From positions 152,394 to 216,393 of the forward strand of contig JABHSK010000001.1 in assembly GCA_018669975.1 (NCBI GenBank): a stretch of DNA of 64,000 bases, read 5' to 3'. Below are positions 1 to 64,000 of this stretch, piece by piece. Both the position numbers and the translations under genes were made by a program. Within the stretch, counting starts at the first letter, position 1. The number at the start of each line of letters is the position of its first letter. A model generated the notes under the pieces. That model searched no databases and had not been told where the DNA came from. It was given only the letters and a program-made list of their open reading frames with translations. This DNA is from Candidatus Parcubacteria bacterium (GTDB taxonomy: Bacteria > Patescibacteriota > Patescibacteriia > UBA1558 > GWA2-36-10).

Positions 1-611
1 TCATCCAACATTAAATCAGTTTGTGCAGAAAATTTACTTACAAATTCTTTTGCTTGTTTATTTTTGGGATATTTTAAACCATTACCATCCTTTTTTGAAT
101 ACCCTACGTCCTCTAATATTGAAACTAGTGCTATTATAAAAAAATTCCTTATTTTTTTGGATTTAATACCTAATATTATAGTTCTTACTTTTAATATATT
201 ATCTAAATTCTCTCTAAAGACCTTTTCTAATATAGATAATTTAATATTATTTACTTTTTTAACTTTAGTGTAATCACTTAATATAAATTTTTTGGTACTA
301 ATAATATTTTTTATGTCATTTTTATTATAATCCGTTATTTTAACTACAGATAATAAATGTAAAAATGGATTAATTTCAAATCCATAATATTTATATCCTA
401 TTTCTTTAGCTGCTAGTGATGTTGTTCCTGAACCATTAAAAAAATCCACAATATATCCTTCTTTAACATCTAACTGCTTAATTATTGCGAATACTAATTC
501 TTTTGAGTAACCTTCTTTAATTTTGAACCAACGGTGTACCCTCTCTTCGTGGTTCTGGCTAAAATTGACTAAATTAGAAAACTTACTATTTTTTTTTATT
601 TCTATATTCAC
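1..611 (-). CDS. Partial or possibly degenerate DNA methyltransferase-like ORF. It carries the AdoMet-binding FxGSGTT motif region followed by a >180-aa extension, and runs off the window start. It has no ATG, and a TGA lies immediately upstream of a candidate GTG at 611..609.
   Basis: Minus-strand translation reads ...VHRWFKIKEGYSKELVFAIIKQLDVKEGYIVDFFNGSGTTSLAAKEIGYKYYGFEINP..., which resembles the C-terminal motif I region of beta-class N6A/N4C MTases. It is not in the ORF track because it has no ATG or in-window stop. Confidence 0.4.
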   Translation of the reverse strand, partial: MNIEIKKNSKFSNLVNFSQNHEERVHRWFKIKEGYSKELVFAIIKQLDVKEGYIVDFFNGSGTTSLAAKEIGYKYYGFEINPFLHLLSVVKITDYNKNDIKNIISTKKFILSDYTKVKKVNNIKLSILEKVFRENLDNILKVRTIILGIKSKKIRNFFIIALVSILEDVGYSKKDGNGLKYPKNKQAKEFVSKFSAQTDLMLD

Positions 612-736
612 TGTATAATCTCAATATTTAATTATTATTGTAATAATAACACATTTATTAATTAAAAAAAATAGCTTTTATTATTATGATTTTTATATTA
701 TAAACTAATAAAAAACTATCTTTTATCTCATTAAAA

Positions 737-1630
737 CTACAAATTATTCAAAGGATGCTTCGTCATTTGTCCACGTAAATGCTCTACGCTAGCCGCTAGA
801 TATATAGTCGTAGTTTTGATGTCACTATGACCCAGCATTCTAGATAAAGAGTAAATATCGCACCCCCCTTCAAGCATTAAAGTAGCAAAAGTATGCCTAA
901 GCTTGTGAATGCTGAAATTTATACCCGATGCACCCTTTATCACCTGTACAAGCCGCTTTAGCCCTGTGGTACTAAATCCCATGTTACGATTCAAAGAAGC
1001 AAAAAATTCTGGGCAAGTTTTATTTAATCTTTGACGTTCTATTAGATATCTCCCAAGAGTCTCAGCTAAACTATCACAAATTGGCACTACCCTATCTTTA
1101 TTACCTTTCCCTTGTCTCACAAATAAAGATTTATTTTCTAAATCAATATCTGTTAGCTTAAGATCTAATAATTCTTTGCGCCTGATACCTGCAAATATAA
1201 AAGTAGAAAATATAGCATAATTCCTATAACGTAAAAAATGATACTTATGCGGGTAATTATATACTACCTCCAGTAACCTCATAGCCTCTTGTTTTGTCAG
1301 CTTTGGAGGTATCTTCTTCTCTAGCTTTGGCACCTCAATATCCATGGCTGGATTAGTCGTCATATGTCCATTTTCAATACACCAACGGAAGAATACTACG
1401 AGTGTCTTGTGGTAACAAATATAGCTATTTGACTTCCATTTAAGCTCTACACGACCGTTAAAGAAGTGATTACGAACATTGTCACCACTCACATCTTCTA
1501 TGTGGCTAATATCAGCTTGTTTACAATAAGCATTTATAGCATGCTTATAACGTCTAATTGTGGCTGGTGAATATCCTCTGATATGCAAAGAATAATCACA
1601 AAACCTTTTCAAAAGTGTTTGAATTTCCAT
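737..1630 (-). CDS. Tyrosine recombinase / phage-type integrase (Xer-like).
   Basis: The C-terminal catalytic region reads HKLRHTFATLMLEGG...LGHSDIKTTTIYL (R-H-R-Y family), and an N-terminal SAM-like domain is present. The likely true start is MEIQTLLKRF at 1630. The listed longer ORF runs into tRNA-Thr. Confidence 0.85.
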   Translation of the reverse strand: MEIQTLLKRFCDYSLHIRGYSPATIRRYKHAINAYCKQADISHIEDVSGDNVRNHFFNGRVELKWKSNSYICYHKTLVVFFRWCIENGHMTTNPAMDIEVPKLEKKIPPKLTKQEAMRLLEVVYNYPHKYHFLRYRNYAIFSTFIFAGIRRKELLDLKLTDIDLENKSLFVRQGKGNKDRVVPICDSLAETLGRYLIERQRLNKTCPEFFASLNRNMGFSTTGLKRLVQVIKGASGINFSIHKLRHTFATLMLEGGCDIYSLSRMLGHSDIKTTTIYLAASVEHLRGQMTKHPLNNL

Positions 1631-1669
1631 AAACAAAAAACTACAATTATTAAATTGCAGTACTTTTTC

Positions 1670-1745
1670 TGGAGCCGTCGTCGAGACTTGAACTCGAGAC
1701 CCCCACCTTACCATGGTGGTGCTCTACCAACTGAGCTACGACGGC
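1670..1745 (-). tRNA. tRNA-Thr (anticodon GGT).
   Basis: The reverse complement folds as a cloverleaf: acceptor gccgtcg/cgacggc, anticodon loop atGGTaa, T-loop ttcaagt, CCA encoded. It abuts the integrase start. Confidence 0.85.
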
Positions 1746-1862
1746 ATAAATTATATTATAAACTTACTGATCCGCAGGTCTGTTTTTGTATTAAACAGGT
1801 CGCTTTTTTTAGTTTTTTACTATTTTTATTGCTCTAAAGTTACTTTTACACAGCTCTGTTTA

Positions 1863-1899
1863 TTACCATGGAAGTGCTCTACCACTGAGCTATGACGGC
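1863..1899 (-). pseudogene. 5' half of a tRNA-Thr(GGT)-like sequence (acceptor 5' strand, D-arm, anticodon stem 5' side plus an atGGTaa loop). It lacks the 3' half and is a tRNA remnant or att-like duplication.
   Basis: The fragment gccgtcatagctcagtggtagagcacttccatggtaa (revcomp) sits about 120 nt upstream of the intact tRNA-Thr and diverges in the anticodon stem. Confidence 0.5.
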
Positions 1900-2138
1900 T
1901 TGATCAAATTTTCTTTATCAATTCTAGATAGTTTCTTTATTTCAGCTTCCCTCTTCATAGCTTCACTCATGGTCTTGAACTCTTCTGAATAAACTATTTT
2001 AACTGGTCTTCTATGCCTAGTGTATTTAGCACCTTCTCCTGAGTTATGCTTATCTTCCCTATCTTTGAGATCAACAGTGTAGCCAGTATAAAGAGTTTCA
2101 TCTTTACACTTAGCTATATACACATAATATTTCTTCAT
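1890..2138 (-). CDS. GIY-YIG nuclease superfamily protein (UPF0213/YhbQ-like).
   Basis: YYVYIAKCKDETLYTGYTVDLKDREDKHNSG...AKYTRHRRPVKIVYSEEF matches the small GIY-YIG family. Confidence 0.8.
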   Translation of the reverse strand: MKKYYVYIAKCKDETLYTGYTVDLKDREDKHNSGEGAKYTRHRRPVKIVYSEEFKTMSEAMKREAEIKKLSRIDKENLIKPS

Positions 2139-2157
2139 TGCTCTTTATTTTAAATGG

Positions 2158-2240
2158 TGGGCCGGGAGGGATTCGAACCCCCGAAGGCGAAGCCAGCAGG
2201 TTTACAGCCTGCCCCGTTTGACCGCTTCGGTACCGACCCA
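2158..2240 (-). tRNA. tRNA-Tyr (anticodon GTA) with a long variable arm.
   Basis: The revcomp has acceptor gggtcgg/ccggccc, anticodon stem gcagg/cctgc with loop ctGTAaa, a long variable arm and T-loop ttcgaat. Confidence 0.8.
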
Positions 2241-2292
2241 TAAAATGAATTAACAGCTGACAATCCTAGGGTCAACTGCTATGACAAAAAAT

Positions 2293-3180
2293 TTACTTTA
2301 AATTATCAATGCGCTCGATAAAGCTCAAAATCTTATTGTTGTCTGGATTTACTTCTTTTAATCTTTCTAAATACTGTTGAGCTAACTCTTTGTCTTGCAT
2401 AATTATACTAATATTTATCAAAAAGTCAAGTATCTTAGGGTTGTTTGGTGAAAGCACTAGAGCTCTTTGGGCTATTTTAAAAGCCTTATCCTCTTCTTCT
2501 AAGTCTAGGTATACTTCTGCCAAAGACAAGAAATGTAAATAATTATCATCTGACAGAGAAATAGATTTGATATAATCTTCCTCAGCCTGTTTAAGGTTTC
2601 CTCTTTCTCTGGCAATATTAGCTAAAGAAGAATATATACCAGCGTCTGCATTGTGGGTTATTTTCAAAAGATATTCCAAGGTCTCTTTGGCTTGGACAAA
2701 CTCCTTACGACAACGGTAGACTTCAGCTAATAATTTATAGGCATCAACATTGTGTTGTTCAACACTGACAGCATCTAGCAAAATATCTTCTGCTTTTTTA
2801 TACTCTTCACTATTTACCAATTGCTTGGCCTCTGTGATCATTTCTTCCACTGCCTGTGATTTATCTACAGCTGAAGAAAGTTGCTGATGTCCCCTACGTT
2901 TAAGGTCCTTCTCAACGCTCTTTAATTTATTATAGTATTGTTTGAATATATTATTAACTTTGTCTTGTGTTGGTGCTGTTAGACCCTTGGCTTTATTCCA
3001 TAATTCTAACCAACCTCGAAGCATCCTACTTTTAAGTATTGCTTCTTTTTGTCTTTGTACACGGATATCAGGAAGACTATCCACATTAACATTAGTTAAT
3101 AGTGGAAATTTTTTAAGCAGTGACCAGATAATAAATATCAACGCTACTACGGCAATTCCTATGAGAATAATATCAAACAT
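2293..3180 (-). CDS. Membrane-anchored TPR-repeat protein.
   Basis: An N-terminal transmembrane helix is followed by multiple TPR-like repeats. Confidence 0.7.
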   Translation of the reverse strand: MFDIILIGIAVVALIFIIWSLLKKFPLLTNVNVDSLPDIRVQRQKEAILKSRMLRGWLELWNKAKGLTAPTQDKVNNIFKQYYNKLKSVEKDLKRRGHQQLSSAVDKSQAVEEMITEAKQLVNSEEYKKAEDILLDAVSVEQHNVDAYKLLAEVYRCRKEFVQAKETLEYLLKITHNADAGIYSSLANIARERGNLKQAEEDYIKSISLSDDNYLHFLSLAEVYLDLEEEDKAFKIAQRALVLSPNNPKILDFLINISIIMQDKELAQQYLERLKEVNPDNNKILSFIERIDNLK

Positions 3181-3183
3181 AAA

Positions 3184-4059
3184 TTAAGCTTTATTTTTGC
3201 TACCAAAAATTCTAATTGTTTTAACCACCTCGGCTTGCATAGCCTCGGTAGATGGCGCTAATATTTTACGAGGATCAACCATACTGGTATCTCTGTTTGT
3301 ATCTACATGCTTTATCAAAGCCTTTTTAAAGGCTAATCGTAAATTAGTATCAATATTGATAACTGAAACACCATTCTTTATGGCCTGTTTAAAAACCTTG
3401 GTCTGCAAACCTGATCCACCATGTAAGACCAGTGGAACTTTAACTGAAGCTACGATTTTTTTCAAGCGTCTTTGGTCCACCTTCTCAATACCTTTGAAAT
3501 GACCGTGAATAGTCCCAACTGATATTGCTAGAGTGTCTACTTTTGTTTTAGCCACAAAATCAATAGCCTGCTGAGGATCGGTCATCAAATCTTTCATGTT
3601 GATCTCCCCAGTTTCTAATTTAACCATACCTTCTTTACCTAAAATAGACCCTAGTTCTGCCTGACACCAAATACCTTTTTTGTGAGCTGCAACAGCAGCC
3701 TGTTTGCTCATACGAACATTGGTGGCATAGTCTTTTTCTGAAGCATCCATGTGAACAGAGTTATAGCCAACATTAATACAATCTTTAACAATGGGCCAAT
3801 TTTTGCCGTGATCCAAATGTATAGCTATAGGCACAGACTTACCTACAGTATTAGCTAAATTAGTAATAACACCAAAAATGGTCTTTAGGTTTGAATATTT
3901 TATAGCTGACTCTGAAGTCTGAATAATTACCGGGGATTTTTCCTGCACCGCTGCCCGAACAATAGCCATGGTAATTTCAAGATTGGAAGTATTGAAAGCT
4001 CCCACAGCATACTTACCAGCTTTAGCTTTTGTTATAATTTGTTTAATTGGTACGATCAT
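3184..4059 (-). CDS. fba: Fructose-bisphosphate aldolase, class II.
   Basis: MIVPIKQIITKAKAGKYAVGAFN..., an HLDHG motif and the class II FBA/tagatose-bisphosphate aldolase family fold. Confidence 0.85.
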   Translation of the reverse strand: MIVPIKQIITKAKAGKYAVGAFNTSNLEITMAIVRAAVQEKSPVIIQTSESAIKYSNLKTIFGVITNLANTVGKSVPIAIHLDHGKNWPIVKDCINVGYNSVHMDASEKDYATNVRMSKQAAVAAHKKGIWCQAELGSILGKEGMVKLETGEINMKDLMTDPQQAIDFVAKTKVDTLAISVGTIHGHFKGIEKVDQRRLKKIVASVKVPLVLHGGSGLQTKVFKQAIKNGVSVINIDTNLRLAFKKALIKHVDTNRDTSMVDPRKILAPSTEAMQAEVVKTIRIFGSKNKA

Positions 4060-4068
4060 ATTTTTGTT

Positions 4069-4836
4069 TTAAGCATTTTTAACTAACTCAGCAAAAACTT
4101 TGCCGTCTAGGCTGGCACCGCCAACTAAAACTCCTTTGATATTTTTTAAATTAGTAAACCGACTAACTGTATCCGGCGTCACACTACCTCCATAGATAAT
4201 ATTGAGAGATGATAAATGTTCACCATTCATAGCATCAACAAAACTCTGATAAACAATATCTGACATACGATCAGCTTCTTTGTCATCAATAACTTGTCCA
4301 GAACCAATTACCCAAACAGGTTCGTAGGCTAAAATAATTTGCTGACCCTCTTTGATTTTTACATCTTTGAGTGCCTCATAGACTTGGTGGATAACCACGA
4401 AGTTTGTTTTTTCTTCTTTACGTTCGTCATAGGTTTCACCTACACAAATAATAGGCACCATATCATGCTCTAATACTGCTTTAACTTTAGCGTTGATACT
4501 AGCGTCCGTTTCTCCCATAGCTCGTCTTTCTGAATGTCCTAAAATTACAAACTGACAACCGAGTATTTGTAGATTCTTTAGAGAAACCTCGCCAGTATGT
4601 GCACCGCTATCTCCAGGATAAGTATCCTGTGCTCCCAATAATACATCTGGGGTCTTGAAAACTTTAGAAACTTCACTCATAGACAAAAAACTAGGACAAA
4701 CTACCACTTTAGTTTCTTTGTCTATTTTATTTTTCTTAACTAGACTTTTTAATTCCTTAGCCTCTTCAACAGCCTGATCGACTGTCAACTGCATTTTCCA
4801 GTTGGCTATTATTATTTTTTCAAAAGATTTATCCAT
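4069..4836 (-). CDS. tpiA: Triosephosphate isomerase.
   Basis: IIANWKMQ, GHSERR and AYEPVWVIGSG motifs are all present. Confidence 0.9.
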   Translation of the reverse strand: MDKSFEKIIIANWKMQLTVDQAVEEAKELKSLVKKNKIDKETKVVVCPSFLSMSEVSKVFKTPDVLLGAQDTYPGDSGAHTGEVSLKNLQILGCQFVILGHSERRAMGETDASINAKVKAVLEHDMVPIICVGETYDERKEEKTNFVVIHQVYEALKDVKIKEGQQIILAYEPVWVIGSGQVIDDKEADRMSDIVYQSFVDAMNGEHLSSLNIIYGGSVTPDTVSRFTNLKNIKGVLVGGASLDGKVFAELVKNA

Positions 4837-5323
4837 AATATTGAAATATATTACTAATTCCTAAGGTTAATAAAGTGACAATCACGCCTGATATAATAGC
4901 GCCGAGGGCTATAAATAAAAAGGCTGATCTTTTTTCTATCCCAAATAACCAAGCGGCCAATGAACCTGTCCAAACACCGGTAACTGGCAAGGGTATGGCC
5001 ACAAATATCATCAAAGCTATACTGCCCCAAATATCATACTTATGTGCAAACCTCTTACGCGTACGGTTGAACAACCAGTCAAAAAACTTTTTTGCCCACT
5101 TAAAATGTTTTATCAAATACTTTGAAACAGGCTCTATCAAATAAATAATGAACACCGCTGGAACAAAAGCACCTAAAACTGACAAACCAAATGCCTGCCA
5201 AATTGGCAAAGCAAAATTTTCTAAAGCTATCGGAATAGACGCTCTAAGTTCTGCAATTGGCAGCATGGCCAACAAAAATGTAGCTAGCTGCGGTGATATA
5301 TGATTAATCCACTCCAAATCCAT
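4829..5323 (-). CDS. Hypothetical polytopic membrane protein (possibly small-multidrug-export-like, PF06695-like).
   Basis: Four predicted transmembrane segments and an ELRASIP motif. Confidence 0.45.
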   Translation of the reverse strand: MDLEWINHISPQLATFLLAMLPIAELRASIPIALENFALPIWQAFGLSVLGAFVPAVFIIYLIEPVSKYLIKHFKWAKKFFDWLFNRTRKRFAHKYDIWGSIALMIFVAIPLPVTGVWTGSLAAWLFGIEKRSAFLFIALGAIISGVIVTLLTLGISNIFQYYG

Positions 5324-5353
5324 AACTATAATTATTATAAAACAGAAATACTA

Positions 5354-6283
5354 TTAATGCCAGGCAAAATTTTCAAAAACCCAAGTTGATAAAGCCTTTA
5401 GATCTTGAAAACGATCTGCGTTTGTATCAGAGCCCAAAACTACCGAGATAATCTCTATACCGTCATGCCCATCGATCTCTGCTACCAAACAATATCCAGC
5501 TGAATTTATATGACCAGTTTTACCAGCACTAATATCTAAATAAGAACCTAATAAATAATTAGTTGAATGTATCTTGTGCAACTTACCACTAATAGCTTGG
5601 AAACTGTAAGTACGATGAGTTGTTGCCTCTCGGATATCCTCTTGAGCAAAAGCGACTTGAGCCAAATCAATAATCTCCAGGGCTGTAGAAACATTATAAT
5701 CTGACAGACCAGTGACATCCACAAAATGTGTATTTACCAAGCCCAAAGCATCTGCTTTTTTATTCATCAGGTCTAAAAACTTTTCTTTGCCTATGCCAGT
5801 ACTACGCACTAAAGCATTGGCGCTATTGTTATCAGAGGAAATTAAAGCAGTATAAAACAAGTTCTTAACAGTCACTACTTCACCTCGCAAAATATCTGGA
5901 CTACCACCATTGGCCTCATCTTTGATATCCATGGTCACCTGTGTATTCCAGCCAGGATTATTTTCTAAAAAAACCATAACTGTCATTAACTTGGTGATAC
6001 TAGCCAATGATCTAACTTCCTCAGAGTTTTTTTGCCACAAAATAGTGCCGGTAGCCTTATCCATAACAGCCGCTGCCTCAGCTGTTATTTTAACTCCCAT
6101 GGAATTATTATTTATTTTAAATGGTACTGCAACTGTATCGGCTGACAAAATCTTATCTGACAAAACAGCCTGCGTACCACTATCTGTTTCGGTAATTGTA
6201 ATAGTTGGTAAATGAAAAGACGGAGATGATGATAATCCCAGTGACGCTACTAATATAGAAATTACTGCCCACAAATTTATCAT
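5354..6283 (-). CDS. Serine-type D-Ala-D-Ala carboxypeptidase (PBP5/DacA-like).
   Basis: Signal peptide; SITK (SxxK), SDN (SxN) and KTG motifs. Confidence 0.8.
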   Translation of the reverse strand: MINLWAVISILVASLGLSSSPSFHLPTITITETDSGTQAVLSDKILSADTVAVPFKINNNSMGVKITAEAAAVMDKATGTILWQKNSEEVRSLASITKLMTVMVFLENNPGWNTQVTMDIKDEANGGSPDILRGEVVTVKNLFYTALISSDNNSANALVRSTGIGKEKFLDLMNKKADALGLVNTHFVDVTGLSDYNVSTALEIIDLAQVAFAQEDIREATTHRTYSFQAISGKLHKIHSTNYLLGSYLDISAGKTGHINSAGYCLVAEIDGHDGIEIISVVLGSDTNADRFQDLKALSTWVFENFAWH

Positions 6284-6966
6284 TATAGTATATCTTCCTT
6301 ACTTAAAATCTTGTACTCTCCTGAAGCTAAACGATCTAATTTTAACTTCCCCTCTGCTATCCTAGTCAAAGTAGTCACTCTATAGCCTAACTCTTCTAGC
6401 ATACGCCTAATCTGCCGTTTCCAGCCCTGATGAATAGACATTACAAACTCACGATCATTAAATATCTCCACCTTGTCGGCTTGAGCCAGACCTTCTTCCA
6501 GATACACGCCTTGTTTGAGAGCTGGCAACAATGTTTTATTTATTTTTTTATTAACTTTAACTAAATATGTTTTCCTAACTTCAAATTTTGGATGAGTTAT
6601 TTTATAAGCTAGGTCTCCATCATTGGTTAAAAGTAATAAACCCTGTGAATTTTTATCTAACCTACCAACTGGAAAAACTTTTGGTCGTTTAGGTACTAAA
6701 GATAAAACTGTTTCAGGATTATATGGATCTTTGACTGAGCAAATATAACCAGTTGGCTTGTTTAACAAATAATAAACTTTGACCTCAGCAGATACGGGTC
6801 TACCAGACACCTCAATATTTGGACTATCTGCATCAACACTAGTAGCTACATCTTCAACTACCTGCCCATCTATTTTAACTTTGCCTTGTTTAATGAGCTC
6901 TTCGGCATTACGTCGAGAAGCTACTCCGGCAGCAGATAAAAATTTAGCTAAACGAATCTTCTTCAT
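6283..6966 (-). CDS. rluB: rRNA pseudouridine synthase (RsuA/RluB family) with an S4 domain.
   Basis: S4 domain (RLAKFLSAAGVASRR) plus the catalytic VGRLDKNSQGLLLLTNDG region. Confidence 0.8.
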   Translation of the reverse strand: MKKIRLAKFLSAAGVASRRNAEELIKQGKVKIDGQVVEDVATSVDADSPNIEVSGRPVSAEVKVYYLLNKPTGYICSVKDPYNPETVLSLVPKRPKVFPVGRLDKNSQGLLLLTNDGDLAYKITHPKFEVRKTYLVKVNKKINKTLLPALKQGVYLEEGLAQADKVEIFNDREFVMSIHQGWKRQIRRMLEELGYRVTTLTRIAEGKLKLDRLASGEYKILSKEDIL

Positions 6967-7537
6967 TTTTTTGAACTTCTTTATTTTCTTCAGGTAATTC
7001 TGTTTGTAATAGGGTTTGTAAATTTTCGTTACTGTTTAGCTTTTCATAATCGGGCAATTCTTCCGCTGAATTAACTCCTAGATGCTGCAAGAAATCTATA
7101 GTTAAAGAATATGTGGTCACCAAGTCTGCTTTCTTTTCCTGAGCCTCTATAAAACCCCTAATAAGTAAATTTCTTAAAATCAAACTACAGTTAACTCCTC
7201 TAATCTGCTCCAATTCTTCTTTACTGACTGGTTGTCTATAGGCAATAATAGTCAAAGTTTCTAAAGATGGCTTCGTTAATTCACTAGTAATCTGATCTTT
7301 AAAATACTCCCGCAAAATTTTAGCGTTTTTGGGATTAGTTGTTAATTGAATTTTTTTATTATTAACAGCCACATGTATACCGCAATCATCCTGATTGTAT
7401 TTTTCCTGCAAATCCTTGATGGCTTGTTCCACCTCTTTATCTTCGACAGATAAAAGCTTAGGCAAATCTTTAATAGCCAAAGGTTTGCCAACTGCTAATA
7501 ATAAACTTTCTAAGCCTGATAAAATATTTTTATCCAT
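6944..7537 (-). CDS. scpB: Segregation and condensation protein B.
   Basis: The ScpB winged-helix signature LETLTIIAYRQPVSKEELEQIRGV. Confidence 0.85.
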   Translation of the reverse strand: MDKNILSGLESLLLAVGKPLAIKDLPKLLSVEDKEVEQAIKDLQEKYNQDDCGIHVAVNNKKIQLTTNPKNAKILREYFKDQITSELTKPSLETLTIIAYRQPVSKEELEQIRGVNCSLILRNLLIRGFIEAQEKKADLVTTYSLTIDFLQHLGVNSAEELPDYEKLNSNENLQTLLQTELPEENKEVQKNEEDSFS

Positions 7538-7542
7538 ACGAA

Positions 7543-8250
7543 TTATTTTCTGTTTTTATTAATATTTAAATCACCGAATCTCTCACCTTGATAAACCTCA
7601 ATCTCTTCCTGTTTAACTAATTCTAACATTGCTAAAAAACTAACAACGACTTCGGTTTTGTCTTTTTTTTCTTTAAACAAACTACGAAAAGTAAAATTTG
7701 TTTTATCTTTAATAATATCTTTAATATGTCTAATTTTTTCACTGATAGAAATAGCTTTGGCCATTACTATTTTTGGTAAATTGACCACACGTTCTATTCT
7801 ACCCAACACATCCTTGAAAGCCGCTGCCAAACTAGTTTGGTCAACATTTGTTGGTGCAATAAACTCCTCGGAGGTGTCTAACTTAAAAGGTGTTGATCTA
7901 GTATATGAATGTTTATTTTTATTAACAAACATTTTATTCAGTTTTTTACTAGCCTCATAATACTGCCTATAAATCTTGAGTTGCTTTTCTAAATCCAAAC
8001 CATCATCTTCACCTTCCATAGAAAAATCAGGCAACAACTGCTTTGACTTTAAATAAATCAATTTTGAGGCAATTAATAAAAAATCAGCTACCTCTTCGGA
8101 AGCTAAATTTTCTGAATTTTCAATATGATCCAGATATTGATCTGTCACATTGGCCAAAGAGATTTCTGTAATCTGCAATTCGTTCTTTTCTATCAACTGC
8201 AACAACAAATCTAATGGACCTTCAAATTGCTCTAATTGTATTTTATGCAT
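7543..8250 (-). CDS. scpA: Segregation and condensation protein A.
   Basis: LEQFEGPLDLLLQLIEKNELQITEISLANVTDQYL. The likely start is MHKIQ at 8250; the listed ORF extends to 8334. Confidence 0.85.
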   Translation of the reverse strand: MHKIQLEQFEGPLDLLLQLIEKNELQITEISLANVTDQYLDHIENSENLASEEVADFLLIASKLIYLKSKQLLPDFSMEGEDDGLDLEKQLKIYRQYYEASKKLNKMFVNKNKHSYTRSTPFKLDTSEEFIAPTNVDQTSLAAAFKDVLGRIERVVNLPKIVMAKAISISEKIRHIKDIIKDKTNFTFRSLFKEKKDKTEVVVSFLAMLELVKQEEIEVYQGERFGDLNINKNRK

Positions 8251-8529
8251 TATTTTATGATTTTTTAACAAAAATACATAGCTAATTATAGCATTTTTTA
8301 AGTATTTTTTCCAATAAAAAATGGGCCTCACCACCTATTACTCCTTGGAGTATTAGATGAGGGGCCCAGACGCTACTGAGAGTTCTATGGTAAGGAGGTG
8401 AACCACTCTAGTAGCGATAAAAAATGAGCTACAAATGACTCAGTAGATTAGTAAATTAAAGGACTTTTGTCAATGTTTATACTAGATTTAAAGCATATTT
8501 TAGCTAAAATTAGCAAAAAGAAAAAGCCC

Positions 8530-8905
8530 CTACTAAAAGTAGGGGCTCCACCGCAGGGACGGGGGGATTGGAGGGAGATCGTCCACTGCAGTGAGGCATT
8601 CGAATGCCATAGAAAGTGCTGTACTCTTATAATATACACTAAAATAATATTTTGTAAAAGAAAAACCCCTATCGTAGATAGGGGTCAACCGACAATAAGG
8701 GAAGACGGGTAGTTTCGTGGAAACCATCCTTTATTGCGGCTTGTGCTGCTGGGGGCGCAGCGGGCAAAAATATGGGGGGAATCCCGGCTTAATACAGCCG
8801 TAGCATGAGTCTCGTCTTTTCACGCTATGTGGGATCCCCCCGGGCAACCTCGTAGAGGCCTTTTAAGAGGCGCGGCGGAAAGGCCGTTCTACGAGGTGTT
8901 GTTTT
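8530..8905. ncRNA. Unclassified GC-rich structured RNA locus with several long hairpins. It may be one or two small RNAs; strand and family are unresolved.
   Basis: The block is ~55-60% GC in a ~30% GC intergenic region and has no ORF. It contains nested hairpins (GGGGGGAAUCCC...GGGAUCCCCCC; CCUCGUAGAGGCC...GGCCGUUCUACGAGG followed by a U-run) and minus-strand terminator-like hairpins at ~8530-8560 and ~8655-8683. Confidence 0.35.
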
Positions 8906-8967
8906 TTATAATGTGCAAATGCTAGAAAACATAGTACACCAAAAATAAAATCTTGTCAATAGCAAAA

Positions 8968-8998
8968 GCCCCACCTATAATGGTGGGGCTTTTTAAAC
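8968..8998. terminator. Bidirectional rho-independent terminator downstream of aspS.
   Basis: aaaagccccaccataatggtggggcttttt is a perfect GC-stem palindrome flanked by A/T runs. Confidence 0.6.
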
Positions 8999-9006
8999 AT
9001 ATTTCT

Positions 9007-10425
9007 TTATTTTTTCTTGATAGACAAACCTAGCTCATCTAGTTGTTCCTGATTAACCTCTGATGGAGAATCCATCATCGGATCACGACCGTCTGTAGTC
9101 AAAGGAAAAGCTGTCACTTCACGCAAATTCTTTTCTCCTTGCAAAATCATCATCAACCTATCTAGTCCTGGGGCAATACCGCCGTGTGGTGGTACTCCAT
9201 ATTTGAAAGCCTCAAAATAATGCTGAAATTGTTTTTTCTGTTCATCAGAAAATTCAATTAAATCCCAAACTTTTTCTTGAATCTTCATATCATGAATACG
9301 AATAGCTCCCCCGCCTACTTCAAAACCATTGAGAGCCAAATCATGTTGATATGCTCTAGCTTTACCCGGATCAGAATCTAATAAATGAACATCCTCTTCC
9401 TTAGGGGCAGTAAACATGTTATGACTCGGTGCCCAAGTGTCACCAGCACCATGAAATTTATCTTCTTCACTTTGTTCAACAAATAATGGAAAATTGATTA
9501 TCCAGGCAAAGGCTAATTCATTGGGATCATTTTTATCTTTGCGTAAATCAGGTTTATCACTGCCATATTTTTTTATAGCTTCATCGTGATCTATTCGTGG
9601 CCATGGTGTTTGGGTTATCTTCTTCTCTGGATACAATTCTTTAACTAACTCCGTAAACATTTGTTCGGTCAATTGTAAAATATCTTCTTGAGTCACAAAA
9701 GACATTTCCATGTCTAATTGATAAAACTCACCTGGACTTCTGTCAGCTCTGGCATCCTCATCACGAAAACATGGCGCTATCTGAAAATAGCGATCTAAAC
9801 CAGCAATCATCAAAAGCTGTTTGTATTGTTGTGGGGCTTGCGGTAAGGCAAAAAACTTACCGTTATGTAAGCGACTAGGCACTAGATAATCACGAGCACC
9901 CTCTGGAGTTGATTTGGAAAGTATCGGTGTTTGAACATCTACAAAATCCTGCTTGTGCAACCAATTACGCAAAAAGTTAATAACTTTATCTCTAGCTAAT
10001 ATATTATTTTTCATCCGCTCGTGACGTAAGTCCAAATACCTATATTTCATGCGCAGCTCCTCTTTGGCTTGGCGTTCTTCATTGTCTATTTCAAAGGGAG
10101 GAGTTTCAGCTTCGGATAAAACGGTAATTTTCTTAGCTAAAAGTTCAACTGTACCAGTTGCTAAATCTTTATTGATTTGTTTTGCACCACGTGCCTGCAC
10201 TACACCTTCTATGGCTAGCACAAACTCAGGTCTAATATCTTTAAGTATTTCATTGGAGGCTTCGTCCAACTCAGCTGGAACTGCCACCACTTGCAAAATT
10301 CCCCAACGATCTCTAACATCCAAAAAAGCAATTTTACCCATATTACGGCGGACATTTACCCAACCGCTAATCAAGACTGTTTTATCTACTTGATTGACTG
10401 TTTCTATAGTTTTTATACGTTTCAT
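9007..10425 (-). CDS. aspS: Aspartyl-tRNA synthetase (short form lacking a full GAD insertion domain).
   Basis: PQQYKQLLMIAGLDRYFQIAPCFRDEDARADRSPGEFYQLDMEMSF; LRMKYRYLDLR; C-terminal GGGAIRIHD...PHGGIAPGLDRL...AFPLT. Confidence 0.85.
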   Translation of the reverse strand: MKRIKTIETVNQVDKTVLISGWVNVRRNMGKIAFLDVRDRWGILQVVAVPAELDEASNEILKDIRPEFVLAIEGVVQARGAKQINKDLATGTVELLAKKITVLSEAETPPFEIDNEERQAKEELRMKYRYLDLRHERMKNNILARDKVINFLRNWLHKQDFVDVQTPILSKSTPEGARDYLVPSRLHNGKFFALPQAPQQYKQLLMIAGLDRYFQIAPCFRDEDARADRSPGEFYQLDMEMSFVTQEDILQLTEQMFTELVKELYPEKKITQTPWPRIDHDEAIKKYGSDKPDLRKDKNDPNELAFAWIINFPLFVEQSEEDKFHGAGDTWAPSHNMFTAPKEEDVHLLDSDPGKARAYQHDLALNGFEVGGGAIRIHDMKIQEKVWDLIEFSDEQKKQFQHYFEAFKYGVPPHGGIAPGLDRLMMILQGEKNLREVTAFPLTTDGRDPMMDSPSEVNQEQLDELGLSIKKK

Positions 10426-10470
10426 ATATTTGATTTAAATTCTAATAAATTAAGACTGTGCCGTTAAGAA

Positions 10471-10546
10471 TGGAGCCGACGGTCAGATTCGAACTGACGA
10501 CCTATTCTTTACGAAAGAATTGCTCTACCAGTTGAGCTACGTCGGC
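10471..10546 (-). tRNA. tRNA-Thr (anticodon CGT).
   Basis: The revcomp has acceptor gccgacg/cgtcggc, anticodon loop ttCGTaa, T-loop ttcgaat and CCA encoded. Confidence 0.85.
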
Positions 10547-10552
10547 AAAGCA

Positions 10553-11839
10553 CTACGGCCTAATCCTATGTATGGTGCGTGGAAATGGGATAGTTTCCCT
10601 AACATGTTGCACGCCACATACCCAAGCAACAACTCTCTCCAGTCCAAAACCAAATCCTCCATGTGGTACTGATCCATACTTTCTTAAATCTAGATACCAA
10701 GCAAATTCATCCATTGGCAATTTATGCTCTTTAACACGTTTGACTAGCTCATCATAATCATCCTCACGTTGTGATCCACCGATTATTTCTCCATAGCCTT
10801 CTGGTGCTAATAGATCAGCACATTCTGCTTTACTACCGTTGGCATCACGTTTCATGTAAAAAGATTTTATTTCTGCTGGATAATGAGTGACAAAGATTGG
10901 ATTATCAAATTCTTGCGTAAGTTTTGTTTCATCTTCCGCCCCTAGATCATCATTGTCTTTTATCTTACTACCCATGCCCTGCAATTTTTTAACTGCTTCC
11001 GCATGAGTGATACGATAAAATGGTTTTGTGATGTTATCTAGAGGCTTTGTATCCCGTTCTAATATTTTTAGTTCTTCTTGATTATTATCTAAAGCTGCCT
11101 GAACCATAAAACGAATCAAGTCTTCTTGAGTGTCTAAGTTATCTTTAAGATCTATAAAAGCCATTTCAGCATCCATCATCCAAAACTCTGTCAGGTGACG
11201 GCGTGTTTTTGATTTTTCAGCTCTGAAGACTGGACCAAAATCAAAAACTCTACCATGAGCAGCAATGGCTGCCTCCAAATATAACTGCCCACTTTGTGAT
11301 AGATAAGCCTTAGTATCAAAATATTCTAGTTCAAACAATTCAGTTGTACCCTCACAGGCATTAGGAGTTAATATTGGCGAATCAATTTTAGTAAAAGCAT
11401 GCTCCTTCATATATTGATATGTAGCTTGGATCAAGGTATTACGAACCCGTTGCACAGCCCATTGTTTACTACTACGTAGCCACAGATGCCGGTTATCCAT
11501 CAAAAAATCCACTCCATGCTCTTTCTTGCCGATCGGATAATCCTCTGCTATTTGATAAAATTCAAAATTAGCTACTTGAATTTCATATTCATCTTTTTTA
11601 GGATGTTTGGCTACCTTGCCACTTATCTTAACTGAAGTTTCTAGAGTAACTTTAGCAGCCTCATCCCACTGTTTATTATCCAAATCAGCCTGCGCTAAAA
11701 TAGCCTGAGTAAATCCAGTGCCGTCTCGAAGTTGCCAAAAAGCGATTTTACCTGAAGAACGATGATTAGATACCCAAGCATTGATCTCCACCTCTTTATC
11801 CACAAAATTGGCTAAATCCTTTATAAAAACTTTTTCCAT
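10553..11839 (-). CDS. asnS: Asparaginyl-tRNA synthetase.
   Basis: FGPVFRAEKSKTRRHLTEFWMMDAEMAF and the C-terminal GGFGFGLERVV...IPFPRT motif. Confidence 0.85.
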   Translation of the reverse strand: MEKVFIKDLANFVDKEVEINAWVSNHRSSGKIAFWQLRDGTGFTQAILAQADLDNKQWDEAAKVTLETSVKISGKVAKHPKKDEYEIQVANFEFYQIAEDYPIGKKEHGVDFLMDNRHLWLRSSKQWAVQRVRNTLIQATYQYMKEHAFTKIDSPILTPNACEGTTELFELEYFDTKAYLSQSGQLYLEAAIAAHGRVFDFGPVFRAEKSKTRRHLTEFWMMDAEMAFIDLKDNLDTQEDLIRFMVQAALDNNQEELKILERDTKPLDNITKPFYRITHAEAVKKLQGMGSKIKDNDDLGAEDETKLTQEFDNPIFVTHYPAEIKSFYMKRDANGSKAECADLLAPEGYGEIIGGSQREDDYDELVKRVKEHKLPMDEFAWYLDLRKYGSVPHGGFGFGLERVVAWVCGVQHVRETIPFPRTIHRIRP

Positions 11840-11982
11840 AAATAAAAAAATAATATCTGTTTATCAGCTTAAATAATACCTAAAAATTAGTTATTTTACA
11901 AGCACAATTGACTAATATGTTATAAGCTGTTTTAATATGTCAATCTATTCGTTATTTATAAACACAAACAAGGAGGATACTC

Positions 11983-12501
11983 ATGCGAATTATGCCAAAT
12001 CACGTCGAATCATCTATTCAGAGGCTACAAGAAGACAATGTCAGAATCTACCTGTGGCAAATGCTCCGCACGTATAGTGACAATACCTTCCAAGATCGTG
12101 TAGATCTACTAATATTCCAAAAGAAGCCAGGATTCTTTCAAAGGGTCCACAAAATGTCCCACCTAGAATACGCTACTTTTATGATGTCACATGCTAGAGA
12201 TATTATACTCTTGGCTGAAACCCAGATACGTGCCATATACGCTGTGCTAGCGCCAATTTATTTCGCCATGGGCTCTGAGTTGCCCCAGGTCACAGGCGAA
12301 GACATCGACGCCATCTTAGAACATCTACCGCCTGATGATTTTCTGGATTTCTTTGAGCAGTTCGCCGAATATGATACAGGCTGGTTTACTACTATCGCAG
12401 CCGTAACAGACTTGGTTGATCGCCAACCAGCCAAGGCAGCTGTCTGGGCTATCTGTAAAACTTTTATGGATAAATTGCCTGAGCCGATAGAAAAAGGCTA
12501 A
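11983..12501 (+). CDS. Hypothetical protein (an orphan gene with elevated GC).
   Basis: Strong RBS (aaggagga-N6-ATG), a TTGACT-N17-TTTAAT promoter at ~11909, and an intrinsic terminator at ~12505-12535. No recognisable domain. Confidence 0.55.
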   Translation: MRIMPNHVESSIQRLQEDNVRIYLWQMLRTYSDNTFQDRVDLLIFQKKPGFFQRVHKMSHLEYATFMMSHARDIILLAETQIRAIYAVLAPIYFAMGSELPQVTGEDIDAILEHLPPDDFLDFFEQFAEYDTGWFTTIAAVTDLVDRQPAKAAVWAICKTFMDKLPEPIEKG

Positions 12502-12552
12502 CTTATTCCCGATTGAAAACAATCGGGATTTTTATTTAAATAAAAAATCAGC

Positions 12553-12963
12553 TTATTCAGCTGACTTTTCACGTTCCTCTTCATATGATTCTTGGTCTCC
12601 GTATTCTAGGAAATCCTGATGGTATTTTGGCTCTATAAATTCTTTATCTGACTTATGTTTAATACCACACCAGTACTTCTCTGTTGCAGCACCAATAGCA
12701 GAGGTGTAATTCAATACTCCGTTAGCATAGCCGCAATAAATACAATTCAGTTTTTGCTTGATATCTAGATATTCTAATTTATGACGATCTATTTTGATAT
12801 ATTTTGACCTATCCACTTTTTTTATCCCATAAACTGGAAAACAAAAACTGTGATAGAGTTCAAAAAATAAATCTATAATTAATATTGGCCCTAGTAAAGC
12901 CCAGATAAATGGAATAGTTAATAAGTGCTTAAATTCCCTTTCTGGATGTTTAAAATAATCCAT
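12553..12963 (-). CDS. Hypothetical membrane protein.
   Basis: An N-terminal hydrophobic segment and conserved Cys/Tyr residues. A terminator hairpin follows. Confidence 0.5.
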   Translation of the reverse strand: MDYFKHPEREFKHLLTIPFIWALLGPILIIDLFFELYHSFCFPVYGIKKVDRSKYIKIDRHKLEYLDIKQKLNCIYCGYANGVLNYTSAIGAATEKYWCGIKHKSDKEFIEPKYHQDFLEYGDQESYEEEREKSAE

Positions 12964-12989
12964 GAGTATTTTTATTTTTATTTAAAATG

Positions 12990-15900
12990 TTATTTCTGAA
13001 TTTGTTTGTTGATACGCTTACCTTCAAATTTTACAAATATCATCGGAATGACAAATAATTGTAAAATGGTAGCGAACAATAAACCAAAAATAATAGATAT
13101 AGATAGGCCTACCCAAAACTCATTTGCGATAGCCAGCGGTATAACTCCCATTATAGTAGTAATGGATGTTAGTAAAATTGGTTGTAAACGAGTATCTCCA
13201 GCATCAGCGATAGCTTCTACGGCCTGCATTTTCTTTTCCTCAATATTACGCTTGGTTTTATCAACCAGCACAATGGCATCATTGACCACAATTCCAGATA
13301 AAGATATCAAACCTAGGAAAACTGGAAAACTAAACGGCAGTCTAAATATCAACATGCCGATAACTACACCGATAAGCATCAATGGCAAAGTCATCAACAC
13401 GGTAATCGGTCTAAGGAATGAATCAAACTGTAATACTAGGATAATTAATATCAAGAGTACTGCTACAATCATGGCACTCCACAATTCAGAAAAAGATTGT
13501 TCTATGTCCTCTACCTCGCCGCCAAAATTTACTTGGTAGCCGGCTGGTATATTATATTCGGTGGCTAATTTTTCTTCCGCTTGAGCTACAACTGCTGCAG
13601 CTGTAAAGCCAGGTTCTAAATCAGAGCTAACTGAGATAGTTCGCTCAAAATCACGATGCCTGATGGATGCTAAAGCTGGCTCTAATGAAAAGTCAGCTAG
13701 AGAAGAAAGCTTAACTGTTTGACCAGAATTGTTAATAATGGATAGGTTTTTAATCTCCTCTACTGAAGAAATTTTATCTTTATCCAATCTAACTACTACA
13801 TCTATATCATCACCGTCAATTGAAACTTCAGTGGCTGTGACGCCAAAGATAGCTGTTCTAAGCATACTGGATACATCGCCTATGGTCAATCTTGACCTAG
13901 CAATAGCTTCTTTATCTAATTTAAAAGTTAAATCAGCAGGAGATATATCCTGGTTACTATCTATATTTATAGGTCCATCAAGGCTGATTAATACCTCCTT
14001 AATTTGATTGGCTACTTGATCTAAAATCATTAGATCATCTCCAGTAATACGAGCCTCAACTGGCGCACCGGTTGGTGGACCACTTGTTAGTTCTTTAATA
14101 ATGATATCACCAGCGTTAATAACCTTTATTTGCTCTCGTATATCTTCGACTACATCGAAGCTCTTCTTCTCACGATTATCTGAATCTTTGAGGTTAACAC
14201 TAATACTAGCTACATGTTCATTGCTACTGCCTGGATCAAAACTGCCAATACTAGAAGATTGTCCAATGGTAGTAACAAAGTTTTTTATATTTGGATTTTG
14301 ATAAAGTTGATCCTCTACTTGAGCAACCACCTTTTCAGTCTCTTGAAGCTCTGTACCAATAGGCATCTTGATGTCTACATAAGTAAAATCAACATCAATT
14401 TTAGGAAATAATTCAACTGGTACAATACCTCCAATTAATAATCCTAGTGAGGCAAAGAATAATATAACTAAAGAAATTACTAGTTTAACTTTTTGTTTAC
14501 GGCTCTTAAGAAAATCTACAATGACTGATCTGTATTTCTTTCTTAATCTAGTAGTCAAATAACGTTCCAAAATACTTTCTTTTTTGCTTTTAGCAAACTG
14601 ACTCTTTTTCAAGAACATACCAGCAAAAGACGGCACCAATACCAAAGACACAAATAAAGATGATATCAATACTATAGCAATAGTAATTGGAAAAATCTTG
14701 AGATACTCGCCCAAGATGCCGCTAACCAAAAGCATTGGGAAAAATGCAGCCACAGTAGTCAACATACCAGCTGTTAGTGGTTTGCTATAGTTAGCCACTG
14801 ATAACAGCGCTGCTTTAACAGAAGGATAACCATCTTCACGTATATTGTGAAAAATACCTTCTAGTATAATTATAAATGAATCAACCAATAGGCCCAGCGA
14901 CAATACCAAGGCATAAAGGGTCATACTGTTTAATGTGTATCCTGAATAATATAAAACTATAAATGAAATCAAGAATGTAACTGGAATGGCAAATAAAGCT
15001 AAAATAGCTTCTCTAAAACTCAAAGCAACAAACATAATCATGAAAATCAGTATTGTAGCTTGCAAACCACTCCTACCTAGTGTATCTAAATCTTCACGAA
15101 TAAAACTAGAGTAGTCATTATTAACCTCAACTTTAACTGCTGCTGGAATTATTTTATCTTCCTGTAGTTGCGCTACCTTAACTTTGGCAGCATCTACCAT
15201 ATCTAAAATATTACCACCAGTTTTTTTGAAAATCTGCAAAGAAACAGTATTTTGTGCTGGTTGTCCATCTATAGAAATTCTAGAAACAATATTTTGTTCT
15301 GTGAATTGTTCTTTAATTTCAGCAACGTCTTTTAATAAAATCGGTCGCCCCTCATTCTCACCAACTACCACACCTTTAAGATCTTCGATAGATTCAAACT
15401 TAGCTACCGTACGAATATTATAATGAATATTATCAACCGTAATATCACCCAAAGGCATATCCATATTAGCTATAGAGATAGCACCAACTATTTGATTAAT
15501 TGATAATCCCAGTCTAGCTAAAGATGTTTTATTTATAATTACAGAAAATTCTTTATCTCTAACGCCTAATAAAGGCACCTTGGAGACTCCTGAGATTCCC
15601 TCTAGCTCATCCTGTACTATTTCTCCCAGTTGCTTAAGCTGATTTTCGGTTAAATCTCCAGCTAGAGAAAAAGTGATAACTGGAAAGTCATTGGCACGAA
15701 TCTGAATAACACTTGGATCTTCAGCATCATCAGGTAATCCAGACACATAACCAACTTTTTCTTTTAAGTCAGTAATACTGTCGTCTAGATTAGCCTCTGC
15801 TTCAAACTCTACAGTAATAGATGACAAGCTGGTACGCGAATTTGATGTTACACGTTTAACATTATCCAATTCTTCAATTTTACTTTCTAGTTCATCAGTA

Positions 15901-16148
15901 ATTAAGTTTTCTACATCTGAAGGACTAGCACCTGGATAAAAAGTGGTAACTACGGCAATGGGGATTTTTACTTCTGGGTCTGATTCACGGTCTATATTAC
16001 CAACCGCAAAACCACCCATGATAAAAATAGTAATAATAGCTAGAATTACTACTCGACAATGAGTAATAAAATAACCAAAGATATTGCCGCGAGTTTTGGC
16101 AATAGCTTTTTCGGCAAATATATTTTTGATCTCTTTTTGATCTTGCAT
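12990..16148 (-). CDS. RND superfamily efflux transporter (AcrB/HAE family).
   Basis: 1052 aa with 12 transmembrane segments, large periplasmic loops and the AcrB-type N-terminus. Confidence 0.9.
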   Translation of the reverse strand: MQDQKEIKNIFAEKAIAKTRGNIFGYFITHCRVVILAIITIFIMGGFAVGNIDRESDPEVKIPIAVVTTFYPGASPSDVENLITDELESKIEELDNVKRVTSNSRTSLSSITVEFEAEANLDDSITDLKEKVGYVSGLPDDAEDPSVIQIRANDFPVITFSLAGDLTENQLKQLGEIVQDELEGISGVSKVPLLGVRDKEFSVIINKTSLARLGLSINQIVGAISIANMDMPLGDITVDNIHYNIRTVAKFESIEDLKGVVVGENEGRPILLKDVAEIKEQFTEQNIVSRISIDGQPAQNTVSLQIFKKTGGNILDMVDAAKVKVAQLQEDKIIPAAVKVEVNNDYSSFIREDLDTLGRSGLQATILIFMIMFVALSFREAILALFAIPVTFLISFIVLYYSGYTLNSMTLYALVLSLGLLVDSFIIILEGIFHNIREDGYPSVKAALLSVANYSKPLTAGMLTTVAAFFPMLLVSGILGEYLKIFPITIAIVLISSLFVSLVLVPSFAGMFLKKSQFAKSKKESILERYLTTRLRKKYRSVIVDFLKSRKQKVKLVISLVILFFASLGLLIGGIVPVELFPKIDVDFTYVDIKMPIGTELQETEKVVAQVEDQLYQNPNIKNFVTTIGQSSSIGSFDPGSSNEHVASISVNLKDSDNREKKSFDVVEDIREQIKVINAGDIIIKELTSGPPTGAPVEARITGDDLMILDQVANQIKEVLISLDGPINIDSNQDISPADLTFKLDKEAIARSRLTIGDVSSMLRTAIFGVTATEVSIDGDDIDVVVRLDKDKISSVEEIKNLSIINNSGQTVKLSSLADFSLEPALASIRHRDFERTISVSSDLEPGFTAAAVVAQAEEKLATEYNIPAGYQVNFGGEVEDIEQSFSELWSAMIVAVLLILIILVLQFDSFLRPITVLMTLPLMLIGVVIGMLIFRLPFSFPVFLGLISLSGIVVNDAIVLVDKTKRNIEEKKMQAVEAIADAGDTRLQPILLTSITTIMGVIPLAIANEFWVGLSISIIFGLLFATILQLFVIPMIFVKFEGKRINKQIQK

Positions 16149-16150
16149 AA

Positions 16151-17773
16151 TTATTTATTGACAATATCTATTTCATCGCCAACAGAAACAAAAACTCCGT
16201 TTAGTAATACCAGTTGATCACCTTCTGCTAAACCACCGGCTACTGATACTTTATCACCAAAAACTTGTCCTAGAGTAACAGATTTTCTAAAAATTTTTCC
16301 TTCTTCTGCAATAAAAACGTATGAACCTGAAGCTTCGATAGTAACGGATTTAATTGGAATAACTATTGTATCGATATCCTTATATATTAAATTAAATTTA
16401 ATATCAGCAATATCACCAGCCACTAAATCTGCTTCTGCTTCGCTACTCTGTACAGTCACAGAAACTTTGCCACTATTTAAATCACCAGTCGGCTCAATTT
16501 CTACCACGATACCCCTGTATTGATCATTGATTAAAACCTCATCGTTTAAAGTAAGTGCTTTGGCAAAATCAACATCTACATCAACTATCATTTCTACAAT
16601 AGATAAATCTCCCAACTCAATTAATTGCTGTCCAACACCTGCCTGTTCTCCAGGATTAGCATAGTGTGACATGATAGTACCAGAAAATGGAGCAGCTAAA
16701 GTCAGGTTATTATAATTATAAGCAGCGCCATCAAACTGGGTTTGAGACATACTTTTTTCTAGAGCAGCGCCATCTTTGGCATTCTGCAAACTAATTTCAG
16801 CATTATTATATTCAATCTGTGATAAATTCAATTGACTCTGAGCTTGATTTATAGACAATCGATTAGTAATTTCCGTATTACTAATACTATTAATAGTAGC
16901 AATAACGCTAGTAACGTGTTGATTAATCTGTGTCTGATAATTAGCCACACTCAATTGTGCACTAGCTATATCAGCAACACTATATACATTTCCATTGGGA
17001 ATAGCGTTTTGCAAAAGTACAGCTGTATTATCCAGGGCATTTTTGCCAGACAATAAAACTGTTTGTATTTCATTAAAATAAATATCTAGATTTTCTCTAG
17101 GAGCTGCAACTGATAAATCAGAAAAATCATAAACTGCCTGATCTAACAAAAAACCAGTGTCAGTCCGCAGTTGCTCTTCAGCTGTTAAAATATTTCTATA
17201 CTTAAAACGTGGATTATCATCATTTCCTTCATTCAAGAAAATCAAGGCTTGATTTAGAGAGTTGTAAGCTGAACTATAAGCTACCATAGCTGAATCCTCA
17301 GCGGTACGTAAGGCCTGCTCAGTCTGAGCAATAGTGTTGTCATATTGACTTTGGGCTAGATCTAATCTGGCCTTTGAACTATTTAGACCCAGTTCGGCTT
17401 GCTGAATTCTCTGCCCAGTAACAATGTTTGTTTGATCCAAACTTTGTCGAGCATTAAAAAAACCGCTCTCAATCCCCTCATCTCTTATAGAGAAAAGCGG
17501 TTGACCAACGACTATTTGCGAACCTACTGGTGCTAAATATTCAATTGTACCAGGAGTAAGACTTCTAACCACACTATATTGTTTTGGCGTTACAGTACCG
17601 CTGGCTGACAAAGAAGAACTTACCTCACCTTGTTTGGTGATATATTGAACTTCTACCTGCTTTTTAATTACAGGCTCTTCAGCTTCTTCAACCTTATTAC
17701 CACATCCAGTTAAAGTGAATGCAGCAATTACCAATGCGGACAACAAAAGTGTTCCTTTAATACTTCTACTCAT
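16151..17773 (-). CDS. Efflux periplasmic adaptor (membrane fusion protein, HlyD/AcrA-like) lipoprotein.
   Basis: Lipobox (LTGC), a long coiled-coil and beta-barrel/lipoyl-like domains. It is co-oriented with and adjacent to the RND pump. Confidence 0.8.
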   Translation of the reverse strand: MSRSIKGTLLLSALVIAAFTLTGCGNKVEEAEEPVIKKQVEVQYITKQGEVSSSLSASGTVTPKQYSVVRSLTPGTIEYLAPVGSQIVVGQPLFSIRDEGIESGFFNARQSLDQTNIVTGQRIQQAELGLNSSKARLDLAQSQYDNTIAQTEQALRTAEDSAMVAYSSAYNSLNQALIFLNEGNDDNPRFKYRNILTAEEQLRTDTGFLLDQAVYDFSDLSVAAPRENLDIYFNEIQTVLLSGKNALDNTAVLLQNAIPNGNVYSVADIASAQLSVANYQTQINQHVTSVIATINSISNTEITNRLSINQAQSQLNLSQIEYNNAEISLQNAKDGAALEKSMSQTQFDGAAYNYNNLTLAAPFSGTIMSHYANPGEQAGVGQQLIELGDLSIVEMIVDVDVDFAKALTLNDEVLINDQYRGIVVEIEPTGDLNSGKVSVTVQSSEAEADLVAGDIADIKFNLIYKDIDTIVIPIKSVTIEASGSYVFIAEEGKIFRKSVTLGQVFGDKVSVAGGLAEGDQLVLLNGVFVSVGDEIDIVNK

Positions 17774-17935
17774 ATTCTACTCAATTATTGAATTATCAAG
17801 TCCACGAAAATTAACATAATAGGGCTCTTTTGTCAATATTAATTAAAACAAGATTTTTTTATCTACAAAAAAATAAAACGCTTGACATATCTTTTGAGTA
17901 TGTTAGTATGTGTATATAAGACACTAACATAATTT

Positions 17936-18619
17936 ATGTCCAACCCAACAGTACAAGCGGAACACGCTAAACAAAATATCAAACTAGCTGTTGATAATTG
18001 TATTTTTACTGTCAAAGACGGCAAGCTTTTTATTTTACTAATCAAAATGAAGTCTAAGCTCCAGGGGATGTGGGCCTTACCAGGTGGCTTAATTAAAGAT
18101 ACCGAAACAATTGGTGCAGCTGCTCAACGCATTCTTAAACAAGAAACTGGTCTATCAGACAACTATCTCGAACAACTCTATACTTTTAGTCAGCCAAATC
18201 GTGATCCTTTTGCTAGGGTTATTTCTACTGCCTATTTTGCTCTAATTCCTGACGCAAACATTGAACTTAAACCAAGTCCAAAATATGATGATGTTCGTTG
18301 GTATCCTGTTAAAAAACTACCGGAATTGGCCTATGATCATAATCATATCGTTAAATATGCAAAACAAAGATTAGAGTGGAAAATCAGCTACACCAACGCT
18401 GCATGGTCTTTATTACCAGAAAAATTTACTTTGACTGAACTACAAAAAGTATATGAAGCAATATTGAATAAAAAACTGGATAAACGCAATTTTCGTAAGA
18501 AAATAGACAAAGTTGGTCTACTTAAGGAAACTAAACAAACCAAATTAGAAGGTGCACATAGACCAGCTAAATTATATGAATTTTCCAGCAAAAAGAAGAA
18601 AATAGTAGAAATTATCTAA
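17936..18619 (+). CDS. nrtR: NrtR-like regulator: a degenerate Nudix domain plus a C-terminal winged-helix DNA-binding domain.
   Basis: The Nudix box is degenerate (GGLIKDTETIGAAAQRILKQETGL; the RE/EE acidic residues are replaced). The C-terminus reads FTLTELQKVYEAILNKKLDKRNFRKK, reminiscent of the NrtR DNA-binding domain. The gene is encoded in low-GC native DNA. Confidence 0.6.
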   Translation: MSNPTVQAEHAKQNIKLAVDNCIFTVKDGKLFILLIKMKSKLQGMWALPGGLIKDTETIGAAAQRILKQETGLSDNYLEQLYTFSQPNRDPFARVISTAYFALIPDANIELKPSPKYDDVRWYPVKKLPELAYDHNHIVKYAKQRLEWKISYTNAAWSLLPEKFTLTELQKVYEAILNKKLDKRNFRKKIDKVGLLKETKQTKLEGAHRPAKLYEFSSKKKKIVEII

Positions 18620-18894
18620 TTTTACTCCTTTTCTTATATTTTTTTGTTCTTATTTAGTGTACTTTTCACACTAATAAGTAAATATACCTAAGACTTGACA
18701 AAATTACCAAAATATGATAAAAAGAACCGTTTATTTTGTAAATAATTTCAGCTTTAATCCCCTTTCCAAAGGGCGAGCCGTTTGTTGCCTAAAAAATGGA
18801 AATTAAATTAGTTTCTATGCTTTAGGTAGCAAAACCTATATGTTCGTTAACAATTTGGTTTTGAAAAACACTCAACAATGAGAAAGGAGGAGAA

Positions 18895-19755
18895 ATGAGC
18901 CTATTAGAGATTTTCCAGGTAGCAGCCGGCACAGTAGCTGGTCGCGACCACACTCAAGTAGGTAAAAACAATCAGGACGCCTTTTGCTTTGCTGCCCATG
19001 ACGATGTCATGGCTGGTGTAGTCTGTGATGGCTGCAGCACTGGCAAGCATTCGGAGGTTGGTTCTAAACTAATCGCACGCCTGATTGTCCGCCAAATCAT
19101 CACCAACAAGGACAAGTTCCAAGGTGGCGATGACTCTATTTCCCGTTTGATGCAGAGAATTAAAAACTCTGCCCTAATGTACGTCCAGCTTTTAGCTGAT
19201 GGCATGGGCATGAGTTTTTCTCAGGCAATCAATGATTATTTTCTGTTTACCCTGGTGGGTACGATTATTTTTCCGGACAAGAGTATTATTTTTTCCTTGG
19301 GTGACGGTGTCTTTGCCCACAACGGTGAAGTGACCACAGTTGGTCCTTTTCCGGGCAATGCTCCGCCCTACCTGGCTTATAACTTGGTAACAACTGATCT
19401 AGCCACCGAAAATCCTGATCTCCTGGACTTCAATGTCCATGTGATTCATGAAACTTCCCTGACAAGCTCAATCTTGATTGGCTCTGATGGGATCTGTGAC
19501 CTGATCGACATCGCCGAGCTCAATATGCCAGGCAAACCCAAGCTAGTTGGTCCCATGTCACAATTTTGGACAGACGACCGCTACTTCAACAATCCGGATA
19601 TGGTCCGACGAAAGTTGGTCCTAATCAATCGTGAAGCAACCAGACTGGATCGGGAAGGCCCAAGCTTGCAAAAGTATCCAGGCCTACTCCCCGACGATAC
19701 CACTCTGATTGCCATCCGCCGCAAACCCATTACCGAGGAAGGTGGTGAGGACTAA
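18895..19755 (+). CDS. PP2C-family Ser/Thr protein phosphatase-like protein.
   Basis: Motifs GRDHTQVGKNNQDAF, VCDGCSTGKH (DGxG), GSDGICD and DDTTLIAIR. AGGAGG RBS. GC ~55%. Confidence 0.7.
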   Translation: MSLLEIFQVAAGTVAGRDHTQVGKNNQDAFCFAAHDDVMAGVVCDGCSTGKHSEVGSKLIARLIVRQIITNKDKFQGGDDSISRLMQRIKNSALMYVQLLADGMGMSFSQAINDYFLFTLVGTIIFPDKSIIFSLGDGVFAHNGEVTTVGPFPGNAPPYLAYNLVTTDLATENPDLLDFNVHVIHETSLTSSILIGSDGICDLIDIAELNMPGKPKLVGPMSQFWTDDRYFNNPDMVRRKLVLINREATRLDREGPSLQKYPGLLPDDTTLIAIRRKPITEEGGED

Positions 19756-21632
19756 TGAACGTTTACGTTCAAGGACAACTTGTCCGTCTTGATCCTCGCA
19801 ACTCTATCGGTAAAGGTGGCGAGGCCGATGTTTTCAAGATGGGCAGCTCACAAGCTGTTAAAATATTCAAAACACCAAGTCATCCAGACTTTGTTGGACA
19901 AGATCACGAAAAAGCAGCAGCTGAAGCGAGGCTCAAAGAGCATCAGCTGAAGCTGCGCGAATTTCCGAAGGGCCTGCCGCCACGAGTCATTACTCCGGTG
20001 GACTTGGCTACCGACAAATCGGGTCGCCTGATCAAGGGCTACGTCATGCCACTGATTGGTGACTCGGAAGTTCTGCTGCGCTATGGCGAACGCAAGTTCC
20101 GCCAAGGTGTTGTCGGAAACGACATGGTGGTCAATATTTTCACAGATATGCATGACACCATATCCGGCATTCATTCCGTCAAGGTAGTCATTGGAGATTT
20201 CAACGATCTCAACATCCTGGTAACAGATCAGGGTGAAGCCTATTTCATCGATGCAGACAGCTTCCAGTTTAGCAGTTACCTGTGTCGGATGTTTACTGGC
20301 AAATTCGTTGATCCTCTACTCTGTGATCCCAAGCACAAAAGTCCGATGCTCAATAAACCCCATAATGCCGAATCAGACTGGTATTCCTTTGCCGTTATGC
20401 TCATGCAGTCACTGTTGTTCGTCGGTCCCTACGGCGGTATCTACCGTCCCAGGGACAAAGGCAAACGAATGACGCATGATGCTAGGCCGCTGCATAGAGT
20501 GACGATATTTGACCCCGAGGTCAAATATCCCAAGCCGGCTACACCCTACGGTATATTGCCGGATGATCTCTTGCAACAGTTCTATCAGATTTTTGTCAAA
20601 GATCAGCGTGGTCAATTTCCATTAACTTTACTCGAGGGTCTTCGCTGGACTACCTGCAACGCCTGTGGCGCCGAACATGCCCGAGCAATCTGCCCGGAAT
20701 GTTCACAAGCAGCTCCAGCAGCCATCAAGGAAAAAGTCACGATCAGGGGCACAGTCAAATCCACTCGGATCTTCAAGACCGGTGGCACAATTGTCTATGC
20801 TACTGTTCAAAACGGAAAATTGCGCTGGCTCTACCATGAGTCCAATATACTCAAACGCGAAGACGAGTCCCAGGTAGTGAGCGGCAAACTCAATCCTCGG
20901 ATGCGTTTCCGTATCCAGGGAAACAACACACTGATCGGCCAAACCGGCCAATTGGCAGTGGTTTCTCCTGGAAACAAACCTTCACCCATGACTGTCGACA
21001 ACTACACGGGCGTATTACCCATGTTTGATGCCAACGGTGATCACCGCTACTGGTTGCAAAACGGCCAGCTAATGCGTGACGATCGTCTCGGCACCAGCAA
21101 GGTTATCGGCGATGTCTTGGAAAACCAGACTATGTTCTGGACTGGTGACAAGTTTGGCTTTGGATTCTATCGAGCTGGAGAACTATGTAGAGCCTTCATC
21201 TTCGATGCTCAGAAGTCTATTCTCAATGATTCAGTCAAGCTGCCTCCTATCAGAGGTCAGATAGTTGACGCCACCTGTTGCATTAGCAATAACCGAGTCT
21301 GGTTCCTGGTTTCGACCAGGCAAGGCGGCAAGACTATCAATCAGTGCTTGTTGTTCAAGCCTGATGGTACTCTGGTAGCCACAGCTGAAGCTGAAGAAGG
21401 AGACGACTCCTGGCTGTCGACCATCCGTGGCAAGTGTGCTGCTGGCGACTTTATGCTAGCAGCTACTGAAGACGGCCTGGTCCGTATCGAAGCCAATGGC
21501 AGCGGTCTCAGTTTGACCAAGGAATTCCCTGACGCAGAACCATTCGTCCACCCCGGCTGCAGGCTTTTTGCCAGTCGAGAAGGACTTTGTGTCATCGATC
21601 ATCAAGAAATTCGGGTACTGAAAATTTCCTAA
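19755..21632 (+). CDS. Ser/Thr protein-kinase-like protein with a C-terminal zinc-ribbon and a beta-rich domain.
   Basis: Gly-rich loop IGKGGEADVFK with Lys in AVKIFK; catalytic-loop-like IGDFNDLNILV; DFG-like FIDADSF. It also has CNACG...CPEC. TAATG start overlap with the phosphatase suggests translational coupling. Confidence 0.65.
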   Translation: MNVYVQGQLVRLDPRNSIGKGGEADVFKMGSSQAVKIFKTPSHPDFVGQDHEKAAAEARLKEHQLKLREFPKGLPPRVITPVDLATDKSGRLIKGYVMPLIGDSEVLLRYGERKFRQGVVGNDMVVNIFTDMHDTISGIHSVKVVIGDFNDLNILVTDQGEAYFIDADSFQFSSYLCRMFTGKFVDPLLCDPKHKSPMLNKPHNAESDWYSFAVMLMQSLLFVGPYGGIYRPRDKGKRMTHDARPLHRVTIFDPEVKYPKPATPYGILPDDLLQQFYQIFVKDQRGQFPLTLLEGLRWTTCNACGAEHARAICPECSQAAPAAIKEKVTIRGTVKSTRIFKTGGTIVYATVQNGKLRWLYHESNILKREDESQVVSGKLNPRMRFRIQGNNTLIGQTGQLAVVSPGNKPSPMTVDNYTGVLPMFDANGDHRYWLQNGQLMRDDRLGTSKVIGDVLENQTMFWTGDKFGFGFYRAGELCRAFIFDAQKSILNDSVKLPPIRGQIVDATCCISNNRVWFLVSTRQGGKTINQCLLFKPDGTLVATAEAEEGDDSWLSTIRGKCAAGDFMLAATEDGLVRIEANGSGLSLTKEFPDAEPFVHPGCRLFASREGLCVIDHQEIRVLKIS

Positions 21633-21715
21633 ATCTAGGAAAGGAGCCTCCAAAAAAATATTACGCAAGTCAATTCTTTCACAGAACGATTAACCAAACC
21701 TGAGGAGAACATACC

Positions 21716-22762
21716 ATGTCTCAGCTCAACACTCTGCCCGTGCCCGCTCACTTCAATCCGGCTCGCGCCAACGAAGTGTACCGTGTTGGCTACCAGGGTC
21801 TGGCCACCGAAGCCGCAGCCTGGCGCAAACAGCATGACATCCGTCCCGCTGCCAGCGATCGCAAGGTCATCACTCTGATGCCCATCGACTGCCAAAACAC
21901 CTTCTGTCTGCCCGAGTTCGAACTGTTCGTGGGCGGCCAGTCTGGCACCGGTGCCATCGACGACAACGTCCGCTTGACGGAGTTCATCTACCGCAACCTG
22001 GGCGTACTGACCAAGATCACGCCAACGATGGACACCCATCTGCTGATGCAGATCTTCCATTCCATCTTCTGGGTCAACGAGGCCGGCGAAAATCCGGAAC
22101 CCAATGCCACCGTCATCACTCTTGACGACGTCAAGGCGGGAACCTGGAAAGTCAATCCGGCCATCGCGCACAGTATCGCCAGAGGCAACTACACGGCACT
22201 GCAGGCTCACGCCATGCACTATGTCGAGAAGCTGACCGATGACGGCAAGTATCCCCTGATGATCTGGGGTTACCACGCCATGCTCGGTGGCATCGGCCAC
22301 GCTCTGACCTCAATCATCGAAGAAGCCTGTTTCTTCCACGCTGTGGTTCGCCACAGCCAAACTGGCTTCGAAACCAAGGGCGGCGATCCACTGACGGAAA
22401 ACTATTCGGTTCTCCGTCCCGAAGTGCTGACCACCACCGGCGACAAAGTGCGTACTCAGAAGAACGCCATGTTTATCCGTACGCTCCTCGAGTCCGACGC
22501 GGTCATTATCGCCGGTCAGGCCAAGAGCCACTGTGTGGCTTGGACTATCGCCGATCTTCTGGACGAGATCAACGCCCAGGATCCGACGCTGGCCAAGAAG
22601 GTTTATCTGCTCGAAGACTGCACCTCACCGGTGGTTATCCCTGGCGTGATTGATTTCACTGACCAGGCCAACGAGGCATTCCAGCGTTTCGCTGACGCCG
22701 GCATGCACGTGGTACAGTCCACCGATCCGATCGACACCTGGCCCGGCCTCAACCTGGGCTAG
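21716..22762 (+). CDS. Isochorismatase-family cysteine hydrolase, nicotinamidase (PncA)-like, with a ~150-aa extension.
   Basis: MPIDCQNTFC (the VDxQNDF equivalent), metal-binding MDTHLL...FH, and catalytic Cys in GQAKSHCVAWT. Confidence 0.55.
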   Translation: MSQLNTLPVPAHFNPARANEVYRVGYQGLATEAAAWRKQHDIRPAASDRKVITLMPIDCQNTFCLPEFELFVGGQSGTGAIDDNVRLTEFIYRNLGVLTKITPTMDTHLLMQIFHSIFWVNEAGENPEPNATVITLDDVKAGTWKVNPAIAHSIARGNYTALQAHAMHYVEKLTDDGKYPLMIWGYHAMLGGIGHALTSIIEEACFFHAVVRHSQTGFETKGGDPLTENYSVLRPEVLTTTGDKVRTQKNAMFIRTLLESDAVIIAGQAKSHCVAWTIADLLDEINAQDPTLAKKVYLLEDCTSPVVIPGVIDFTDQANEAFQRFADAGMHVVQSTDPIDTWPGLNLG

Positions 22763-22830
22763 TTCCTACTAACTCAAGTTCAATAAGTATTTAGTCAAAC
22801 AACCTTAAACCTCTAAAAGGAGGCTCAATA

Positions 22831-23610
22831 ATGAGTGATGTCAACAGTCTGTTCCAGTCAGCTGCCGATGAAGGCGAATTGTCGCCCGAGGCTCTCGGTG
22901 TATTGCAGGTGGCGGATGTCGGTGCTCAAATCCAGAATGCTCTGGGTGTGGACCCCGACGAGTTCGAGGCTTCCGAGGTCATCCTGATGACCCAGATGCC
23001 CGACGACTCCGGTTCCATTCGCTTTGCTGGCAATAGCCAAGTGATGCGTGACGGCCACAACCTGGTCCTGGAATCGCTCGGCGGCACCAAGCAAGCCGAC
23101 GCTGTCCTGGCCATGTGTCGCTACCTGAACGGTCACGTACTGTATCCTTACAGTCCGCTGGCCCAGGCAGTACGCATGGACAGCAACAACTACGACCCGA
23201 ACCACGGTACCCCGCTCTATGACGAAACGGTAGTCTTGCTCGGTGCGGTCCTGGCCAAGGCCCAGGAGTTCGCCGACAATGGCATCGTCGCTCGGACGGT
23301 GACGCTGATCATCTCCGATGGCGCCGATGTTCACTCCCGTCGCAACACCCCAACCGATGTCGCCAAACTGGTCAAGGACATGCTCAAGCAGGAAAACCAC
23401 ATCGTGGCTGCCATGGGCATCGATGACGGCGACACCGACTTTCGGCAGGTCTTCAGCGAGATGGGTATTCTGGACGAGTGGATTCTGACTCCTGGCAACA
23501 GCGAGAGTGAAATCCGCGCGGCTTTCCAGACCGTTTCGCAGTCGGCCGTTCGTGCCTCCCAGGGAGGCGCCAGCTTCTCGCAGACTGCCATGGGCGGCTT
23601 CGGGAGCTGA
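22831..23610 (+). CDS. von Willebrand factor A (vWA) domain protein, TerY-like.
   Basis: MIDAS-like DDSGS and ISDGAD motifs. It is the third member of a phosphatase/kinase/vWA triad. A terminator hairpin follows at ~23640-23680. Confidence 0.5.
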   Translation: MSDVNSLFQSAADEGELSPEALGVLQVADVGAQIQNALGVDPDEFEASEVILMTQMPDDSGSIRFAGNSQVMRDGHNLVLESLGGTKQADAVLAMCRYLNGHVLYPYSPLAQAVRMDSNNYDPNHGTPLYDETVVLLGAVLAKAQEFADNGIVARTVTLIISDGADVHSRRNTPTDVAKLVKDMLKQENHIVAAMGIDDGDTDFRQVFSEMGILDEWILTPGNSESEIRAAFQTVSQSAVRASQGGASFSQTAMGGFGS

Positions 23611-23819
23611 GCTAGCTCTGGGATAATTCAAAACCAAATATTAGGAGGTGCACCCCACGTGGTGCACCTCCGCCCCTTTTTTCTTTAGAAATAAGAAAAT
23701 TGTAGCTAAAATAATTTGGCTATAACCTTTTTGTTCCTAACCTTAAAAGTTTCGAGCATAGTTTTGAACCTTCACAAATGAAACGTTTAGATAAAAATCT
23801 CAAACCAAGGAGAAAAATC

Positions 23820-24389
23820 ATGGCAAATAACATGCCGCAAAGACTCGTCTACGATGGCTTCCTAAAAGTCAAAGTAGTCGAAACACCCGAGGGACCTCGT
23901 GAAGTGGTCCAGGTAACCAATTCTGTCAGCATTCTGCTCTTCAACCCAGACGAAAAATACGTACTCTTAATCCGACAAGCTCGAGTTCCTATGATTTCTG
24001 ATAGCAATCCTGGCGGCTTCATAGTAGAAACCGTAGCTGGTCGCTTTGATATCAATGTAGGTGTCACAGCATTGGCAATTAAGGAAGCCCAGGAAGAGGT
24101 CGGCGCCACCATCGAAGAAAGCGATGTCGTATTACTTAATGGTGGTAAGCCGCTGGCTTTGTCGCCCGGTGTTTTAACCGAGCGCGCCTACCTGGCCATG
24201 GCCAAAGTTGATGTACCCTACGGCGAAGCCACAGACCGTGTCTTTGGTGTCGCCGATGAAGGTGAAAGCATCCAACGCGTCTTCATGAAATTCGATGAGA
24301 TCACCGATTATCTCAACAGCGGCCAGTGCGAAGACCTGCGTGTCTTTACTCTGCTGAGCATGCTGCTGATGTCGGAAAATTTCGAATAA
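23820..24389 (+). CDS. NUDIX hydrolase, ADP-ribose pyrophosphatase-like.
   Basis: Nudix box AGRFDINVGVTALAIKEAQEEVGA and aaggag RBS. The start was chosen at MANNMPQ (23820). Confidence 0.7.
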   Translation: MANNMPQRLVYDGFLKVKVVETPEGPREVVQVTNSVSILLFNPDEKYVLLIRQARVPMISDSNPGGFIVETVAGRFDINVGVTALAIKEAQEEVGATIEESDVVLLNGGKPLALSPGVLTERAYLAMAKVDVPYGEATDRVFGVADEGESIQRVFMKFDEITDYLNSGQCEDLRVFTLLSMLLMSENFE

Positions 24390-24453
24390 AACCCTCCCAA
24401 ACACATTGACCCGAAGTAATTTGTAATAACGAACCAAAAGAAGGGAAAAAACC

Positions 24454-25332
24454 ATGGCCAAAGATCCTGGAACCATTAAAAGGTTACCTGACGGAACTGT
24501 AAAAGTCAGGGCCCAAAATATGAGTCCTGGCATCCTCAAGTGGCCTGGAGTTCAGTGTGAAAACCCTGATGCTCCCGAAGCCGAGCGATATTACTTCAAG
24601 ATCTTTACTGACAAGACTGTTTATCTGCCCGACGAATACGAACAAGCTGTTCGAGAAGTGCTGCGATCCGGTAAGGATATCGTAGTTTTAGCCGGCAACG
24701 GCTACTCGGATATCAACCCTCAGCGTTGCGCTGACTGGGGCATTAAGCAGGGCGCTTACGAAGAAGCTTCGTTTGCCCTACTGGATAATGCGTACCAGAG
24801 ACTGCGTGAACAGCTAACTGGTATCGATATCCGGATTGCTCATGGAGCATCCCATATGGGTATCGATCTGGTCCTGATGCGTCTGGCTGAGAAATACAAC
24901 ATTCCTCAGTTGGGGCACAGCTGTGTCCGCTATATGTTCTACGTGCAGGACGATGATATCCCAGTATGGGTTGGCAATGATGTCGATCACTACGTCGAAG
25001 GATTCACCGATTCCCTGGACGTTCTGGTGTCAGCCAACGGAGCTCTGCAGTCCTATCGAATGGACGTCAAAGCTGTATTCGAAAAAGGCAAGCACTGGAT
25101 CCCACTCAATGTACTCCAGGCTATTTCTACCACTGGTGGTCCCCCGGCCATGGATGCCGACGGCAAGATCGTCGACGCCGTAGCCCTGTTCTACCAGAGG
25201 GTGCATATGATCACCGTACAGATGGGAGTAGTCGGTGAAGATCACTGGCTCAGCATGGTCGACAAGACCTCAACAACGCTGGTTTCCATCTGTCGCAATC
25301 TGATTAGCCCCCAAAGGGCTTTCATGACATAA
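24454..25332 (+). CDS. Hypothetical protein, possibly a Rossmann-like nucleotide/ligand-binding (SLOG/LOG-like) domain.
   Basis: The only hint is the DIVVLAGNGYSDINPQRCADWGI segment, which loosely recalls DprA/LOG-type glycine-rich strands. No firm motif was found. Confidence 0.4.
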   Translation: MAKDPGTIKRLPDGTVKVRAQNMSPGILKWPGVQCENPDAPEAERYYFKIFTDKTVYLPDEYEQAVREVLRSGKDIVVLAGNGYSDINPQRCADWGIKQGAYEEASFALLDNAYQRLREQLTGIDIRIAHGASHMGIDLVLMRLAEKYNIPQLGHSCVRYMFYVQDDDIPVWVGNDVDHYVEGFTDSLDVLVSANGALQSYRMDVKAVFEKGKHWIPLNVLQAISTTGGPPAMDADGKIVDAVALFYQRVHMITVQMGVVGEDHWLSMVDKTSTTLVSICRNLISPQRAFMT

Positions 25333-25344
25333 AAGGAGGAGTCG

Positions 25345-26601
25345 ATGAAAGACCGACCAATCATCACCTCTCTCATGGACATCGACTTCTACAAGTTGAC
25401 CATGGGACAATTGATTTTTCTCATGTATCCGGATGTGCAAACAACTTTCCGATTCATCAATCGAACCAAGGGTGTGCCTTTGTCGCACTACGTCGACATT
25501 GGTGAACTACGTGAACAGTTGCAGCATGTCCAGACCCTGCGTGTAAACAACACCGAGCTGCACTATCTAAGGGGAACCAACGAATACGGCGAGCGGATGT
25601 TCCGCGAGCCGTACCTAGAATTCCTGCGCGATATGCAGCTACCGGATTTCGAGCTGTCAACTGACAGTGATGGACAACTTCGTATATTCTTCCCTGGTCT
25701 CTGGTCTACCAATACCTATTGGGAGACTCTGGCCCTGTCGATTACCAGCGAGCTGTGGTGTCGTTCCCAGATGAAGCATCTCAGTCGCTTCGAGCGTGAG
25801 CTAATCTGGGCCGAAGGTCAAAAACGACTGGCTACCAAGCTAGCTATCCTAACCGATCCCCAAAACAGCAGTCTGACCATTTCGGACTTTGGTACTCGTC
25901 GTCGCTTCTCCAAGGAGTGGCAGTGGTATGTGGTCCGTACACTGGCTGAGGAACTTCTCCCTGGACAGTTCCTGGGAACCTCCAATGTCCAGTGCGCCAT
26001 GGATCATGGCCTACTACCGATGGGTACCTCGGCTCACGAATTGCCGATGGTTCTATCGGGTATCATGCACGGTAGTGATGATGAAATCCGCGCCTCCAGC
26101 CAGAAGGTTCTGGCGGACTGGTGGGAAATCTATGGCCACGGCCTGTCGATCTTCCTGCCGGATACCTATGGCACTGATTTCTTCTTTAATGATCTGACTC
26201 GTGAACAGGTCGAAAATTGGAAGGGCTTCCGCCACGATTCGGGTGATCCGATCGAGTTTGGCGAGAAAGTTCTCCGCCTCTATCAGCGTCACGGTGTCGA
26301 TCCTCTGGCTACCGGCAAGTTCATCGTTTTCAGCGATGGACTGGATATGAACACTATCATCCAGCTACACCAGCACTTCAGGGATCGCATCCGTATCAGC
26401 TTTGGTTGGGGTACTAACCTGACCAATGACATGGGTCTGCGCACCTTGTCTCTGGTAATCAAGGCTTACGAGGCCTGCGGTCACGGCTTAGTCAAGTTGT
26501 CTGACAACCTGGACAAAGCCACCGGTCTGCCGGATGACATCGAACGTTTCAAGGCTATTTTTGGCCACACCACTACCTATCGACAGGAGTGTTTGGTCTA
26601 A
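25345..26601 (+). CDS. pncB: Nicotinate phosphoribosyltransferase.
   Basis: DIDFYKLTMGQLIF, DFGTRRRFS, GTSNVQCAMDHGLLPMGTSAHE, GFRHDSGDP and KLSDNLDKATG give close collinear similarity to E. coli PncB. A terminator hairpin follows at ~26607-26640. Confidence 0.85.
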   Translation: MKDRPIITSLMDIDFYKLTMGQLIFLMYPDVQTTFRFINRTKGVPLSHYVDIGELREQLQHVQTLRVNNTELHYLRGTNEYGERMFREPYLEFLRDMQLPDFELSTDSDGQLRIFFPGLWSTNTYWETLALSITSELWCRSQMKHLSRFERELIWAEGQKRLATKLAILTDPQNSSLTISDFGTRRRFSKEWQWYVVRTLAEELLPGQFLGTSNVQCAMDHGLLPMGTSAHELPMVLSGIMHGSDDEIRASSQKVLADWWEIYGHGLSIFLPDTYGTDFFFNDLTREQVENWKGFRHDSGDPIEFGEKVLRLYQRHGVDPLATGKFIVFSDGLDMNTIIQLHQHFRDRIRISFGWGTNLTNDMGLRTLSLVIKAYEACGHGLVKLSDNLDKATGLPDDIERFKAIFGHTTTYRQECLV

Positions 26602-26709
26602 TTATATTGGTGGTGACTCCGTGTCACCACCCTTTTCTCAAGTTACTTATGCATTAGGTGATTTAAGAGAAGTAAAAAGTTCATTCACAATTCACAGAAA
26701 GGAAAAACC

Positions 26710-27636
26710 ATGGCTACCATAGTGTATTCATGCCAAGGCATGCAAAATTTGTCCGACGACCTAGTAGGAACTGGCGTACAAGTTAGGCGAATTGACTGGA
26801 AAACGTTTAAGGATGGCTATCCGGACCTTATTATTCCTGATGTCCATGAAATCCGCGGCAATGACGTGGTTTTCCTGGCCAGCATGGAAAATCCCCAAAC
26901 CATCTTCGAACAACTATCAGTTATTTATGCCATACCTCGCTATGGCGCCCGTTCCTTGACCATTGTATTACCCTATTTCCCGACAGCCACCAAGGATCGT
27001 GTGGATGAGGAAGGTGAAATCTGCACCGCCAAAACTCTGGCGAGAATGTTTTCAGCTACTCCCTTGTCTATGCACGGACCGGCTCGTCTGGTGATGTTTG
27101 ACATTCATGCTCTGCAGGAAAGATTCTATTTCGAAGATACCATTATCCCGCAAATGGCTACGGCCATTCCTCTGCTCAAAAAGCAACTGGAAACGGATGC
27201 AAGTATCGCTATCGCCTTTCCTGATGAAGGTGCCTGGAAGCGCTTCCATCGTTTCTTTGAAGACTACCCGCAGATCATCTGCCACAAAGTCCGTCAAGGA
27301 GATGAACGCATCGTCACCATCAAAGAGGGTAATCCGCGTGGTTATCATGTAGTCATCGTCGATGATTTGGTCATGACCGGTGGCACTCTGGATGAGTGTC
27401 GCAAAGTTTGCATCGAAGCTGGCGCCAAGACTGTTAGTGCTTTTGTTACCCACCCGGTCTTTCCCCAAGAATCCTGGAAACGCTTTACTGGCAGTGGTCC
27501 TGATCAATTTAAGAATTTCTGGATCACAGATTCTTGCCCTGATACTATCAAGGCTATTAATCATGCACACCCCTTCAAACTTCTACCCCTGACACAGACA
27601 ATTCGTGATATAATAGATAGCGAAATAAGACACTAA
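26710..27636 (+). CDS. prs: Ribose-phosphate pyrophosphokinase (PRPP synthetase) family protein with an atypical N-terminus. It could be a canonical Prs or an ADPR-PP-synthetase-type paralogue.
   Basis: VMFDIHALQERFYFE (like DLHAEQIQGFFD), IAFPDEGAWKRF, the PRPP-binding loop VIVDDLVMTGGTL, and VSAFVTHPVF. Confidence 0.75.
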   Translation: MATIVYSCQGMQNLSDDLVGTGVQVRRIDWKTFKDGYPDLIIPDVHEIRGNDVVFLASMENPQTIFEQLSVIYAIPRYGARSLTIVLPYFPTATKDRVDEEGEICTAKTLARMFSATPLSMHGPARLVMFDIHALQERFYFEDTIIPQMATAIPLLKKQLETDASIAIAFPDEGAWKRFHRFFEDYPQIICHKVRQGDERIVTIKEGNPRGYHVVIVDDLVMTGGTLDECRKVCIEAGAKTVSAFVTHPVFPQESWKRFTGSGPDQFKNFWITDSCPDTIKAINHAHPFKLLPLTQTIRDIIDSEIRH

Positions 27637-27669
27637 CCAAGACCGCAAGGTCCAAGGAGGAATAAAATC

Positions 27670-28620
27670 ATGAGCAACACCACAGGTATCCTTAGCCGAG
27701 ATCAGATCCGCACAGTGGTCGATCGCGGTGCGCAGTCACTCCTCGATTACTGCCGACTACACAACATTCACTATCTGGTCACTGGTCAGTCCGGCGGTCT
27801 AGATTCGGCTGTTACTCTGGGTTTTGCCCAGCGAGCCTGCCAGTTGGCCGAGGCCAATAATTTTCAGTTGACTTCGGTCGGACTGATTATGCCCTGCCAT
27901 TCCGATGAATCCGCCGAACGCCTAGGTATGAAGGCTATTGAAAAGTTTGGTGCCAAGCAGATGATTATCGATCTGACACCAACTTTTGATCACGCTTTCA
28001 ACAACTCCTCATTGATGAGTCACACCGACATCCAGGTGCGGCAAATTCTTAAGGAAACCGGCGGAGACAAGTCGTTAACTGAATGGACCTGGTCCCAGAA
28101 GATCGCCCAGGGAAACATCAAGGCTCGTCTACGCATGATGTACGGCACCTATCACGTGGCTCGCATGATGCAGGGCATGGTTCTGTCCACTGACAACCTG
28201 TCCGAATTCTGGATGGCCTTTTGGACTATCAACGGCGATGTCGGTGACTACGGCATCGTTCAGCAGATTATGAAGGGTCTGGAACTCTACCAGATTGCCG
28301 AATATTTGGGTGTACCCGACGAGATTCTGGAAGCCAAACCCGATGACGGTCTCAATGTAGGTAACGGCGACGCCGATCAACTCGGCGCCGACTATCCAAC
28401 CATCGACCGCATTATGGTCCATCTAATCCAGCAAGGATTCGATCCCGACGGTTCCATGGATCAACTGGACGGGCTCCCAGCCATCGATGGCGTTCACTAT
28501 CACATCGTTCGCAGCATTGCCGAACGCTGTCTGCGTGGTGCATTCAAGCGCCACGGCACCATCATCCTTTCTCGTGAAAATCTGGATCTACCTCCTATCA
28601 AGGAGATCGTTCTGCCCTAG
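27670..28620 (+). CDS. nadE: NH3-dependent NAD+ synthetase.
   Basis: PP-loop LVTGQSGGLDSAV, NIKARLRMMYGTYHVA and STDNLSEFWMAFWTINGDVGDY show NadE family collinearity. Confidence 0.8.
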   Translation: MSNTTGILSRDQIRTVVDRGAQSLLDYCRLHNIHYLVTGQSGGLDSAVTLGFAQRACQLAEANNFQLTSVGLIMPCHSDESAERLGMKAIEKFGAKQMIIDLTPTFDHAFNNSSLMSHTDIQVRQILKETGGDKSLTEWTWSQKIAQGNIKARLRMMYGTYHVARMMQGMVLSTDNLSEFWMAFWTINGDVGDYGIVQQIMKGLELYQIAEYLGVPDEILEAKPDDGLNVGNGDADQLGADYPTIDRIMVHLIQQGFDPDGSMDQLDGLPAIDGVHYHIVRSIAERCLRGAFKRHGTIILSRENLDLPPIKEIVLP

Positions 28621-28646
28621 TGGTAAAATATGATCCGAATATAAAA

Positions 28647-28690
28647 CCCCGCCTGCGCATTCGCGCGGCGGGGCTTTTTCTTTGTTTTTA
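28647..28690 (+). terminator. Rho-independent terminator at the end of the NAD island. A near-identical copy lies at 56577-56615.
   Basis: ccccgcc-tgcgcattcgcgc-ggcgggg followed by ctttttctttgttttt. Confidence 0.7.
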
Positions 28691-28697
28691 ATTTTTG

Positions 28698-30458
28698 TTA
28701 TTTTATAAAACCACCAACTTGTTTTTCCCAAAGATTTTTATAAACACCTTTGGATTTCTTTAATAATTCATCATGTGTACCCTGCTCGATTATCTGACCT
28801 TCATCCAAAACAACTATTCTGTCCATTTGTCTGATAGTGGATAAACGGTGAGCAATAACCATGACAGTTTTATCTTTCATAAGGTTAGCTAGTGCACCTT
28901 GAATCAATTGCTCTGAATCTGAATCTAGACTAGAAGTAGCTTCATCTAAAATTAAAATTGGTGCATTTTTCAAGATAGCCCTAGCTATAGCTACCCGCTG
29001 ACGTTCACCACCAGAAAGTTTGACTCCCCGCTCACCAACAAAGGTCTGATAGGATTCGGAAAATTGCGAAATAAAGCCATGGCAATGTGCTTGTTTAGCT
29101 GCCTTAACAACCTCAGCATCAGTAGCTCCAGGATTGCCATATTTAATATTTTCTTTAAGTGTGCGGTGAAATAAAATTGGGTCTTGATTAACTAAAGCAA
29201 TATTTTTCCAAATACTTTCTTGCTTAACACAAGATATCTTCTGATCATCTATCAAAATATTACCTGATTCTAAGTCATAATTTCTTAGTAAAAGATTTAC
29301 TAAAGTGGATTTACCTGAGCCAGAGACACCAACCAAAGCAAGTTTTTCTTTTGGTTTAATAGATAAATTAAGATTCTTAATAACTCGGCGAGTACGTCGA
29401 TAACTAAAGTTAACATCCTTTAATTCTATCTTGGCTTGAGAAATCTGAAGATCTTTAGCGTTTCTAGCATCTTTAATTTCATGTGGTTTCTCTAAAATTT
29501 CAGTCATTTCTTTGGCTTCGGCAATTTGTTCATAAACATAACGAATCACTCTACCAAAATTCCAAACTCTATTAAAAATAGCTAAAACATAAGCCTGGAT
29601 TAAGAAAAAGTCACCAATTGTCAAAACGCCTCTTTGCCATAATTTAATTGCAAAATACAGCATGCCAAATTCCAATAATATCATAAGCAGTGCCTGGACA
29701 GCATCAAATACGCCCGTTAGCTTCCAGGAAAAGAAACGTAAGCTTCTTAGCTCTTCATTAAGCTTGGCAAAAGTTTTAACTTCCCTTTTATAACCAGAAA
29801 ATAATTTTATATTGGCATTGTTGGTGATAGTGTCTGCCAAAAATCCCGTTATCTTAGAGTCAGCTTCACTTCTTTTAATATCGTGTTTTAATTTGTATAA
29901 ACTAAGATGATAATTTATAAATGAAAAAACTACTACCCAAACTATAACGCCGATAGACATCCACATATTACTTTGCCACAAAACAATAACTATAAAAACA
30001 ATACTGACTATAGCTGGCAAGAATGTCCAGTAGAATGCTTCCATAATACCGTCAAAGGCTCTAGTAAAACGATTAACTCTCTTGACTAGGGCACCAGTAA
30101 AATCATTATTGAAAAAAGAAACTGAATGCTTGTGTAAATATTCAAAGCTACTATTATTAATGCTAACCATAGATTGGGTTTGAAAATATCCAGCAGCAAA
30201 AGTAGTGATGCGCCAGAATACCCAAGTAATAACATTAAACAATAGGACCATCAAAATCATGTGAATCATGCCTGGCAATTTACTTTCCACGTCTCCGGCT
30301 CCGGCTAGAATATTGAAAAAATCTTTATAGAAAATAGGAATAACAATACCACCAGCTGACGCTAGTACAATAGAGCTAACCACCAACAAAAATGACTTGG
30401 GGTGTTTTTTGAGGTGTTTAAAATAAATCTTAAATGTTTTTTTTGTGTAATCTTGCAT
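28698..30458 (-). CDS. ABC exporter, fused permease/ATPase (MsbA/multidrug-type).
   Basis: Six transmembrane segments, Walker A GVSGSGKST, signature LSGGERQRVAIARA and Walker B ILILDEATS. Confidence 0.85.
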   Translation of the reverse strand: MQDYTKKTFKIYFKHLKKHPKSFLLVVSSIVLASAGGIVIPIFYKDFFNILAGAGDVESKLPGMIHMILMVLLFNVITWVFWRITTFAAGYFQTQSMVSINNSSFEYLHKHSVSFFNNDFTGALVKRVNRFTRAFDGIMEAFYWTFLPAIVSIVFIVIVLWQSNMWMSIGVIVWVVVFSFINYHLSLYKLKHDIKRSEADSKITGFLADTITNNANIKLFSGYKREVKTFAKLNEELRSLRFFSWKLTGVFDAVQALLMILLEFGMLYFAIKLWQRGVLTIGDFFLIQAYVLAIFNRVWNFGRVIRYVYEQIAEAKEMTEILEKPHEIKDARNAKDLQISQAKIELKDVNFSYRRTRRVIKNLNLSIKPKEKLALVGVSGSGKSTLVNLLLRNYDLESGNILIDDQKISCVKQESIWKNIALVNQDPILFHRTLKENIKYGNPGATDAEVVKAAKQAHCHGFISQFSESYQTFVGERGVKLSGGERQRVAIARAILKNAPILILDEATSSLDSDSEQLIQGALANLMKDKTVMVIAHRLSTIRQMDRIVVLDEGQIIEQGTHDELLKKSKGVYKNLWEKQVGGFIK

Positions 30459-30523
30459 AATTATTGTTTATTGTTGACATATATTAAAAAATATATTGAA
30501 CTCAGGGCTCACCATATTTTCTT

Positions 30524-30598
30524 TGGCTCCGGGGGCAGGATTCGAACCTGCGATATCCACGTTAACAGCGTGGCGTTGTACCACTCAACTACCCCGGA
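30524..30598 (-). tRNA. tRNA-Asn (anticodon GTT).
   Basis: The revcomp has acceptor tccgggg/ccccgga, anticodon loop ctGTTaa, T-loop ttcgaat and CCA encoded. Confidence 0.85.
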
Positions 30599-30791
30599 AA
30601 AATAAAAAATCGGTCTTTTACACGACCGACATCTTTTTGTACTTAAATAAATTTTATTTGCGCAAAAAGTTCCCGGTCATATAAATCGGCTATTATTCAT
30701 CCATAGATTAGTTACTTTTGCAAAAATCATAAATCTGTCATTAATTAAGTAATTAACACTATACCAACTATTTATAAATCTGTCAAATTAG

Positions 30792-31511
30792 CTATTTTTT
30801 ACCTAATAAGATACCCAAAATATCTTGAGCTGAATGCTCGCCAACAACATCTTCAAAAAAATGAAGCGTATCAAACTGGCGCAGCAATACTATCACTAAT
30901 ATAACACAAGTGCCGAAAGCTCCCTTTAATATTGAAGATGTAAGTTGAGCTTGGGATGGAATCAGAGAGACAGTTAGTAATAAAATAAAAGCTAAAAAAG
31001 CTATTAAAAACCACTGAAAGTGAGGAATGCGCTCCTGGTATAGAACTACCATCTTTTTTCTAGCTATTTGCAAATCTCTAGCAATCCTCAAATTTTCTCT
31101 AATAACAGCCGCTTCAGCAATTGATGCTTTATTTCTATCAATTGCCCTGTTTAATTTATTTATATCAATTATGGTTGAAGATTTATTTACAAAATGATAA
31201 TCCCAAGCTTTATTTTTTATAATTTTTGTATAATGAGCTTTGATTATTTTTTTTATACTATCAGTGTGCTTTGAACCAAAATATTCAAAATTTCTATACA
31301 AAGAAGACATCATTCCATCAAAAACTGCAATTTGATTTCTAATAGCATTGTATCTTCTACCCTGTCTAGCAATAAAAAATCCTGAAAAAGTTGCAAACAA
31401 GAAAGTTGAGATACTCAAAAATAAAGTGTGTGAATCTGTCGGTGTAAAATTAAAAGAATAATAGACAGCTGATAGAAACAAGAATAGAGTAAATAATAAA
31501 TATTTAAACAT
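30792..31511 (-). CDS. Hypothetical membrane protein (DUF4239-like topology).
   Basis: Transmembrane segments at both the N- and C-terminus with a charged central region. Confidence 0.45.
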   Translation of the reverse strand: MFKYLLFTLFLFLSAVYYSFNFTPTDSHTLFLSISTFLFATFSGFFIARQGRRYNAIRNQIAVFDGMMSSLYRNFEYFGSKHTDSIKKIIKAHYTKIIKNKAWDYHFVNKSSTIIDINKLNRAIDRNKASIAEAAVIRENLRIARDLQIARKKMVVLYQERIPHFQWFLIAFLAFILLLTVSLIPSQAQLTSSILKGAFGTCVILVIVLLRQFDTLHFFEDVVGEHSAQDILGILLGKK

Positions 31512-31586
31512 AATCCCTCCGTTAGTTTATTATTAACATTAAAATTATAACATTTTCTGTTCCAAAATAAAAATTTCCTAAGCTAA

Positions 31587-32078
31587 TCAGGAGTTTTCTA
31601 ATTTTTCCAAAACAATATCTATTTCATGCCTAACATTATCAAACATCGGTAGATCCTTCATTTCTTCAAGTGAAAACCAACCAATATTATGAGACTCCTC
31701 TATTTGATGATTGACCTCCTGCATTGGCACCTCTATCACATAAACAAAATCTAAATGATAGTGCTCAGGGAAATCACCATAGGGATCTATTCTTTCTTCC
31801 AATAAAAAAGTAGGTAAAGGCAAAATATTAGCCCGCTCATCAATAACTTTAACATCCTTTAAAAAAGCTTGAATATCAACACCTGATTCTTCTTTGACCT
31901 CACGCACTGCTGCTTCAACTGGATTTTCCATTGGCTCGATGTGGCCGCCTGGTGGCATCCATTTGTCATATTTAATATGATGCGTCAACAAAAACTTTCG
32001 TGGTTTCATTTTAGAAACTATAAAGACTGTAGCCGTATAATGTTTCTCCCCTAAATTAGGTATTATTTTTTTATCCAT
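31587..32078 (-). CDS. NUDIX hydrolase.
   Basis: Nudix box GGHIEPMENPVEAAVREVKEESGV. Confidence 0.75.
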   Translation of the reverse strand: MDKKIIPNLGEKHYTATVFIVSKMKPRKFLLTHHIKYDKWMPPGGHIEPMENPVEAAVREVKEESGVDIQAFLKDVKVIDERANILPLPTFLLEERIDPYGDFPEHYHLDFVYVIEVPMQEVNHQIEESHNIGWFSLEEMKDLPMFDNVRHEIDIVLEKLENS

Positions 32079-32140
32079 AAAATAATTTTAACACACTTAC
32101 TCTAGAAAACAAAAATATGAATTATGCTATAATATAAACA

Positions 32141-32800
32141 ATGGCTAAAGATATATTCCATCAATCTATTAAACAAAAAATTTGGACTAACTCTTTTGTG
32201 TTCTCTCTAATAGTTTTTGTGTTGTTTATTTTAGCTACGGCTTTACTAGAAAAACCATTTAGCCTCCTAACTATTAATAGAGCCATGGCTGGTACTTCCG
32301 CTATTATGTTTGCTGCTGCTTTTTCTCTGAGTGGCTTTTGTTACTATTGGGATTTTCTAGACACTAAGATAGCCTACCGCAAATACCTAGGCTTATTGGG
32401 ATTTTGGTATGCACTGGCTTATTCAATATCTTTATTAATAGTAGACCCAGAGAGATATCTAATTGGTTTTACAAAAAACTTTTTTACTGCCGATATTCTA
32501 CTAGGCCTAATGTCCATGACTATCTTTGGATTCATTGCCATTATTTCCAATGATAAAATAATGCTAAAAATGGGTCCTCACCGTTGGCGAAAAACTCTAA
32601 GACTTGGCTATCTGGCCTGGGTATTACTAGCCCTAAGAGCATATCTTATAGAAAAAAATCTATGGCTAGAATATTTCCAATCTCTTGAGGGCTTCCCACC
32701 ACCACGATTACTCTTATCATTGTTAGTGGTTGCCGTAATAATTTTTAGATTATCTATTACATTTTCTAAATGTTTTAAATTTAAAAAAATTAACAAATAA
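32141..32800 (+). CDS. Polytopic membrane protein, possibly ferric-reductase-like transmembrane domain (MsrQ/YedZ-like).
   Basis: Six transmembrane segments and a His/Arg-containing HRWRKTLRLGYLAW motif. Confidence 0.35.
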   Translation: MAKDIFHQSIKQKIWTNSFVFSLIVFVLFILATALLEKPFSLLTINRAMAGTSAIMFAAAFSLSGFCYYWDFLDTKIAYRKYLGLLGFWYALAYSISLLIVDPERYLIGFTKNFFTADILLGLMSMTIFGFIAIISNDKIMLKMGPHRWRKTLRLGYLAWVLLALRAYLIEKNLWLEYFQSLEGFPPPRLLLSLLVVAVIIFRLSITFSKCFKFKKINK

Positions 32801-32804
32801 AAAT

Positions 32805-33296
32805 ATGGTTTACACTGCAAAACATTATCTGAGGGGTTTATTAAGAATAACTATGGGCTGGATATTCCTTTGGGCTTTTTTAGATAAACTATTTGGCCTA
32901 GGCTTTGCCACTGAAGCCGGTAAATCCTGGCTAGACGGCACTTCGCCAACTACTGGCTTCTTAAAATTTGGCACTAGCGGACCCTTGTCCACTTTTTTTC
33001 AATCTCTAGCTAGTAATATGTTGGTTGATTGGTTGTTTATGCTAGGTTTATTATTAATTGGCTTAGCATTAATTTTAGGAATTGCTATGCGCCTAGCTTG
33101 TTGGAGTGGTGCTCTACTTATGTTATTAATGTATGTAGCAATACTTCTACCTGAGCATAACCCAATAATAGATGAACATATAATCTATTTGCTAGTGCTA
33201 CTATTACTGCTCAAGACTAAAGCCGGATACCCTCTAGGTTTAGGTGGTTGGTGGTCTAATCTAAACCTTGTACAAAAAGCAAAGTGGTTGCAATAA
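32805..33296 (+). CDS. DoxX-family membrane protein.
   Basis: GWIFLWAFLDKLFGLGF and four transmembrane segments. Confidence 0.55.
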   Translation: MVYTAKHYLRGLLRITMGWIFLWAFLDKLFGLGFATEAGKSWLDGTSPTTGFLKFGTSGPLSTFFQSLASNMLVDWLFMLGLLLIGLALILGIAMRLACWSGALLMLLMYVAILLPEHNPIIDEHIIYLLVLLLLLKTKAGYPLGLGGWWSNLNLVQKAKWLQ

Positions 33297-33333
33297 AAAA
33301 AGCCCCGTCGTTGACGGGACCGATACTATTGAC

Positions 33334-33564
33334 TCAATTGGTCGCTTGTAGGAGACGCTTGTTCCAGCTTTGCCAGGTGGTATAACCACAATGCGTGCAC
33401 TTGTAGCCGACAGCACCACTGCTGTCCTGATCAAAGGAAACGTAGAAACCTTGCTCGCAATCGGGGCAAGCTCCGTTGTTCCACTCACGATTTTCCTGAT
33501 GCCTGGCCCAGATACAGCCGCCAATCATGGCAGCCAAAACTAAGATGGGTAGTACGATGAGCAT
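33334..33564 (-). CDS. Small membrane-anchored zinc-ribbon protein (hypothetical).
   Basis: An N-terminal transmembrane segment; CPDC...CTHCG. GC-rich, with a terminator hairpin downstream at 33296-33325. Confidence 0.5.
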   Translation of the reverse strand: MLIVLPILVLAAMIGGCIWARHQENREWNNGACPDCEQGFYVSFDQDSSGAVGYKCTHCGYTTWQSWNKRLLQATN

Positions 33565-33707
33565 GGACTTTCCTCCTGTTGAGATTGTCTGTGACTAGGA
33601 ATATATTGAACATAGAACTGCATAATATATACCAAAATAACACATTTGTCAATAATAAAAAGCCCCGCCGAGTTCACCTCGGCGGGGTTATATTTATCAA
33701 TCAAGAT

Positions 33708-35414
33708 TTAGCTCTTCTTAGCAGAAGAGGTGCGTCGTCGACCACTAAGGCGGTCTCCATGCACAATATTATGAACCATGAAACTCAAGGTCTCACTGAT
33801 AACGTTACCAACAATAGCTTCATTGTCATCGTTGCTTAGCATCAGCTGACTGATGGCAAAAGTAGCTACGGTCTCAATATAACGCATCAGACTGGTGTCG
33901 GTCTCTTCGCATTCGAACCAATAACGGTGACTCGTATTGAATGTCAACACGCCCGTCTTCATATCGAACTTGAAGGGCTCACCACTAGTGCCGACCTCAT
34001 CAAAGTCGAGCTGCAGACCAGTGGAATGTCCCCGAACCAGTTGGCGCCTATGGCCTTCCGGACCGGTAACAGTACCAGGCTGGTGCTCTGGCAGATCAGT
34101 GTCAGGCTCACCTCGGGATTCACCCTTGGCTTCAGAATTAGCCTTGTCCTGATTACCTCGGGTAGCCACTGACTTCTTCTTCTGCCTACCGACAGGCTTG
34201 GCCTTTTTATGGCCTGCACCAATAGTTCCAACCTTGAATTCCTTGATCAGATCACGCAGACCCTGGCTGTCGAGCAGACCTTCGACCACTTTGAGTGCTC
34301 TCAGTCCCAACTTCTGGAAGCGGGCTTCCCGAATGTGTGACTCGACAATGTCCAGGTGCTTCTGACCAATATCTTCAAACCATCTTTCAATACAGACACA
34401 CATACCAACTAGGGCGTCGTTAGCCACAAACCTTTTGCGACCAGCGTCCAATTCAACTCCCTGACAAGCAATTTCGCCTTCGAAAATGCCAGACCTGAGA
34501 GCCTGAATTGCCCCGTCGGACAAAATGCCGTCTATCGAATTCCAAAAAGATCTACTACTGCTAGGAATACGGAAATCATCTCCGATTTCTCCAAAGCAGA
34601 CGCTGCCCTTACGAGCACCACGCGGAGTCTTCTTGGCGATAAAAACGCGAAAGCGAGTTTCCCCACAATCTTCACTAACATAGACTGCCTCATCTAGAGG
34701 TCGTCCTTCATATTCTTTGGCCACTACTTGCAACTGAGCACGTACGTTGTCCTCACTGATAAAATCAATCTGCACTACCGTGTCAAGCTTGCGCATGACT
34801 GGACCAAACTTATCCAGAATCTGTTCAGCAAGATCCTGAGCAGTCATCCGGGTAATAGTCCGATCCTTAATAATGCCCCAAGCCTTAATCCTGGTGCGCC
34901 AAGGTACGAAGAAAGAATCTCCGGAACGATGACGTTTAGGGTTGGCACGAGTAGCATGATATTTGATCTGCGGCCGTTCCTTGAGAGGAATAGCACCAGT
35001 ATCACTCATACCACCGATATCACCAGTGTCGAATGTCCACTCCAAGAACCCAGTCTGACCAGGCGTCTTGCGGTAATGGCAAGACGTGAAGGTAAACTTT
35101 TCGCACTTACCCAAATATGAAATCATACCACGGCCCCAGCGACCCATCTTGTCGCGACTCTTCACGGTCTTACCGATTTGAGTCAGACACTGTTCGAATT
35201 TGACTCGGGTCACACCCTGGCCATTATCGACGATGTCCAAACCGCGTTTTTTAAGATTGATACGGATACCAATAAGCGTAGCCTTGGCGTCTAGAGCATT
35301 TTGAACTTGCTCCAGTGTCGCATCCAATAAAGATGGATAAGTACCGGCCACCATCATCAATATTTGACCAAGATTAACATTAATCGTACTTTGACTTCCT
35401 TTTTCAGGTGTCAT
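33708..35414 (-). CDS. GHKL-superfamily ATPase (MORC/HATPase_c_3-like N-terminus) with an uncharacterised C-terminal ~350-aa region.
   Basis: Bergerat-fold motifs QNALDA (N-box), DNGQGV (G1) and GKTVKSRDKMGRWGRGMIS (G2). GC-rich, with a terminator at ~33655-33695. Confidence 0.6.
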   Translation of the reverse strand: MTPEKGSQSTINVNLGQILMMVAGTYPSLLDATLEQVQNALDAKATLIGIRINLKKRGLDIVDNGQGVTRVKFEQCLTQIGKTVKSRDKMGRWGRGMISYLGKCEKFTFTSCHYRKTPGQTGFLEWTFDTGDIGGMSDTGAIPLKERPQIKYHATRANPKRHRSGDSFFVPWRTRIKAWGIIKDRTITRMTAQDLAEQILDKFGPVMRKLDTVVQIDFISEDNVRAQLQVVAKEYEGRPLDEAVYVSEDCGETRFRVFIAKKTPRGARKGSVCFGEIGDDFRIPSSSRSFWNSIDGILSDGAIQALRSGIFEGEIACQGVELDAGRKRFVANDALVGMCVCIERWFEDIGQKHLDIVESHIREARFQKLGLRALKVVEGLLDSQGLRDLIKEFKVGTIGAGHKKAKPVGRQKKKSVATRGNQDKANSEAKGESRGEPDTDLPEHQPGTVTGPEGHRRQLVRGHSTGLQLDFDEVGTSGEPFKFDMKTGVLTFNTSHRYWFECEETDTSLMRYIETVATFAISQLMLSNDDNEAIVGNVISETLSFMVHNIVHGDRLSGRRRTSSAKKS

Positions 35415-36145
35415 TCTTCCCTCCCTTTTTTATCTAGAGTTAACTTTCTCGATTCCTTACTACATAATCCGTGCAAAGCTTGGGCTGCATTATACAAACC
35501 ATCATCTGATATACTACGCCGCAATTGACGGCGATCATTATCAGAAAACTCATCTGACAAAACAGCTTGAGCTAAAGGCAAAAGAGCCTCTACTTGTCCC
35601 TTCAATGCCTGAAATATGGCATCACGTGAACTTTGTCTTAAGCTAGTAGGTAGCGATCGTTCAGTCCTCTGACTTGTTTTGAGAATAGGACGATCATTTA
35701 AACCAACGAAGTCTTCGGCTGGGTAACGTTTGAGTATAGCTTCGATCATAGCGAGCTTAGCTCTACCAGCATTGCAAACGTTATTAAGCACCGGAAAAAA
35801 TGAATCTCTGCCAGCATAACCTAATTTCTGACACGCTTCATCAAAAGACATCCGACCGATTGAAATAATCCATCCCAAAGACAGGACCTGTGGTGCCAAG
35901 TCTCTCAACTCAGCCACATCATATCCCCGACTATGGAGAAAATACTTCAACCGAATAAGATTTTTACCCGAGGGCATTTTTTTACCATTAAGCCAACGAT
36001 AGGCTAATGGATCAGAAGCTTTGCAGAAATCAGCCAAGGGTTTCCTGGCTGCCAATACTTGTGACTTGCCAGTTGGCAAGGTTCCTGCGTAATGATCCAA
36101 ACATTGTCTGGCATTACCTGAAAAATTAACGGGGGTTTTTCCCAT
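35411..36145 (-). CDS. Hypothetical protein, upstream partner translationally coupled to the GHKL ATPase.
   Basis: ATGA overlap with the downstream gene. Strong RBS gaaggagg and a TTGACA-N17-TAATTT promoter on the minus strand at ~36255-36287. Confidence 0.5.
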   Translation of the reverse strand: MGKTPVNFSGNARQCLDHYAGTLPTGKSQVLAARKPLADFCKASDPLAYRWLNGKKMPSGKNLIRLKYFLHSRGYDVAELRDLAPQVLSLGWIISIGRMSFDEACQKLGYAGRDSFFPVLNNVCNAGRAKLAMIEAILKRYPAEDFVGLNDRPILKTSQRTERSLPTSLRQSSRDAIFQALKGQVEALLPLAQAVLSDEFSDNDRRQLRRSISDDGLYNAAQALHGLCSKESRKLTLDKKGREE

Positions 36146-36343
36146 TGCTGTATGCCTCCTTCTTTCTTGGGGTCCTTGTTTTTTATCCTAAATCTATGAA
36201 TTGACTTGTGAAAGAACTATCTCTAAGTAGGCGCAATAGCCCACTATATAGACATTGCAAATTACCATTTTAAGCAATATATGTCAATAATAACAAAAAG
36301 CCCAAAAAATGGGCTTTCTAATATCTAATGATTTTATTATTAA

Positions 36344-39037
36344 CTACCTTCTTTTTCCTTTATAATACTTAATAAATATAGCCTTTATAACCTCTATCAA
36401 GGTGATAGTCACAAATATAACAAATAATATTACCTTCCACTCACCCCAAGTCAAAGGTACTGTCCTTAGAGCTCGATTAAAGAACGGTACATAGATTGCT
36501 ACTAATTGCATGCCTAGGCCAATAATAACCGCACCATTTAAATACTTATTTTTAAAAGGCTTTGCTTTCAAAATATTGCGATCCAAGCTCTTAATGCTAA
36601 AGACATAGAATAAAGTATCAATACCCAAGGCTGTAAAAGTAGCTGTCCTAGCTAAATCTTCGTTGCCTGTGGTTTGTAAAAAATACCAAAATATCCAGAG
36701 ACTGGTACTGGCAGATAAAAAGGTAATTACTATTGTCAAAAACCTACTTTCAAAATCAAATAATTGCTTATTACGAGCACGCAATTTTTTATTCATTATT
36801 TCCTCGTCCTCTGGCTCCATAGTCAAGGCTAAGGCTGGCAAACCATCGTTAACTAAATTTACCCACAATATCTGGGCAGCCAACAAAGGTAATGGTAGTC
36901 CTAAAAGTAAACTACCAACAATAATGGCTACCTCTGAAAAACTATCCGATAATAAATATAAAATGACTTTTTTAATATTACTAAAAATTACCCTACCCTG
37001 CTTGATAGACATTACAATAGTCTCAAAATTGTTATCCAACAAAACTAAATCTGCGGTTTCTTTAGCTACATCTGAACCACTACTGACAGCCACTCCAATA
37101 TCCGCTGCTTTAAGCGCCGGCGCATCGTTAACACCATCACCAGTCATAGAAACTGTCTCCCCTCTGTTTTGCCAGGCTTTAATAATCCTCAACTTATCAG
37201 CCGGCGTCACTCGAGCATACACTTTTATATTTTGTATACGGGAATCTAATTCCTTATCTGTCATCTTTAATAACTCATCACCAGTGACAACACTATCATT
37301 GCTGGCTGAGATTCCTAGATCCCTAGCAATTTTTTGAGCTGTGAATTTATTATCGCCAGTAATAATAACTGTCTTAATCCCAGCACGTAAAGTCTGACTG
37401 ATAGTAGCCTTGGCTTCGGGACGCAGAGGATCAGACAAACCCCAAATACCTATAAAAATAAAGTCTTGTGGGTTTTCTTTGCATTTATTAAACTCCTTGA
37501 AATCTTTAGCTACAAGTCTATAACCACCAGCCAAAACACGTAAACCACTTTTACTCAAGCTCTCCCATTGCTCTTGAAAATAACTATTGGCCGACTTGGT
37601 TAATTTAATAACTTTATTACCACTGAGATAAGAAGTAGAAAAGTTTAACATCTTTTCTGGAGCACCTTTAATAAAAATAATATCCCGTTTATCATCAAAG
37701 CTGTGCCTGGTCACCATAAATTTTCTCTGTGAATCAAAAGGTACCTCCTCTAGACGAGGAAATTCTTTATTCAAAGATTTTGCATTTACACCCTTGGCTC
37801 CATACAATAAAAGTGCTTTTTCTGTGGGACTACCAATTATCATCCAGTTATCAGAAAATTCTTCCGGATTTTGAACGACAGAATCATTACATAAAAAAGA
37901 TATCTTGGACATCATGTCTAGCTCCTTATCCACCTCTGTATCTCGAGATGAACCAACTGCTAAATCTATCCTATGTTTATGTGTCACTATTTGTGTCACT
38001 CTCATTTCTCCTTCGGTCAGCGTACCTGTTTTATCAGTACAAATAACTGTAGTTGACCCCAAAGTCTCAGCTGAAATAAGTCTCCGCACTAAACCATTAT
38101 TCTTTAAAATACGCTGCATGCCAACTGTCAAAATCATTGTCATACTAATAACTAAGCCCTCCGGAATGGCGGCTACAGCTACAGCCACGGCCACAGTAAA
38201 CATTTCTGCCCAAGGATGCCCCTGAACTATCCCTAAAACAAAAAGACCAAGAGCGACTATACCCACAAACTTAGTAATATTCTTGGCAAAGCTATCCAAT
38301 TTTTTCTGTAAAGGAGTCTTTTCTTCTTTAGTCTCTTTAAGCATGACAGTAATCTTACCCATCTCAGTAAAAAAACCAGTCCCAGTAACAACCGCTTGGG
38401 CACGACCCTCAACTACTAAGGTGCCCATGAAAACCATATTTTTTCTTTCAGCTAGAACTGTACCAACTGCTAAAGTATCTAAAGATTTTTTAACAGGCCA
38501 TGATTCTCCAGTCAAAGTAGCCTCATTAACCTCAAAATCATTAATAGATAAAAGCTTAGCGTCTGCTGGCACTCTATTGCCAGATTCCAATACAATAATA
38601 TCTCCAGGAACCAACAATCTTGATTCCACCCTCTGTTCATTGTTATCCCTAATGACTAAGCTCTCCTTCCGAACTACCTCGTTTAATTTTTCTAAAGATT
38701 GGTTAGCTTTATATTCCTGTATAAAACCAACTACCACATTGAGCATCACAGCTGCTAAAATAACATAAACATCTATAGTCTCTCCAAAAAATATAGAAAT
38801 AATTCCAGCAACTAATAAAACATAAACTAAGGCACTTTTAAATTGCCCTATGAATAAGCGCCAAAGAGAAAATTTTTCAGCCTTGGCCAACTCATTAGAA
38901 CCAAGCTTTCCCAAACGTTTTTCAACTTCTTTGGTGCTAAGACCCTTTTTAGTGGCATTTAATTTTTTGAGAACCTGCGTTGAACTCAAGGAATGCCAGA
39001 CGTGTTCTACTTTAGACATGTCTATATTATAACACAA
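36344..39037 (-). CDS. P-type cation-transporting ATPase (Ca2+/type IIA-like).
   Basis: DKTGTLT, TGDN, GDGVNDAPAL and ten transmembrane segments. Confidence 0.9.
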   Translation of the reverse strand: MCYNIDMSKVEHVWHSLSSTQVLKKLNATKKGLSTKEVEKRLGKLGSNELAKAEKFSLWRLFIGQFKSALVYVLLVAGIISIFFGETIDVYVILAAVMLNVVVGFIQEYKANQSLEKLNEVVRKESLVIRDNNEQRVESRLLVPGDIIVLESGNRVPADAKLLSINDFEVNEATLTGESWPVKKSLDTLAVGTVLAERKNMVFMGTLVVEGRAQAVVTGTGFFTEMGKITVMLKETKEEKTPLQKKLDSFAKNITKFVGIVALGLFVLGIVQGHPWAEMFTVAVAVAVAAIPEGLVISMTMILTVGMQRILKNNGLVRRLISAETLGSTTVICTDKTGTLTEGEMRVTQIVTHKHRIDLAVGSSRDTEVDKELDMMSKISFLCNDSVVQNPEEFSDNWMIIGSPTEKALLLYGAKGVNAKSLNKEFPRLEEVPFDSQRKFMVTRHSFDDKRDIIFIKGAPEKMLNFSTSYLSGNKVIKLTKSANSYFQEQWESLSKSGLRVLAGGYRLVAKDFKEFNKCKENPQDFIFIGIWGLSDPLRPEAKATISQTLRAGIKTVIITGDNKFTAQKIARDLGISASNDSVVTGDELLKMTDKELDSRIQNIKVYARVTPADKLRIIKAWQNRGETVSMTGDGVNDAPALKAADIGVAVSSGSDVAKETADLVLLDNNFETIVMSIKQGRVIFSNIKKVILYLLSDSFSEVAIIVGSLLLGLPLPLLAAQILWVNLVNDGLPALALTMEPEDEEIMNKKLRARNKQLFDFESRFLTIVITFLSASTSLWIFWYFLQTTGNEDLARTATFTALGIDTLFYVFSIKSLDRNILKAKPFKNKYLNGAVIIGLGMQLVAIYVPFFNRALRTVPLTWGEWKVILFVIFVTITLIEVIKAIFIKYYKGKRR

Positions 39038-39099
39038 ATAAACGGTCTATATAAATTAAAACTTGAGTTTTATAGAATTTAGGGTAAAATTAATACCAT

Positions 39100-40917
39100 A
39101 TGAAAACAATAAACAAGCTTAAACAAACAATTAGCAATAACATCAAGTCTATTCTTGATATAAATTTAAGTATTGATACATTTAACTTAGATTTACCGCC
39201 AAACGAAAAAATGGGTGATTATGCTTTTCCCTGTTTTGATTTAGCTAAAAAACTAAAAAAAAGCCCTACTGAAGTATCATCACAACTAGCAGCTGAATTT
39301 AAAATTGGTGGCCTTATTAAACAAACAAAAAATATCGGCCCTTATCTTAATATATTTGTTAGCAATACCTTTCTACAAGACAGTCTAATAGAAATATCCA
39401 AAGATAAAAACTTTGGTAAATCAAAAATAGGCCAAGGGCAAAAAATACTAATTGAATTTTCTGGACCAAATACCAACAAACCACAGCACATTGGACATGT
39501 TCGCAATGATTGCCTCGGGCAATCACTAGTAAACATCTATAAAACGAGTGGTTACAAAACAGTGGCAGTCAACATTATCAATGACCGTGGCATTCATATA
39601 GTCAAAAGTATGTTGACCTGGCAAAAATTTGCCGATGGTGAAACACCAAAATCTGCTGACATGAAAGGTGATCACTTGGTTGGTAAATATTATGTAAAAT
39701 TTGGTCAACTATTAAAAGAGGAGCAAGATAAATATTTTTCCGACAAAAATATCAACTTGGCTGACTTACCTAATTTAGAAAAAAAACAAGCTGAAGAAGA
39801 ATTTTTACAACAATCACCTTTAATGGAAGAATCTCGGAAGATGCTCATTGCCTGGGAAAACAATGATCCTGCAGTAAGAAAACTCTGGAAAATGATGAAT
39901 GACTGGGTCTATGTTGGTTATGACAAAACCTACAAAGATTTAGGTATTGAATTTGATCATTTAGATTTTGAGAGTGAAAATTATCTTTTAGGCAAAGATA
40001 TAATAGAAGAAGGTTTAAAGAAAAAAATATTCTTTAAAAAAGAAGATGGCTCTGTTTGGATAGACCTAAGTGACGAAGGTTTGGATGAAAAACTCGTTTT
40101 GAGAAGTGACGGCACTTCAGTATATATCACCCAAGACCTGGGCACTGCTCACGCGCGTTATAAAAAATTTAAATTTGATAGGTTAATTTATGTAGTTGCC
40201 AATGAACAAGACTACCACTTCAAGGTTTTGTTTTTAATACTAAAAAAACTGGGCTATAGCTGGGCTGACAGCCTACACCACCTATCCTATGGAATGTTTT
40301 CTCTGCCTGGTGGTAAAATAAAATCTCGTGAAGGCAAGACGGCTGATGCAGATGAATTAATTGCTACTATGATAGCTCAAGCCAAAGACATTATATCCAA
40401 AGCTGAAAAAAAGGTAGCTACCTCTGAAAAAGAAAAAGAAAAAATAGCTAGGATCGTAGGTCTGGGTGCTTTAAAATTCTTTATACTGGGCACTAATCCA
40501 CAAAAAAACATTGTTTTCAAGCCCGAAGAATCAATATCATTTGATGGCTATACTGGCACTTTTGTACAATACACACATGCTAGAATATCAACCATGCTAA
40601 ACAAAGCTGGAAAAATATCACCAAATGCTAAAGTAGCATCAATTGATTTTAATTCTGAAGAAAAAAAATTAGTTAAAACACTACTTGAGTTTCCTCAAAA
40701 AATAATATTATCAGCCAACGATTACAATCCATCCATCTTAACCCAGTATCTCTTCGATTTAGCTAAAACCTATAATAATTTCTATCAACACCACCAAGTC
40801 ATCAATGTTGATAGCAAAAAAATAAAACAAGCTAGGTTAAGTATTTCCCTACAAACAAAAAACACCCTAACAAAAGGACTGGCTCTACTTGGTATTGAAG
40901 CACCAGAGGTAATGTAA
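39100..40917 (+). CDS. argS: Arginyl-tRNA synthetase.
   Basis: Class I HIGH (PQHIGHVRN) and the ArgRS anticodon-binding C-terminus. A terminator lies at ~40930-40958. Confidence 0.9.
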   Translation: MKTINKLKQTISNNIKSILDINLSIDTFNLDLPPNEKMGDYAFPCFDLAKKLKKSPTEVSSQLAAEFKIGGLIKQTKNIGPYLNIFVSNTFLQDSLIEISKDKNFGKSKIGQGQKILIEFSGPNTNKPQHIGHVRNDCLGQSLVNIYKTSGYKTVAVNIINDRGIHIVKSMLTWQKFADGETPKSADMKGDHLVGKYYVKFGQLLKEEQDKYFSDKNINLADLPNLEKKQAEEEFLQQSPLMEESRKMLIAWENNDPAVRKLWKMMNDWVYVGYDKTYKDLGIEFDHLDFESENYLLGKDIIEEGLKKKIFFKKEDGSVWIDLSDEGLDEKLVLRSDGTSVYITQDLGTAHARYKKFKFDRLIYVVANEQDYHFKVLFLILKKLGYSWADSLHHLSYGMFSLPGGKIKSREGKTADADELIATMIAQAKDIISKAEKKVATSEKEKEKIARIVGLGALKFFILGTNPQKNIVFKPEESISFDGYTGTFVQYTHARISTMLNKAGKISPNAKVASIDFNSEEKKLVKTLLEFPQKIILSANDYNPSILTQYLFDLAKTYNNFYQHHQVINVDSKKIKQARLSISLQTKNTLTKGLALLGIEAPEVM

Positions 40918-41018
40918 ATATATTTTAATACGTCCCGCATATAGCGGGACGTTTTTTTAATAAATAAAAAACTCCCAACCAGTGGCTGGGAGCCATATGT
41001 TTGATACAAGTAAAAAAC

Positions 41019-42353
41019 CTAGTTAGCGACACGGGATTCCAATAACCCCGGAAATCTACCTTCAATCTCTTTACGCCAAGTGGCTGCATTACCAGAAAAA
41101 CCAATCTTTTCCAACAACTGACTACCTTCTAACCAAGCTAGATAATTCTCTCTATTCCTATGAATGGCTTCCAAACAGCAGCTAATAGCTACTCCTATAT
41201 TTCCAAAGTGCAGCTGACATTGAGCCAAGCCAAGCCAAGCATACGAATAGTCACGATTTATATCTAAAGCAGCATCAAAAAATGTTTTGGCTTTGTGCAC
41301 CTTACCGGTAAACAATGCCAATTCACCCAAATACCTAAGCAGATGCTCACGCTTGCTTTCATAGCTATCCAATAATTTAATATCGGCATATAACCCCTCA
41401 GTTAACAGCTGTGCCTCTGGATGCATAGGATCTCTGATGCATTGACGCAAATAGTTGACGCCAACTGCCGCATATTGTAACAAAACAGAACGGTCATTTG
41501 GATAATACTTACGAGCATCTATAATCATTTGCCAGGCCAAACTAGCCTGACCAGCAGTCACATAACAAGCTGACAGCTTAATCATTAAATCTGACAAATA
41601 ATCTAGCTGCTCTCTTTTTTCTGGAACCACAGTTAAGACTTTCTGCCAAGCCTTTTCTAGACTAAGCAAACTAAGATTAAGACTATTGATTGGCAAAACC
41701 TCGCCTTCTACTGAGACAAGGAATTCACAAGCAACGGCATAATCAAAGTAGGGGCTGCCTGGATTGTCAATAATTGCCTTGCGCAATATCTGAACAATAT
41801 GAGCTCGATCGTTGGAAATTCCAACTACCTTATCGGTATCATGTAAGATGGTAGCTATATCAGTATCTTCAATCTTCAATTTTTCCTCATTAGCCCATCT
41901 AAGCAATGAAGGGGCTACTTTTTCTCGGACTCGATACCGATATCTGACTTTCTTGTGATTACGGAACAAACGAACTGTCTCCGCACCTACAATGGGCTCA
42001 CCAGCATCAAGAGAAACGACATTGATATTATAACCAGCCACATCATCCTCCAAAAGCCGCTGAAACTGATTTGGAGATATGGGTGTTAACCTTTCATTGG
42101 GATTAAGCACTAATATCCAATCACAGCTAGCCTCTGCTATTGCCATATTCCTGGCCTTAGCATAATTATCCTTAAAATCAAAATCAATAACTCTAGCACC
42201 ATAACCTTCGGCTACAAGCCTAGTATTATCGTTTGAACCTAGATCCACGACTATAATTTCATCTGTTATGGCCAACGCTGACTTGAGGGACATACCAATG
42301 TCACTCTCGTCATTATAGCAGATCATGCAAAAAGACACGGTCTTACGTTTCAC
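41019..42353 (-). CDS. Family-2 glycosyltransferase fused to C-terminal TPR repeats.
   Basis: The GT2 region reads ICYNDESDIG...VVDLGSNDNT. The probable start is a GTG preceded by aaggagg; the listed ORF extends to 42443. Confidence 0.7.
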   Translation of the reverse strand: MKRKTVSFCMICYNDESDIGMSLKSALAITDEIIVVDLGSNDNTRLVAEGYGARVIDFDFKDNYAKARNMAIAEASCDWILVLNPNERLTPISPNQFQRLLEDDVAGYNINVVSLDAGEPIVGAETVRLFRNHKKVRYRYRVREKVAPSLLRWANEEKLKIEDTDIATILHDTDKVVGISNDRAHIVQILRKAIIDNPGSPYFDYAVACEFLVSVEGEVLPINSLNLSLLSLEKAWQKVLTVVPEKREQLDYLSDLMIKLSACYVTAGQASLAWQMIIDARKYYPNDRSVLLQYAAVGVNYLRQCIRDPMHPEAQLLTEGLYADIKLLDSYESKREHLLRYLGELALFTGKVHKAKTFFDAALDINRDYSYAWLGLAQCQLHFGNIGVAISCCLEAIHRNRENYLAWLEGSQLLEKIGFSGNAATWRKEIEGRFPGLLESRVAN

Positions 42354-42550
42354 AACTACCTCCTTGTTGCGACTTGTATCATTTATATTATTTAAAGGAA
42401 CTTGGACGATTTTGTATAGTAACATAAAATACAAAAAAATCAATGCATATAAAAAGTATTTAATAAATCATCTTTTTTGCCTAAATCTAAATCTTTGTCT
42501 TGACTTTTTGCAAAAAATACCATATAATAATCTTCGTATTTTCATAATTT

Positions 42551-42627
42551 GCGCCTATAGCTCAGCCTGGTAGAGCAGTTGCCTTTTAAGCAAACGGTCG
42601 GGGGTTCGAATCCCTCTGGGCGCACCA
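42551..42627 (+). tRNA. tRNA-Lys (anticodon TTT).
   Basis: Acceptor gcgccta/tgggcgc, anticodon loop ctTTTaa, T-loop ttcgaat and CCA encoded. Confidence 0.9.
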
Positions 42628-42735
42628 GATATCACAACACTCTAGTGTTGTTTTTTTATTGACAAAAAACACTAAAAATATTAAGGTAAAGCGTCATAAT
42701 ATAGTTCTTCAAAACTAAATAAGGAGGTAAAAACA

Positions 42736-43218
42736 ATGAGCCAAAGACACGAAATACTAGGTGGTTATTTTCCTTACTGTCAATTCTGTCTCCACGATGG
42801 TAGTTGTGCATTAAGGCACTGTGACTTCCTAGAAAAATCTAACTGCCATGGAATAGATAACTCTATTCCTTATAGAGGCCATGAAGATTTTATCTGGCTA
42901 TTCAGCATATTCCAAGCCAATAGCACACGAGGTTCTTGCTCGGGTCGCATATCTCAAACAAACAGTCCATTCTACCCCCTGCAATGTTCTTGTGGCACTG
43001 TCATCAACTCTTTGAGTCTAAGCAGTTTAATGGGTGGACATGCCTGCCAAAAATTTACTCCCAATGCTAGTGGTCAATTACGTTTGGCAACTGCCCAAGA
43101 AATAGCTGCCCGTCGACAAGCTAACCCCGAAAAGGACGTGCTTACTGAAGTCGAACTCAGTGAATTAGAACAACGCTGTCCTTTTGACCAGAACTACCAA
43201 TCAGCCATGTTGCTATAA
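42736..43218 (+). CDS. Cys-rich hypothetical protein.
   Basis: AGGAGG RBS and 14 Cys residues (CQFCLHDGSCALRHC..., CSCGT...) in an elevated-GC block after tRNA-Lys. Confidence 0.5.
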   Translation: MSQRHEILGGYFPYCQFCLHDGSCALRHCDFLEKSNCHGIDNSIPYRGHEDFIWLFSIFQANSTRGSCSGRISQTNSPFYPLQCSCGTVINSLSLSSLMGGHACQKFTPNASGQLRLATAQEIAARRQANPEKDVLTEVELSELEQRCPFDQNYQSAMLL

Positions 43219-43234
43219 AACAAGGAGGTGAAAA

Positions 43235-44326
43235 ATGGCGCGTCGCTACAAACGACCAGCTGATGCCTGGGAAAAATGGAGCGCTTCTAAACTGGACGCA
43301 GCCTGTGGCTGCCCTCTACGTTGTTTTCTCGAATACATCATGCGTATCCGCAAGGATCGTTTCCCAGTGACAGTGTTTGGCTCAGCCATGCACTATATGT
43401 TTCAGCGTTTCTTTACGCCGCATAAATCCAGCGGTAATTATCCCTATCAAACTGTAGAAAAGTTTCTCGGAGCCTGGAAAGGTTTTTGGTGGACAGCTGT
43501 CCAAGGTAAACATGGCTTCTCTAGTATGGGTTCTGACCCAGAAGATGTTCCTTGGCGTGATACCGATCAACAAGGCCAGCTCTTTGGAGCTGGTTGGAAT
43601 ATCCTTAAGCGCTTTTTTGAGGAGCACCACGCTATGCGTATAGATGGTAATCAACGTTTTATTGAAAAACGATTTACCTTTGAGTGGCAAGGTCTCAAAC
43701 TAACCGGCGTATTAGATCGTCTAGATCTTTTACCTGACGGAGCTGTTATATTAGACTACAAAGGTCACTCTTTTCGACCACACGATGTAGAAACTGGTTT
43801 GCAGATGACTATCTACCAATTGGCCTATGAACAACATTTCCGTAGGCAGTTTGCTGATGGAAAACCATTAAAAGATATACAGATCTACAATTATCGCAAT
43901 GGCGTAACACAACCACTACCCATTCGTCAAAATTACGAGATTGGCCTATTACTCTATTACCTGACTGAGGGTTATGAATATTACCGGGCCATCTTGACTG
44001 GACATCCAGTCCGTCGAGAAATTATCAAGCGCTTCTGGTTTTTTCCAGAAGACGACATCAACACTGGTAATATTACCCCACACCTACCGCGAGGATCGCA
44101 TTGTACTTGGTGTGAAAACTTCAAGTTATGTCGAGCCTGGGAATTGGGCGATCATGAAACTCCGCAAGCTATGTTTGCTAGTAAATTCCAACAGGAAGAC
44201 GCTCAACGTGGCCCAGAAGTTATTACCATGCCTTTTACTCAGGAGCGTATTTTCCAAGTCGGCTGCACTAGCTTTGACTTAATCAAGCAAGTAGCACATG
44301 TCAGACAAGGCGATTTGTTTACCTAA
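43235..44326 (+). CDS. PD-(D/E)xK nuclease of the Cas4/RecB (DUF83) family with an Fe-S-type Cys cluster.
   Basis: N-terminal Cys; VLDRLDL...ILDYK (motifs II/III); QMTIYQLAY (QxxxY); C-terminal CTWCENFKLC (C-x2-C-x5-C). AGGAGG RBS. Confidence 0.6.
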   Translation: MARRYKRPADAWEKWSASKLDAACGCPLRCFLEYIMRIRKDRFPVTVFGSAMHYMFQRFFTPHKSSGNYPYQTVEKFLGAWKGFWWTAVQGKHGFSSMGSDPEDVPWRDTDQQGQLFGAGWNILKRFFEEHHAMRIDGNQRFIEKRFTFEWQGLKLTGVLDRLDLLPDGAVILDYKGHSFRPHDVETGLQMTIYQLAYEQHFRRQFADGKPLKDIQIYNYRNGVTQPLPIRQNYEIGLLLYYLTEGYEYYRAILTGHPVRREIIKRFWFFPEDDINTGNITPHLPRGSHCTWCENFKLCRAWELGDHETPQAMFASKFQQEDAQRGPEVITMPFTQERIFQVGCTSFDLIKQVAHVRQGDLFT

Positions 44327-44453
44327 AAACCTCTAAATATCCTCGGCTCTAGTACACCTAGAGCCGTTTTTTATTTTGTTGAAAAACTGTCCATAAACAG
44401 CCTTGAAAAATAAACAAAAATGAGTTAAGCTGATTTTACGTGATATATAACCC

Positions 44454-45914
44454 ATGTCCAGAATACCCCCACAAAATCTAGAGGCTGAAGCCAGTTTATT
44501 AGGCGCTTTAATGTTAGATAAAGATGCTATCATTAAAATTGGCGATGCTTTGAGCACAAGTGATTTCTACAAAGATGCTCACGGTCTGATTTATCAGGCT
44601 ATTTTAGATTTATTTGAAAAACATGATCCAATAGACAGTTTATCTATTGGTAATAGATTAGGTGAAAAAAAACAGCTAGAGAATGTTGGTGGTAAATCAT
44701 ACCTAGCAGAATTAACCGCCTCTGTGCCAAACTCATCTCATGTTTTATCCTATGCTAAAATTATCCGCAAAAAGTCTACTCTAAGGAAACTAGAGCAAGC
44801 TGCGGCCGAAATTAGTGAGTATAGTTTTTCTGAATCAGAAGAAGTAGAAAAATTACTCGATAAAGCTGAGCAAAAACTATTTTCAATCTCTCAAGAATCT
44901 ATCAAGAAAAACTTCATTCCCATTAAAAGTGTTTTAACTGATACTTTTAATCGTATTGATGAATTACATAAAAATGGTGGCCAAGGTACTCGTGGTATTC
45001 CAACTGGATATACTGACTTAGACAAGCTACTATCTGGTATGCAAAAATCTGATTTAGTTATATTGGCAGCCAGGCCATCCTTGGGTAAAACCACCCTTGC
45101 CTTGGACTTAGTTCGTAATATAGCCATCAAGGCCAAGGTGCCGGTTGGTATCTTTTCTTTAGAGATGTCTAAAGAACAATTGGTGGATAGATTTCTAGCA
45201 GCTGAGGCTGGTGTAGATCTATGGCGTATGAGAACTGGTAAGCTGTCCGACAGAGAAGAAGATGATGATTTTCCACGTATTGGTCGAGCTATGGGCGTAT
45301 TATCCGACGCACCAATATTCATTGATGACTCACCCAATGCCAATGTTATGGAAATCCGTACTAAAGCTCGTCGTCTAAAAATGGAACATAATTTAGGCTT
45401 TTTGGTTATTGATTACTTACAACTTATGGATGGTGGTAGTCGAACTGAAAATCGCGTCCAGGAAATTTCTGAAATATCAAGATCTTTAAAACAGATTGCC
45501 AGAGAATTAGATATACCAGTATTAGCTCTATCACAGTTGTCTAGAGCAGTAGAAAACAGAAGTCCAGCTATTCCTAAATTAGCTGACCTGAGAGAATCTG
45601 GCTCTATCGAACAAGATGCTGACATTGTTATGTTTATCTATAGAAAAGCAAAGGATAAGAGTCGAGAATGCCCAGAAGAAGAAAAAGCTCTAGCTGAAAT
45701 TCACATAGACAAACATCGTAACGGGCCAACTGGTATTGTTAGATTATTCTTTGATGAAAATAGAGTCTGCTTTAAAAACCTAGATCCTGGCTATCAGGAT
45801 TCCACTCCACCACCAATGACTACCGATGAAATGCCTATTCCTAACCCTGGTGGTCAAGCACCTCCTGATGGTAAGACATCTAAAGGAAAAGTGGGTTGGC
45901 AGAACATGTCTTAA
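44454..45914 (+). CDS. dnaB: Replicative DNA helicase.
   Basis: PQNLEAEASLLGALMLD, Walker A ARPSLGKTT and the DnaB C-terminal RecA fold. Confidence 0.9.
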   Translation: MSRIPPQNLEAEASLLGALMLDKDAIIKIGDALSTSDFYKDAHGLIYQAILDLFEKHDPIDSLSIGNRLGEKKQLENVGGKSYLAELTASVPNSSHVLSYAKIIRKKSTLRKLEQAAAEISEYSFSESEEVEKLLDKAEQKLFSISQESIKKNFIPIKSVLTDTFNRIDELHKNGGQGTRGIPTGYTDLDKLLSGMQKSDLVILAARPSLGKTTLALDLVRNIAIKAKVPVGIFSLEMSKEQLVDRFLAAEAGVDLWRMRTGKLSDREEDDDFPRIGRAMGVLSDAPIFIDDSPNANVMEIRTKARRLKMEHNLGFLVIDYLQLMDGGSRTENRVQEISEISRSLKQIARELDIPVLALSQLSRAVENRSPAIPKLADLRESGSIEQDADIVMFIYRKAKDKSRECPEEEKALAEIHIDKHRNGPTGIVRLFFDENRVCFKNLDPGYQDSTPPPMTTDEMPIPNPGGQAPPDGKTSKGKVGWQNMS

Positions 45915-45950
45915 AATATTAATTTAAAAAAATAATTAAAAAAATAAAAA

Positions 45951-46241
45951 ATGTTTAACAAACTCAAACAATACAACGACCTACGCAAACAAGCTAGCAC
46001 CCTTAAAAATGCTATGGCCGACGAAAGTGTAGAAGTCGAAAATTCTGCCGTCAAAATCATCATGGATGGCAATCAGGATATAAAGTCTCTAGATATTAAA
46101 GAAGATTTTATGCGTCCAGAAAAGAAAAAAGAATTGGAAAAGAAAATCATGGATGGCATCGGTGATGCTATAAAAAAAGTACAGCGTAAAATGGCCATGA
46201 AAATGCAAAAAATGGGTGGCCTAGATAATTTCATGAAATAA
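45951..46241 (+). CDS. ybaB: Nucleoid-associated protein YbaB/EbfC family.
   Basis: 96 aa; C-terminal MQKMGGLDNFMK; the conserved dnaX-ybaB-recR type neighbourhood. Confidence 0.75.
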   Translation: MFNKLKQYNDLRKQASTLKNAMADESVEVENSAVKIIMDGNQDIKSLDIKEDFMRPEKKKELEKKIMDGIGDAIKKVQRKMAMKMQKMGGLDNFMK

Positions 46242-46837
46242 TGAAGCATCTACCAGATTTTATACAACGATTAATAGTTGAATTTGATAAACTGCCTGGT
46301 ATTGGCCCGAAAACTGCTACCAGGCTAGTTTTTAATTTGTTACATAGACATGATGACATAAAAAGTCTGGCTAATGCCCTCAATGAAGCACATCAAAATA
46401 TCCATTTTTGTCCGGAGTGCTACAATCTTACCGATGATGGACTATGTAGTATTTGCAACAATCCACAAAGAGATAAAAAAACTATCTGTATAGTAGCCCA
46501 CAACCAAGATGTTGAAGCTGTAGAAAAAACTGGAGACTTTGAAGGAGTCTATCATTTGCTAAATGGTTTACTTAGCCCCTTAGAAGGCATAACACCTGAC
46601 AAGCTTAAGATAACAGAATTGACTTCCCGTATAAAAAATAACGGCGTTAAAGAAATAATCTTAGCTTTAGACCAAAGCATGGAAGGTGAAGCGACCACTA
46701 TTTATATCTCAAAATTGCTGGCCGAATATTCCGTGACCGTCAGTAGACTAGCTCGCGGTATACCCATGGGCGCCAACATTGAATATACTGATGAGGTAAC
46801 TTTATCCTCGGCAATTAAAAATAGAAAAAAATTATAA
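46241..46837 (+). CDS. recR: Recombination protein RecR.
   Basis: HhH, C4 zinc finger CPECYNLTDDGLCSIC and Toprim. A terminator lies at ~46838-46875. Confidence 0.9.
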   Translation: MKHLPDFIQRLIVEFDKLPGIGPKTATRLVFNLLHRHDDIKSLANALNEAHQNIHFCPECYNLTDDGLCSICNNPQRDKKTICIVAHNQDVEAVEKTGDFEGVYHLLNGLLSPLEGITPDKLKITELTSRIKNNGVKEIILALDQSMEGEATTIYISKLLAEYSVTVSRLARGIPMGANIEYTDEVTLSSAIKNRKKL

Positions 46838-46871
46838 AAAGAGCGACGTCGTATGACGTCGCTTTTATATT

Positions 46872-47273
46872 TTAGATAAGACCAGATTGCCACCTCTGAA
46901 CCTTTTTATAGCCAAACAGCCACCAACGATTCCTAGCTGACATTGCCTGCAAAGAAGTGAGTAATGCTGTCCTATCAGCGACTTGCTCACGCCAAGCTAT
47001 ACAATGTTCCGTACCTCGCCAGGTGCGAACTTGCCAATAAATATGCGGAAAACCTATTTCTTCGACAATTGCCCGTATAATAGTTGCACACCTGTGATCC
47101 ATATATAAGGTAAGACGATCCTCGCTACCAACCATAGCAAATTTGACTCTACTACCATTTTCTAATAATTCAGCGTTTAATCTTCTATAACACATAGCTG
47201 CCCACCTATGATCTTCTTCTTCAAATTCTATTTGGGGTATTAAAATAACTGCATTATAAGTCTTGAGAAGCAT
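46872..47273 (-). CDS. Hypothetical protein (orphan with elevated GC).
   Basis: Its own TTGACT-N17-TAATAT promoter and aaggag RBS on the minus strand. No domain recognised. Confidence 0.45.
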   Translation of the reverse strand: MLLKTYNAVILIPQIEFEEEDHRWAAMCYRRLNAELLENGSRVKFAMVGSEDRLTLYMDHRCATIIRAIVEEIGFPHIYWQVRTWRGTEHCIAWREQVADRTALLTSLQAMSARNRWWLFGYKKVQRWQSGLI

Positions 47274-47382
47274 CTTATACTCCTTATCATTACTGTTAAA
47301 AAGTACACGTGAACATTAATAGATATTAAAATATAAAATTACAAAAGTCAAACAAAAAACCCGCACAAGCGGGATTTTTATA

Positions 47383-47694
47383 TTAAACGATAATATTGTC
47401 TATTTTGACTTCAGTCAAATGTTGACGATGTCCAATCTTTCTTCTGTATCTAGTCTTGTTTTTATATTTCAAAACGTCAATTTTCTTATCTTTAAAATTC
47501 CTAACTAGAGTAGCTTCTACTTTAGCTTTGGCTACCCGTGGCTTACCAACTGTAACATTAGCTTTATCGGCTACCAATAATACTTGATCAAAGATAATTT
47601 TCTTACCTTCTTCTTCGGGTAATTTTTCTATCTTAAGAACATCACCTTTTTTGACTTGGTATTGTTTTCCACCTGTTTTGATTACTGCAAACAT
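47383..47694 (-). CDS. rplU: 50S ribosomal protein L21.
   Basis: MFAVIKTGGKQYQVKKGDVLKIEKL, with the start at 47694. A terminator lies at ~47357-47387. Confidence 0.85.
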   Translation of the reverse strand: MFAVIKTGGKQYQVKKGDVLKIEKLPEEEGKKIIFDQVLLVADKANVTVGKPRVAKAKVEATLVRNFKDKKIDVLKYKNKTRYRRKIGHRQHLTEVKIDNIIV

Positions 47695-47780
47695 AATTTT
47701 TATTAATTTAAAACAATAAGATATTAACAAAAAATAACTATTTTGTCAATTGTTTATCCTAATTTATCAAGTTTTATATA

Positions 47781-47809
47781 TTGACAATTTATATAAAATG
47801 TGCTATAAT
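47781..47809 (+). promoter_or_regulatory. Consensus sigma70-type promoter (TTGACA-N17-TATAAT) for the 47879 gene.
   Basis: Exact hexamers with 17-nt spacing. Confidence 0.5.
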
Positions 47810-47878
47810 ATGTACAGTTCATTAGAAAAGTAGGGAATTCACAAGGATTCCTGAACATAAGATTAGAAGGATCTAATT

Positions 47879-48370
47879 GTGTTAAAACCGAAAGGACTCG
47901 TCATGAAGACTATCATTATTTTGGCTCTGACCATCTGCGCGCTTATCCCCCAGTCGGGATATGCTGACGTTGAAATCATCGTCACCCCCACCCCTGGCCT
48001 CTTTGGCACTTCTCACAACCTGAGTAATCAGGAAAGCACTAGTGTCAAATATATGCAAGTGGGCCGCGTGTCTATCTCTGACTTCGAAAACTACCAGTTT
48101 ACCGTTATCAAAAACGGAAAGAAGTTAGACGATATTATCCGCAAAAACACTGCCATTTTCTACACTGGTGACTACACCATCCAAGTCTTCAACCGTCAAA
48201 CCAAAGCTCTTGTAGCCACTGCCAAATTTAACAGCAAAGAAATGCTGAACGCCTGGCAGTTCATGCTATTAATTGCAGTTCTATTTGCGACTGTCATTGG
48301 CCTGTACCTACTTAAAGGTTTTATCGATAACGAACGCCTGGTACGCAGACGCGGCTGGCGACACCCTTAA
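47879..48370 (+). CDS. Hypothetical secreted/membrane-anchored protein.
   Basis: A signal peptide and a C-terminal transmembrane segment; GC-rich. A terminator lies at ~48384-48425. Confidence 0.5.
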   Translation: MLKPKGLVMKTIIILALTICALIPQSGYADVEIIVTPTPGLFGTSHNLSNQESTSVKYMQVGRVSISDFENYQFTVIKNGKKLDDIIRKNTAIFYTGDYTIQVFNRQTKALVATAKFNSKEMLNAWQFMLLIAVLFATVIGLYLLKGFIDNERLVRRRGWRHP

Positions 48371-48452
48371 ACAGATCCTTGTCGAGGTCCTGTTCGGCTA
48401 CTACGCCGAGCGGGACCTCTTTTTTTCCTTATTTTTTAAGTATTTCATACTA

Positions 48453-48481
48453 TTGACAAAAATATGAATATATGATATAAT
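48453..48481 (+). promoter_or_regulatory. Consensus sigma70-type promoter (TTGACA-N17-TATAAT) for the 48581 gene.
   Basis: Exact hexamers with 17-nt spacing. Confidence 0.5.
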
Positions 48482-48580
48482 GCTTTATTCCCCTGGACAA
48501 TCTCGATAATACATATTTGCTGGGGAATTCGCAAGAACCTTAAAATCACTCAAAACGACTCTATCAGGAGGCACAAGCAC

Positions 48581-49261
48581 ATGGAAGCCAAAACCGAAAA
48601 AATCACCACCGTTGACACCACCGACACTCGAGAAAACCCCCGCCCTTTCACTGCCCTGCTTTTCTTTCGCAAGGAAGAGGAAGGAAACGCCACCGTCCTG
48701 CGCGCCGAATATGGCATGGGGCTCCCCCAGAGCTGCTACGTCTACGTCGACCAGGAGGACGATTCCCGCAACGGCATCCGTGAAGGATGGAACCTGGTCT
48801 GGGTATCGATCAAGCTGACGGCCGGCAAGGCCTACGCTCGCATCGTCAAGAAGGAGGACGCTCTCCGCTATCGCCTGCAGTGCCTGGTCGCACAGCAAAA
48901 GCTGGCGGAAGCCAAGGCTCCCAAGGTGGCTGACACCTCGGAAGACGAGAAGACCGTCCTGGCCATGCTGTTCGCCAAGAACACACCCTACACCGATCGC
49001 AAGAGCGGCAACACCACGGTGAAGCCGATCTTCAAGTACGGTCAGGGTATCGGGGGCCGCGGTGGTCACACCGTATTCGTCCACAAGGACGCCCTCGACA
49101 TGATCACCAACGAAGGCTGGTACCTGTGTGTACTGAATCGCAGTGCGCTGCGACTGAAGTACAGCTTCGCCAAGCCCTACCTGGTGAGTCAGTACATCGC
49201 CGAGATCATCGACGCCATGCAGGCGCAGTTGACTCGTTGCGGGTACTCCATGAGTTACTAG
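48581..49261 (+). CDS. Hypothetical protein.
   Basis: RBS caggagg; GC ~58%; no recognisable domain. The antisense ORF 48485..49084 is judged spurious. A terminator lies at ~49275-49315. Confidence 0.5.
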   Translation: MEAKTEKITTVDTTDTRENPRPFTALLFFRKEEEGNATVLRAEYGMGLPQSCYVYVDQEDDSRNGIREGWNLVWVSIKLTAGKAYARIVKKEDALRYRLQCLVAQQKLAEAKAPKVADTSEDEKTVLAMLFAKNTPYTDRKSGNTTVKPIFKYGQGIGGRGGHTVFVHKDALDMITNEGWYLCVLNRSALRLKYSFAKPYLVSQYIAEIIDAMQAQLTRCGYSMSY

Positions 49262-49349
49262 GAAACTCCTAGTACAGACAACCGGTTCCGCAAGACATCT
49301 TGCGGGGCCGGTTTTTTCATTGTTTAAAAAAGACTCCCTCGAAAGGGAG

Positions 49350-49703
49350 TCACTTGGGAATTCCAGTAAAAAAGGCTACTAACCACAAGGCCCAGGCCCA
49401 CACTGAATACTTAGTAAACAATTCTTGGCAACGCCCTCCTCTAGCTAATGAGTCTACGGCCCACAATAAATGGATCAACATAATAACTAAAGCTAACAAG
49501 CCACAAAAGCTATGCAAATGAAGAGCAAAACCTCCGTTTTGATAACCCATCATAGTGGTGCCGATAATATCGCATATCAAGGCTAGAACAAATATAATGA
49601 GCATCCAAGGCATTAGACGTTTTTTGATTTTCTCTGACCAAATGGCCGTGGTGTATAGCAGTAGAGCAAGTGCTATAAACAGAATGGCTACAGGCATGAT
49701 CAC
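49350..49703 (-). CDS. Hypothetical small polytopic membrane protein.
   Basis: 3-4 transmembrane segments with His residues in the helices. A terminator hairpin at ~49325-49355 (gactccctcgaaagggagtc) sits between convergent genes. Confidence 0.45.
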   Translation of the reverse strand: MIMPVAILFIALALLLYTTAIWSEKIKKRLMPWMLIIFVLALICDIIGTTMMGYQNGGFALHLHSFCGLLALVIMLIHLLWAVDSLARGGRCQELFTKYSVWAWALWLVAFFTGIPK

Positions 49704-49871
49704 CTCCTTGAGAATATTTTGAAATAACCCTAATAATAAGCTTATTATAATCCTTTAAGCCAATAAAGCAAGCTTATTATCGTTGACAAAATAGCTAAAA
49801 AATGATATACTTATACATTCGCAATGGCGAAGTTTAGAGAACCTTAAAAACCTCAGAGAAAGGGAAAACAC

Positions 49872-50711
49872 ATGCGCAAGTTGAGCATCACTCTATTCCT
49901 AATCACCGTCCTCGCTCTTCCCCTGACAGCTCTGGCTGCCCAACCCGACAGCCTGCAGGTCTACGCCTTTGGTGCCAACACCAACACCTTCGAACAGAAA
50001 GAGGCTGGTTACCACCAATTCGACTGGACCCGTGCTGGCTTCCGTGCCTACAAGAACGACTTCATGTTTCGTGTGGAGTACGACTACAGCTCAAGCTCCA
50101 TGAAATACTCCTACCTGGAGTACAGTCGGTCATATCACAACTGGAAGCTCGGCGGTCAGTGGGGCAAGTATCTCATCCCGGTGATGTACAATTACCCCGG
50201 ACCCTCCACACGCCCGATGCCTCGCTGGGGCTATGCTATCAAAGACGTACCGGTCTACGGTACTGGAATGTCGGCATATGCCAAACGCGACTGGTTCAAG
50301 CTCCAGGTTGGTCAATTTGACTTCGACGACTACGTCGTCAATGTCCAGGCTGGCCCGATTCGCGCCTGGTGGATCAAGGATCAAGCTCAGGGCATGTTCC
50401 TGAAACAATCCCTGCACCCCTGGCTAAATCTGTTTGCTGGCTGGACCAACTACGAAGATCACTCCAATCGTAAGTTCCCAGAACGTCGCAACGCGGCCTT
50501 CGTGCAAAATCACGTTCGCCTGAGTGATCGGGTACGAGTATTCATGCACCAAGACTTCGGTGACTTCAAAGGTGCCTTTATCGGCGGACTGAGCTACTCG
50601 CTCTTTACCAACGATGTGGAAAACACCATCGGCATCTTCTATGACACCGACAACTTGTGGCAGGCTCGCGTCACTTTCAGCTTCAGTCAAATATTCCGAC
50701 TGGAATCCTAA
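49872..50711 (+). CDS. Secreted beta-rich (porin/beta-barrel-like) protein.
   Basis: A signal peptide (ALPLTALAAQP), alternating aromatic/hydrophilic beta-strand patterning and a Tyr/Trp-rich composition. A TTGACA-N17-TATACT promoter lies at 49783-49811. Confidence 0.45.
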   Translation: MRKLSITLFLITVLALPLTALAAQPDSLQVYAFGANTNTFEQKEAGYHQFDWTRAGFRAYKNDFMFRVEYDYSSSSMKYSYLEYSRSYHNWKLGGQWGKYLIPVMYNYPGPSTRPMPRWGYAIKDVPVYGTGMSAYAKRDWFKLQVGQFDFDDYVVNVQAGPIRAWWIKDQAQGMFLKQSLHPWLNLFAGWTNYEDHSNRKFPERRNAAFVQNHVRLSDRVRVFMHQDFGDFKGAFIGGLSYSLFTNDVENTIGIFYDTDNLWQARVTFSFSQIFRLES

Positions 50712-50723
50712 GGAGGTCTTCCA

Positions 50724-51056
50724 ATGCCTAATATCATGATGATCGGATTCGATGGTAGTGAATACGAAGAAAAAAAGGCTATCATCGACGCCACCATGCA
50801 GAAACTCGGTTTGGGTGATGATGCTGTCACTACCCACTTTGGTCGAAACAATGTCGACAGTCGAATTGGCTGCCTGGTCACCTCTTGTTGCGGTCAGCGT
50901 ATCAACAGCCCATACATCGTGGTCCGTTCCACTGGTGGAATGAAAGAGATCGACATGATCATAGCGGCCCTCAAGGCCAATAATATCGGTGTCGATTGCG
51001 AAAAACAATCCCTTCCTGAGAATGGCTTCATCGAAGCCAATGACATGAGGAGCTAA
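50724..51056 (+). CDS. Small hypothetical protein.
   Basis: taaggagg RBS 7 nt upstream. A terminator lies at ~51066-51100. Confidence 0.4.
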   Translation: MPNIMMIGFDGSEYEEKKAIIDATMQKLGLGDDAVTTHFGRNNVDSRIGCLVTSCCGQRINSPYIVVRSTGGMKEIDMIIAALKANNIGVDCEKQSLPENGFIEANDMRS

Positions 51057-51192
51057 AGCTCTGTATGACGGCCGAACCCCCTGGGTTCGGCCGTTTTTTA
51101 TTACCTTAATATATTGACAAACACATACTTTTATGATAATTTGCCAAGTCTATTTGGATCCTTAAAAACTTTCAACCAAAGGAAGGTAAAAC

Positions 51193-52320
51193 GTGAAAAG
51201 AAAGCCTGCATTGAGAAACCTGCGCCAGTTCATCGAACTGATGGTGTCTTGTAATGTTAATGACCACCAATCTTGGAAAGCTTTTGCTGTAGAATATAAA
51301 CCTGAAATTGGCCGTTTATTTGGCTACTCACAAGACGAAGGCTTACCATCTATCACTTCTGTGGTTAAACCATTTTTCCATCCTGAATTACCGCTAATTG
51401 GCTTGAACTACACGCCAGTAGCTCATAACACTCTACACGCCTTTCCTCAGGGCTGGACTGATGAGCTTAGGCTCTGCCGAGGCATTATTTTTGACCGTAA
51501 TGGTCAGCTAGTGGCCCTGCCGTTTCCTAAGTTTTTCAACTATGGCGAGCACCCGGAAACTCAAGATATCCCTGACCTACCTTTTGAGGCTACTCTCAAA
51601 CAGGATGGACACCTAGGAATTATTTTCCGTTATCAGGATAAATTTATTCTGACTACTCGTGGCTCTTTTAAGAGTAATAGCTCTCTCTTGGGCAACCGTA
51701 TGTTATCTCGCTATGTACGAGAAAATAACTGGCAACGTCATTTTCCGACCAATCTAACTCTACTGGTGGAAATCATCCACCCAGATACTAAGGTTTACGT
51801 CGACTATGACGGCCAAAAGCAATTCACTATTATCGGCGCTAATAGCACGGCTACTATGGCTGACTATGGTTATAAGCGTTTGCTGAGCTACGGTAAAAAA
51901 TTGAATTTGGAAGTATCCCCTATCTGGACTGGTCGTTCTGTCAATGACCTGGTGGAATTGATGAAAGATCGTTCAGTGGAAAATACTGAGGGTTACGTAA
52001 TTCGTTTCCAAAACGGATTACGCGTCAAGGTAAAATTCCAAACTTACATAGGTTATATGGTAGCTGACAAACTCAGCTTCACCTATCTGATGAATCGGAT
52101 GATCAGTGGCAACCTGGAAAGGATGCTGTCTACTCTACCCGAGGAAATCTATCAGATAGCTCTGGAAATGTTGGGTCGTACCATGCTGCTCCTAAGTACG
52201 CCTGGTACAGCCAAAGAAAAATGGCGCCAGCTCTATACACTGGTACCATCTGAGCAATCAACATCCTATTTCCAATTAATCTGCCGCAAGTTCGTCAAAC
52301 ACATGACTAATACGGCCTAA
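51193..52320 (+). CDS. ATP-dependent RNA/DNA ligase-like nucleotidyltransferase (Rnl-like).
   Basis: KxDG motif I (TLKQDGHLGIIF), motif III-like LLVEIIHP, motif IV-like DGQKQFTIIG and motif V-like EGYVIRFQNGLRVKVK. Confidence 0.5.
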   Translation: MKRKPALRNLRQFIELMVSCNVNDHQSWKAFAVEYKPEIGRLFGYSQDEGLPSITSVVKPFFHPELPLIGLNYTPVAHNTLHAFPQGWTDELRLCRGIIFDRNGQLVALPFPKFFNYGEHPETQDIPDLPFEATLKQDGHLGIIFRYQDKFILTTRGSFKSNSSLLGNRMLSRYVRENNWQRHFPTNLTLLVEIIHPDTKVYVDYDGQKQFTIIGANSTATMADYGYKRLLSYGKKLNLEVSPIWTGRSVNDLVELMKDRSVENTEGYVIRFQNGLRVKVKFQTYIGYMVADKLSFTYLMNRMISGNLERMLSTLPEEIYQIALEMLGRTMLLLSTPGTAKEKWRQLYTLVPSEQSTSYFQLICRKFVKHMTNTA

Positions 52321-52330
52321 GGAGGTAAAC

Positions 52331-52546
52331 ATGAGCGTTTCTTTAACCACAAACAGCCACGGAGAACTCCAAGGCTGTGGCTTTAATGGCGCGGATACTC
52401 GCACCGTACATATCGGTGAATATGAAATCCCGCTGGAGGAATTCTGCGGTCTGGCTGCTGCCATTCTTGGTGGCGGCATGGTCGGCTGGAGAGGCCAAAA
52501 GCCTGAGTGCGTTGAAAAGGCTGTCGAATTAATCAACAGCCGTTAA
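52331..52546 (+). CDS. Small hypothetical protein.
   Basis: ctaaggaggtaaacATG RBS. A terminator lies at ~52560-52592. Confidence 0.4.
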   Translation: MSVSLTTNSHGELQGCGFNGADTRTVHIGEYEIPLEEFCGLAAAILGGGMVGWRGQKPECVEKAVELINSR

Positions 52547-52589
52547 ACTTTCCTTTTATTGCCCCGAACATCAGTTCGGGGTTTTTATT

Positions 52590-54983
52590 TTACTTAAATG
52601 CCTCTAGCCAACCAAAGGTCTCTTCTACATTCCTCATAATGACCTGGAAGACTGATTCTTGTTGTTTAGGTGTTAAAATTGTATAAGTTCTTGATCTAGA
52701 TGAATTACCTTCAGTATCAGTACTCTCTACTTGGAATCTATAGATAGCACCTGGATTAAAGTTAGTAATAACTACTACATGATGCCTAGCATAGTTTTCA
52801 TCTCTTGGACTAGTTTTAGTAAGTTCTTCACCTGCATTACCTGCTCCTTCTTCATAATACACTCTAGAGGTAGATGGTTCATTGGTATACCAAGAGATAA
52901 TAGCTTGTACTTTAGTTTCTTTACCTAGAGAAAGAGCTGCGTCTGTCTTTACTTGTCTGATAATAGGTGGAAGATTGTCATCGCTGGTAGCGAAAGAAGG
53001 GATAGTTTGGGCGATTGTACTATCATTTTGGGTGTTTCCATACATCTCTACCTGATACAACACACCTGCCTCTAAACCATCAACTGTTAATTGATGAATA
53101 GTGGTAAGTATTTCGTTCTTTTCTGTGCGTTTATCTTCCACTGCTAAATTGCCGCCTTTATATGGTGTATAACTAACATTAGAATCAGTTGGTACGGTAG
53201 TCACCCATTTAAATACTACTTCTTCAGTAGAAATTATATCGGTAGTATAACTTTCTATCTCAGCCAATTCCGCTAAAGTAACAAAACTAAAATCTTTTGA
53301 TTTAGCTGAAGCACCGCTAGGGCTTTCACTCTCAATATTGTAATGATAGATTGCTTCTGGCTCTAAACCAATTAAATTAACCTCATGTGTATTAGTAAGA
53401 GCATCTAAGTCACCCAGTGTATGTTCGTAGTCTACATTGTTTTCATAATAATTAGCGCTTGCATAACTAACTATTGAATTTGACTCTTTGTCTGTAGTCC
53501 AACCAATGGAAGCCGCACTAGCCCCAACTGTCAGCGCAGGTTCTCCTGAAATAATTGGTGGTGGTACAAAACTAGCCAAATCTGAAACATGCTCTATCAC
53601 ACCACTTTTGAATGTTCCCAAAGACACCTCAGAAGACATCTTTTCAAAGAAACTAGTAGCTTGTTCAACCGTGTTTAAAAAACTATCATCAGTAGCAGTG
53701 CCTTCGCCTTCACCTTCACCGCCATCAAGTCCTCCATCTCCACTATCAGCTAAAAATGATCCTGTAGAAAATGTAGCTTCTTCGACTTCTCCGATATTAC
53801 CACCGGTATCAATAGCTAATACTTTATATTTATAAATAGTTTCTGGTAATAGTCCTGTGATATTCATTTCATGAAGTCTGGTAGCCTTTTCTAGTGCTTT
53901 AGAGCTAATAATAGAGTTTTCATCTGTATTATCTACACCAAATTGTATTACTGAGATAGCGTTCTCACTAGTTTCCCAAGTAATCTTGGCTAAATCTGAA
54001 TCTTCACTACTAACATTAACTTTAGTAATCTTAGGTGCAATCCAATCTCCTGAGCTACCACCACCTCCGCCGCTACAAGAAAAACCTTCCAAAGCTACGT
54101 CAGCAGCTGTACCTTCTCTGAGCACCACCTCTGCTTCAGTAGATAGTTGTTCTAGGGTAGTAAACTCTGTTCCTACTGTACTAGTAGCGCTGTTACCTGA
54201 CTGGTCGACTGAAGTAACTACATAGAAATATCTAGAGCTGTTAGCTAAAGGAGTAATCACTATGCTGTGGGAAATATTGTAATCAGACGTCACTCGTGTA
54301 GAGCTAGTATATACACCTTCGACACTACCAAAGTATACCTGTGAATTAGCTGCCTCGTCTGTAGTCCACTCTATTACCACATCGTCGTCAGTAATCACAT
54401 CAGTAGCCACAGAAGTAATAACTGGTGCTACAGAATCTGAGGTAGTATTGAAATAATAATAATCTCCACCATTATTATCTGTAGCAACTCCTGATTTAAC
54501 GTAAAAATAATATTTAGTCCCTAAAGTCAAATCGGCAATATCCACAGAGTGTTCTTTTACTGAATCAGTATCAGTAGGCGTCACTGTATATCCACTCATA
54601 TCTGAGTTAGTAGAATAATACACCGTAGAATCTGAATTTATGTCTGTATTCCAAGTAATAGTAACTGTAGTATTTTGTACTGCTGAAGCAGAGGTGTTGG
54701 ATATAGCTGGACCAGCTAGCGTGGCAAAAGAATAACCATCACCACCACTGTTGTCGGTAGCTACGGCATTACTAGGATCAGCTGATTTTGCCTGATAATA
54801 ATATGTAGTATTAGGAGTTAACCCAGTTAACACAACTGAACGAGTAGAGGTGGTCATGGTGGTTACACTATCTTCATGTGCGTCGAGCCCTACGCTCGTC
54901 ACGTCCAAGAAATACCCTTTGACCTCGAGGCTATCGAGGCTATCCCGATCAAGATGAACTGGAGACAAGATATCGATGACCAC
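52590..54983 (-). CDS. Large surface protein with tandem fibronectin type III-like repeats. It lacks a signal peptide and is probably 5'-truncated.
   Basis: Low-GC gene with a repeated ...TxxYYY(V)KS...D..GN.. FN3-like periodicity (e.g. TKYYFYV, SRYFYVV, TIYKYKV, AIYHYNI, AIYRFQV). The first ~30 codons lie in GC-rich DNA. Confidence 0.7.
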   Translation of the reverse strand: MVIDILSPVHLDRDSLDSLEVKGYFLDVTSVGLDAHEDSVTTMTTSTRSVVLTGLTPNTTYYYQAKSADPSNAVATDNSGGDGYSFATLAGPAISNTSASAVQNTTVTITWNTDINSDSTVYYSTNSDMSGYTVTPTDTDSVKEHSVDIADLTLGTKYYFYVKSGVATDNNGGDYYYFNTTSDSVAPVITSVATDVITDDDVVIEWTTDEAANSQVYFGSVEGVYTSSTRVTSDYNISHSIVITPLANSSRYFYVVTSVDQSGNSATSTVGTEFTTLEQLSTEAEVVLREGTAADVALEGFSCSGGGGGSSGDWIAPKITKVNVSSEDSDLAKITWETSENAISVIQFGVDNTDENSIISSKALEKATRLHEMNITGLLPETIYKYKVLAIDTGGNIGEVEEATFSTGSFLADSGDGGLDGGEGEGEGTATDDSFLNTVEQATSFFEKMSSEVSLGTFKSGVIEHVSDLASFVPPPIISGEPALTVGASAASIGWTTDKESNSIVSYASANYYENNVDYEHTLGDLDALTNTHEVNLIGLEPEAIYHYNIESESPSGASAKSKDFSFVTLAELAEIESYTTDIISTEEVVFKWVTTVPTDSNVSYTPYKGGNLAVEDKRTEKNEILTTIHQLTVDGLEAGVLYQVEMYGNTQNDSTIAQTIPSFATSDDNLPPIIRQVKTDAALSLGKETKVQAIISWYTNEPSTSRVYYEEGAGNAGEELTKTSPRDENYARHHVVVITNFNPGAIYRFQVESTDTEGNSSRSRTYTILTPKQQESVFQVIMRNVEETFGWLEAFK

Positions 54984-55069
54984 AACGCTGGTAAAATCAA
55001 AACTTTATGCCGGCACGATGGATAAAAAATTATTGGGCCGTTGTCAAACAACGGCTCTTTTTATTTATA

Positions 55070-55098
55070 TTGACAAAATACATAAAACATAGTATATT
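55070..55098 (+). promoter_or_regulatory. Consensus-like promoter (TTGACA-N17-TATATT) directly downstream of a terminator hairpin at 55035-55065.
   Basis: Exact -35 with 17-nt spacing. An insulated cassette arrangement. Confidence 0.45.
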
Positions 55099-55163
55099 CA
55101 TTAGATTTTCCGTACACTTCATATTATTTACTTCATCCAAACTCAAACCTAGGAGCGTAAATC

Positions 55164-55688
55164 ATGCGCAGAAAAACACCTCTTATACTCATTATTGTGG
55201 CTGTAATCGGCGTATTGGGCCTGATTGGCTACTACAACCTGCACACTGGTCGAACCGCATCCCGCCTCGGTGGCAAGGAACACCGTCAAATTCTGTCCGT
55301 GGAAAACATGGAAACCTTTATCAGTATCAGCTTTTCCAAAAAGGATGACTCCACCGTCAAGGACATCACTTTCCTGGCTGCTGATGGCTATCACTACACC
55401 AAAGAATTCAAGGATGTCAGTCCTCTCGAGGGCGTAATCCGCTGGATTCCTCATGGAGAGGAAAGTTCTGCTGTCCGCACTCGGGCTATTTCCCGCTGGA
55501 CCGGCAAAGCAGTCCACATGGAACTTCCCGATGATTTTAATCGGATGCTCGGTGTCGATGTCGACAGCGAAAACGGTTCCAAGAATGTGACTTATCGCAG
55601 CACTGATGGCAACATCTACTCCAAGGAATACCGCGACGGTTGGATTGACCGTAAATTCCAAGGCTGGATAGAAGTCAAAGGCAAATAA
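55164..55688 (+). CDS. Hypothetical membrane-anchored protein.
   Basis: An N-terminal transmembrane segment and aggag RBS. A terminator lies at ~55700-55730. The antisense ORF 55149..55718 is judged spurious. Confidence 0.5.
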   Translation: MRRKTPLILIIVAVIGVLGLIGYYNLHTGRTASRLGGKEHRQILSVENMETFISISFSKKDDSTVKDITFLAADGYHYTKEFKDVSPLEGVIRWIPHGEESSAVRTRAISRWTGKAVHMELPDDFNRMLGVDVDSENGSKNVTYRSTDGNIYSKEYRDGWIDRKFQGWIEVKGK

Positions 55689-55804
55689 TATCCTTATACA
55701 GGGTGGCCCACGGGTCACCTTTTTTTATTGACATACTAAGCAATTTATTGTAATTTATACTAATTCACTTTGAACTTTTAAACCCTAAACTGGAGGTAAT
55801 ACAA

Positions 55805-56572
55805 ATGAAATGGCCACGTACCCTAACACTGATTCGACATGATGTATCACAATATAATCTTCTCAAAGAAACCAAATTGGCTGACCCACTTTATCAGCGC
55901 CTACTAAAAGCTTTTGAAGAAGATCCGAGTGGCCGACAAGCCAAACAATTGGCCGAAGAAATTGGCCATCGTTTTGCTGTCACCGTCAGTGACGCTCATA
56001 CTCCTTTGGCTGTAGAAGAGAGTCAACAGGCTGTAGCCACTGGCAAAGCCTTGGCCGGCAGGCAAGCCTTGCCTGACATTATCTTTGTCTCTCCCTATCT
56101 CAGGGCCAAGCAGACCCTACAGGCATTATGTGTAGGCTGGCCTGAACTAGCCACAATCAAAGTCGTTGAAGATGAACGTATTCGCGAACAAGAACATGGC
56201 TTATCGCTACTCTATGACCGTAAGGTCTTTTTCATCCTCTTCCCTGATCAACGCATCTTGCATAGCCGTGAAGGTTCTTACTATTATCGTTTTCCACAAG
56301 GTGAAAACATGCCTGATGTCCGGCTGCGTAATCGCTCTTGGTTAGGAGCTCTAGCCAGAGATTTTGGAGCCATGAATGTCATGTGTGTCACCCATCATCT
56401 CAATATTTTAGGCACCAGAGCCAATCTGGAGCGACTGTCTGCTGAAGAATTCCAACGCCTCGATGAAGACGAAAAACCCATTAATCTGGGTGTTACTACT
56501 TATTCTGGTGATCCCCAAGCTGGTCGAGACGGACACCTGATTCTCAGTGGTTACAACGAAGCCCTTTATTAA
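55805..56572 (+). CDS. Histidine phosphatase superfamily (phosphoglycerate-mutase-like) protein.
   Basis: N-terminal LTLIRHDVSQYN (RHG-like motif) and a second His in MCVTHHLNIL. Confidence 0.5.
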   Translation: MKWPRTLTLIRHDVSQYNLLKETKLADPLYQRLLKAFEEDPSGRQAKQLAEEIGHRFAVTVSDAHTPLAVEESQQAVATGKALAGRQALPDIIFVSPYLRAKQTLQALCVGWPELATIKVVEDERIREQEHGLSLLYDRKVFFILFPDQRILHSREGSYYYRFPQGENMPDVRLRNRSWLGALARDFGAMNVMCVTHHLNILGTRANLERLSAEEFQRLDEDEKPINLGVTTYSGDPQAGRDGHLILSGYNEALY

Positions 56573-56576
56573 AAAT

Positions 56577-56615
56577 ACCCCGTCTGCGCATTCGCGCGGC
56601 GGGGCTTTTTCTATT
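56577..56615 (+). terminator. Rho-independent terminator, near-identical to the one at 28647-28690.
   Basis: ccccgtc-tgcgcattcgcgc-ggcgggg followed by ctttttctatt. It shares a 27-nt core with the NAD-island terminator. Confidence 0.7.
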
Positions 56616-56621
56616 CAAAAA

Positions 56622-58070
56622 TTATTTATTATAAGCTATTTCTGCAACCTGCCAAATATTTTGATCATAATCAAAAACTAACACAACATACGATGGACCA
56701 TCCTTATCTATCTCTAGACCATTACGCTTGTCAGAATAAATATAACGAATATTATCCGGATCAATACCATGAAAAACATCCATCATCTCATATAGATAAT
56801 TTGATGGATCCCAAGGAAAACCATCTAAAATATAAATAATATCTACTTTATCAGCCAATCCTGCTGGCACCGAATTAGTGATGCCATAAGAAATTTCACT
56901 CATTGACTGATAAACATCTTTATCTAAGTGATGAATGCCAACTATATTGTAAATAATCAAAGCTGACAAAATAATACTTGTCCCAATCTTGCAAATTGTA
57001 GCAGCTTTGTTGGTAAAATATCCAGCCAGCATAAATATCATGCCCACGCTAACTACATAACCATAGCGTCGCGGTATCAAAGTAATCGCATCCAAAGATG
57101 CAACTAGAGTCGGCACTGGGAAACTCAGGTAGATCAAATAAACTAAAGTCCATAATAAACCAAATAACCATAAGCTGCGTGATTTTTTATTTGGTGCTCG
57201 AAACCACAAGCTCAGTAATAATATTGCTGCTAAAATATGAACCCAAACAAAACCACTTGGCTGATAAAAAAATACACTCACAGCTGATAATAAAACCGTC
57301 TTAAGTTGAATCAGAATATCAGGATTAAAGACATAACCCAGTGTGTTGTCTCCTCCACTCAATACAGTATATATAAAAATACCAAAAATAAAATAAATTA
57401 TAACCAAAGGCCAAAAAACTTTTAAAACTCTTTTTTTACCTCGCTTATCAGTAATTTTTAATTTAAAAAGTAAAAATAACCAAGCCAATTGTAAAAGTGG
57501 TAGGATATAAGCAATCTCTTTGGTAATCAATGCCAACAAAGTAGTCAATACATAGACTATCAACAACCAAAAAGAATTCTTTTGACTATAATAATAGATA
57601 GCCAACATACTCAGTAGTATCCACATAGTCACCAAAGCATGGACAGCAGAATTTATTAAAAACAAAACTTCCGCACCAAAATACTGAAAGGCAAACAAAA
57701 GCATCAGTAAAAATGCATAACGCCACTTGATAAACTTACTCAATAAAACAAATATCAACCAGGAGTTAATACTGTGCAAAACTATATTAGACAAATAGTG
57801 TAGTTGTGGATTCAAAGCAAATAATTTATAAGTCAACCAAAAATAAACGTTTATCAAGGGGTCATAAAAATGTCCCGGATTAACCGCTAATAAATCAGCC
57901 CGATTGTCTACATGGCTACCGAAAAATAGCCAGTCAAAATCATCAATTATAAAGTAATTGTTATATAACAATGGTGCGTATATAATTAACAAAAGTAAGG
58001 CTAAAACAGCCAAAAATACATACAAATACACACGTGAGGTTGGTAATTTATCTTTTTGTATAAAAATCAT
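56622..58070 (-). CDS. Polytopic membrane glycosyltransferase-like protein (GT-C fold, PMT/ArnT-like).
   Basis: About 12 transmembrane segments and an N-terminal region with a conserved DD...F motif (FIIDDFDWLFFG). Confidence 0.5.
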   Translation of the reverse strand: MIFIQKDKLPTSRVYLYVFLAVLALLLLIIYAPLLYNNYFIIDDFDWLFFGSHVDNRADLLAVNPGHFYDPLINVYFWLTYKLFALNPQLHYLSNIVLHSINSWLIFVLLSKFIKWRYAFLLMLLFAFQYFGAEVLFLINSAVHALVTMWILLSMLAIYYYSQKNSFWLLIVYVLTTLLALITKEIAYILPLLQLAWLFLLFKLKITDKRGKKRVLKVFWPLVIIYFIFGIFIYTVLSGGDNTLGYVFNPDILIQLKTVLLSAVSVFFYQPSGFVWVHILAAILLLSLWFRAPNKKSRSLWLFGLLWTLVYLIYLSFPVPTLVASLDAITLIPRRYGYVVSVGMIFMLAGYFTNKAATICKIGTSIILSALIIYNIVGIHHLDKDVYQSMSEISYGITNSVPAGLADKVDIIYILDGFPWDPSNYLYEMMDVFHGIDPDNIRYIYSDKRNGLEIDKDGPSYVVLVFDYDQNIWQVAEIAYNK

Positions 58071-58171
58071 TCTTTTATTTTATCACAAAATAGATTAATA
58101 GTATAAATACAACAAACCCTTGACTTATCTAGTATTTTTGTCTATAATTTATTCCGTTATTTATATAACCC

Positions 58172-58247
58172 GCCACCCTAGCTCAGTTGGTAGAGCAACG
58201 GTTTTGTAAACCGTCGGTCGTCGGTTCGAGTCCGTCGGGTGGCTCCA
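58172..58247 (+). tRNA. tRNA-Thr (anticodon TGT).
   Basis: Acceptor gccaccc/gggtggc, anticodon loop ttTGTaa, T-loop ttcgagt and CCA encoded. Confidence 0.85.
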
Positions 58248-58274
58248 CCACTTTTAACAAGTAACTTAGTATAT

Positions 58275-58430
58275 ATGTCACAAGACAGATTAGCCAAATT
58301 AGAGTGTACTGAGTGTCATAACATCAATTATCATACCAGCCGCAACAAAAAAGCTGTCAAAGAAAGACTGGAAATGAAAAAACACTGCAAAAAGTGTAAG
58401 ACACATACTTTACATAAAGAAACAAAATAA
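58275..58430 (+). CDS. rpmG: 50S ribosomal protein L33 (zinc-ribbon type).
   Basis: LAKLECTEC...NYHTSRNKK...[22 protein letters not shown]. The start MSQDR is at 58275; the listed longer ORF overlaps the tRNA. Confidence 0.8.
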
Positions 58431-58464
58431 TCCCGCCCACTCCCTGGGATGGGATTATTCGTGG

Positions 58465-58538
58465 GGGGGCGTAGTATAGTGGTAGTACAGGGGTCTCCAA
58501 AACCTCTAGCGTGGGTTCGATTCCTACCGCCCCTGCCA
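58465..58538 (+). tRNA. tRNA-Trp (anticodon CCA).
   Basis: Acceptor gggggcg/cgcccct, anticodon loop ctCCAaa, T-loop ttcgatt and CCA encoded. The canonical tRNA-Thr/rpmG/tRNA-Trp arrangement. Confidence 0.85.
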
Positions 58539-58862
58539 GTTTAAAACACCTTATTTTATTTGGTGTTTTTGTTATTTTATCATTGACAAGTATAGGTTTT
58601 TCTGGTATGATTAATTAGCTTCTTAAGTAGTTTAATATAAAAATATATTAAAAAAGATCAACTAAAAAAATTTGCAGCTGGGCAATCTAGATATTGTCAA
58701 AATTGCGGAGTAGAATCCAGCGAATTATTTGAAGTTACTAAAAATATTCACAAAAAAGATCAACTGCTATATTGTATTAATTGTAAAAATACGCATATAA
58801 AATAATCTAACTACGCTGCCTATCAAAAAAAGCCTCACCGTTTGGTGAGACTTTTTTGTTAT

Positions 58863-59945
58863 TTAAAACCAAGATTTTTTATCTTTGATAAGCTCTTCAT
58901 TGAGCTCTTCTAGAAGTTTCTTTTGTTTTTTACTAAGCTTGGTGGGCACATCTACATTAATTATCACTATTTGATCTCCCCTGCCTCTAGATTTAAGATG
59001 CGTAACACCCTTGTCCTTGAGAATAAACTTTTTACCAGATGGAGTGCCAGCTGGTATTTTTAGTTTAACTTGGCCGTCTATGGTTTTAACTTTGATATCC
59101 CCACCTAGAGCAGTCATCGTAAAAGGCACATCGTATTCAGTGACAAGATCAAAACCTTGTCTTTCAAAACCAGCTTCTGGTTTGACGTGAATATTAATAT
59201 AAAGATCACCAGCGGCTGATCCATTCTTACCAGCATTACCTTGTCCGGCTAGACGAATAGCTTGCCCTTCATCAATACCAGCCGGAATCTCAGCTTTGAT
59301 ATCAGCATTCTCTGTAATTACTCCCTGCCCACTGCAAGCACCACATTTATCCTTGATAGTCTTACCTTTACCTCTGCAATCTGGACAGACTGTCTGCGTA
59401 CGAAAAGTACCCATCACTGTAGTGGTTACTTTACCACTACCGCCACAAGTCTTACATTCATCATAGGCGGTACCTTTGTCAGCACCAGTGCCGTGGCAAG
59501 GCTCACAACTATTTTGTTTACGGATAGAAACGGTCTGACTAATGCCAAAAACTGCTTCTTTGAGACTAATTTCTAGATCAACTTCAATGTCAGAGCCCCT
59601 CTGGCTACGTGTATTGCCCGTAGGGCCACCTCCATTAAAAAAGCTAGAGAATATATCACCTAAATCAAAATCTACATTCTGAGCGCCACCAAAGCCTTGG
59701 GCAAATGGATTACCACCGCCAAAGCCTTGGGCACCATCAAAAGTAGTGCCAAATTGATCGTACTGTTGGCGTTTTTCCTGATTACCGAGCACCTGATAAG
59801 CTTCATTTATTTCCTTGAACTTATCAACGTCGCCAGTGGTTTTATCAGGATGATATTGATGAGCTAGCTTGCGAAAAGCTTTTTTAACATCAGCCTCATT
59901 AGCACCTTTATCAACTCCTAATATTTTGTAATAGTCTTTTCCCAT
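58863..59945 (-). CDS. dnaJ: Chaperone DnaJ.
   Basis: J-domain (HPD), a G/F region, four CxxCxGxG zinc-finger repeats and a C-terminal domain. Confidence 0.9.
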   Translation of the reverse strand: MGKDYYKILGVDKGANEADVKKAFRKLAHQYHPDKTTGDVDKFKEINEAYQVLGNQEKRQQYDQFGTTFDGAQGFGGGNPFAQGFGGAQNVDFDLGDIFSSFFNGGGPTGNTRSQRGSDIEVDLEISLKEAVFGISQTVSIRKQNSCEPCHGTGADKGTAYDECKTCGGSGKVTTTVMGTFRTQTVCPDCRGKGKTIKDKCGACSGQGVITENADIKAEIPAGIDEGQAIRLAGQGNAGKNGSAAGDLYINIHVKPEAGFERQGFDLVTEYDVPFTMTALGGDIKVKTIDGQVKLKIPAGTPSGKKFILKDKGVTHLKSRGRGDQIVIINVDVPTKLSKKQKKLLEELNEELIKDKKSWF

Positions 59946-61886
59946 TTATTTTTTATCTTTCTTATCCTTGTTCTTATCCTCGTCTTTGACTTCTTCAAAG
60001 TCACCTTCCACAGCATCCTTATCGGCCTTTTTATCTTTATCATCTTCCTTGGCTGCTTCTGGACCAGCTGCGCCAGCAGCTCCTTGCTGTTGTTGATACA
60101 TAGAAGCACCAACAGTCTGCACTGTCTCTTCCATATTAGCTACAGCTTTTTTGATTACCTCTAAGTCTTGGCTGTCTTTAACTTTTTTCATTTCATCTAC
60201 CTTGTCTTGCATTTTCTTCTTATCCTCATCTTTAAGTTTATCTTTGTTTTCTTTAATAAACTTTTCAGTTTGGAAAATAATATTTTCAGCATTATTCCTT
60301 ACTTCAACCTCTTCTTTCTTTTTTTTGTCCTCTTCAGCATGCACCTCAGCATCTTTAGTCATCTTTTCAATTTCATCATCTGCTAAACCTGAAGATGATT
60401 TGATAGTAATAGACTGTTCTTTACTAGTAGCTTTATCCACTGCTTTAACATTTAAAATACCATTAGCATCGATGTCAAAACTAACCTCAACCTGTGGAAC
60501 ACCACGTGGTGCTGGAGGAATACCTGACAAAGTAAATCTACCCAATGTCTTGTTGTCAGCAGCCATCTCACGCTCACCTTGTAAGACATGAATTTCAACC
60601 GTATCTTGATTATCAGCAGCAGTTGAAAAAACCTGAGTCTTATTAGATGGGATAGTAGTATTTCTTTCAATCAAAGGAGTACGTACACCACCTAGAGTCT
60701 CTAAACCTAAAGTCAATGGAGTAACATCCAAAAGTAAAACGTCTTTAACATCACCTTGTAGTACGCCAGCTTGAACAGCGGCACCCATAGCTACTACCTC
60801 ATCTGGATTTACAGAAATATTTGGTTTTTTACCAAAAAACTCTTCTACTTTTTGTTGGACCAGTGGCATTCTTGTCATACCACCAACCATAACAATCTCT
60901 TCTATATCTTTAATATCTAATTTAGCATCTTTAAGAGCTTTTTTACATGGCTCCAGGGTCTTAGCTACCAATTCACCAACCAACTCTTCTAATTTAGCTC
61001 TAGTTAATTTCATTACCAAATGTTTTGGCCCTGATTCATCAGTAGTTATGAATGGTTGGTTTATTTCAGTTTCCATTGAAGATGACAATTCAATCTTGGC
61101 TTTTTCAGCAGATTCTTTAAGTCTCTGCAAAGCTAAAGTGTCTTTTGACAAATCAATACCTTCTTGTGATTTATATTCATCTAAAATCCAGTTGATTAAT
61201 ACTTGATCGAAATCATCACCACCTAGATGAGTATCACCATTAGTAGCTTTTACTTCAACTGTATCAGCTGAAACATCTAGAATAGAAATATCAAAAGTAC
61301 CACCACCTAGGTCATAGACAGCAATCTGTTGATCTTTCTTTTTATCAAAACCATAGGCCAGCGCAGCAGCAGTCGGCTCATTGATAATACGTTTAACTTC
61401 CAAACCTGCAATTTTACCTGCATCTTTAGTAGCCTGACGTTGTGAGTCATCAAAGTAAGCTGGAACAGTAATAACTGCCTCTTTGACTTCTTCACCCAAT
61501 CTTTCTTCGGCATCAGCTTTGATCTTCTGCAAAATCATAGCAGAAACTTCCTGAGGACTATGTTCTTTGTCTCCCATTTTTACTTTAACACCTTCACCGG
61601 CCTGAACAATCTTGTAAGGCACAGTTTCAATGTCTTCTTTTATTTCAGCATCACTATATTTACGTCCAATTAATCTTTTGACTGAAAAAATAGTGTTTTC
61701 TGGATTAGTAACTGCCTGCCGTTTGGCTGGCAAACCAGCTAATCTTTCACCATTTTTGGACATAGCAACAATAGATGGTGTAGTACGAGAACCCTCTTTA
61801 TTTTCCAAAATCTTTGGTTTTCCACCTTCAACAATAGCAAAGGCTGAATTTGTGGTTCCTAAATCAATTCCTAAAATCTTTGGCAT
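59946..61886 (-). CDS. dnaK: Chaperone DnaK (Hsp70).
   Basis: [16 protein letters not shown] and a C-terminal lid with an acidic tail. Confidence 0.95.
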
Positions 61887-61890
61887 ATAA

Positions 61891-62226
61891 TTATGTTAAT
61901 TTCTTTAAATTATTAATTAATTCTTTTTTGCTTATTAAATATTGAATATCTAGCACATCATTATCAGACAAATCATCTTGACCAGCAAAATCCATTACTT
62001 CCTGTGGTTTAAGATCAGTTAGGATGGCATTGCCGATTACCCCTTGAGGTAGGCTGGCAAACTTGGTCAATAGATTGGCCCCACAACTTTTGCAGGTAGC
62101 ATAGGTCAATAAGCCATATTCATTTTCGTCGAGCACTTGAATCATTGATTGTTGGTAATCCATATTACAAACTGGACACTTTTTAATCAGTTTTAGATTC
62201 AGCGGTGATTGAAAGTTGTTTATCAT
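61891..62226 (-). CDS. Hypothetical zinc-ribbon protein inside the heat-shock operon.
   Basis: CPVC...CKSCG. Confidence 0.45.
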
Positions 62227-62628
62227 TTATTTTTTATTATTTATATTGATCTTTATGCTCTTGGACTTGCTTTGTTTTTTCTTTGGTAAAATTACTTTAA
62301 GTAGGCCGTTTTTAAAATCAGCCTTGGCTTTATCAGCATCTACAGAGGCTGGCAACATAACTGAACGATGAAATGAACCACTACGCACTTCTTTGCGATA
62401 GTAATTCTTTTCCTCTATTTCGCTAGTTGCTTGTCTCTGACCATCTATAGTCAACACGTCCTCATTTATATTAATTTCTACATCTTCCGGCTTAATGCCA
62501 GCTAAAGTGGCTTCAACAATAACTTCCTGACCCTCTTCATAAACATCCACAGCTGGTACAAAATTGGAAAGACTTTTCTCCAAACTATCAAATGTGTCTA
62601 AAAATGGACTCCATGGTATAAGTGACAT
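62227..62628 (-). CDS. Hsp20/alpha-crystallin family small heat-shock protein.
   Basis: Alpha-crystallin domain with C-terminal GLLKVILPKK. Confidence 0.8.
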   Translation of the reverse strand: MSLIPWSPFLDTFDSLEKSLSNFVPAVDVYEEGQEVIVEATLAGIKPEDVEININEDVLTIDGQRQATSEIEEKNYYRKEVRSGSFHRSVMLPASVDADKAKADFKNGLLKVILPKKKQSKSKSIKININNKK

Positions 62629-62651
62629 AATAATGTTTCCTTTCTATTTTA

Positions 62652-63137
62652 TTATTTATGATTATTGATTATTACTTTTGCAGGTCGGATAACTACATTT
62701 TTTAATTTATATCCTGCTAATTTTTCTTCCACGATAACTTGATCATCTTGATCTGCCTCATTAACCTCGCCGACAGCTTCATGCCAATATGGATCAAATT
62801 TTTGATTGCCTGTCTCAATCTGTTCAACTTTATGATCATCTAAAAATGTCTGCCACATCTTTAAGATGTGCTCTAAACCAATTGCCCAAGATTCTTTTTG
62901 TTGATCAGTTGGTATATGTTTGATGGCTGTACGATAGTTATCAAATATAGGTAACAACTCAAGAATAAACGCATTGGTAGTGAAGTCAGACATACTGGAT
63001 AATCTTTTATCTGATTCTTTCTGTAAATTTTGATAATCAGCTAGAGCTTTTTTCCAACCAGCCAAATGTTCAGCTGCTTTAATTTCTAACTCCTCTGTCT
63101 TACTAAGTTTCTTTTCTTTCTTCTTATCTTTTTTCAT
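62652..63137 (-). CDS. grpE: Nucleotide exchange factor GrpE.
   Basis: Coiled-coil followed by the GrpE C-terminal beta-domain (DPYWHEAVGEV). Confidence 0.85.
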   Translation of the reverse strand: MKKDKKKEKKLSKTEELEIKAAEHLAGWKKALADYQNLQKESDKRLSSMSDFTTNAFILELLPIFDNYRTAIKHIPTDQQKESWAIGLEHILKMWQTFLDDHKVEQIETGNQKFDPYWHEAVGEVNEADQDDQVIVEEKLAGYKLKNVVIRPAKVIINNHK

Positions 63138-63797
63138 TTATTTTATAATTTTAACTGTTTGTTCTAAAAGTCCTAAAACTCGATTATAATCCATACGAAC
63201 TGGCCCCAAGATAGCCAAAATTTCTCTACCAGGCAATGGTGTGATGGCCACTGAACAATGCTCGGAAAAAGGATTATCCTGCCCCAACAGTACTTGCGGT
63301 TCAGAAATATTATCATAAACATCTGCAATAGCTTTTTCCAAAGAATCGACCACCTGACTCATGGATAGCACCATTTTATAATCTTCAAACTCTGGTTGTG
63401 AAAATAAGTTGAATAAACCCGTAAAATACATATCATTGGCTGCAAAGCCGACAATAGTAGCCAAATTGGTTTTTTCAACCAAAAGCTTAGCCAAATCACG
63501 TATATCCTTTTTATAAGCTATTCTTAATTCATCTTGCTCCTTATCAGTTGGCTCTTTGACTGATAGTAAATTATCTAGATAAAATCTATAACCCAAAACA
63601 GTTGGGATACGTCCAGCTGAAGTGTGCGGTTGCATGATATAGCCTTGTTGCTCCAAAGCATACATAGCATTACGAATAGTGGCTGGACTAACATCAAATT
63701 TTTTACTCTCGGCTAACACTGAAGAGCCAACTGGCTTAGCTGTCTGGGTGTAGATCTCAACTATGGCTTTGAGTAATTTTTGATCTCTATTTTCCAT
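63138..63797 (-). CDS. hrcA: Heat-inducible transcription repressor HrcA.
   Basis: N-terminal wHTH (KLLKAIVEIYTQTAKPVGSS) and the HrcA C-terminus. The start MENRDQ is at 63797. Confidence 0.85.
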   Translation of the reverse strand: MENRDQKLLKAIVEIYTQTAKPVGSSVLAESKKFDVSPATIRNAMYALEQQGYIMQPHTSAGRIPTVLGYRFYLDNLLSVKEPTDKEQDELRIAYKKDIRDLAKLLVEKTNLATIVGFAANDMYFTGLFNLFSQPEFEDYKMVLSMSQVVDSLEKAIADVYDNISEPQVLLGQDNPFSEHCSVAITPLPGREILAILGPVRMDYNRVLGLLEQTVKIIK

Positions 63798-63816
63798 GTA
63801 TATTATTATAAAGTAA

Positions 63817-63843
63817 TTAGCACTCTCAGTCAAGGAGTGCTAA
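63817..63843 (-). promoter_or_regulatory. CIRCE operator (HrcA binding site).
   Basis: TTAGCACTC-N9-GAGTGCTAA is a perfect inverted repeat immediately upstream of the hrcA start. Confidence 0.85.
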
Positions 63844-63928
63844 CAGCTATGATGCCACCCTTCCCTGTCGGGTATACAAAAAACCAACCCCTCATAGAGA
63901 GGTGGGGGTTTTTTAAATAATTTATTCT

Positions 63929-64000
63929 TTTCTTAAAGCAGTAATAGGGTCCAACCTAGCAGCTTTTCTAGCTGGATAAAGCCCAAAGATAAGACCTACC
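63929..64000 (-). CDS. C-terminal end of an ABC transporter permease (FtsX/MacB-like); the gene continues beyond the window.
   Basis: The minus-strand translation ends ...VGLIFGLYPARKAARLDPITALRKE*, which is the typical FtsX-family C-terminus. Confidence 0.5.

Follow-up and report, generated by a model that had tools for sequence, protein, structure and literature searches.

A GC-rich island in a Parcubacteria genome joins NAD+ salvage genes to a kinase, phosphatase and vWA core downstream of a predicted NrtR repressor

The island lies in the reduced genome of a Candidatus Parcubacteria (CPR) host and was investigated within a window, the whole 64-kb stretch of DNA that was analysed. The gene block spans 9.7 kb and consists of nine co-directional ORFs on the forward strand (18895–28620), all of which are intact (Table 1). 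GC content jumps from 0.27–0.38 to 0.41–0.61 near 18900, the start of the PP2C gene, and returns to host level near 28700, past nadE. Each island gene has a GC of 0.47–0.60 and a GC3 of 0.47–0.75, compared to 0.30–0.36 and 0.22–0.30 for the flanking genes, including nrtR. The island is real, its edges are sharp, and the GC contrast is genuine and does not stem from amino-acid content. A preliminary description had given this contrast as 53–58% against 30%, figures that were somewhat overstated, although the contrast and the foreign composition both stand. Nine contigs from independent samples encode an identical kinase, which rules out an assembly artefact. The window holds further GC-rich islets, one of them with a T4 Rnl1-like RNA ligase.

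Table 1. Features of the island and its upstream region (positions are those of the window).
Feature	Positions	Strand	Basis
nrtR promoter-like site	17882..17909	+	TTGACA-16-TAGTAT with upstream TG; consensus match only
NrtR operator 1 (predicted)	17909..17925	.	TGTGT-ATATAAG-ACACT; match to WGTGT-N7-ACACW
nrtR, Nudix-related transcriptional repressor, senses ADP-ribose	17936..18619	+	NrtR_WHD 3.8e-28, NUDIX 1.4e-16
NrtR operator 2 (predicted)	18655..18673	.	TAGTGT-ACTTTTC-ACACTA, perfect palindrome, nrtR–PP2C spacer
PP2C-type Ser/Thr phosphatase, 286 aa, first core gene	18895..19755	+	PF13672 PP2C_2 6e-15, 55.8 bits (cut-off 24)
Ser/Thr protein kinase, 625 aa	19755..21632	+	Kinase aa 1–~265, 4-Cys Zn-ribbon aa 301–316, 7-bladed beta-propeller aa ~330–625
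p348, nicotinamidase-like amidase, isochorismatase fold, 348 aa	21716..22762	+	Invariant PncA-type motif set
p259, vWA-domain protein	22831..23610	+	Full MIDAS motif, conserved S/Q-rich C-terminal tail
Strong hairpin, then T-run	23644..23671	+	11-bp stem, 8 G-C pairs; terminator scan and sequence reading
Nudix hydrolase, ADP-ribose/NDP-sugar pyrophosphatase (YffH/AdpP) type	23820..24389	+	Longest ORF from 23778
p292, SLOG-fold protein (LOG/TRPM2 ADPR-binding-domain fold), 292 aa	24454..25332	+	AF2 and Foldseek
PncB, nicotinate phosphoribosyltransferase	25345..26601	+	NF003704, 422.5 bits (cut-off 379); NAPRTase 1.4e-45, NAPRTase_N 1.9e-20
Hairpin 3' of pncB, possible internal terminator	26609..26631	+	Terminator scan: 9-bp stem, 6 G-C pairs
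Prs-like, predicted divergent PRPP-synthetase-family protein	26710..27636	+	TIGR01251, 123.5 bits (cut-off 113)
NadE, NH3-type NAD+ synthetase	27670..28620	+	NAD_synthase 6e-31; TIGR00552, 95.7 bits (cut-off 63.65)
Intrinsic terminator ending island	28647..28684	+	CCCCGCC...GGCGGGG then T-run; sequence reading

The kinase ATG and the PP2C stop overlap by one base (19755), as described previously along with the nine-gene arrangement, which implies translational coupling. An AGGAGG ribosome binding site had been claimed for every gene; an AGGAGG or near match was found 5' of the PP2C, p348, vWA, pncB and nadE genes, whereas the sites 5' of the kinase, 292-aa and Prs-like genes are weaker and purine-rich. 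The Nudix gene has such a site only if it starts at 23820 (AAGGAG 8 nt 5' of the ATG), the start consistent with public gene calls of 189 aa. The hairpin 3' of the vWA gene is a predicted terminator or attenuator dividing the core from the accessory genes, and an AT-rich promoter-like stretch (23684–23715) lies 3' of it. The terminator scan caught the island-end terminator in part (28660–28672), and GC falls to host level immediately 3' of it.

Domain, profile and motif comparisons upheld every gene identity that had been proposed. The kinase matched Pfam Pkinase at only 3.3e-4, while profile–profile comparison (hhalign) with bona fide Hanks kinases gave a probability of 92% (E 6.6e-7) and included subdomain IX. 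Its invariant residues comprise GKGGEA, K36, D148..N153, D166 and the Zn-ribbon cysteines C301/C304/C313/C316. The C-terminal half is all-beta in the AF2 model (pLDDT 91.3), and Foldseek matched it to WD40/Kelch propellers (E about 2e-6). The family contains 603 clusters at E ≤ 1e-30, every one about 620 aa. For p259, comparison with a Prevotella vWA protein that clears the Pfam VWA threshold gave an hhalign probability of 96.9% (E 1.6e-10), and its homologues showed weak VWA_CoxE and VWA_2 matches. Invariant positions were D58-x-S60-x-S62, T127 and D163, plus S236/S238/A239/R241/S243 in the tail.

The p348 protein of the window had no match in the Pfam search, while Pfam Isochorismatase was found in 9 of 20 homologues, and source annotations read "isochorismatase" or "nicotinamidase-related amidase". 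Its best PDB profile match, M. tuberculosis PncA (3pl1), was weak (E 0.085) but collinear across all three motifs. The catalytic triad D58, K221 and C273 is invariant, as is the metal site made up of D106-x-H108 and H187. These residues suggest that p348 is an enlarged PncA-type, metal-dependent nicotinamidase-like amidase. The metal ligands of known PncA enzymes bind the free pyridine nitrogen, so their presence in the p348 motif set argues for free nicotinamide as the probable substrate. At one related locus (L014) a canonical PncA is encoded next to the long form of this amidase, a hint that the core enzyme may have a role other than plain nicotinamide deamidation.

Among the accessory genes, the Nudix product scored 7.2e-14 against TIGR00052, 5.5e-14 against NudK and 1.3e-10 against ADPR diphosphatase. 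The 292-aa protein, previously listed as unknown, can now be assigned a predicted SLOG fold based on its AF2 model (pLDDT 92.1) and Foldseek matches to the TRPM2 N-terminal region (5.7e-5), LOG proteins (about 1.5e-4) and PpnN (3e-4). The LOG motif PGGxGTxxE is absent from p292, and the family is rare, with only 20 homologues among 5.8 billion proteins. The preliminary description had proposed that the enzymes together could rebuild NAD+; their identities hold, but no NaMN adenylyltransferase is encoded among the island genes, and the pathway is therefore incomplete as encoded.

One way around this gap would be a non-canonical, deamidated form of phage NARP1 chemistry, for which the adenylyltransferase is not needed. 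The Prs-like protein would pyrophosphorylate ADP-ribose to ADPR-PP, as Adps does, a PncB-type transferase would couple ADPR-PP with nicotinate from the nicotinamidase to give NaAD directly, and NadE would convert this to NAD+. Consistent with this, the island lacks NadD but ends in NadE, whose substrate is NaAD, and the Prs-like protein stands in a clade of its own, about equally far from E. coli Prs (29% identity) and phage Adps (24–26%), with 45–60% identity to its counterparts at loci L012 and L054. It has also lost the canonical ARQDR nucleotide-binding motif of Prs, carrying TATKDR instead, and Adps for its part builds on a repurposed PRPS scaffold and shares only 27% identity with B. subtilis Prs (PMC13586617). 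However, the Prs-like protein is slightly nearer to Prs than to Adps (82 bits for E. coli Prs vs. 61–68 bits; best PDB match B. subtilis Prs, 78.8 bits), and its gene occurs at just 2 of 80 loci. PncB passes the NCBIfam threshold for true nicotinate phosphoribosyltransferases and has an N-domain of the PncB rather than the Nampt/Namat type. The ADPR pyrophosphatase of the island would destroy the proposed substrate, and the NMNAT-NAD kinase fusion encoded at sister loci makes the canonical route simpler. We regard such chemistry as quite improbable here.

The gene immediately upstream of the island, nrtR, is host-like in composition (GC3 0.25), and its product matched the NCBIfam NtrR model at 7.9e-47. 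The Nudix box is degenerate, with R-I-L-K-Q-E in place of R-E-U-x-E-E. ADP-ribose is the published NrtR effector, and the published motif is a 21-bp palindrome with a GT-N7-AC core, which the window operators fit (PMC2330246). The WGTGT-N7-ACACW pattern occurs at only two sites in the 64 kb, compared to 0.19 expected by chance, and both flank nrtR; operator 2 is the sole zero-mismatch TAGTGT-N7-ACACTA match in the window. With 10 of 12 positions matching, the nrtR promoter-like site is the best-scoring sigma-70-like candidate in the region, and the last base of its −10 hexamer is the first base of operator 1, which suggests that nrtR may be autoregulated. Among related loci, 37 of 61 have an NrtR no more than 5 kb from the cassette, and 55 of 70 carry GTGT-N7-ACAC between −300 and +60 relative to the PP2C start. 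These PP2C-start windows hold 93 of the 135 such sites in 1.33 Mb, a 114-fold enrichment that persists even at loci without an adjacent nrtR. The regulator had been described as a native neighbour adjoining the block; adjacency was confirmed, and the operator matches kept across phyla indicate that NrtR is probably a conserved regulator of the cassette.

The order PP2C-kinase-nicotinamidase-vWA is fixed. In 70 of 71 loci the kinase gene directly follows PP2C, and in 60 of 67 species-level loci it is followed by the nicotinamidase and vWA genes. The cassette was found in at least eight bacterial phyla, including Patescibacteria, Cyanobacteria, Myxococcota, Gammaproteobacteria, Acidobacteriota, Planctomycetota, Gemmatimonadota and Desulfobacterota, and in one archaeon, an Aenigmatarchaeota genome. 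These four genes are a conserved core, and the nicotinamidase, assigned earlier to an appended salvage set, belongs to it. Gene-neighbourhood conservation thus extends to the core and not to the full nine-gene order, which is rare, L012 being the only other species-level locus with a near-identical arrangement. Most loci have the core and NrtR but none of PncB, Prs and NadE; the function of the core therefore need not be "salvage". Accessory genes at sister loci encode PncB, Nudix, the NMNAT-NAD kinase fusion, Gln-type NadE, ADP-ribosylglycohydrolase, LSDAT/SLOG, histidine phosphatase, a QRPTase-like protein and canonical PncA; this shell varies, yet it is always NAD- or ADPR-related.

Alternatively, the island could be a conventional Preiss-Handler salvage operon under NrtR, a type described in 2008, serving as the sole NAD+ route of a CPR cell, with the triad as passengers. 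Operons of the nrtR-pncA-pncB-nadD-nadE type are well documented (PMC2330246, Table 1), both PncB and NadE are standard enzymes, and a reduced parcubacterial genome fits such a role. The synteny statistics largely refute this explanation, which we consider highly improbable: the triad and nicotinamidase keep their order across phyla, most of their loci lack pncB and nadE, and the NrtR operators precede PP2C rather than the salvage genes. The coupling implied between kinase and PP2C also speaks against it, as does the absence of the triad/amidase genes from the 2008 NrtR regulon tables (PMC2330246).

The core was also found on 12 IMG/VR contigs of 42–545 kb, sometimes with PncB, and all six contigs whose flanks were checked had phage-type flanking genes. 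Neither NrtR nor NrtR operators were found with the IMG/VR copies. Together with the GC3 of the island against a host value of 0.25 and the RNA ligase islet in the same window, these copies would suit a remnant or cargo of a counter-defence module from a jumbo phage or other mobile element, recently captured and outside host physiology. On the other hand, the island has no integrase, flanking direct repeats or phage structural genes, and no nucleotide-level match among phage or plasmid records. It is preceded by an nrtR and NrtR operators, both of host composition, as in many other cellular genomes, and its nine ORFs are intact, with the identical kinase on nine independent-sample contigs. Captured cargo is therefore a very unlikely explanation.

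The core architecture matches the TerY-P triad of vWA, PP2C and kinase with a C-terminal Zn-ribbon (PMC11090510), and the core could be an anti-phage defence system of this kind, the triad sensing infection. The nicotinamidase would then be an effector or accessory: removing nicotinamide would make NAD+ depletion irreversible, relieve product inhibition of the NADase, and starve nicotinamide-dependent phage NARP1/NARP2, pathways which consume nicotinamide (10.1101/2024.02.11.579819). A patchy distribution from horizontal transfer, the variable shell and the foreign composition of the cassette in several low-GC hosts agree with this, and ADPR-responsive NrtR-type regulators have been proposed as part of conflict systems (PMC9503650). 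Nevertheless, no PADLOC defence model was matched significantly (best E-values 2.4e-3 for PP2C and 3.2e-4 for the kinase), and no known defence system was detected near the cassette in the window. Cassette neighbourhoods contained no recurring NADase, nuclease or membrane effector; their recurrent members PncB, NMNAT-NADK and NadE rebuild NAD+ rather than deplete it, and the cassette occurs on phage-like contigs too. Defence seems unlikely overall.

We lean, with some reservation, toward the island being an ADPR-induced, phospho-regulated NAD+ recycling module that the Parcubacteria host acquired horizontally. In such a module, free ADP-ribose would rise when NADase effectors, toxins or ADP-ribosylation turnover cleave NAD+, and would free both operators of NrtR, allowing transcription. 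Nicotinamide would be converted to nicotinate by p348 and ADP-ribose to AMP and ribose-5-P by the Nudix enzyme; the Prs-like enzyme would supply PRPP, and PncB would form NaMN. NaAD would come from an adenylyltransferase encoded outside the island, a step for which sister loci may use the NMNAT-NAD kinase fusion, and NadE would complete NAD+. The kinase/phosphatase/vWA triad would act as a reversible post-translational switch, most probably targeting the nicotinamidase or the conserved Ser-rich vWA tail, with the beta-propeller as a docking or sensing domain of the kinase. Jumbo-phage-like copies would restore NAD+ while infection runs, and the presence of the cassette on such contigs strengthens the inference of NAD+ rebuilding and of relevance to NADase immunity.

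The observation made in the preliminary description, including the physical linkage of the triad to NAD salvage genes, is confirmed, and its interpretation is partly supported. As it had supposed, no published description of this cassette or operon was found in the literature searched. The island may be a plain housekeeping salvage route in a CPR cell unable to make NAD de novo. On the favoured reading, it would represent an NAD+ salvage pathway coupled with a kinase/phosphatase/vWA switch, both governed by a repressor that senses ADP-ribose. The core recurs unchanged in many bacterial phyla and also on giant-phage contigs, which suggests a hitherto undescribed route for restoring NAD+ once it has been destroyed.

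The island was set apart from the rest of the window by its base composition. GC content was 0.41–0.61 between approximately 18900 and 28700 against a window background of ~0.35, and changed abruptly at the PP2C start codon and again immediately 3′ of NadE. The contrast reported in the preliminary description (53–58% vs. 30%) was genuine, but its size was somewhat overstated. The nine island genes had individual GC contents of 0.47–0.60 and GC3 values of 0.47–0.75, whereas GC3 was 0.22–0.30 in the flanking genes, which encode an RND pump, a membrane-fusion protein, NrtR, an ABC transporter, and a bestrophin-like protein. Because of this difference at third codon positions, we regard the contrast as a real signature of foreign origin and not as an effect of amino-acid composition. 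The possibility that amino-acid constraint raised the GC content was ruled out by the same values (GC3 0.47–0.75 vs. 0.25 in the host). All nine co-directional genes were recovered as ORFs on one strand, and the start codon of the kinase (ATG) shares one base with the PP2C stop codon at 19755, as originally described. A ribosome-binding site had been claimed for each gene; the Shine-Dalgarno sequence was strong in six genes and weaker in three. For the Nudix gene, the most probable start is 23820, preceded by an AAGGAG motif, and public gene calls use the same start. Because predicted hairpins were located 3′ of the vWA gene and of pncB, with a terminator at the end of the island (see table), the island is probably transcribed as two or three units.

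Positions of the regulator, the island, and the predicted control elements in the window
Feature	Position	Comment
NrtR operator site (predicted)	17909-17925	first base is the last of the -10 hexamer in the promoter-like site of nrtR
nrtR	17936-18619	+ strand
NrtR operator site (predicted)	18655-18673	perfect TAGTGT-N7-ACACTA palindrome in the nrtR-PP2C spacer
Nine-gene island	18895-28620	PP2C, kinase, p348, p259, Nudix, p292, PncB, Prs-like, NadE
Hairpin	23644-23671	strong, 3′ of the vWA gene
Hairpin	26609-26631	strong, 3′ of pncB
Terminator	28647-28684	closes the island

The locus is real, well delimited, and horizontally acquired. An identical kinase sequence was present on nine contigs from independent samples. 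The proteins encoded at 17936–28620 occurred under two MAG labels, 'Chloroflexi bacterium' (HN929 locus tags, GCA_018693135.1) and 'Candidatus Parcubacteria bacterium' (MBT66909xx), and one of these two bins is probably contaminated. Megablast searches of the island against phage and plasmid collections returned no match, and a search for an integrative element found neither flanking direct repeats nor an integrase. The reading of the island as a passive phage remnant is opposed by these absences, by the lack of phage structural genes, by the intact state of the genes, and by their host-type regulation.

Other GC-rich islets were observed in the window. RNA genes, including rRNA, were ruled out as their cause, with Rfam identifying only tRNAs. 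On the - strand at 33708–36145, one islet (GC 0.43–0.50) encoded a GHKL-type ATPase of 567 aa (HATPase_c_3, 3e-11), overlapped by a 243-aa protein that matched no family. Beside the NAD operon of locus L012, a Parcubacteria locus (L numbers denote fetched loci related to the cassette), lay a fragment 42% identical to this ATPase. A stretch at 47879–52320 with GC up to 0.52 contained a T4 Rnl1-like RNA ligase (51193–52320, 2.9e-18) and several ORFs without a family match. Its 279-aa ORF at 49872–50711 had a 58%-identical homologue in L012 (650–1531), and the stretch looks like further foreign cargo common to the two Parcubacteria genomes. A PD-(D/E)XK nuclease (43235–44326; PDDEXK_1, 7.9e-23; weak Cas4-like PADLOC match) occupied a GC-rich kilobase just upstream of dnaB. 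A PADLOC scan of these islets, including that at 33708–36145, yielded nothing significant.

The gene calls made from the sequence alone were right, each domain identity being supported by curated models, profile comparison, motifs, or predicted structure. Curated models backed NrtR, PP2C (PF13672 at 55.8 bits, over the cut-off), PncB, NadE, a YffH/AdpP-type Nudix, and a PRPP-synthetase-family protein. PncB was a PncB-type NAPRTase over the NCBIfam cut-off, with NAPRTase_N and not NAMPT_N. Single-sequence searches of p348 (the nicotinamidase-like amidase), p259 (the vWA protein), and p292 against PDB sequences gave nothing usable, and profile searches against PDB gave nothing relevant for p259 and nothing for the kinase. 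Because these searches gave little, we used profile-profile comparison with proteins of the fetched loci together with structure prediction. The kinase scored under the Pfam threshold (3.3e-4). An alignment of 18 family members showed invariant GKGGEA, K36, D148..N153, and D166 motifs, along with an invariant Zn-ribbon (C301/C304/C313/C316). Comparison with six bona fide Hanks kinases from the fetched loci using hhalign gave 92% probability (E 6.6e-7, 217 columns), and the aligned region takes in subdomain IX, which is absent from small-molecule kinases. The C-terminal half was modeled by AlphaFold2 as all-beta (pLDDT 91.3) and matched only generic WD40/Kelch seven-bladed propellers; the kinase thus has an extra beta-propeller after the Zn-ribbon.

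The p348 family (20 orthologues) contained invariant Asp58, Lys221, Cys273, Asp106-x-His108, and His187, which correspond by their motifs to the catalytic triad (Asp-Lys-Cys) and metal site (Asp-x-His...His) of nicotinamidases. The motifs follow the order of M. tuberculosis PncA and are collinear with its D8, H71, and C138 segments. The same protein (3pl1) was the best PDB match in profile searches, with a weak score (E 0.085). Pfam Isochorismatase (PF00857) matched nine of the 20 orthologues (best 4.6e-5) and did not match the window protein itself; NCBI names the family 'isochorismatase' and JGI 'nicotinamidase-related amidase'. We consider p348 a predicted isochorismatase-fold nicotinamidase. 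It shares its fold, catalytic triad, metal site, and chain order with PncA/Pnc1 enzymes but is larger (348 aa vs. ~186–230 aa): the chain is lengthened by a segment of ~50 aa at the N-terminus, by a large insertion that separates the metal site from the catalytic Lys, and by an extension at the C-terminus. The family is also, unlike PncA/Pnc1, always linked to the PP2C-kinase-vWA triad. Long forms of 578–604 aa occurred in L014 (11914–13653), L018, L054, and L057 (proteins P0221, P0251, and P0260), and their further N-terminal domain of ~240 aa had no Pfam match.

In p259, the MIDAS motif (DxSxS, T, D) was invariant in the family alignment. Comparison with a Prevotella protein that passes the Pfam VWA threshold gave 96.9% probability (hhalign, E 1.6e-10), an assignment to the general vWA family that does not distinguish the TerY subfamily. 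The C-terminal tail (residues ~232–259) was Ser/Gln-rich with a nearly invariant F-SQSAVRASQ-x-A-x-FSQ-x-A-x-GGFG pattern, making it a candidate phospho-acceptor or MIDAS-docking peptide for the adjacent kinase. The p292 family was rare, with 20 homologues among 5.8 billion proteins, whose gene neighborhoods were unrelated and uninformative. Its AlphaFold2 model (pLDDT 92.1) had a SLOG/LOG Rossmann-like fold, and Foldseek matches (E 5.7e-5 to 1e-3) included TRPM2 MHR1/2, LOG, PpnN, and MoCo-carrier proteins. The best of these were LOG proteins, PpnN, and the N-terminal region of TRPM2, which is ADP-ribose-binding. The family alignment showed conserved NGYS, HGAS..G.D, LGHSCP, and STTGGPPA motifs. 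Because the LOG catalytic motif PGGxGTxxE was absent from this alignment, a binding role or other chemistry appears likelier than LOG-type N-glycosidase activity. The Prs-like protein was 29% identical to E. coli Prs (82 bits) and 24–26% identical to phage Adps (61–68 bits for phages Av-05 and Vp_R1), and carried TATKDR in place of the ARQDR motif. According to pairwise scores, it appears to form its own clade with its counterparts in L012 and L054. It may still be an Adps orthologue, although these scores do not favor that.

To define the conserved unit, the window proteins were searched against six-frame ORFs of 80 species-level loci. PP2C lay directly upstream of the kinase in 70 of 71 loci, and the nicotinamidase and vWA genes lay directly downstream of it in 60 of 67. 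NrtR was found within 5 kb in 37/61. The remaining island genes were much sparser: PncB in 13 of the 80 loci, Nudix in six, the Prs-like protein in two, and the window type of NadE and the SLOG protein p292 in one each. Because of these counts, the conserved core is PP2C-kinase-nicotinamidase-vWA. The preliminary description had taken the triad joined to the whole salvage set as the unit, which is replaced here by a fixed four-gene core with a variable shell. The nine-gene form in the window is rare and extended, and had an almost exact counterpart only in L012. The kinase family was conserved over its full length (50–67% identity), with 335 matches in a one-genome-per-species collection and 603 clusters at E ≤ 1e-30 among 1.84 billion representatives. 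It was found in Patescibacteria, Cyanobacteria, Sorangium and Minicystis, Gammaproteobacteria MAGs, Acidobacteriota, Planctomycetota, Gemmatimonadota, and Desulfobacterota, and in one Aenigmatarchaeota genome.

The annotated recurrent neighbors in related loci were NAD/ADPR enzymes, and the variable shell was always NAD- or ADPR-related. A cytidylyltransferase-like/NAD kinase (NMNAT-NADK) fusion family occurred in 12 loci (L054 at 14772–16196, L008, L014, L015, L016, L022, L033, L037, L045, L057, L080, and L083), in 11 of them on the same strand and downstream of vWA. The fusion itself (~460 aa) joins an NMN/NaMN adenylyltransferase-type cytidylyltransferase-like domain to a NAD kinase domain. 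It lay on the same strand within ~5 kb downstream of vWA in 10 loci, two of these ORFs being cut at a contig end; the L080 copy was on the opposite strand, and the L008 member was a 209-aa cytidylyltransferase-like protein ~5.4 kb downstream. By its domains, the fusion would supply the adenylyltransferase step missing from the island and carry the pathway on to NADP. An ADP-ribosylglycohydrolase gene separated PP2C from the kinase in five cyanobacterial loci and had other positions in further loci. Further shell members were a glutamine-dependent NadE, an LSDAT-type SLOG protein, a histidine phosphatase, a QRPTase-like protein, and an extra Nudix, and L014 contained a separate canonical 226-aa isochorismatase/PncA in the same operon. 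Cyanobacterial PP2C-kinase loci lacking the amidase and vWA were considered as carriers of an alternative effector module; this was rejected, the downstream genes being housekeeping (Hsp70-like, S41 protease, GHMP kinase, DnaN).

L009 and L010, on JGI contigs of 1.72 Mb and 228 kb (GC 0.29–0.30), had four intact core genes surrounded almost entirely by tiny ORFs, which suggests a genome read with the wrong genetic code, such as that of a stop-codon-recoded CPR lineage. In that case, either the cassette does not use the recoded codon or its arrival was recent. Among plasmid proteins, detectable similarity to the cassette vWA was confined to one in L110, Prevotella sp. E2-28 plasmid NZ_CP091789.1 (109712–111661). 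A Sir2-family gene lies ~600 bp away from it, on the opposite strand, which makes this another neighborhood of a vWA protein and a NAD-consuming enzyme.

Operator sequences pointed to NrtR as the regulator of the cassette. The window NrtR had an N-terminal Nudix-like domain (PF00293, 1.4e-16) and a C-terminal winged helix (PF21906, 3.8e-28). Only two WGTGT-N7-ACACW sites were found in the window (0.19 expected by chance), and both flank nrtR. Among related loci, 55 of 70 had a GTGT-N7-ACAC site within −300 to +60 of the PP2C start, often as two sites 22–29 bp apart, and these 360-bp windows held 93 of the 135 such sites in 1.33 Mb, a 114-fold enrichment. The enrichment persisted in loci without an adjacent nrtR. 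These sites fit the consensus published for NrtR, a 21-bp palindrome with a GT-N7-AC core; the anti-repressor given in the same work is ADP-ribose (PMC2330246). The reading as an ordinary salvage operon that carries passenger genes is contradicted by the synteny and by the operator statistics and is largely refuted; a common NrtR-regulated salvage operon was an outcome that the preliminary description gave as refuting its own reading. A two-mismatch operator match, TAGTTT-N7-AACATTA at 31523–31541, was observed between the bestrophin-like gene (30792–31511, -), just upstream of it, and a second small Nudix gene (31587–32078, -). With 32 two-mismatch matches in the window against 27.6 expected, this site was not significant.

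The Nudix box of the cassette-linked NrtR was degenerate in the window copy, as would be expected for a non-hydrolysing sensor, and also in other Patescibacteria and in gammaproteobacterial MAGs. Because the box is intact (R-E-L-x-E-E-T-G) in the cassette-linked NrtRs of cyanobacteria and Sorangium, NrtR may also hydrolyse its own ligand in some lineages. In several low-GC hosts, the core genes were 5–20 GC points over their flanks while nrtR matched the host, and this difference suggests that the cassette was exchanged more recently than its regulator.

The island shares with NrtR NAD salvage I regulons, comprising nrtR-pncA-pncB-nadD-nadE type operons (Rodionov et al. 2008, PMC2330246), a Nudix plus winged-helix NrtR, palindromic GT-N7-AC operators, targets including pncB, nadE, and prs, and ADP-ribose as the expected inducer. 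It differs in that the operators precede PP2C-kinase-nicotinamidase-vWA, genes not included in the 2008 regulon tables; in its enlarged nicotinamidase in place of standard PncA; in the missing nadD; and in being foreign to the host in composition while nrtR is not. The same study lists nrtX-nrtY, two-gene operons in other taxa, as unknown NrtR targets (PMC2330246), and we found no link between these and the cassette.

The four core genes were also found on 12 IMG/VR contigs of 42–545 kb, with PncB adjoining the core on three. NrtR was absent from all 12 and operators were essentially absent. Flanking ORFs on six contigs matched phage families, namely HNH endonucleases, RNA ligase, tRNA nucleotidyltransferase, Dda-like helicase, DNA transfer protein, and terminase-like ATPase, and no capsid or portal genes were present in 20-kb windows around the core copies. 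The viral assignment is likely for each contig. The triad with its nicotinamidase is a widespread NrtR-controlled cassette, common to many phyla and to jumbo-phage-like contigs, which is the main addition to the preliminary description.

A stand-alone TerY-P defence system was reportedly described by Gao et al. in 2020. The TerY-P triad (Anantharaman, Iyer and Aravind 2012, as summarised in PMC11090510) resembles the cassette in linking a MIDAS vWA protein, a PP2C, and a Ser/Thr kinase followed by a four-Cys Zn-ribbon, and in being a modular, horizontally mobile unit that attaches to different partner genes. The cassette is unlike it in the seven-bladed beta-propeller added to its kinase, in its PP2C-kinase-X-vWA order with the nicotinamidase as a fixed fourth member, and in its NrtR control. 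Neither the window nor the recurrent neighbor clusters of the 80 species-level loci contained ter genes or restriction/DNA-processing systems, and CoCoNuT components were lacking near the cassette. PADLOC-DB 2.0.0 gave nothing significant for any of the ten proteins (PP2C 2.4e-3; PD-T4-6 kinase 3.2e-4; vWA none). A TerY-P-type defence system that removes nicotinamide is conceivable, but its neighbors build NAD, no toxic effector recurs, copies lie on phage-like contigs, and PADLOC matches are missing.

The cassette also has likenesses to ADP-ribosylglycohydrolase (ARG)-centered systems with Nudix-HTH (NrtR-like) or WYL regulators, phosphatases, and vWA chaperones, for which a role in undoing viral ADP-ribosylation has been predicted (Iyer et al. 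2022, PMC9503650, section 3.8). Both combine a phosphatase and a vWA protein with an ADPR-sensing repressor of the NrtR type and a varying set of ADPR-processing accessories, among which ADP-ribosylglycohydrolase occurs in some sister loci of the cassette. The core of the ARG systems is ADP-ribosylglycohydrolase with rhodanese-type phosphatases, whereas that of the cassette is kinase, PP2C, nicotinamidase, and vWA, with ARG only occasional and without nuclease effectors. The locus shares defining features with the TerY-P triad and NrtR salvage regulons and departs from these, from ARG systems, and from phage NAD+ reconstitution pathways (NARP1–3) in the fixed nicotinamidase inside the triad, the kinase propeller, and the NrtR operators before signaling genes. 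Full-text literature searches found no description of the combination, in agreement with the earlier view that it is not a described operon type; PMC4104200 (2012, Ter) or PMC1446974 (2006, cyanobacterial NAD) may mention it in passing.

The functional idea of the preliminary description, a module that rebuilds NAD+, is plausible. The observations cover the component genes in their fixed order, operator sequences, a shell related to NAD or ADPR, and foreign composition; the pathway and switch that follow are what we infer. Cleavage of NAD+ would raise ADP-ribose and release NrtR. The nicotinamidase would convert nicotinamide to nicotinate, the Nudix enzyme would yield ribose-5-P, and the Prs-like enzyme would form PRPP, from which PncB would produce NaMN. 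An adenylyltransferase encoded outside the island would then give NaAD, and NadE would give NAD+. The triad could reversibly switch either the nicotinamidase or the tail of the vWA protein. No cytidylyltransferase-like protein was present among the nine island genes, leaving the Preiss-Handler set incomplete there at the NaMN adenylyltransferase (NadD/NadM). Besides this gap, the weak points of the mechanism are that most loci carry the core without salvage genes, that L014 has a canonical PncA beside the core amidase, and that the Prs-like protein is very divergent.

Among the means by which bacteria resist viruses, depletion of NAD+ is now recognised as one of the most common. Since 2024, three routes by which phages restore NAD+ have been published: NARP1 (Adps + Namat), NARP2 (Nampt + Nmnat), and NARP3 (PnuC + NadR) (10.1101/2024.02.11.579819; PMC13464706; see also PMC13586617). 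Like these, the proposed module is a compact mobile gene set that would rebuild NAD+ from breakdown products, with a PRPS-family enzyme beside a pyridine phosphoribosyltransferase-family enzyme, and the cassette occurs on probable phage genomes. Unlike them, the island route would be deamidated (nicotinamidase, PncB, NadE) rather than amidated through Nampt/Namat, a signaling triad and a transcriptional sensor are attached, and most copies are cellular. With respect to NARP1, the Prs-like protein appears by pairwise scores to fall outside the Adps clade and its neighbor is PncB-type and not Namat. A deamidated NARP1-like chemistry, in which ADPR-PP and nicotinate form NaAD, would explain the missing adenylyltransferase but conflicts with the bona fide signature of PncB and with the presence of an ADPR pyrophosphatase in the island. 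Returning to the cassette as a whole, our tentative reading, which we consider rather unlikely in this form, is that of an unrecognised phosphorylation-gated NAD+ restoration system on both sides of the phage-bacterium conflict. It would be induced through NrtR by ADP-ribose in cells, and in jumbo phages would defeat NADase immunity by a fourth, deamidated reconstitution pathway (nicotinamide to nicotinate, then NaMN or NaAD, then NAD+); its fullest form, that of the window, may use ADPR-PP chemistry and so bypass the adenylyltransferase.

In this module, the step that commits nicotinamide to recycling is tied both to a kinase/phosphatase/vWA switch and to a repressor that senses ADP-ribose. 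If the proposed function is true, it would be the first case of Ser/Thr phosphorylation gating NAD salvage in prokaryotes and would give a function to one branch of the enigmatic TerY-P-type triads. It would also provide a candidate fourth phage route of NAD+ reconstitution together with its cellular counterpart, and would explain how the NAD+ pool is regulated in genome-reduced, salvage-dependent CPR bacteria.

Follow-up and report, generated by a model that had tools for sequence, protein, structure and literature searches.

Four genes follow one another on the + strand at positions 18895-23610 of the window, the 64,000-nucleotide stretch of Candidatus Parcubacteria DNA analyzed here; all other features described below lie on the same strand. 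They encode, in order, a PP2C-type Ser/Thr phosphatase (18895-19755), a protein kinase (19755-21632), a divergent nicotinamidase-like cysteine hydrolase (21716-22762) and a vWA-fold MIDAS protein (22831-23610), exactly where an earlier, sequence-only reading of this DNA had placed the four open reading frames. The start of the kinase gene overlaps the stop of the phosphatase gene by 1 nt (position 19755), and the unit ends in a terminator-like 11-bp GC-rich hairpin followed by a T-run (23644-23671).

The 286-aa phosphatase matches Pfam PP2C_2 (E 6e-15) and carries every catalytic Asp motif of the family (D28, D45-G46, D198-G199, D267-D268), with metal-binding residues D28, D45, D137, D198, D267 and D268 unchanged across 30 homologues, E. 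coli PphC among them. The Asp motifs reported by the sequence-only reading are thus real and invariant, but the patterns it quoted (GxxRxxNQD, DGxG, DDxT) only loosely paraphrase the actual strings: GRDH..NNQD, CDGCS, GSDG and DDTT. Phosphatase activity is expected from family knowledge, as is the activity of the 625-aa kinase. The latter comprises a Hanks-type domain (aa 1-300; 19755-20654), in which the expected GKGGEADVFK, AVKIFK, IGDFNDLNILV and DADSF strings are literally present and which has a kinase fold, followed by a zinc ribbon, C301-x2-C304...C313-P-x-C316 (20655-20702), whose four Cys do not vary among 121 sequences. The remaining 300 or so residues (aa about 326-625; 20730-21632), an all-beta structure, form a seven-bladed beta-propeller; the C-terminal region had been described as zinc-ribbon and beta-rich, which was borne out, and as a domain of unknown function, a label that the propeller replaces. 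A sensor role for it is a guess. The kinase family profile aligned with E. coli YegI, zinc ribbon and its Cys motif included (hhalign probability 97.9%, E 3e-13), and with a kinase encoded on a Sinorhizobium plasmid (probability 98.1%), both of which are located in vWA-PP2C-kinase triads. YegI is an experimentally demonstrated Ser/Thr kinase that is dephosphorylated by the neighboring PphC (bioRxiv 10.1101/819920).

The 348-aa hydrolase was left unclassified by Pfam (including Isochorismatase) and NCBIfam, although public sources label its homologues "isochorismatase / nicotinamidase-related amidase". In a PDB profile search, its best four matches were all cysteine hydrolases and included three nicotinamidases (M. 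tuberculosis PncA, 3pl1; Leishmania, 3r2j; yeast Pnc1, 2h0r); these matches are marginal (E-value 0.02-0.09) and stem from three short motif blocks, which include PncA D8, H71 and C138. The presumed catalytic triad (D58, K221, C273) and metal ligands (D106, H108, H187) are invariant, and the motif around the metal-binding His is of the nicotinamidase-type WPxHC (WGYHA in the window). These active-site motifs uphold the cysteine hydrolase call of the sequence-only reading, and nicotinamidase activity would be expected from what is known of the family. The protein is some 150 aa longer than canonical PncA and has a conserved N-terminal extension and a large insertion; its catalytic Asp strand is followed by a near-invariant loop, GGRSGTGA, with the potential to bind phosphate. 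In six loci it is fused to an uncharacterized 230-aa domain.

Sequence-level searches with the 259-aa vWA protein returned no match to a known family. In Foldseek, the leading matches of its AF2 model (pLDDT 90.3) were all vWA domains (E 7e-6, probability 1.0) rather than an unrelated Rossmann domain, and the DDSGS string first noticed in it belongs to a complete, invariant MIDAS (D58-x-S60-x-S62...T127...D163). The fold is extended by helices at the N-terminus and by a conserved, Ser-rich tail at the C-terminus (FSQSAVRASQ..GGFG; S236 and S238 invariant, S243 near-invariant), both conserved only within the cassette.

Conservation and distribution of the cassette

Relatives of the kinase were found in 438 of 185,579 species genomes. 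Among 81 loci (many of the missing genes reflect contig ends), the kinase is present in 81, the phosphatase in 75, the nicotinamidase-like protein in 69, the vWA protein in 63 and the regulator NrtR in 50; the order PP2C-kinase-nicotinamidase-vWA recurs on one strand in about 63-75 of them. Carriers include Patescibacteria, Cyanobacteria, Myxococcota, Planctomycetota, Acidobacteriota and one DPANN archaeon. Chance falls far short of explaining such an arrangement, since the four genes keep their order at dozens of loci that are widely separated in phylogeny. Neighborhoods pairing the triad with an isochorismatase-family gene, which the sequence-only reading had suggested looking for, do recur; its notion that the nicotinamidase-like gene had been inserted into a triad is wrong, as this gene belongs to the core of the cassette and keeps its place among the four (69/81 loci). 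Some Spirulina-type loci harbor the PP2C-kinase pair with neither the hydrolase nor the vWA gene beside it.

The vWA and hydrolase proteins are unusually conserved, at 60-70% identity across phyla, and a related genome whose kinase is 91% identical at the protein level carries the locus in the same chromosomal context. The patchy distribution of the cassette points to horizontal transfer, together with nrtR, between distant microbes. In the window, where its GC excess is about 15 points (+5 to +14 in Patescibacteria-type loci), it is a GC-rich block acquired by horizontal transfer; the block ends with nadE, GC falling after position 28620. In contrast, nrtR (GC 0.32-0.35) is AT-rich like the host genome. 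Relatives of the kinase, phosphatase and vWA proteins are also encoded by a jumbo phage. The combination was not found described in the literature; Anantharaman, Iyer and Aravind (2012) may include an NAD-linked variant.

NrtR, its operators and neighboring NAD genes

Missing from the sequence-only reading were the regulatory gene and operators upstream of the cassette and the NAD salvage genes downstream of it. Directly upstream lies nrtR (17936-18619), usually adjacent to the cassette elsewhere as well, encoding a 227-aa Nudix and winged-helix repressor (Pfam NUDIX, E 1e-16; NrtR_WHD, E 4e-28; NCBIfam NtrR, E 8e-47 but under the equivalog cut-off). A consensus scan placed a sigma-70-like promoter, TTGACA-16-TAGTAT with TG (10/12 matches), at 17882-17909; the operator-like palindrome TATGTGT-N7-ACACTAA at 17907-17927, two mismatches away from a perfect site, overlaps its -10 region, suggestive of nrtR autoregulation. 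A perfect 21-bp NrtR-type operator, TTAGTGT-ACTTTTC-ACACTAA (0 mismatches), is found at 18654-18674, ahead of a region (18696-18894) consisting of a promoter-like TTGACA...TGATAAAAA, a leader of about 170 nt and a GGAGG ribosome-binding site. Alignment revealed blocks of this region to be kept in the 91%-related genome and in a different Parcubacteria genome; an Rfam search returned no family match.

Allowing two mismatches or fewer, TAGTGT-N7-ACACTA occurs in 60 of 74 regions upstream of the phosphatase gene and in none of 58 control regions, and an operator-like palindrome precedes this gene at 44 of 74 loci (against a mean of 1.9 and a maximum of 6 in shuffles). The motif fits the published NrtR operator, a 21-bp palindrome with a GT-N7-AC core, from which NrtR is released in vitro by ADP-ribose (PMC2330246); family knowledge suggests that the cassette-associated NrtR responds likewise. 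Counting against the proposed regulation, in the window 21 nt separate the operator from the downstream -35 box, and it does not cover the promoter.

Downstream, the cassette heads a set of NAD-recycling genes. The first encodes a 203-aa Nudix ADP-ribose/NDP-sugar pyrophosphatase-like protein (23778-24389; Pfam NUDIX; NCBIfam YffH/AdpP subfamily, E 7e-14) and the second a 292-aa protein (24454-25332) that had no database match itself but belongs to a small family (114 representative clusters), two members of which match Pfam YAcAr (E 9e-6), making a SLOG (YAcAr-like) nucleotide-binding fold possible. These are followed by PncB, a 418-aa nicotinate phosphoribosyltransferase (25345-26601; NCBIfam NF003704, 422 bits against a cut-off of 379; TIGR01514, 316 against 269), a divergent 308-aa Prs-family pyrophosphokinase (26710-27636; TIGR01251, 123.5 against 113; best PDB match B. 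subtilis PRPS, E 3e-21) and the 316-aa NAD synthetase NadE (27670-28620; Pfam NAD_synthase, E 6e-31; TIGR00552, above cut-off). NadD is encoded elsewhere in the genome. Across loci, the recurrent accessory genes (PncB, the most common with 14 loci, Nudix, Prs, NadE, an ADP-ribosylglycohydrolase and an NMNAT-NAD kinase fusion) all relate to NAD or ADP-ribose metabolism, with the exception of Uma2. The ADP-ribosylglycohydrolase gene (ARG; 7/81 loci) is inserted in cyanobacterial versions and is not present in the window. Uma2, a putative restriction endonuclease, is encoded in some cyanobacterial and Sorangium loci.

Proposed function and alternative explanations

We consider it fairly probable that the cassette is an ADP-ribose-induced module for nicotinamide removal and NAD recycling, belonging to the NrtR regulon, in which a kinase/phosphatase/vWA switch gates the enzyme. 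Upon splitting of NAD into ADP-ribose and nicotinamide, ADP-ribose would free NrtR from its TTAGTGT-N7-ACACTAA operators and allow transcription of the module, whose nicotinamidase would convert nicotinamide to nicotinate. The downstream genes of the window might then rebuild NAD from both fragments, the Nudix enzyme turning ADP-ribose into ribose-5-P, Prs ribose-5-P into PRPP, PncB nicotinate and PRPP into NaMN and, with NadD supplied from elsewhere in the genome, NadE NaAD into NAD. Together, the kinase, PP2C and vWA proteins would act as a switch of the TerY-P/YegL-PphC-YegI type that works by reversible phosphorylation and gates the nicotinamide-to-nicotinate step post-translationally; binding of the vWA MIDAS to its partner, nicotinamidase or kinase, may depend on phosphorylation. 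Which protein is phosphorylated is a matter of speculation, as is the use of the propeller as an input or docking domain. Weighing against this reading are the marginal PDB matches of the hydrolase, the Spirulina-type loci and the lack of NadD in the operon; in addition, canonical pncA genes are not known to need a kinase/phosphatase/vWA switch, and the triad could act on a target outside the locus.

An unlikely alternative, though the most probable of three, is a TerY-P-type anti-phage conflict system induced by ADP-ribose arising from infection or from NAD-depleting immunity, with the triad as infection sensor and the nicotinamidase as an effector destroying the nicotinamide needed by the phage pathways NARP1 and NARP2 while the host keeps its nicotinate route. 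Both pathways consume nicotinamide (bioRxiv 10.1101/2024.02.11.579819), the kinase falls in the YegI/TerY-P triad clade, and TerY-P-like modules are stand-alone defense systems according to Gao 2020, as cited in PMC10542128. Also in its favor are the signs of horizontal transfer described above, the jumbo phage relatives and the occurrence of ARG in cyanobacterial cassettes. The last of these is reminiscent of ARG-centered NrtR/WYL-regulated systems, in some cases with a vWA protein, for which a role against ADP-ribosylation by viruses has been proposed (PMC9503650). On the other hand, PADLOC matched no TerY-P model, and no defense model at all beyond weak kinase and PP2C similarities; apart from Uma2, the sampled loci have no nuclease, other toxic effector or defense-island neighbors; the strong conservation of the vWA and hydrolase proteins between phyla runs counter to the fast divergence that defense genes typically show; and the NAD-rebuilding genes fit housekeeping recycling.

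A shade less probable still is co-regulation of the triad and the nicotinamidase without a functional tie between them, the switch reporting NAD or ADP-ribose stress to targets elsewhere (growth, translation or cell-envelope proteins, for example) and the nicotinamidase being constitutive once made. In bacteria, Hanks kinases typically act on many substrates, propellers are commonly protein-docking platforms, and the PP2C-kinase pair does occur apart from the other two genes; however, the kinase-nicotinamidase-vWA order is kept strictly across phyla, in about 63 loci, which points to one unit, physical or functional, as do the vWA tail and N-terminal helices peculiar to the cassette. That the hydrolase is instead a triad-controlled amidase for another substrate (NMN, NR, NAD or a modified protein side chain), as its additional segments, possibly phosphate-binding loop, fusions and lack of Pfam or NCBIfam classification might suggest, is the most doubtful proposal given its WPxHC-type motif, D-x-H metal site and D/K/C triad, and the need of the commonest accessory enzyme, PncB, for free nicotinate. 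Under the NAD-recycling reading that we favor, the cassette ties a poorly understood signaling trio to vitamin B3/NAD recycling.

Comparison with known systems

The TerY-P triad (Anantharaman, Iyer and Aravind 2012; as a defense system, Gao et al. 2020) comprises by definition a vWA protein, a PP2C and a Ser/Thr kinase joined at its C-terminus to a zinc ribbon (PMC10542128). All three parts are found in the cassette, which is likewise a mobile module of patchy distribution. In contrast to TerY-P, it shows no link to McrBC/CoCoNuT or DNA-processing genes, and no ter genes lie near it; it adds an obligatory fourth gene, the nicotinamidase, and the NrtR repressor; and its kinase bears a propeller where TerY-P kinases end at the ribbon or carry an OB fold. 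In E. coli yegL-pphC-yegI, a vWA protein, a PP2C and a Hanks kinase are also encoded side by side, the kinase and the Cys-rich zinc ribbon following it are homologous to ours, and the PP2C Asp motifs align. Yet the E. coli order is vWA-PP2C-kinase as opposed to PP2C-kinase-X-vWA, nicotinamidase and NrtR are absent, and YegI has a two-pass membrane segment in place of the propeller. The TerY-P likeness put forward by the sequence-only reading therefore holds for the kinase, whereas the cassette vWA and PP2C proteins have no detectable sequence-level similarity to TerY or YegL and to PphC, respectively.

The ARG-centered systems of Iyer et al. (2022, section 3.8) share a Nudix-HTH repressor predicted to sense ADP-ribose and, in some cases, a vWA "chaperone", and ARG itself is found in cyanobacterial cassettes. 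They are defined by ARG together with rhodanese, calcineurin, HD or HAD phosphatases, with no mention of the PP2C, kinase and nicotinamidase that the cassette has. With canonical PncA (M. tuberculosis PncA, yeast Pnc1), the hydrolase shares the Asp/Lys/Cys triad, the Asp-x-His plus His metal site and the WPxHC-type and G-x-A-x-x-x-C-V blocks; it differs in its length, in escaping Pfam and NCBIfam and in being encoded between kinase and vWA genes. The NrtR NAD salvage regulons (nrtR-pncA-pncB, prs-nadV; Rodionov et al. 2008), among whose targets nrtX and nrtY were left unexplained, have in common with the cassette the Nudix and winged-helix regulator, the 21-bp palindromic operator with its GT-N7-AC core and the pncA-like, pncB, prs and nadE targets. 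Unlike them, the cassette encodes its nicotinamidase in a divergent 348-aa form and brings a kinase, a PP2C and a vWA gene to the regulon.

Layout and distribution of a four-gene cassette

Four plus-strand genes encoding a PP2C phosphatase (18895-19755), a kinase-like protein of 625 residues (19755-21632) whose start shares one base with the PP2C stop, a 348-residue hydrolase (21716-22762) and a 259-residue vWA protein (22831-23610) follow an AT-rich NrtR-type repressor gene (17936-18619, +) whose NUDIX and NrtR winged-helix domains are recognized by Pfam and NCBIfam. Neither the hydrolase nor the vWA protein has a Pfam match of its own. An 11-bp GC-rich hairpin followed by a T-run (23644-23671) separates this cassette from five further genes which, by Pfam and NCBIfam, encode in order a Nudix ADP-ribose-pyrophosphatase-like protein, a 292-residue protein, PncB, a divergent Prs-family protein and NadE. 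The nine structural genes, all on the plus strand, form a block (18895-28620) that averages about 50% GC, with sharp edges on both sides, in a window of about 35% GC. Their individual GC contents are 0.45-0.60, compared with 0.29-0.35 for the host-like, AT-rich nrtR gene, operators and leader (17700-18894), the step falling exactly at the PP2C start codon; apparently, nrtR differs from the structural genes in its history or in its degree of amelioration. A chimeric MAG assembly as the source of this step was rejected, since in a related genome, with 91% protein identity between the two kinases, these genes are likewise flanked by the RND efflux pump and the ABC transporter. Relative to its flanks, the cassette is richer in GC by 5-14 points in loci of the Patescibacteria type and by about 15 in the window, with a difference of about zero in cyanobacteria and Sorangium.

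Further GC-rich patches (0.47) lie at 33708-36145 (-), where a 568-residue HATPase_c_3 protein and a 244-residue protein without Pfam match are encoded, and at about 48000-52000; these may be other acquired islands. Elsewhere in the window, two class II aminoacyl-tRNA synthetase paralogues of the D/K/N type stand side by side (9007-10425 and 10553-11839, -) with a tRNA-Thr gene between them.

Screening a single genome from each species turned up kinase relatives in 438 of 185,579 species. Many homologues are cyanobacterial or patescibacterial, the kinase being matched over its full length at 50% identity or more and the hydrolase and vWA protein at 60-70%; hosts of kinase relatives also include Myxococcota (Sorangium, Minicystis), Planctomycetota, Acidobacteriota, gammaproteobacterial MAGs and an Aenigmatarchaeota MAG. 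Nodosilinea PCC 7104 is one of the cyanobacteria that have the cassette. Among 81 loci surveyed, the kinase is present in all, PP2C in 75, the hydrolase in 69, the vWA gene in 63 and an adjacent nrtR in 50, missing genes being accounted for mostly by contig ends, and the order PP2C-kinase-hydrolase-vWA on a single strand is constant. The sequence-only reading had described the nicotinamidase-like gene as inserted into a triad; its occurrence at a fixed position in this recurring order, with absences mostly at contig ends, makes the hydrolase a core member of the cassette instead.

Split cases were seen in Spirulina and some other cyanobacteria (loci L017, L021, L055, L042 and L039), where unrelated genes take the place of hydrolase and vWA behind the PP2C-kinase pair or a lone kinase. 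The vWA homologue of Spirulina sp. CCY15215 is on another contig (P0030), and the cassette can thus be split. Relatives of three of the proteins are also spread over 9 kb of an uncultured 595-kb jumbo phage (LR756511.1; locus L085): a vWA protein (473-1213) that matches the cassette vWA family with an hhalign probability of 95.5%, Ser-rich tail included, a PP2C_2 protein (4696-5529) and a kinase (7947-9686) with 28% identity to the cassette kinase domain. The nicotinamidase is absent from this phage set.

The four proteins

The phosphatase call made from the sequence alone is borne out by a Pfam PP2C_2 match (E 6e-15) and by the metal-binding residues D28, D45, D137, D198, D267 and D268, which are invariant across 30 sequences including E. 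coli PphC. For the kinase-like protein, the Pfam Pkinase match is sub-threshold at the sequence level. The AF2 model built from 121 homologues (pLDDT 92.9) has a kinase fold, as had been proposed, and the Hanks-type features are all present: a bilobal fold, a Gly-rich loop, a catalytic lysine (K36), a D-x4-N loop (D148-x4-N153) and a DFG-equivalent aspartate (D166/D168), each of these motifs being invariant, along with DP and DW motifs equivalent to subdomains VIII and IX. Some sources name such proteins as Bud32, RIO, Kdo-kinase or APH-like; its Hanks fold, its motifs resembling subdomains VIII and IX and its homology to YegI, a protein kinase, led us to reject a small-molecule kinase. C-terminal to the kinase domain, four invariant cysteines (CxxC...CPxC, residues 301-316) form a zinc ribbon, and a propeller with conserved arginines (R368, R384, R386, R441, R473, R558 and R577) is present in addition to both.

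Pfam (including VWA), NCBIfam, phmmer against the PDB and a profile search against the PDB all failed to identify the vWA protein at the sequence level. Its AF2 model (pLDDT 90.3) identifies it by fold, in agreement with the sequence-only reading and not with an unrelated Rossmann domain: the top of the Foldseek list consists throughout of vWA domains (CMG2, TEM8 and integrin I domains). The MIDAS residues D58-x-S60-x-S62, T127 and D163 are invariant, making the DxSxS...T...D metal site complete. Family members share, in addition, a helical extension at the N-terminus and a Ser-rich tail (FSQSAVRASQ...GGFG), which is conserved and holds S236, S238 and S243 as candidate phosphorylation sites.

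The hydrolase has a catalytic triad (D58, K221, C273) and a metal site (D106, H108, H187) that are invariant in 35 sequences. The best PDB matches of its family profile are M. tuberculosis PncA, Leishmania nicotinamidase and yeast Pnc1, with marginal E-values (0.019-0.085) and three colinear blocks holding D8, H71 and C138 of PncA; in the profile alignment with the M. tuberculosis enzyme, D58, H187 and C273 correspond to these three residues, respectively. A Pfam Isochorismatase match was obtained for a single homologue (E 1e-3). Going by family membership, we regard the protein as a divergent, candidate nicotinamidase converting nicotinamide to nicotinate, and the catalytic activities of the other cassette proteins are likewise those expected from family knowledge. 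The family alignment divides into two hydrolase subtypes, 'IDxQNTFC ... WPYHA' (64-70% identity to the window protein) and 'IDxQKDFCFP ... WPPHC' (41-50%), whereas the vWA partner lacks any such split.

Predicted NrtR control, NAD-related neighbours and proposed function

Between nrtR and PP2C lies a perfect 21-bp palindrome, TTAGTGT-ACTTTTC-ACACTAA (18654-18674, no mismatch), and a copy with two mismatches (17907-17927) overlaps the nrtR promoter; the predicted NrtR target sequence is TTAGTGTACTTTTCACACTAA. Such palindromes with a GT-N7-AC core are of the published NrtR motif type, and ADP-ribose was shown in that work to free NrtR from DNA (PMC2330246). Of 74 loci, 44 have a palindrome with this core ahead of PP2C, against a mean of 1.9 and a maximum of 6 in shuffles; TAGTGT-N7-ACACTA with at most two mismatches is found in 60 of the 74 upstream regions, including those of loci lacking an adjacent nrtR gene, versus 0 of 58 control regions. 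The adjacent regulator gene and the conservation of the predicted operator across genomes argue for placing the cassette in an NrtR regulon. A third operator-like site (31522-31542), beside a bestrophin-like gene in AT-rich DNA, was judged a chance match because five matches with up to three mismatches were found window-wide against 4.4 expected.

Even a different Parcubacteria genome retains the operator, a block like a promoter (TTGACA...TGATAAAAA) and part of the leader, and comparison with it delineates the conserved blocks CCTA..GTTCNTTAACAATT.G.TTTG in the leader of about 170-200 nt (18700-18894) 5' of PP2C. The leader also contains an imperfect hairpin (18830-18863); a riboswitch was considered, and no Rfam family matched.

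Across the loci, the recurrent accessory genes all act on NAD or ADP-ribose, except for Uma2, a putative restriction endonuclease, in some cyanobacterial and Sorangium loci. PncB is an accessory in 14 loci, and Nudix ADP-ribose pyrophosphatase, Prs and NadE also recur. An ADP-ribosylglycohydrolase (Pfam ADP_ribosyl_GH, E 9e-38) is found in seven cyanobacterial loci, usually between PP2C and kinase (L048:9123-9935, L050:9207-9980, L059:9140-9976, L072:9213-9986 and L001:9101-9916 among these genes) and in one case between hydrolase and vWA (L081:14868-15638), a connection between the cassette and the removal of ADP-ribose from proteins. Eight loci from some gammaproteobacterial and Patescibacteria MAGs have, downstream of the cassette, an NMNAT-like cytidylyltransferase domain fused to NAD kinase domains (e.g. 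L047:16492-17883). A conserved 230-residue domain without Pfam match (GLCGRIIRGKKPEDF...FTVHLRELFSGDGYTY) occurs in six loci (L004:11914-12633; L008:11919-12605 and 14738-15424; L047:11923-12636 and 14953-15624; and L045, L049 and L068), fused to the nicotinamidase N-terminus in five of them and present as a stand-alone paralogue downstream of vWA in two; it is absent from the window.

Among the window's own neighbours, PncB scores above the curated NCBIfam NAPRTase cut-offs, and nadD was not found within the operon 23778-28620. The 292-residue protein encoded between the Nudix gene and pncB (24454-25332, +) matches nothing in Pfam, NCBIfam or the PDB and belongs to a small family of 114 representative clusters, with a homologue in locus L004 (15608-16477); two members give a weak lead, matching the SLOG nucleotide-binding family YAcAr of Pfam at E 9e-6. 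The protein could be a ligand sensor or provide the missing step between NaMN and NaAD. The Prs-family protein (26710-27636, +) is very divergent, scoring 79 bits to B. subtilis PRPS and 57 bits to the Prs-like proteins of E. coli and Klebsiella phages, where the described Adps enzymes are found. A phage NARP1-like Adps/Namat pair formed by this protein and PncB, which would explain the missing nadD, was not supported because PncB passes the NAPRTase cut-offs and the Prs-like protein is no closer to the phage Adps type.

NAD cleavage yields ADP-ribose and nicotinamide. In the recycling model that we consider most likely, ADP-ribose would relieve NrtR control of the cassette, the nicotinamidase would convert nicotinamide to nicotinate and, in the window genome, ADP-ribose pyrophosphatase, Prs, PncB and NadE would return both fragments to NAD. 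Kinase, PP2C and vWA protein would provide reversible post-translational gating, the propeller being a candidate domain for input or docking and the MIDAS a possible phospho- or acid-dependent clamp.

NAD cleavage products are central to phage-host conflict, and a role of the cassette there is therefore a live possibility. It may be a conflict system withholding nicotinamide from phage NARP pathways, as its patchy, transfer-like distribution would suit; a classical defence system is disfavoured, as the proteins are very strongly conserved and matches to defence models are lacking. Both phage NAD-reconstitution pathways, NARP1 and NARP2, depend on nicotinamide (bioRxiv 10.1101/2024.02.11.579819). 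In its most explicit form, which we consider a long shot, the cassette would be an ADP-ribose-triggered nicotinamide-denial device: NAD cleavage by immune NADases or phage enzymes would derepress NrtR control and, through the kinase/PP2C/vWA switch, release the nicotinamidase, starving NARP1 and NARP2 while the host alone rebuilds NAD via nicotinate (PncB-NadE). If true, such denial would give the TerY-P/YegL-PphC-YegI triads their first concrete biochemical output. Alternatively, a kinase substrate within the locus being our guess, the triad may signal to targets outside it. The hydrolase, PncA-like in its aligned catalytic residues, may instead act on a different, perhaps nucleotide, substrate.

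Relation to TerY-P and YegI triads

TerY-P/YegI-type triads of vWA, PP2C and kinase are widespread, with examples in defence islands as well as in E. coli K-12, and to our knowledge no input, substrate or output has been assigned to them so far. The cassette ties the triad to one enzyme (the candidate nicotinamidase), one predicted signal (ADP-ribose via NrtR) and one pathway (NAD recycling), and is conserved across Patescibacteria, cyanobacteria and myxobacteria at 50-70% identity. Being hard-wired in this way, the triad has a function that is directly testable, as a possible gating of the nicotinamidase or of vWA binding by phosphorylation. The cassette also adds a predicted post-translational layer to bacterial NAD homeostasis, whose control we know mainly as transcriptional so far (NadR, NiaR, NrtR), and it points to a candidate for the nicotinamidase of genomes where this divergent enzyme, missed by Pfam and NCBIfam, would escape recognition as pncA.

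By definition (PMC10542128), TerY-P combines a vWA protein resembling TerY with a PP2C and a Ser/Thr kinase that carries a zinc ribbon fused to its C-terminus. A plasmid search with the cassette kinase retrieved E. coli YegI, shown experimentally to be a membrane-anchored Ser/Thr kinase (10.1101/819920), and rhizobial kinases, all of them in vWA-PP2C-kinase triads, that of E. coli being yegL-pphC-yegI. The kinase and zinc ribbon together align with YegI (hhalign probability 97.9%, E 3e-13) and with a Sinorhizobium triad kinase (98.1%). Profile comparison of the vWA protein gave probabilities of 14.8% with YegL and 5.8% with a rhizobial triad vWA, and neither the vWA protein nor the PP2C has any likeness to YegL or PphC detectable by this means past the catalytic motifs. 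The TerY-P-like triad proposed from the sequence alone thus stands for the kinase lineage and its zinc ribbon, and does not extend, as far as profile comparison reaches, to the vWA and PP2C proteins, nor to the gene order or an association with ter genes: neither ter nor McrBC genes occur in the window or the 81 loci, and no restriction genes other than the putative endonuclease Uma2 are linked.

None of the PADLOC TerY-P models was matched by the cassette proteins, the vWA protein remaining without a PADLOC match even at E 10; the kinase matches PD-T4-6 and MkoA only, weakly, and the PP2C a generic model (E 0.0024). A full-text literature search found nothing relevant that combines NrtR, a nicotinamidase or an isochorismatase with PP2C, vWA or TerY, the 2012 TerY-P paper, where an earlier mention is possible, lying outside its coverage.

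We place the cassette alongside the switches of TerY-P/YegI type, by its proposed mode of action and by its kinase lineage. With TerY-P it has in common a PP2C gene and a zinc-ribbon kinase akin to the triad kinases; unlike TerY-P, it comprises four genes, an obligatory candidate nicotinamidase among them, and has NrtR and NAD-related genes as neighbours, and its order PP2C-kinase-hydrolase-vWA differs from that of the TerY-P/YegI triads. In contrast to the TerY-P anti-phage system of Gao et al. 2020, whose profile HMMs in PADLOC its proteins miss, and to the described triads in general, it forms a variant of its own with four genes, predicted control by NrtR and a link to NAD, and is not a member of them.

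Follow-up and report, generated by a model that had tools for sequence, protein, structure and literature searches.

The window analysed here, the whole stretch of 64,000 nucleotides from a Candidatus Parcubacteria contig, contains a series of plus-strand genes headed by a gene for an NrtR-family regulator and including adjacent genes for a PncB-like and a Prs-like protein (Table 1). A preliminary description of this DNA had reported the two open reading frames, the motifs DFGTRRRFS and GFRHDSGDP in the 418-aa product, and NrtR, Nudix and NadE genes in the vicinity; inspection of the open reading frame list and of the sequences confirmed all of this. Housekeeping genes, among them those for aminoacyl-tRNA synthetases, DnaB and DnaK, are also present in the window. 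A phage island was considered and rejected: the sole contig of the viral collection with a homologue of the SLOG-fold protein has no other genes of the cluster nearby.

Table 1. Genes and sequence elements of the NrtR-headed gene cluster (positions in the 64-kb window)
Feature	Coordinates	Strand	Evidence
Candidate NrtR operator upstream of nrtR, TATGTGT-N7-ACACTAA	17907..17927	+	21-bp palindrome, GT-N7-AC core
NrtR-family regulator (Nudix and NrtR winged-helix domains)	17936..18619	+	Pfam NUDIX 1.4e-16, NrtR_WHD 3.8e-28
Candidate NrtR operator upstream of operon, TTAGTGT-N7-ACACTAA	18654..18674	+	perfect palindrome, 0 mismatches
PP2C-type protein phosphatase	18895..19755	+	Pfam PP2C_2 6e-15
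Protein-kinase-like protein, 625 aa, zinc-ribbon-like CxxC...CxxC segment	19755..21632	+	Pfam Pkinase 3.3e-4 (below cut-off), DZR 0.12
Divergent nicotinamidase-like (isochorismatase-fold) amidase, 348 aa	21716..22762	+	family profile, conserved residues
vWA-like protein, 259 aa (probable, weakly supported)	22831..23610	+	motifs, Pfam VWA_CoxE E=0.14
GC-rich hairpin, 11-bp stem, between vWA-like and Nudix genes	23644..23671	+	
Nudix hydrolase, YffH/AdpP/NudF/NudK group	23778..24389	+	Pfam NUDIX 8.4e-6
SLOG/LOG-fold protein, rare family, predicted fold	24454..25332	+	AF2 model pLDDT 92
Nicotinate phosphoribosyltransferase (PncB), 418 aa	25345..26601	+	NCBIfam models, E. coli PncB similarity
Terminator-like hairpin (9-bp stem, then T-run) between pncB and prs	26609..26631	+	consensus scan only
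Class II PRPP synthase (ribose-phosphate diphosphokinase), 308 aa	26710..27636	+	similarity scores, NJ tree, motifs
NAD synthetase NadE	27670..28620	+	Pfam NAD_synthase 6e-31; TIGR00552 95.7 vs cut-off 63.65

The PncB-like protein combines the Pfam domains NAPRTase_N (PF17767) and NAPRTase and scores above the curated cut-offs of the NCBIfam models NF003704 (422.5 vs 379) and TIGR01514 (316.3 vs 269.55). It shares 36% identity with E. coli PncB (E=8e-65). The His of the E. coli PncB motif PMGTQAHE is the phosphohistidine of the ATP-coupled enzymes; this motif aligns with PMGTSAHE (GTSAHE) in the window protein, which also keeps DFGTRRRFS and RHDSGDP. For comparison with phage NARP1, five Adps from phage prs-NAMPT pairs and five Namat were used. 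No significant similarity of the PncB-like protein to any of the five Namat was detected. The selectivity-clamp helix of Namat was published as GSXΦXΦXΦTRD; the adenine-clamp motif GS[FY]TY.[FY].TRD is present in 5/5 Namat and missing from both the window protein and E. coli PncB. With phrog_448 the window protein scores 68.7 bits, compared to 608–641 bits for Namat.

The Prs-like protein contains Pfam domains Pribosyltran_N and Pribosyltran. The generic TIGR01251 is the only NCBIfam Prs model that it passes (123.5 vs cut-off 113), all equivalog-level Prs models having failed. Its best database matches are plant proteins annotated as 'ribose-phosphate pyrophosphokinase 4/3' and animal class II proteins, with 50–59% identity. 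Compared directly, identity is 50–57% to plant PRS3/PRS4 and animal class II enzymes, 27–29% to class I Prs and 24–30% to phage Adps. The blastp scores are 327–350 bits for class II, 81–92 for class I and 36–57 for the five Adps. In a neighbor-joining tree the class II proteins including the window protein, the Adps and the class I proteins each formed a group in 300/300 bootstraps. The score with phrog_619, the PHROG family of Adps, is 101 bits for the window protein and 281–287 bits for real Adps.

Motif content agrees with this placement. The protein carries the class II motifs DIHALQERFYF, HKVRQGDERIV and DDLVMTGGT, and the Adps motifs DPHS, KxRDxxTG and DDICD..F (PP loop DDICD-x-[AG][AG][ST]F), found in the five aligned Adps, are missing from it. 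The PP loop of Adps is the remodelled donor site described in the Adps structure paper (PMC13586617). Two further class II marks are present, an RF-loop Thr where class I has Arg (PTATKDR vs YARQDR) and the loss of the FLAG-region Glu (FKDGYPD vs FSDGE). The N-terminus, which had been called divergent, does differ from that of class I enzymes, in a way that is standard for class II (FxDG[FY]P[ND]L vs FSDGE) and common to plant PRS3/PRS4. A minor deviation is seen in the RF loop, which in the window lineage reads TATKDR and not the usual class II T[GT][TS]xER, the Met-Glu of 'TTMER' being Lys-Asp. Catalytic residues are kept: the His of DIHALQ, the Lys of HKVR, and the DD and GGT of the PP loop. 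Similarity, phylogeny and motifs together identify the 308-aa protein as a bacterial PRPP synthase of class II. Independence from phosphate and a broad range of diphosphoryl donors are features of this class. A class II enzyme from Branchiostoma was shown by assay to have PRPP synthase activity, and diphosphoryl-donor use by plant class II enzymes was studied biochemically (PMC13252144). In the literature on the class we found no assayed bacterial member and none tried with ADP-ribose.

The NARP1 pathway consists of Adps and Namat (Osterman et al. bioRxiv 2024; PMC12774641; PMC13586617), and 97% of Adps are encoded beside a Namat. [quoted passage not shown] The preliminary description had asked whether the two window genes, having the same pair architecture, belong to this pathway. 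The likeness holds at the superfamily level only: the second NARP1 enzyme is of the NAMPT family (NAMPT_N plus NAPRTase; ICP1 Namat carries the NAMPT_N domain), and the gene adjoining the Prs-like one encodes a PncB-family NAPRTase. With the Prs-like protein in class II and the PncB-like protein recognised by curated NAPRTase models, phylogeny, motifs and family scores refute NARP1 membership of the pair by the criterion that the preliminary description had itself set. As far as sequence can define them, one protein is a nicotinate phosphoribosyltransferase of the ordinary kind and the other a class II (plant-type) PRPP synthase, both serving the classical NAD route. The earlier interpretation is thus partly supported, since it had also named a classical Preiss-Handler role as an alternative, and it is this alternative that the two assignments support.

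Directly downstream of prs, the predicted NadE has a single NAD_synthase domain, and no CN_hydrolase (glutaminase) domain was detected in it. The Nudix hydrolase scores 51.8 bits with TIGR00052 (cut-off 79.55) and matches the ADP-ribose diphosphatase PRK10729 (1.3e-10); it is probably an ADP-ribose pyrophosphatase. The 348-aa amidase alone gave no Pfam match. Its family profile, when run against the PDB, matches yeast Pnc1 (2h0r, 6.4e-7), Acinetobacter nicotinamidase (2wt9) and M. tuberculosis PncA, and its conserved residues D58, K221, C273, D106 and H108 fit the nicotinamidase Asp/Lys/Cys triad and DxH metal site. The 259-aa protein has invariant DDSGS (DxSxS, MIDAS-like) and SDG motifs, which with the weak Pfam match make it a probable, though tentatively assigned, vWA-like protein; a profile search against the PDB gave no match, and the single-sequence AF2 model (pLDDT 36) was unusable. 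Sequence searches of the amidase, the 259-aa protein and the 292-aa SLOG-fold protein against the PDB gave no matches either. Homologues of the SLOG-fold protein are found in only 20 clusters of a 5.8-billion-cluster database. Foldseek with its AF2 model returned TRPM channel chains (best TRPM2), LOG phosphoribohydrolases and PpnN among the matches. Its predicted fold class is that of the TRPM channel N-terminal region.

No NadD-like gene was detected in the 64-kb window by tblastn with three NadD-like queries, so the conversion of NaMN to NaAD is unaccounted for locally. The SLOG-fold protein was considered as a NadD substitute and ruled out, since the sister clusters L036, L051 and L027 (see below) carry both. 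Strict co-transcription of pncB and prs is not assured, because the terminator-like hairpin between them and a promoter-like site that precedes it (26580-26608, likewise from a consensus scan only) separate the two genes.

The window regulator scores 159.8 bits with NCBIfam NF050029 (cut-off 400) and is thus a family member and not an equivalog. NrtR, a repressor reported to leave DNA upon ADP-ribose, recognises sites that are 21-bp palindromes with a GT-N7-AC core (PMC2330246). Two such candidate operators flank nrtR. The upstream one overlaps a promoter-like site (17882-17909) and has near-identical counterparts at the same relative position in sister clusters L038 (position 3376) and L051 (2630); a counterpart of the second lies in L038 at 4104, between nrtR and the PP2C gene. 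A relaxed operator pattern was seen 5 times in the whole window against 4.4 expected. Because this count is not above chance, support for the operators rests on the perfect match and the conserved placement. The pncB-prs pair apparently belongs to an NrtR-controlled operon.

The operon recurs in several Patescibacteria with small genomes. NrtR homologues with 51–52% identity head clusters L036, L038 and L051. PP2C (37–47% identity), the 625-aa kinase-like protein (48–56%) and the vWA-like protein (65–67%) are kept in L027, L038 and L051. Since these same three clusters lack prs, the PRPP synthase is an accessory to the cluster and not part of its core. A NadD-like gene is carried by L027, L036 and L051. 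In L036, from an Uhrbacteria genome, the pncB-prs-nadE order is as in the window, with 42% identity for PncB and 49% for Prs; this operon also holds an isochorismatase-family (PncA-type) gene and a fused gene that encodes a NadD-like N-terminal part followed by an NAD kinase at the C-terminal end. The gene context had been described as unable to discriminate between the NARP1 and the classical readings. This is right only in part: L036 pairs pncB-prs-nadE with the fused NadD-like/NAD kinase gene, which argues for NaMN as the intermediate. The NAPRTase and NadE that accompany the uncharacterised module (PP2C, kinase, divergent nicotinamidase-like, vWA-like and SLOG-fold proteins) are of non-orthologous types in different genomes.

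The pair very probably forms a Preiss-Handler module of the classical kind that supplies its own PRPP. Upon NAD cleavage the level of ADP-ribose would rise and the NrtR operon would be de-repressed. The nicotinamidase-like amidase would convert nicotinamide to nicotinate, and the Nudix enzyme would split ADP-ribose into AMP and ribose 5-phosphate. From the latter and a nucleoside triphosphate the 308-aa Prs is predicted to make PRPP, which the 418-aa PncB would combine with nicotinate to give NaMN. An adenylyltransferase encoded outside the window would then form NaAD, to be amidated to NAD by NadE. The operon would thereby consume the same two breakdown products as NARP1, via canonical intermediates.

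A deamidated shortcut modelled on NARP1 can be envisaged, in which the Prs-like protein makes ADPR-PP from ADP-ribose, the PncB-like protein joins it to nicotinate to give NaAD, and NadE completes NAD, so that NadD is dispensable. The window has prs and nadE and no NadD-like gene within its 64 kb, where sisters L027, L036 and L051 carry one, and through NrtR the operon appears keyed to ADP-ribose, both of which fit such a scheme. We nevertheless regard it as highly improbable. Phylogenetically the Prs-like protein groups with class II PRPP synthases, it has no Adps-specific motif, and its partner passes curated NAPRTase models and lacks the Namat clamp. The L036 operon contains both prs and a NadD-like gene, which therefore are not alternatives to each other, and the ADP-ribose-cleaving Nudix enzyme predicted in the window operon would be a competitor for this compound. 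A further view, that the Prs-like protein has lost catalysis and is a regulatory paralogue comparable to PRPS-associated proteins, draws on its failure with all equivalog-level Prs models, only the generic subfamily model being passed, but it hardly agrees with the intact class II catalytic signatures and the 50–59% identity to proteins of classes with measured activity; we consider it exceedingly improbable.

A more serious rival holds that this Prs is the organism's only, housekeeping PRPP synthase, lying by chance beside pncB in a small genome and serving all PRPP-dependent salvage. Class II Prs is not NAD-specific, because it occurs as a stand-alone gene in Desulfonatronospira and, in another contig, beside a UbiA-family prenyltransferase cluster; three sister clusters are without prs, and the hairpin and promoter-like site between pncB and prs point the same way. 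Weighed against this are the pncB-prs-nadE order, maintained between the window and L036 at only 42–49% identity, and the position of the operon behind NrtR-type operators. A housekeeping role is rather unlikely in our estimate. It differs from the preferred reading, a Preiss-Handler module with its own PRPP supply, only in the dedication of the enzyme, the chemistry being identical.

The sole unusual part of the operon is the set of PP2C, kinase, vWA-like, divergent nicotinamidase and rare SLOG-fold proteins. Tentatively, the conserved NrtR-headed supercluster may represent a system, so far undescribed, by which Patescibacteria replenish NAD under the control of signals. The kinase/phosphatase/vWA module and the SLOG-fold protein would detect the products of NAD breakdown and control the rebuilding of NAD from nicotinamide and ADP-ribose. 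Were this true, the supercluster would be a cellular counterpart of the phage NARP pathways, relevant to surviving NAD-depleting attacks or to a symbiotic lifestyle. The NAD economy of Patescibacteria is poorly understood, and a conserved uncharacterised module with regulatory and enzymatic components is here tied to their NAD salvage. Annotation of the cluster as anti-phage defence was rejected, PADLOC having returned no meaningful matches: no TerY-P model was matched and only weak generic PP2C and kinase matches were obtained. TerY-P, a triad of vWA, PP2C and Ser/Thr kinase reportedly described by Aravind's group, is mentioned in the defence-system literature. The window likewise groups genes for PP2C, a zinc-ribbon-like kinase and a probable vWA protein; it differs in the weak vWA assignment and in the nicotinamidase-like gene inserted between the kinase and vWA-like genes.

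The Prs-like protein shares with class II PRPP synthases (plant PRS3/PRS4, Branchiostoma and the bacterial class II of PMC13252144) 50–59% identity, the diagnostic motifs, the loss of the FLAG-region Glu and the RF-loop Thr. Its RF loop is TATKDR where theirs are TTMER-like, and the NAD-operon setting was previously undescribed. The analysis puts a class II enzyme into a defined bacterial pathway context.

NrtR-regulated operons described earlier include prs-nadV in Shewanella, Acinetobacter and Cytophaga and pncA-pncB-nadD-nadE in Clostridium and Pseudomonas (Rodionov et al. 2008, PMC2330246). In common with these, the window operon has an NrtR gene at its head, an upstream 21-bp GT-N7-AC palindrome and a committed prs beside a pyridine phosphoribosyltransferase gene. 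The rationale for committing prs to NrtR control, that ADPR yields ribose 5-phosphate and then PRPP, was proposed in the same work and would apply here. Unlike in the published operons, the partner of prs is pncB and not nadV, the Prs is of class II, no nadD lies within the window, and genes for PP2C, kinase, vWA-like, divergent nicotinamidase-like and SLOG-fold proteins are added.

Since NARP1 was described, any adjacent genes for Prs-like and NAPRTase-superfamily proteins readily prompt re-annotation as an ADP-ribose shortcut. Placement in class II or among Adps, PP-loop and DxH motifs, PncB or NAMPT architecture and the Namat clamp motif discriminate between the two from sequence alone; applied here, they averted a false NARP1 call. 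The window pair and NARP1 have in common a Prs-superfamily gene adjoining a type II PRTase-superfamily gene and, as we propose, the task of rebuilding NAD after its cleavage to ADP-ribose and nicotinamide. The window Prs-like protein, however, lies outside the Adps clade and lacks the remodelled PP loop of Adps, its partner, of the PncB and not the NAMPT family, is without the adenine selectivity clamp, and the route proposed for the window would take more enzymes, proceeding via PRPP, NaMN and NaAD.

Both open reading frames of the PncB-like and Prs-like pair singled out in the preliminary description are present. They belong to a series of ten genes, all on the same strand, that runs from the gene for NrtR to the gene for NadE.

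Genes of the NrtR–NadE series (window positions)
Product	Coordinates	Strand	Basis of assignment
NrtR	17936-18619	+	
PP2C phosphatase	18895-19755	+	
Kinase-like protein, 625 aa	19755-21632	+	
Nicotinamidase-like protein, 348 aa	21716-22762	+	Family profile
vWA-like protein, 259 aa	22831-23610	+	Motifs, weak Pfam match
Nudix hydrolase	23778-24389	+	
SLOG/LOG-fold protein, 292 aa	24454-25332	+	Predicted structure
PncB, 418 aa	25345-26601	+	Pfam NAPRTase_N + NAPRTase
Prs, 308 aa	26710-27636	+	Pfam Pribosyltran_N + Pribosyltran
NadE	27670-28620	+	

For both NF003704 and TIGR01514, the PncB-like protein scored above the curated cut-off. It is 36% identical to E. coli PncB (E = 8e-65), the alignment spanning the DFGTRRRFS, RHDSGDP and histidine PMGT(S/Q)AHE motifs. 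None of the five Namat proteins compared was significantly similar to it; all five carry the clamp motif GS[FY]TY.[FY].TRD, which is absent from the PncB-like protein. Its PHROG score was 68.7 bits, compared with 608–641 bits for Namat. Judged by its sequence, the protein is a PncB. The gene architecture that the pair was said to share with the phage NAD+ reconstitution pathway NARP1 (Adps, an ADP-ribose pyrophosphokinase, and Namat) holds at the superfamily level but not at the family level, since Namat belongs to the NAMPT branch.

Among NCBIfam models, the generic one for ribose-phosphate diphosphokinase is the only one that the Prs-like protein passed (123.5; cut-off 113). It fell below all class I equivalog models, which explains the earlier impression of divergence. 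Its closest relatives in a 5.8-billion-cluster database (50–59% identity, near full length) are plant proteins named “ribose-phosphate pyrophosphokinase 4/3”, unnamed lancelet, mollusc and brachiopod proteins, and a few bacterial proteins, e.g. from Desulfonatronovibrio. The comparison sets comprised five phage Adps sequences from prs-NAMPT gene pairs (FKP3, ICP1, nataliec, Phireball and CELFI) and four class I enzymes (from E. coli, Acinetobacter, Enterococcus and a Microcystis phage). Blastp scores were 327–350 bits with class II enzymes, 81–92 with class I and 36–57 with Adps. In a neighbour-joining tree built on 306 trimmed columns, class II (with the Prs-like protein), class I and Adps formed three clades, each recovered in 300 of 300 bootstraps; the phylogenetic placement proposed earlier thus separates the protein from Adps. 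Its motifs DIHALQERFYF, HKVRQGDERIV and DDLVMTGGT follow the plant class II pattern, in contrast to DPHS, KxRDxxTG and DDICD..F of Adps. The PP loop that differs between the two is exactly the one that, with a β-hairpin, is rewired in Adps for binding of the ATP donor beside ADP-ribose (PMC13586617, a 2026 structure paper). Bacterial class II PRPS were recognised in a 2026 preprint (PMC13252144), which defines the class by two features: an RF loop resembling TTMER, and a FLAG glutamate that has been lost. The Prs-like protein fits both and deviates only in its RF loop, where Met-Glu is replaced by Lys-Asp. According to the same preprint, a Branchiostoma enzyme of class II has measured PRPP synthase activity; earlier biochemistry on the plant members of the class is also cited there. 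Clade and motifs together identify the Prs-like protein as a putative class II PRPP synthase, not an Adps.

The exact window proteins were found in the same gene order on several metagenomic contigs. Clusters of the same kind, but more distantly related, are found in genomes of Komeilibacteria (L038), Patescibacteria (L051) and Uhrbacteria (L036), all Patescibacteria, and on a Logan metagenome-assembly contig (L027). Among named matches, the closest PncB relatives and all named sister clusters are from Patescibacteria/Parcubacteria. L036 retains the order pncB-prs-nadE (42% identity for PncB, 49% for Prs); its operon additionally contains an isochorismatase-family (PncA-type) gene and a gene for a 465-aa fusion of a C-terminal NAD kinase to a part homologous to a cytidylyltransferase-family, NadD-like protein. 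Since prs and an NaMN adenylyltransferase share this operon, NaMN, and hence PRPP, would be the expected intermediates. Such ~460-aa fusions (NadD-like nucleotidyltransferase N-terminal; NAD kinase, with a GGDG motif and Pfam NAD_kinase, C-terminal) lie at 11013-12410 in L036 and 11045-12427 in L051; no counterpart was found in the window. L027, L038 and L051 lack prs and all have an NAPRTase (in L027 the NAPRTase and NadE are of non-orthologous types), so prs appears to be an accessory PRPP supplier to an NAPRTase-centred cluster. Elsewhere class II prs is a stand-alone gene or lies beside a UbiA-family prenyltransferase cluster, and the class is therefore not NAD-specific. At locus L015 (125-6662), a bacterial class II prs (53% identity to the window Prs) is directly followed by genes for a polysaccharide deacetylase, a UbiA-family prenyltransferase, a GT2 glycosyltransferase and an FAD oxidoreductase. 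This set presumably resembles PRPP-consuming decaprenyl-phosphoribose-type pathways; if so, this neighbourhood would independently support the view that bacterial class II enzymes make PRPP.

These placements bear on whether the pair is NARP1-like or serves the classical Preiss-Handler route. With Prs in the class II clade and its partner in the NAPRTase family, the NARP1-like reading is refuted by the very outcome that the preliminary description had named for this purpose. A shortcut in which the pair would form NaAD has a single observation in its favour, namely that no NadD-like gene was found within the 64-kb window; because every sequence-level test places both enzymes in canonical families, we consider it very improbable. 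The Preiss-Handler reading is supported, with the genomic context also in favour of this canonical route.

The G+C content is 47–60% from the PP2C gene through nadE (18895-28620), compared with 34.5% in nrtR and ~35–36% in the flanks and the intergenic operator region. The contrast suggests horizontal acquisition of the coding block or a compositional constraint of a different kind. Nonetheless, in other genomes too the low-G+C nrtR is conserved alongside the cluster. Two further patches of raised G+C (~0.47) may be additional acquired islands: 33708-36145, encoding a 568-aa HATPase_c_3 protein and a 244-aa protein without family assignment (minus strand), and about 48000-52000, including a T4-type RNA ligase homologue (51193-52320). 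Adjacent paralogues of class II (Asp/Asn/Lys-type) aminoacyl-tRNA synthetases lie at 9007-10425 and 10553-11839 (minus strand). Within the operon there are two strong GC-rich hairpins, at 23644-23671 and 26609-26631; the latter is terminator-like and lies between pncB and prs beside a promoter-like site (26580-26608). Such elements hint at possible sub-operonic transcription or attenuation.

The family profile of the 348-aa protein matches nicotinamidases (yeast Pnc1, 6.4e-7; Acinetobacter; M. tuberculosis PncA), with conserved Asp/Lys/Cys set and DxH site. Because L051 has, in addition, an isochorismatase-like, PncA-type gene (assigned from sequence), it is uncertain which substrate this long form uses. 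At 50% clustering, this divergent family, which includes P0261, P0268 and P0272, comprises ~2,100 representatives. A number of its proteins, such as the fused form that accompanies the PncA-type gene in L051 (6307-8049), are 580–613 aa long and carry a ~240-aa N-terminal domain unmatched in Pfam. With 20 clusters in the 5.8-billion-cluster database, the family of the 292-aa protein is very small. Its predicted structure (pLDDT 92) is a SLOG/LOG-type Rossmann domain, best matched by TRPM channel chains (TRPM2 best), LOG phosphoribohydrolases and PpnN, and the protein may bind or cleave a nucleotide. SLOG homologues in Obscuribacterales, Methanosarcinales and Bdellovibrionales MAGs stand alone; only in Patescibacteria are they within the NAD cluster. 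Two motifs typical of vWA domains, DxSxS and SDG, occur in the 259-aa protein, whose Pfam match is weak. The trio it forms with PP2C and the kinase is similar to a TerY-P-type triad, but these genes matched none of the PADLOC TerY-P models. The attached module of kinase, PP2C, vWA-like, nicotinamidase-like and SLOG proteins, which is conserved in Patescibacteria, merits further study.

A perfect 21-bp palindrome, TTAGTGT-N7-ACACTAA (18654-18674), lies between nrtR and the PP2C gene, and a related one, TATGTGT-N7-ACACTAA (17907-17927), covers the −10 element of a promoter-like site upstream of nrtR. With their 21-bp symmetry and GT-N7-AC core, both candidate operators agree with published descriptions of NrtR sites, and L038 and L051 have near-identical palindromes at the same relative positions. 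A relaxed pattern was not enriched across the whole window (5 found, 4.4 expected), so the support is positional and comparative, not statistical. A third, weaker NrtR-like palindrome, TTAGTTT-N7-ACATTAA (31522-31542, two mismatches), is flanked by genes for a second small Nudix protein (31587-32078, minus strand) and a bestrophin-like membrane protein (30792-31511, minus strand). DNA binding by NrtR is reported to be suppressed by ADP-ribose (Rodionov et al. 2008, PMC2330246). The same work already noted second prs copies beside nadV under NrtR control and gave the rationale, from ADPR through ribose 5-phosphate to PRPP. On present assignments, the pair is part of an NrtR-linked NAD salvage operon of this known type, with a committed PRPP synthase.
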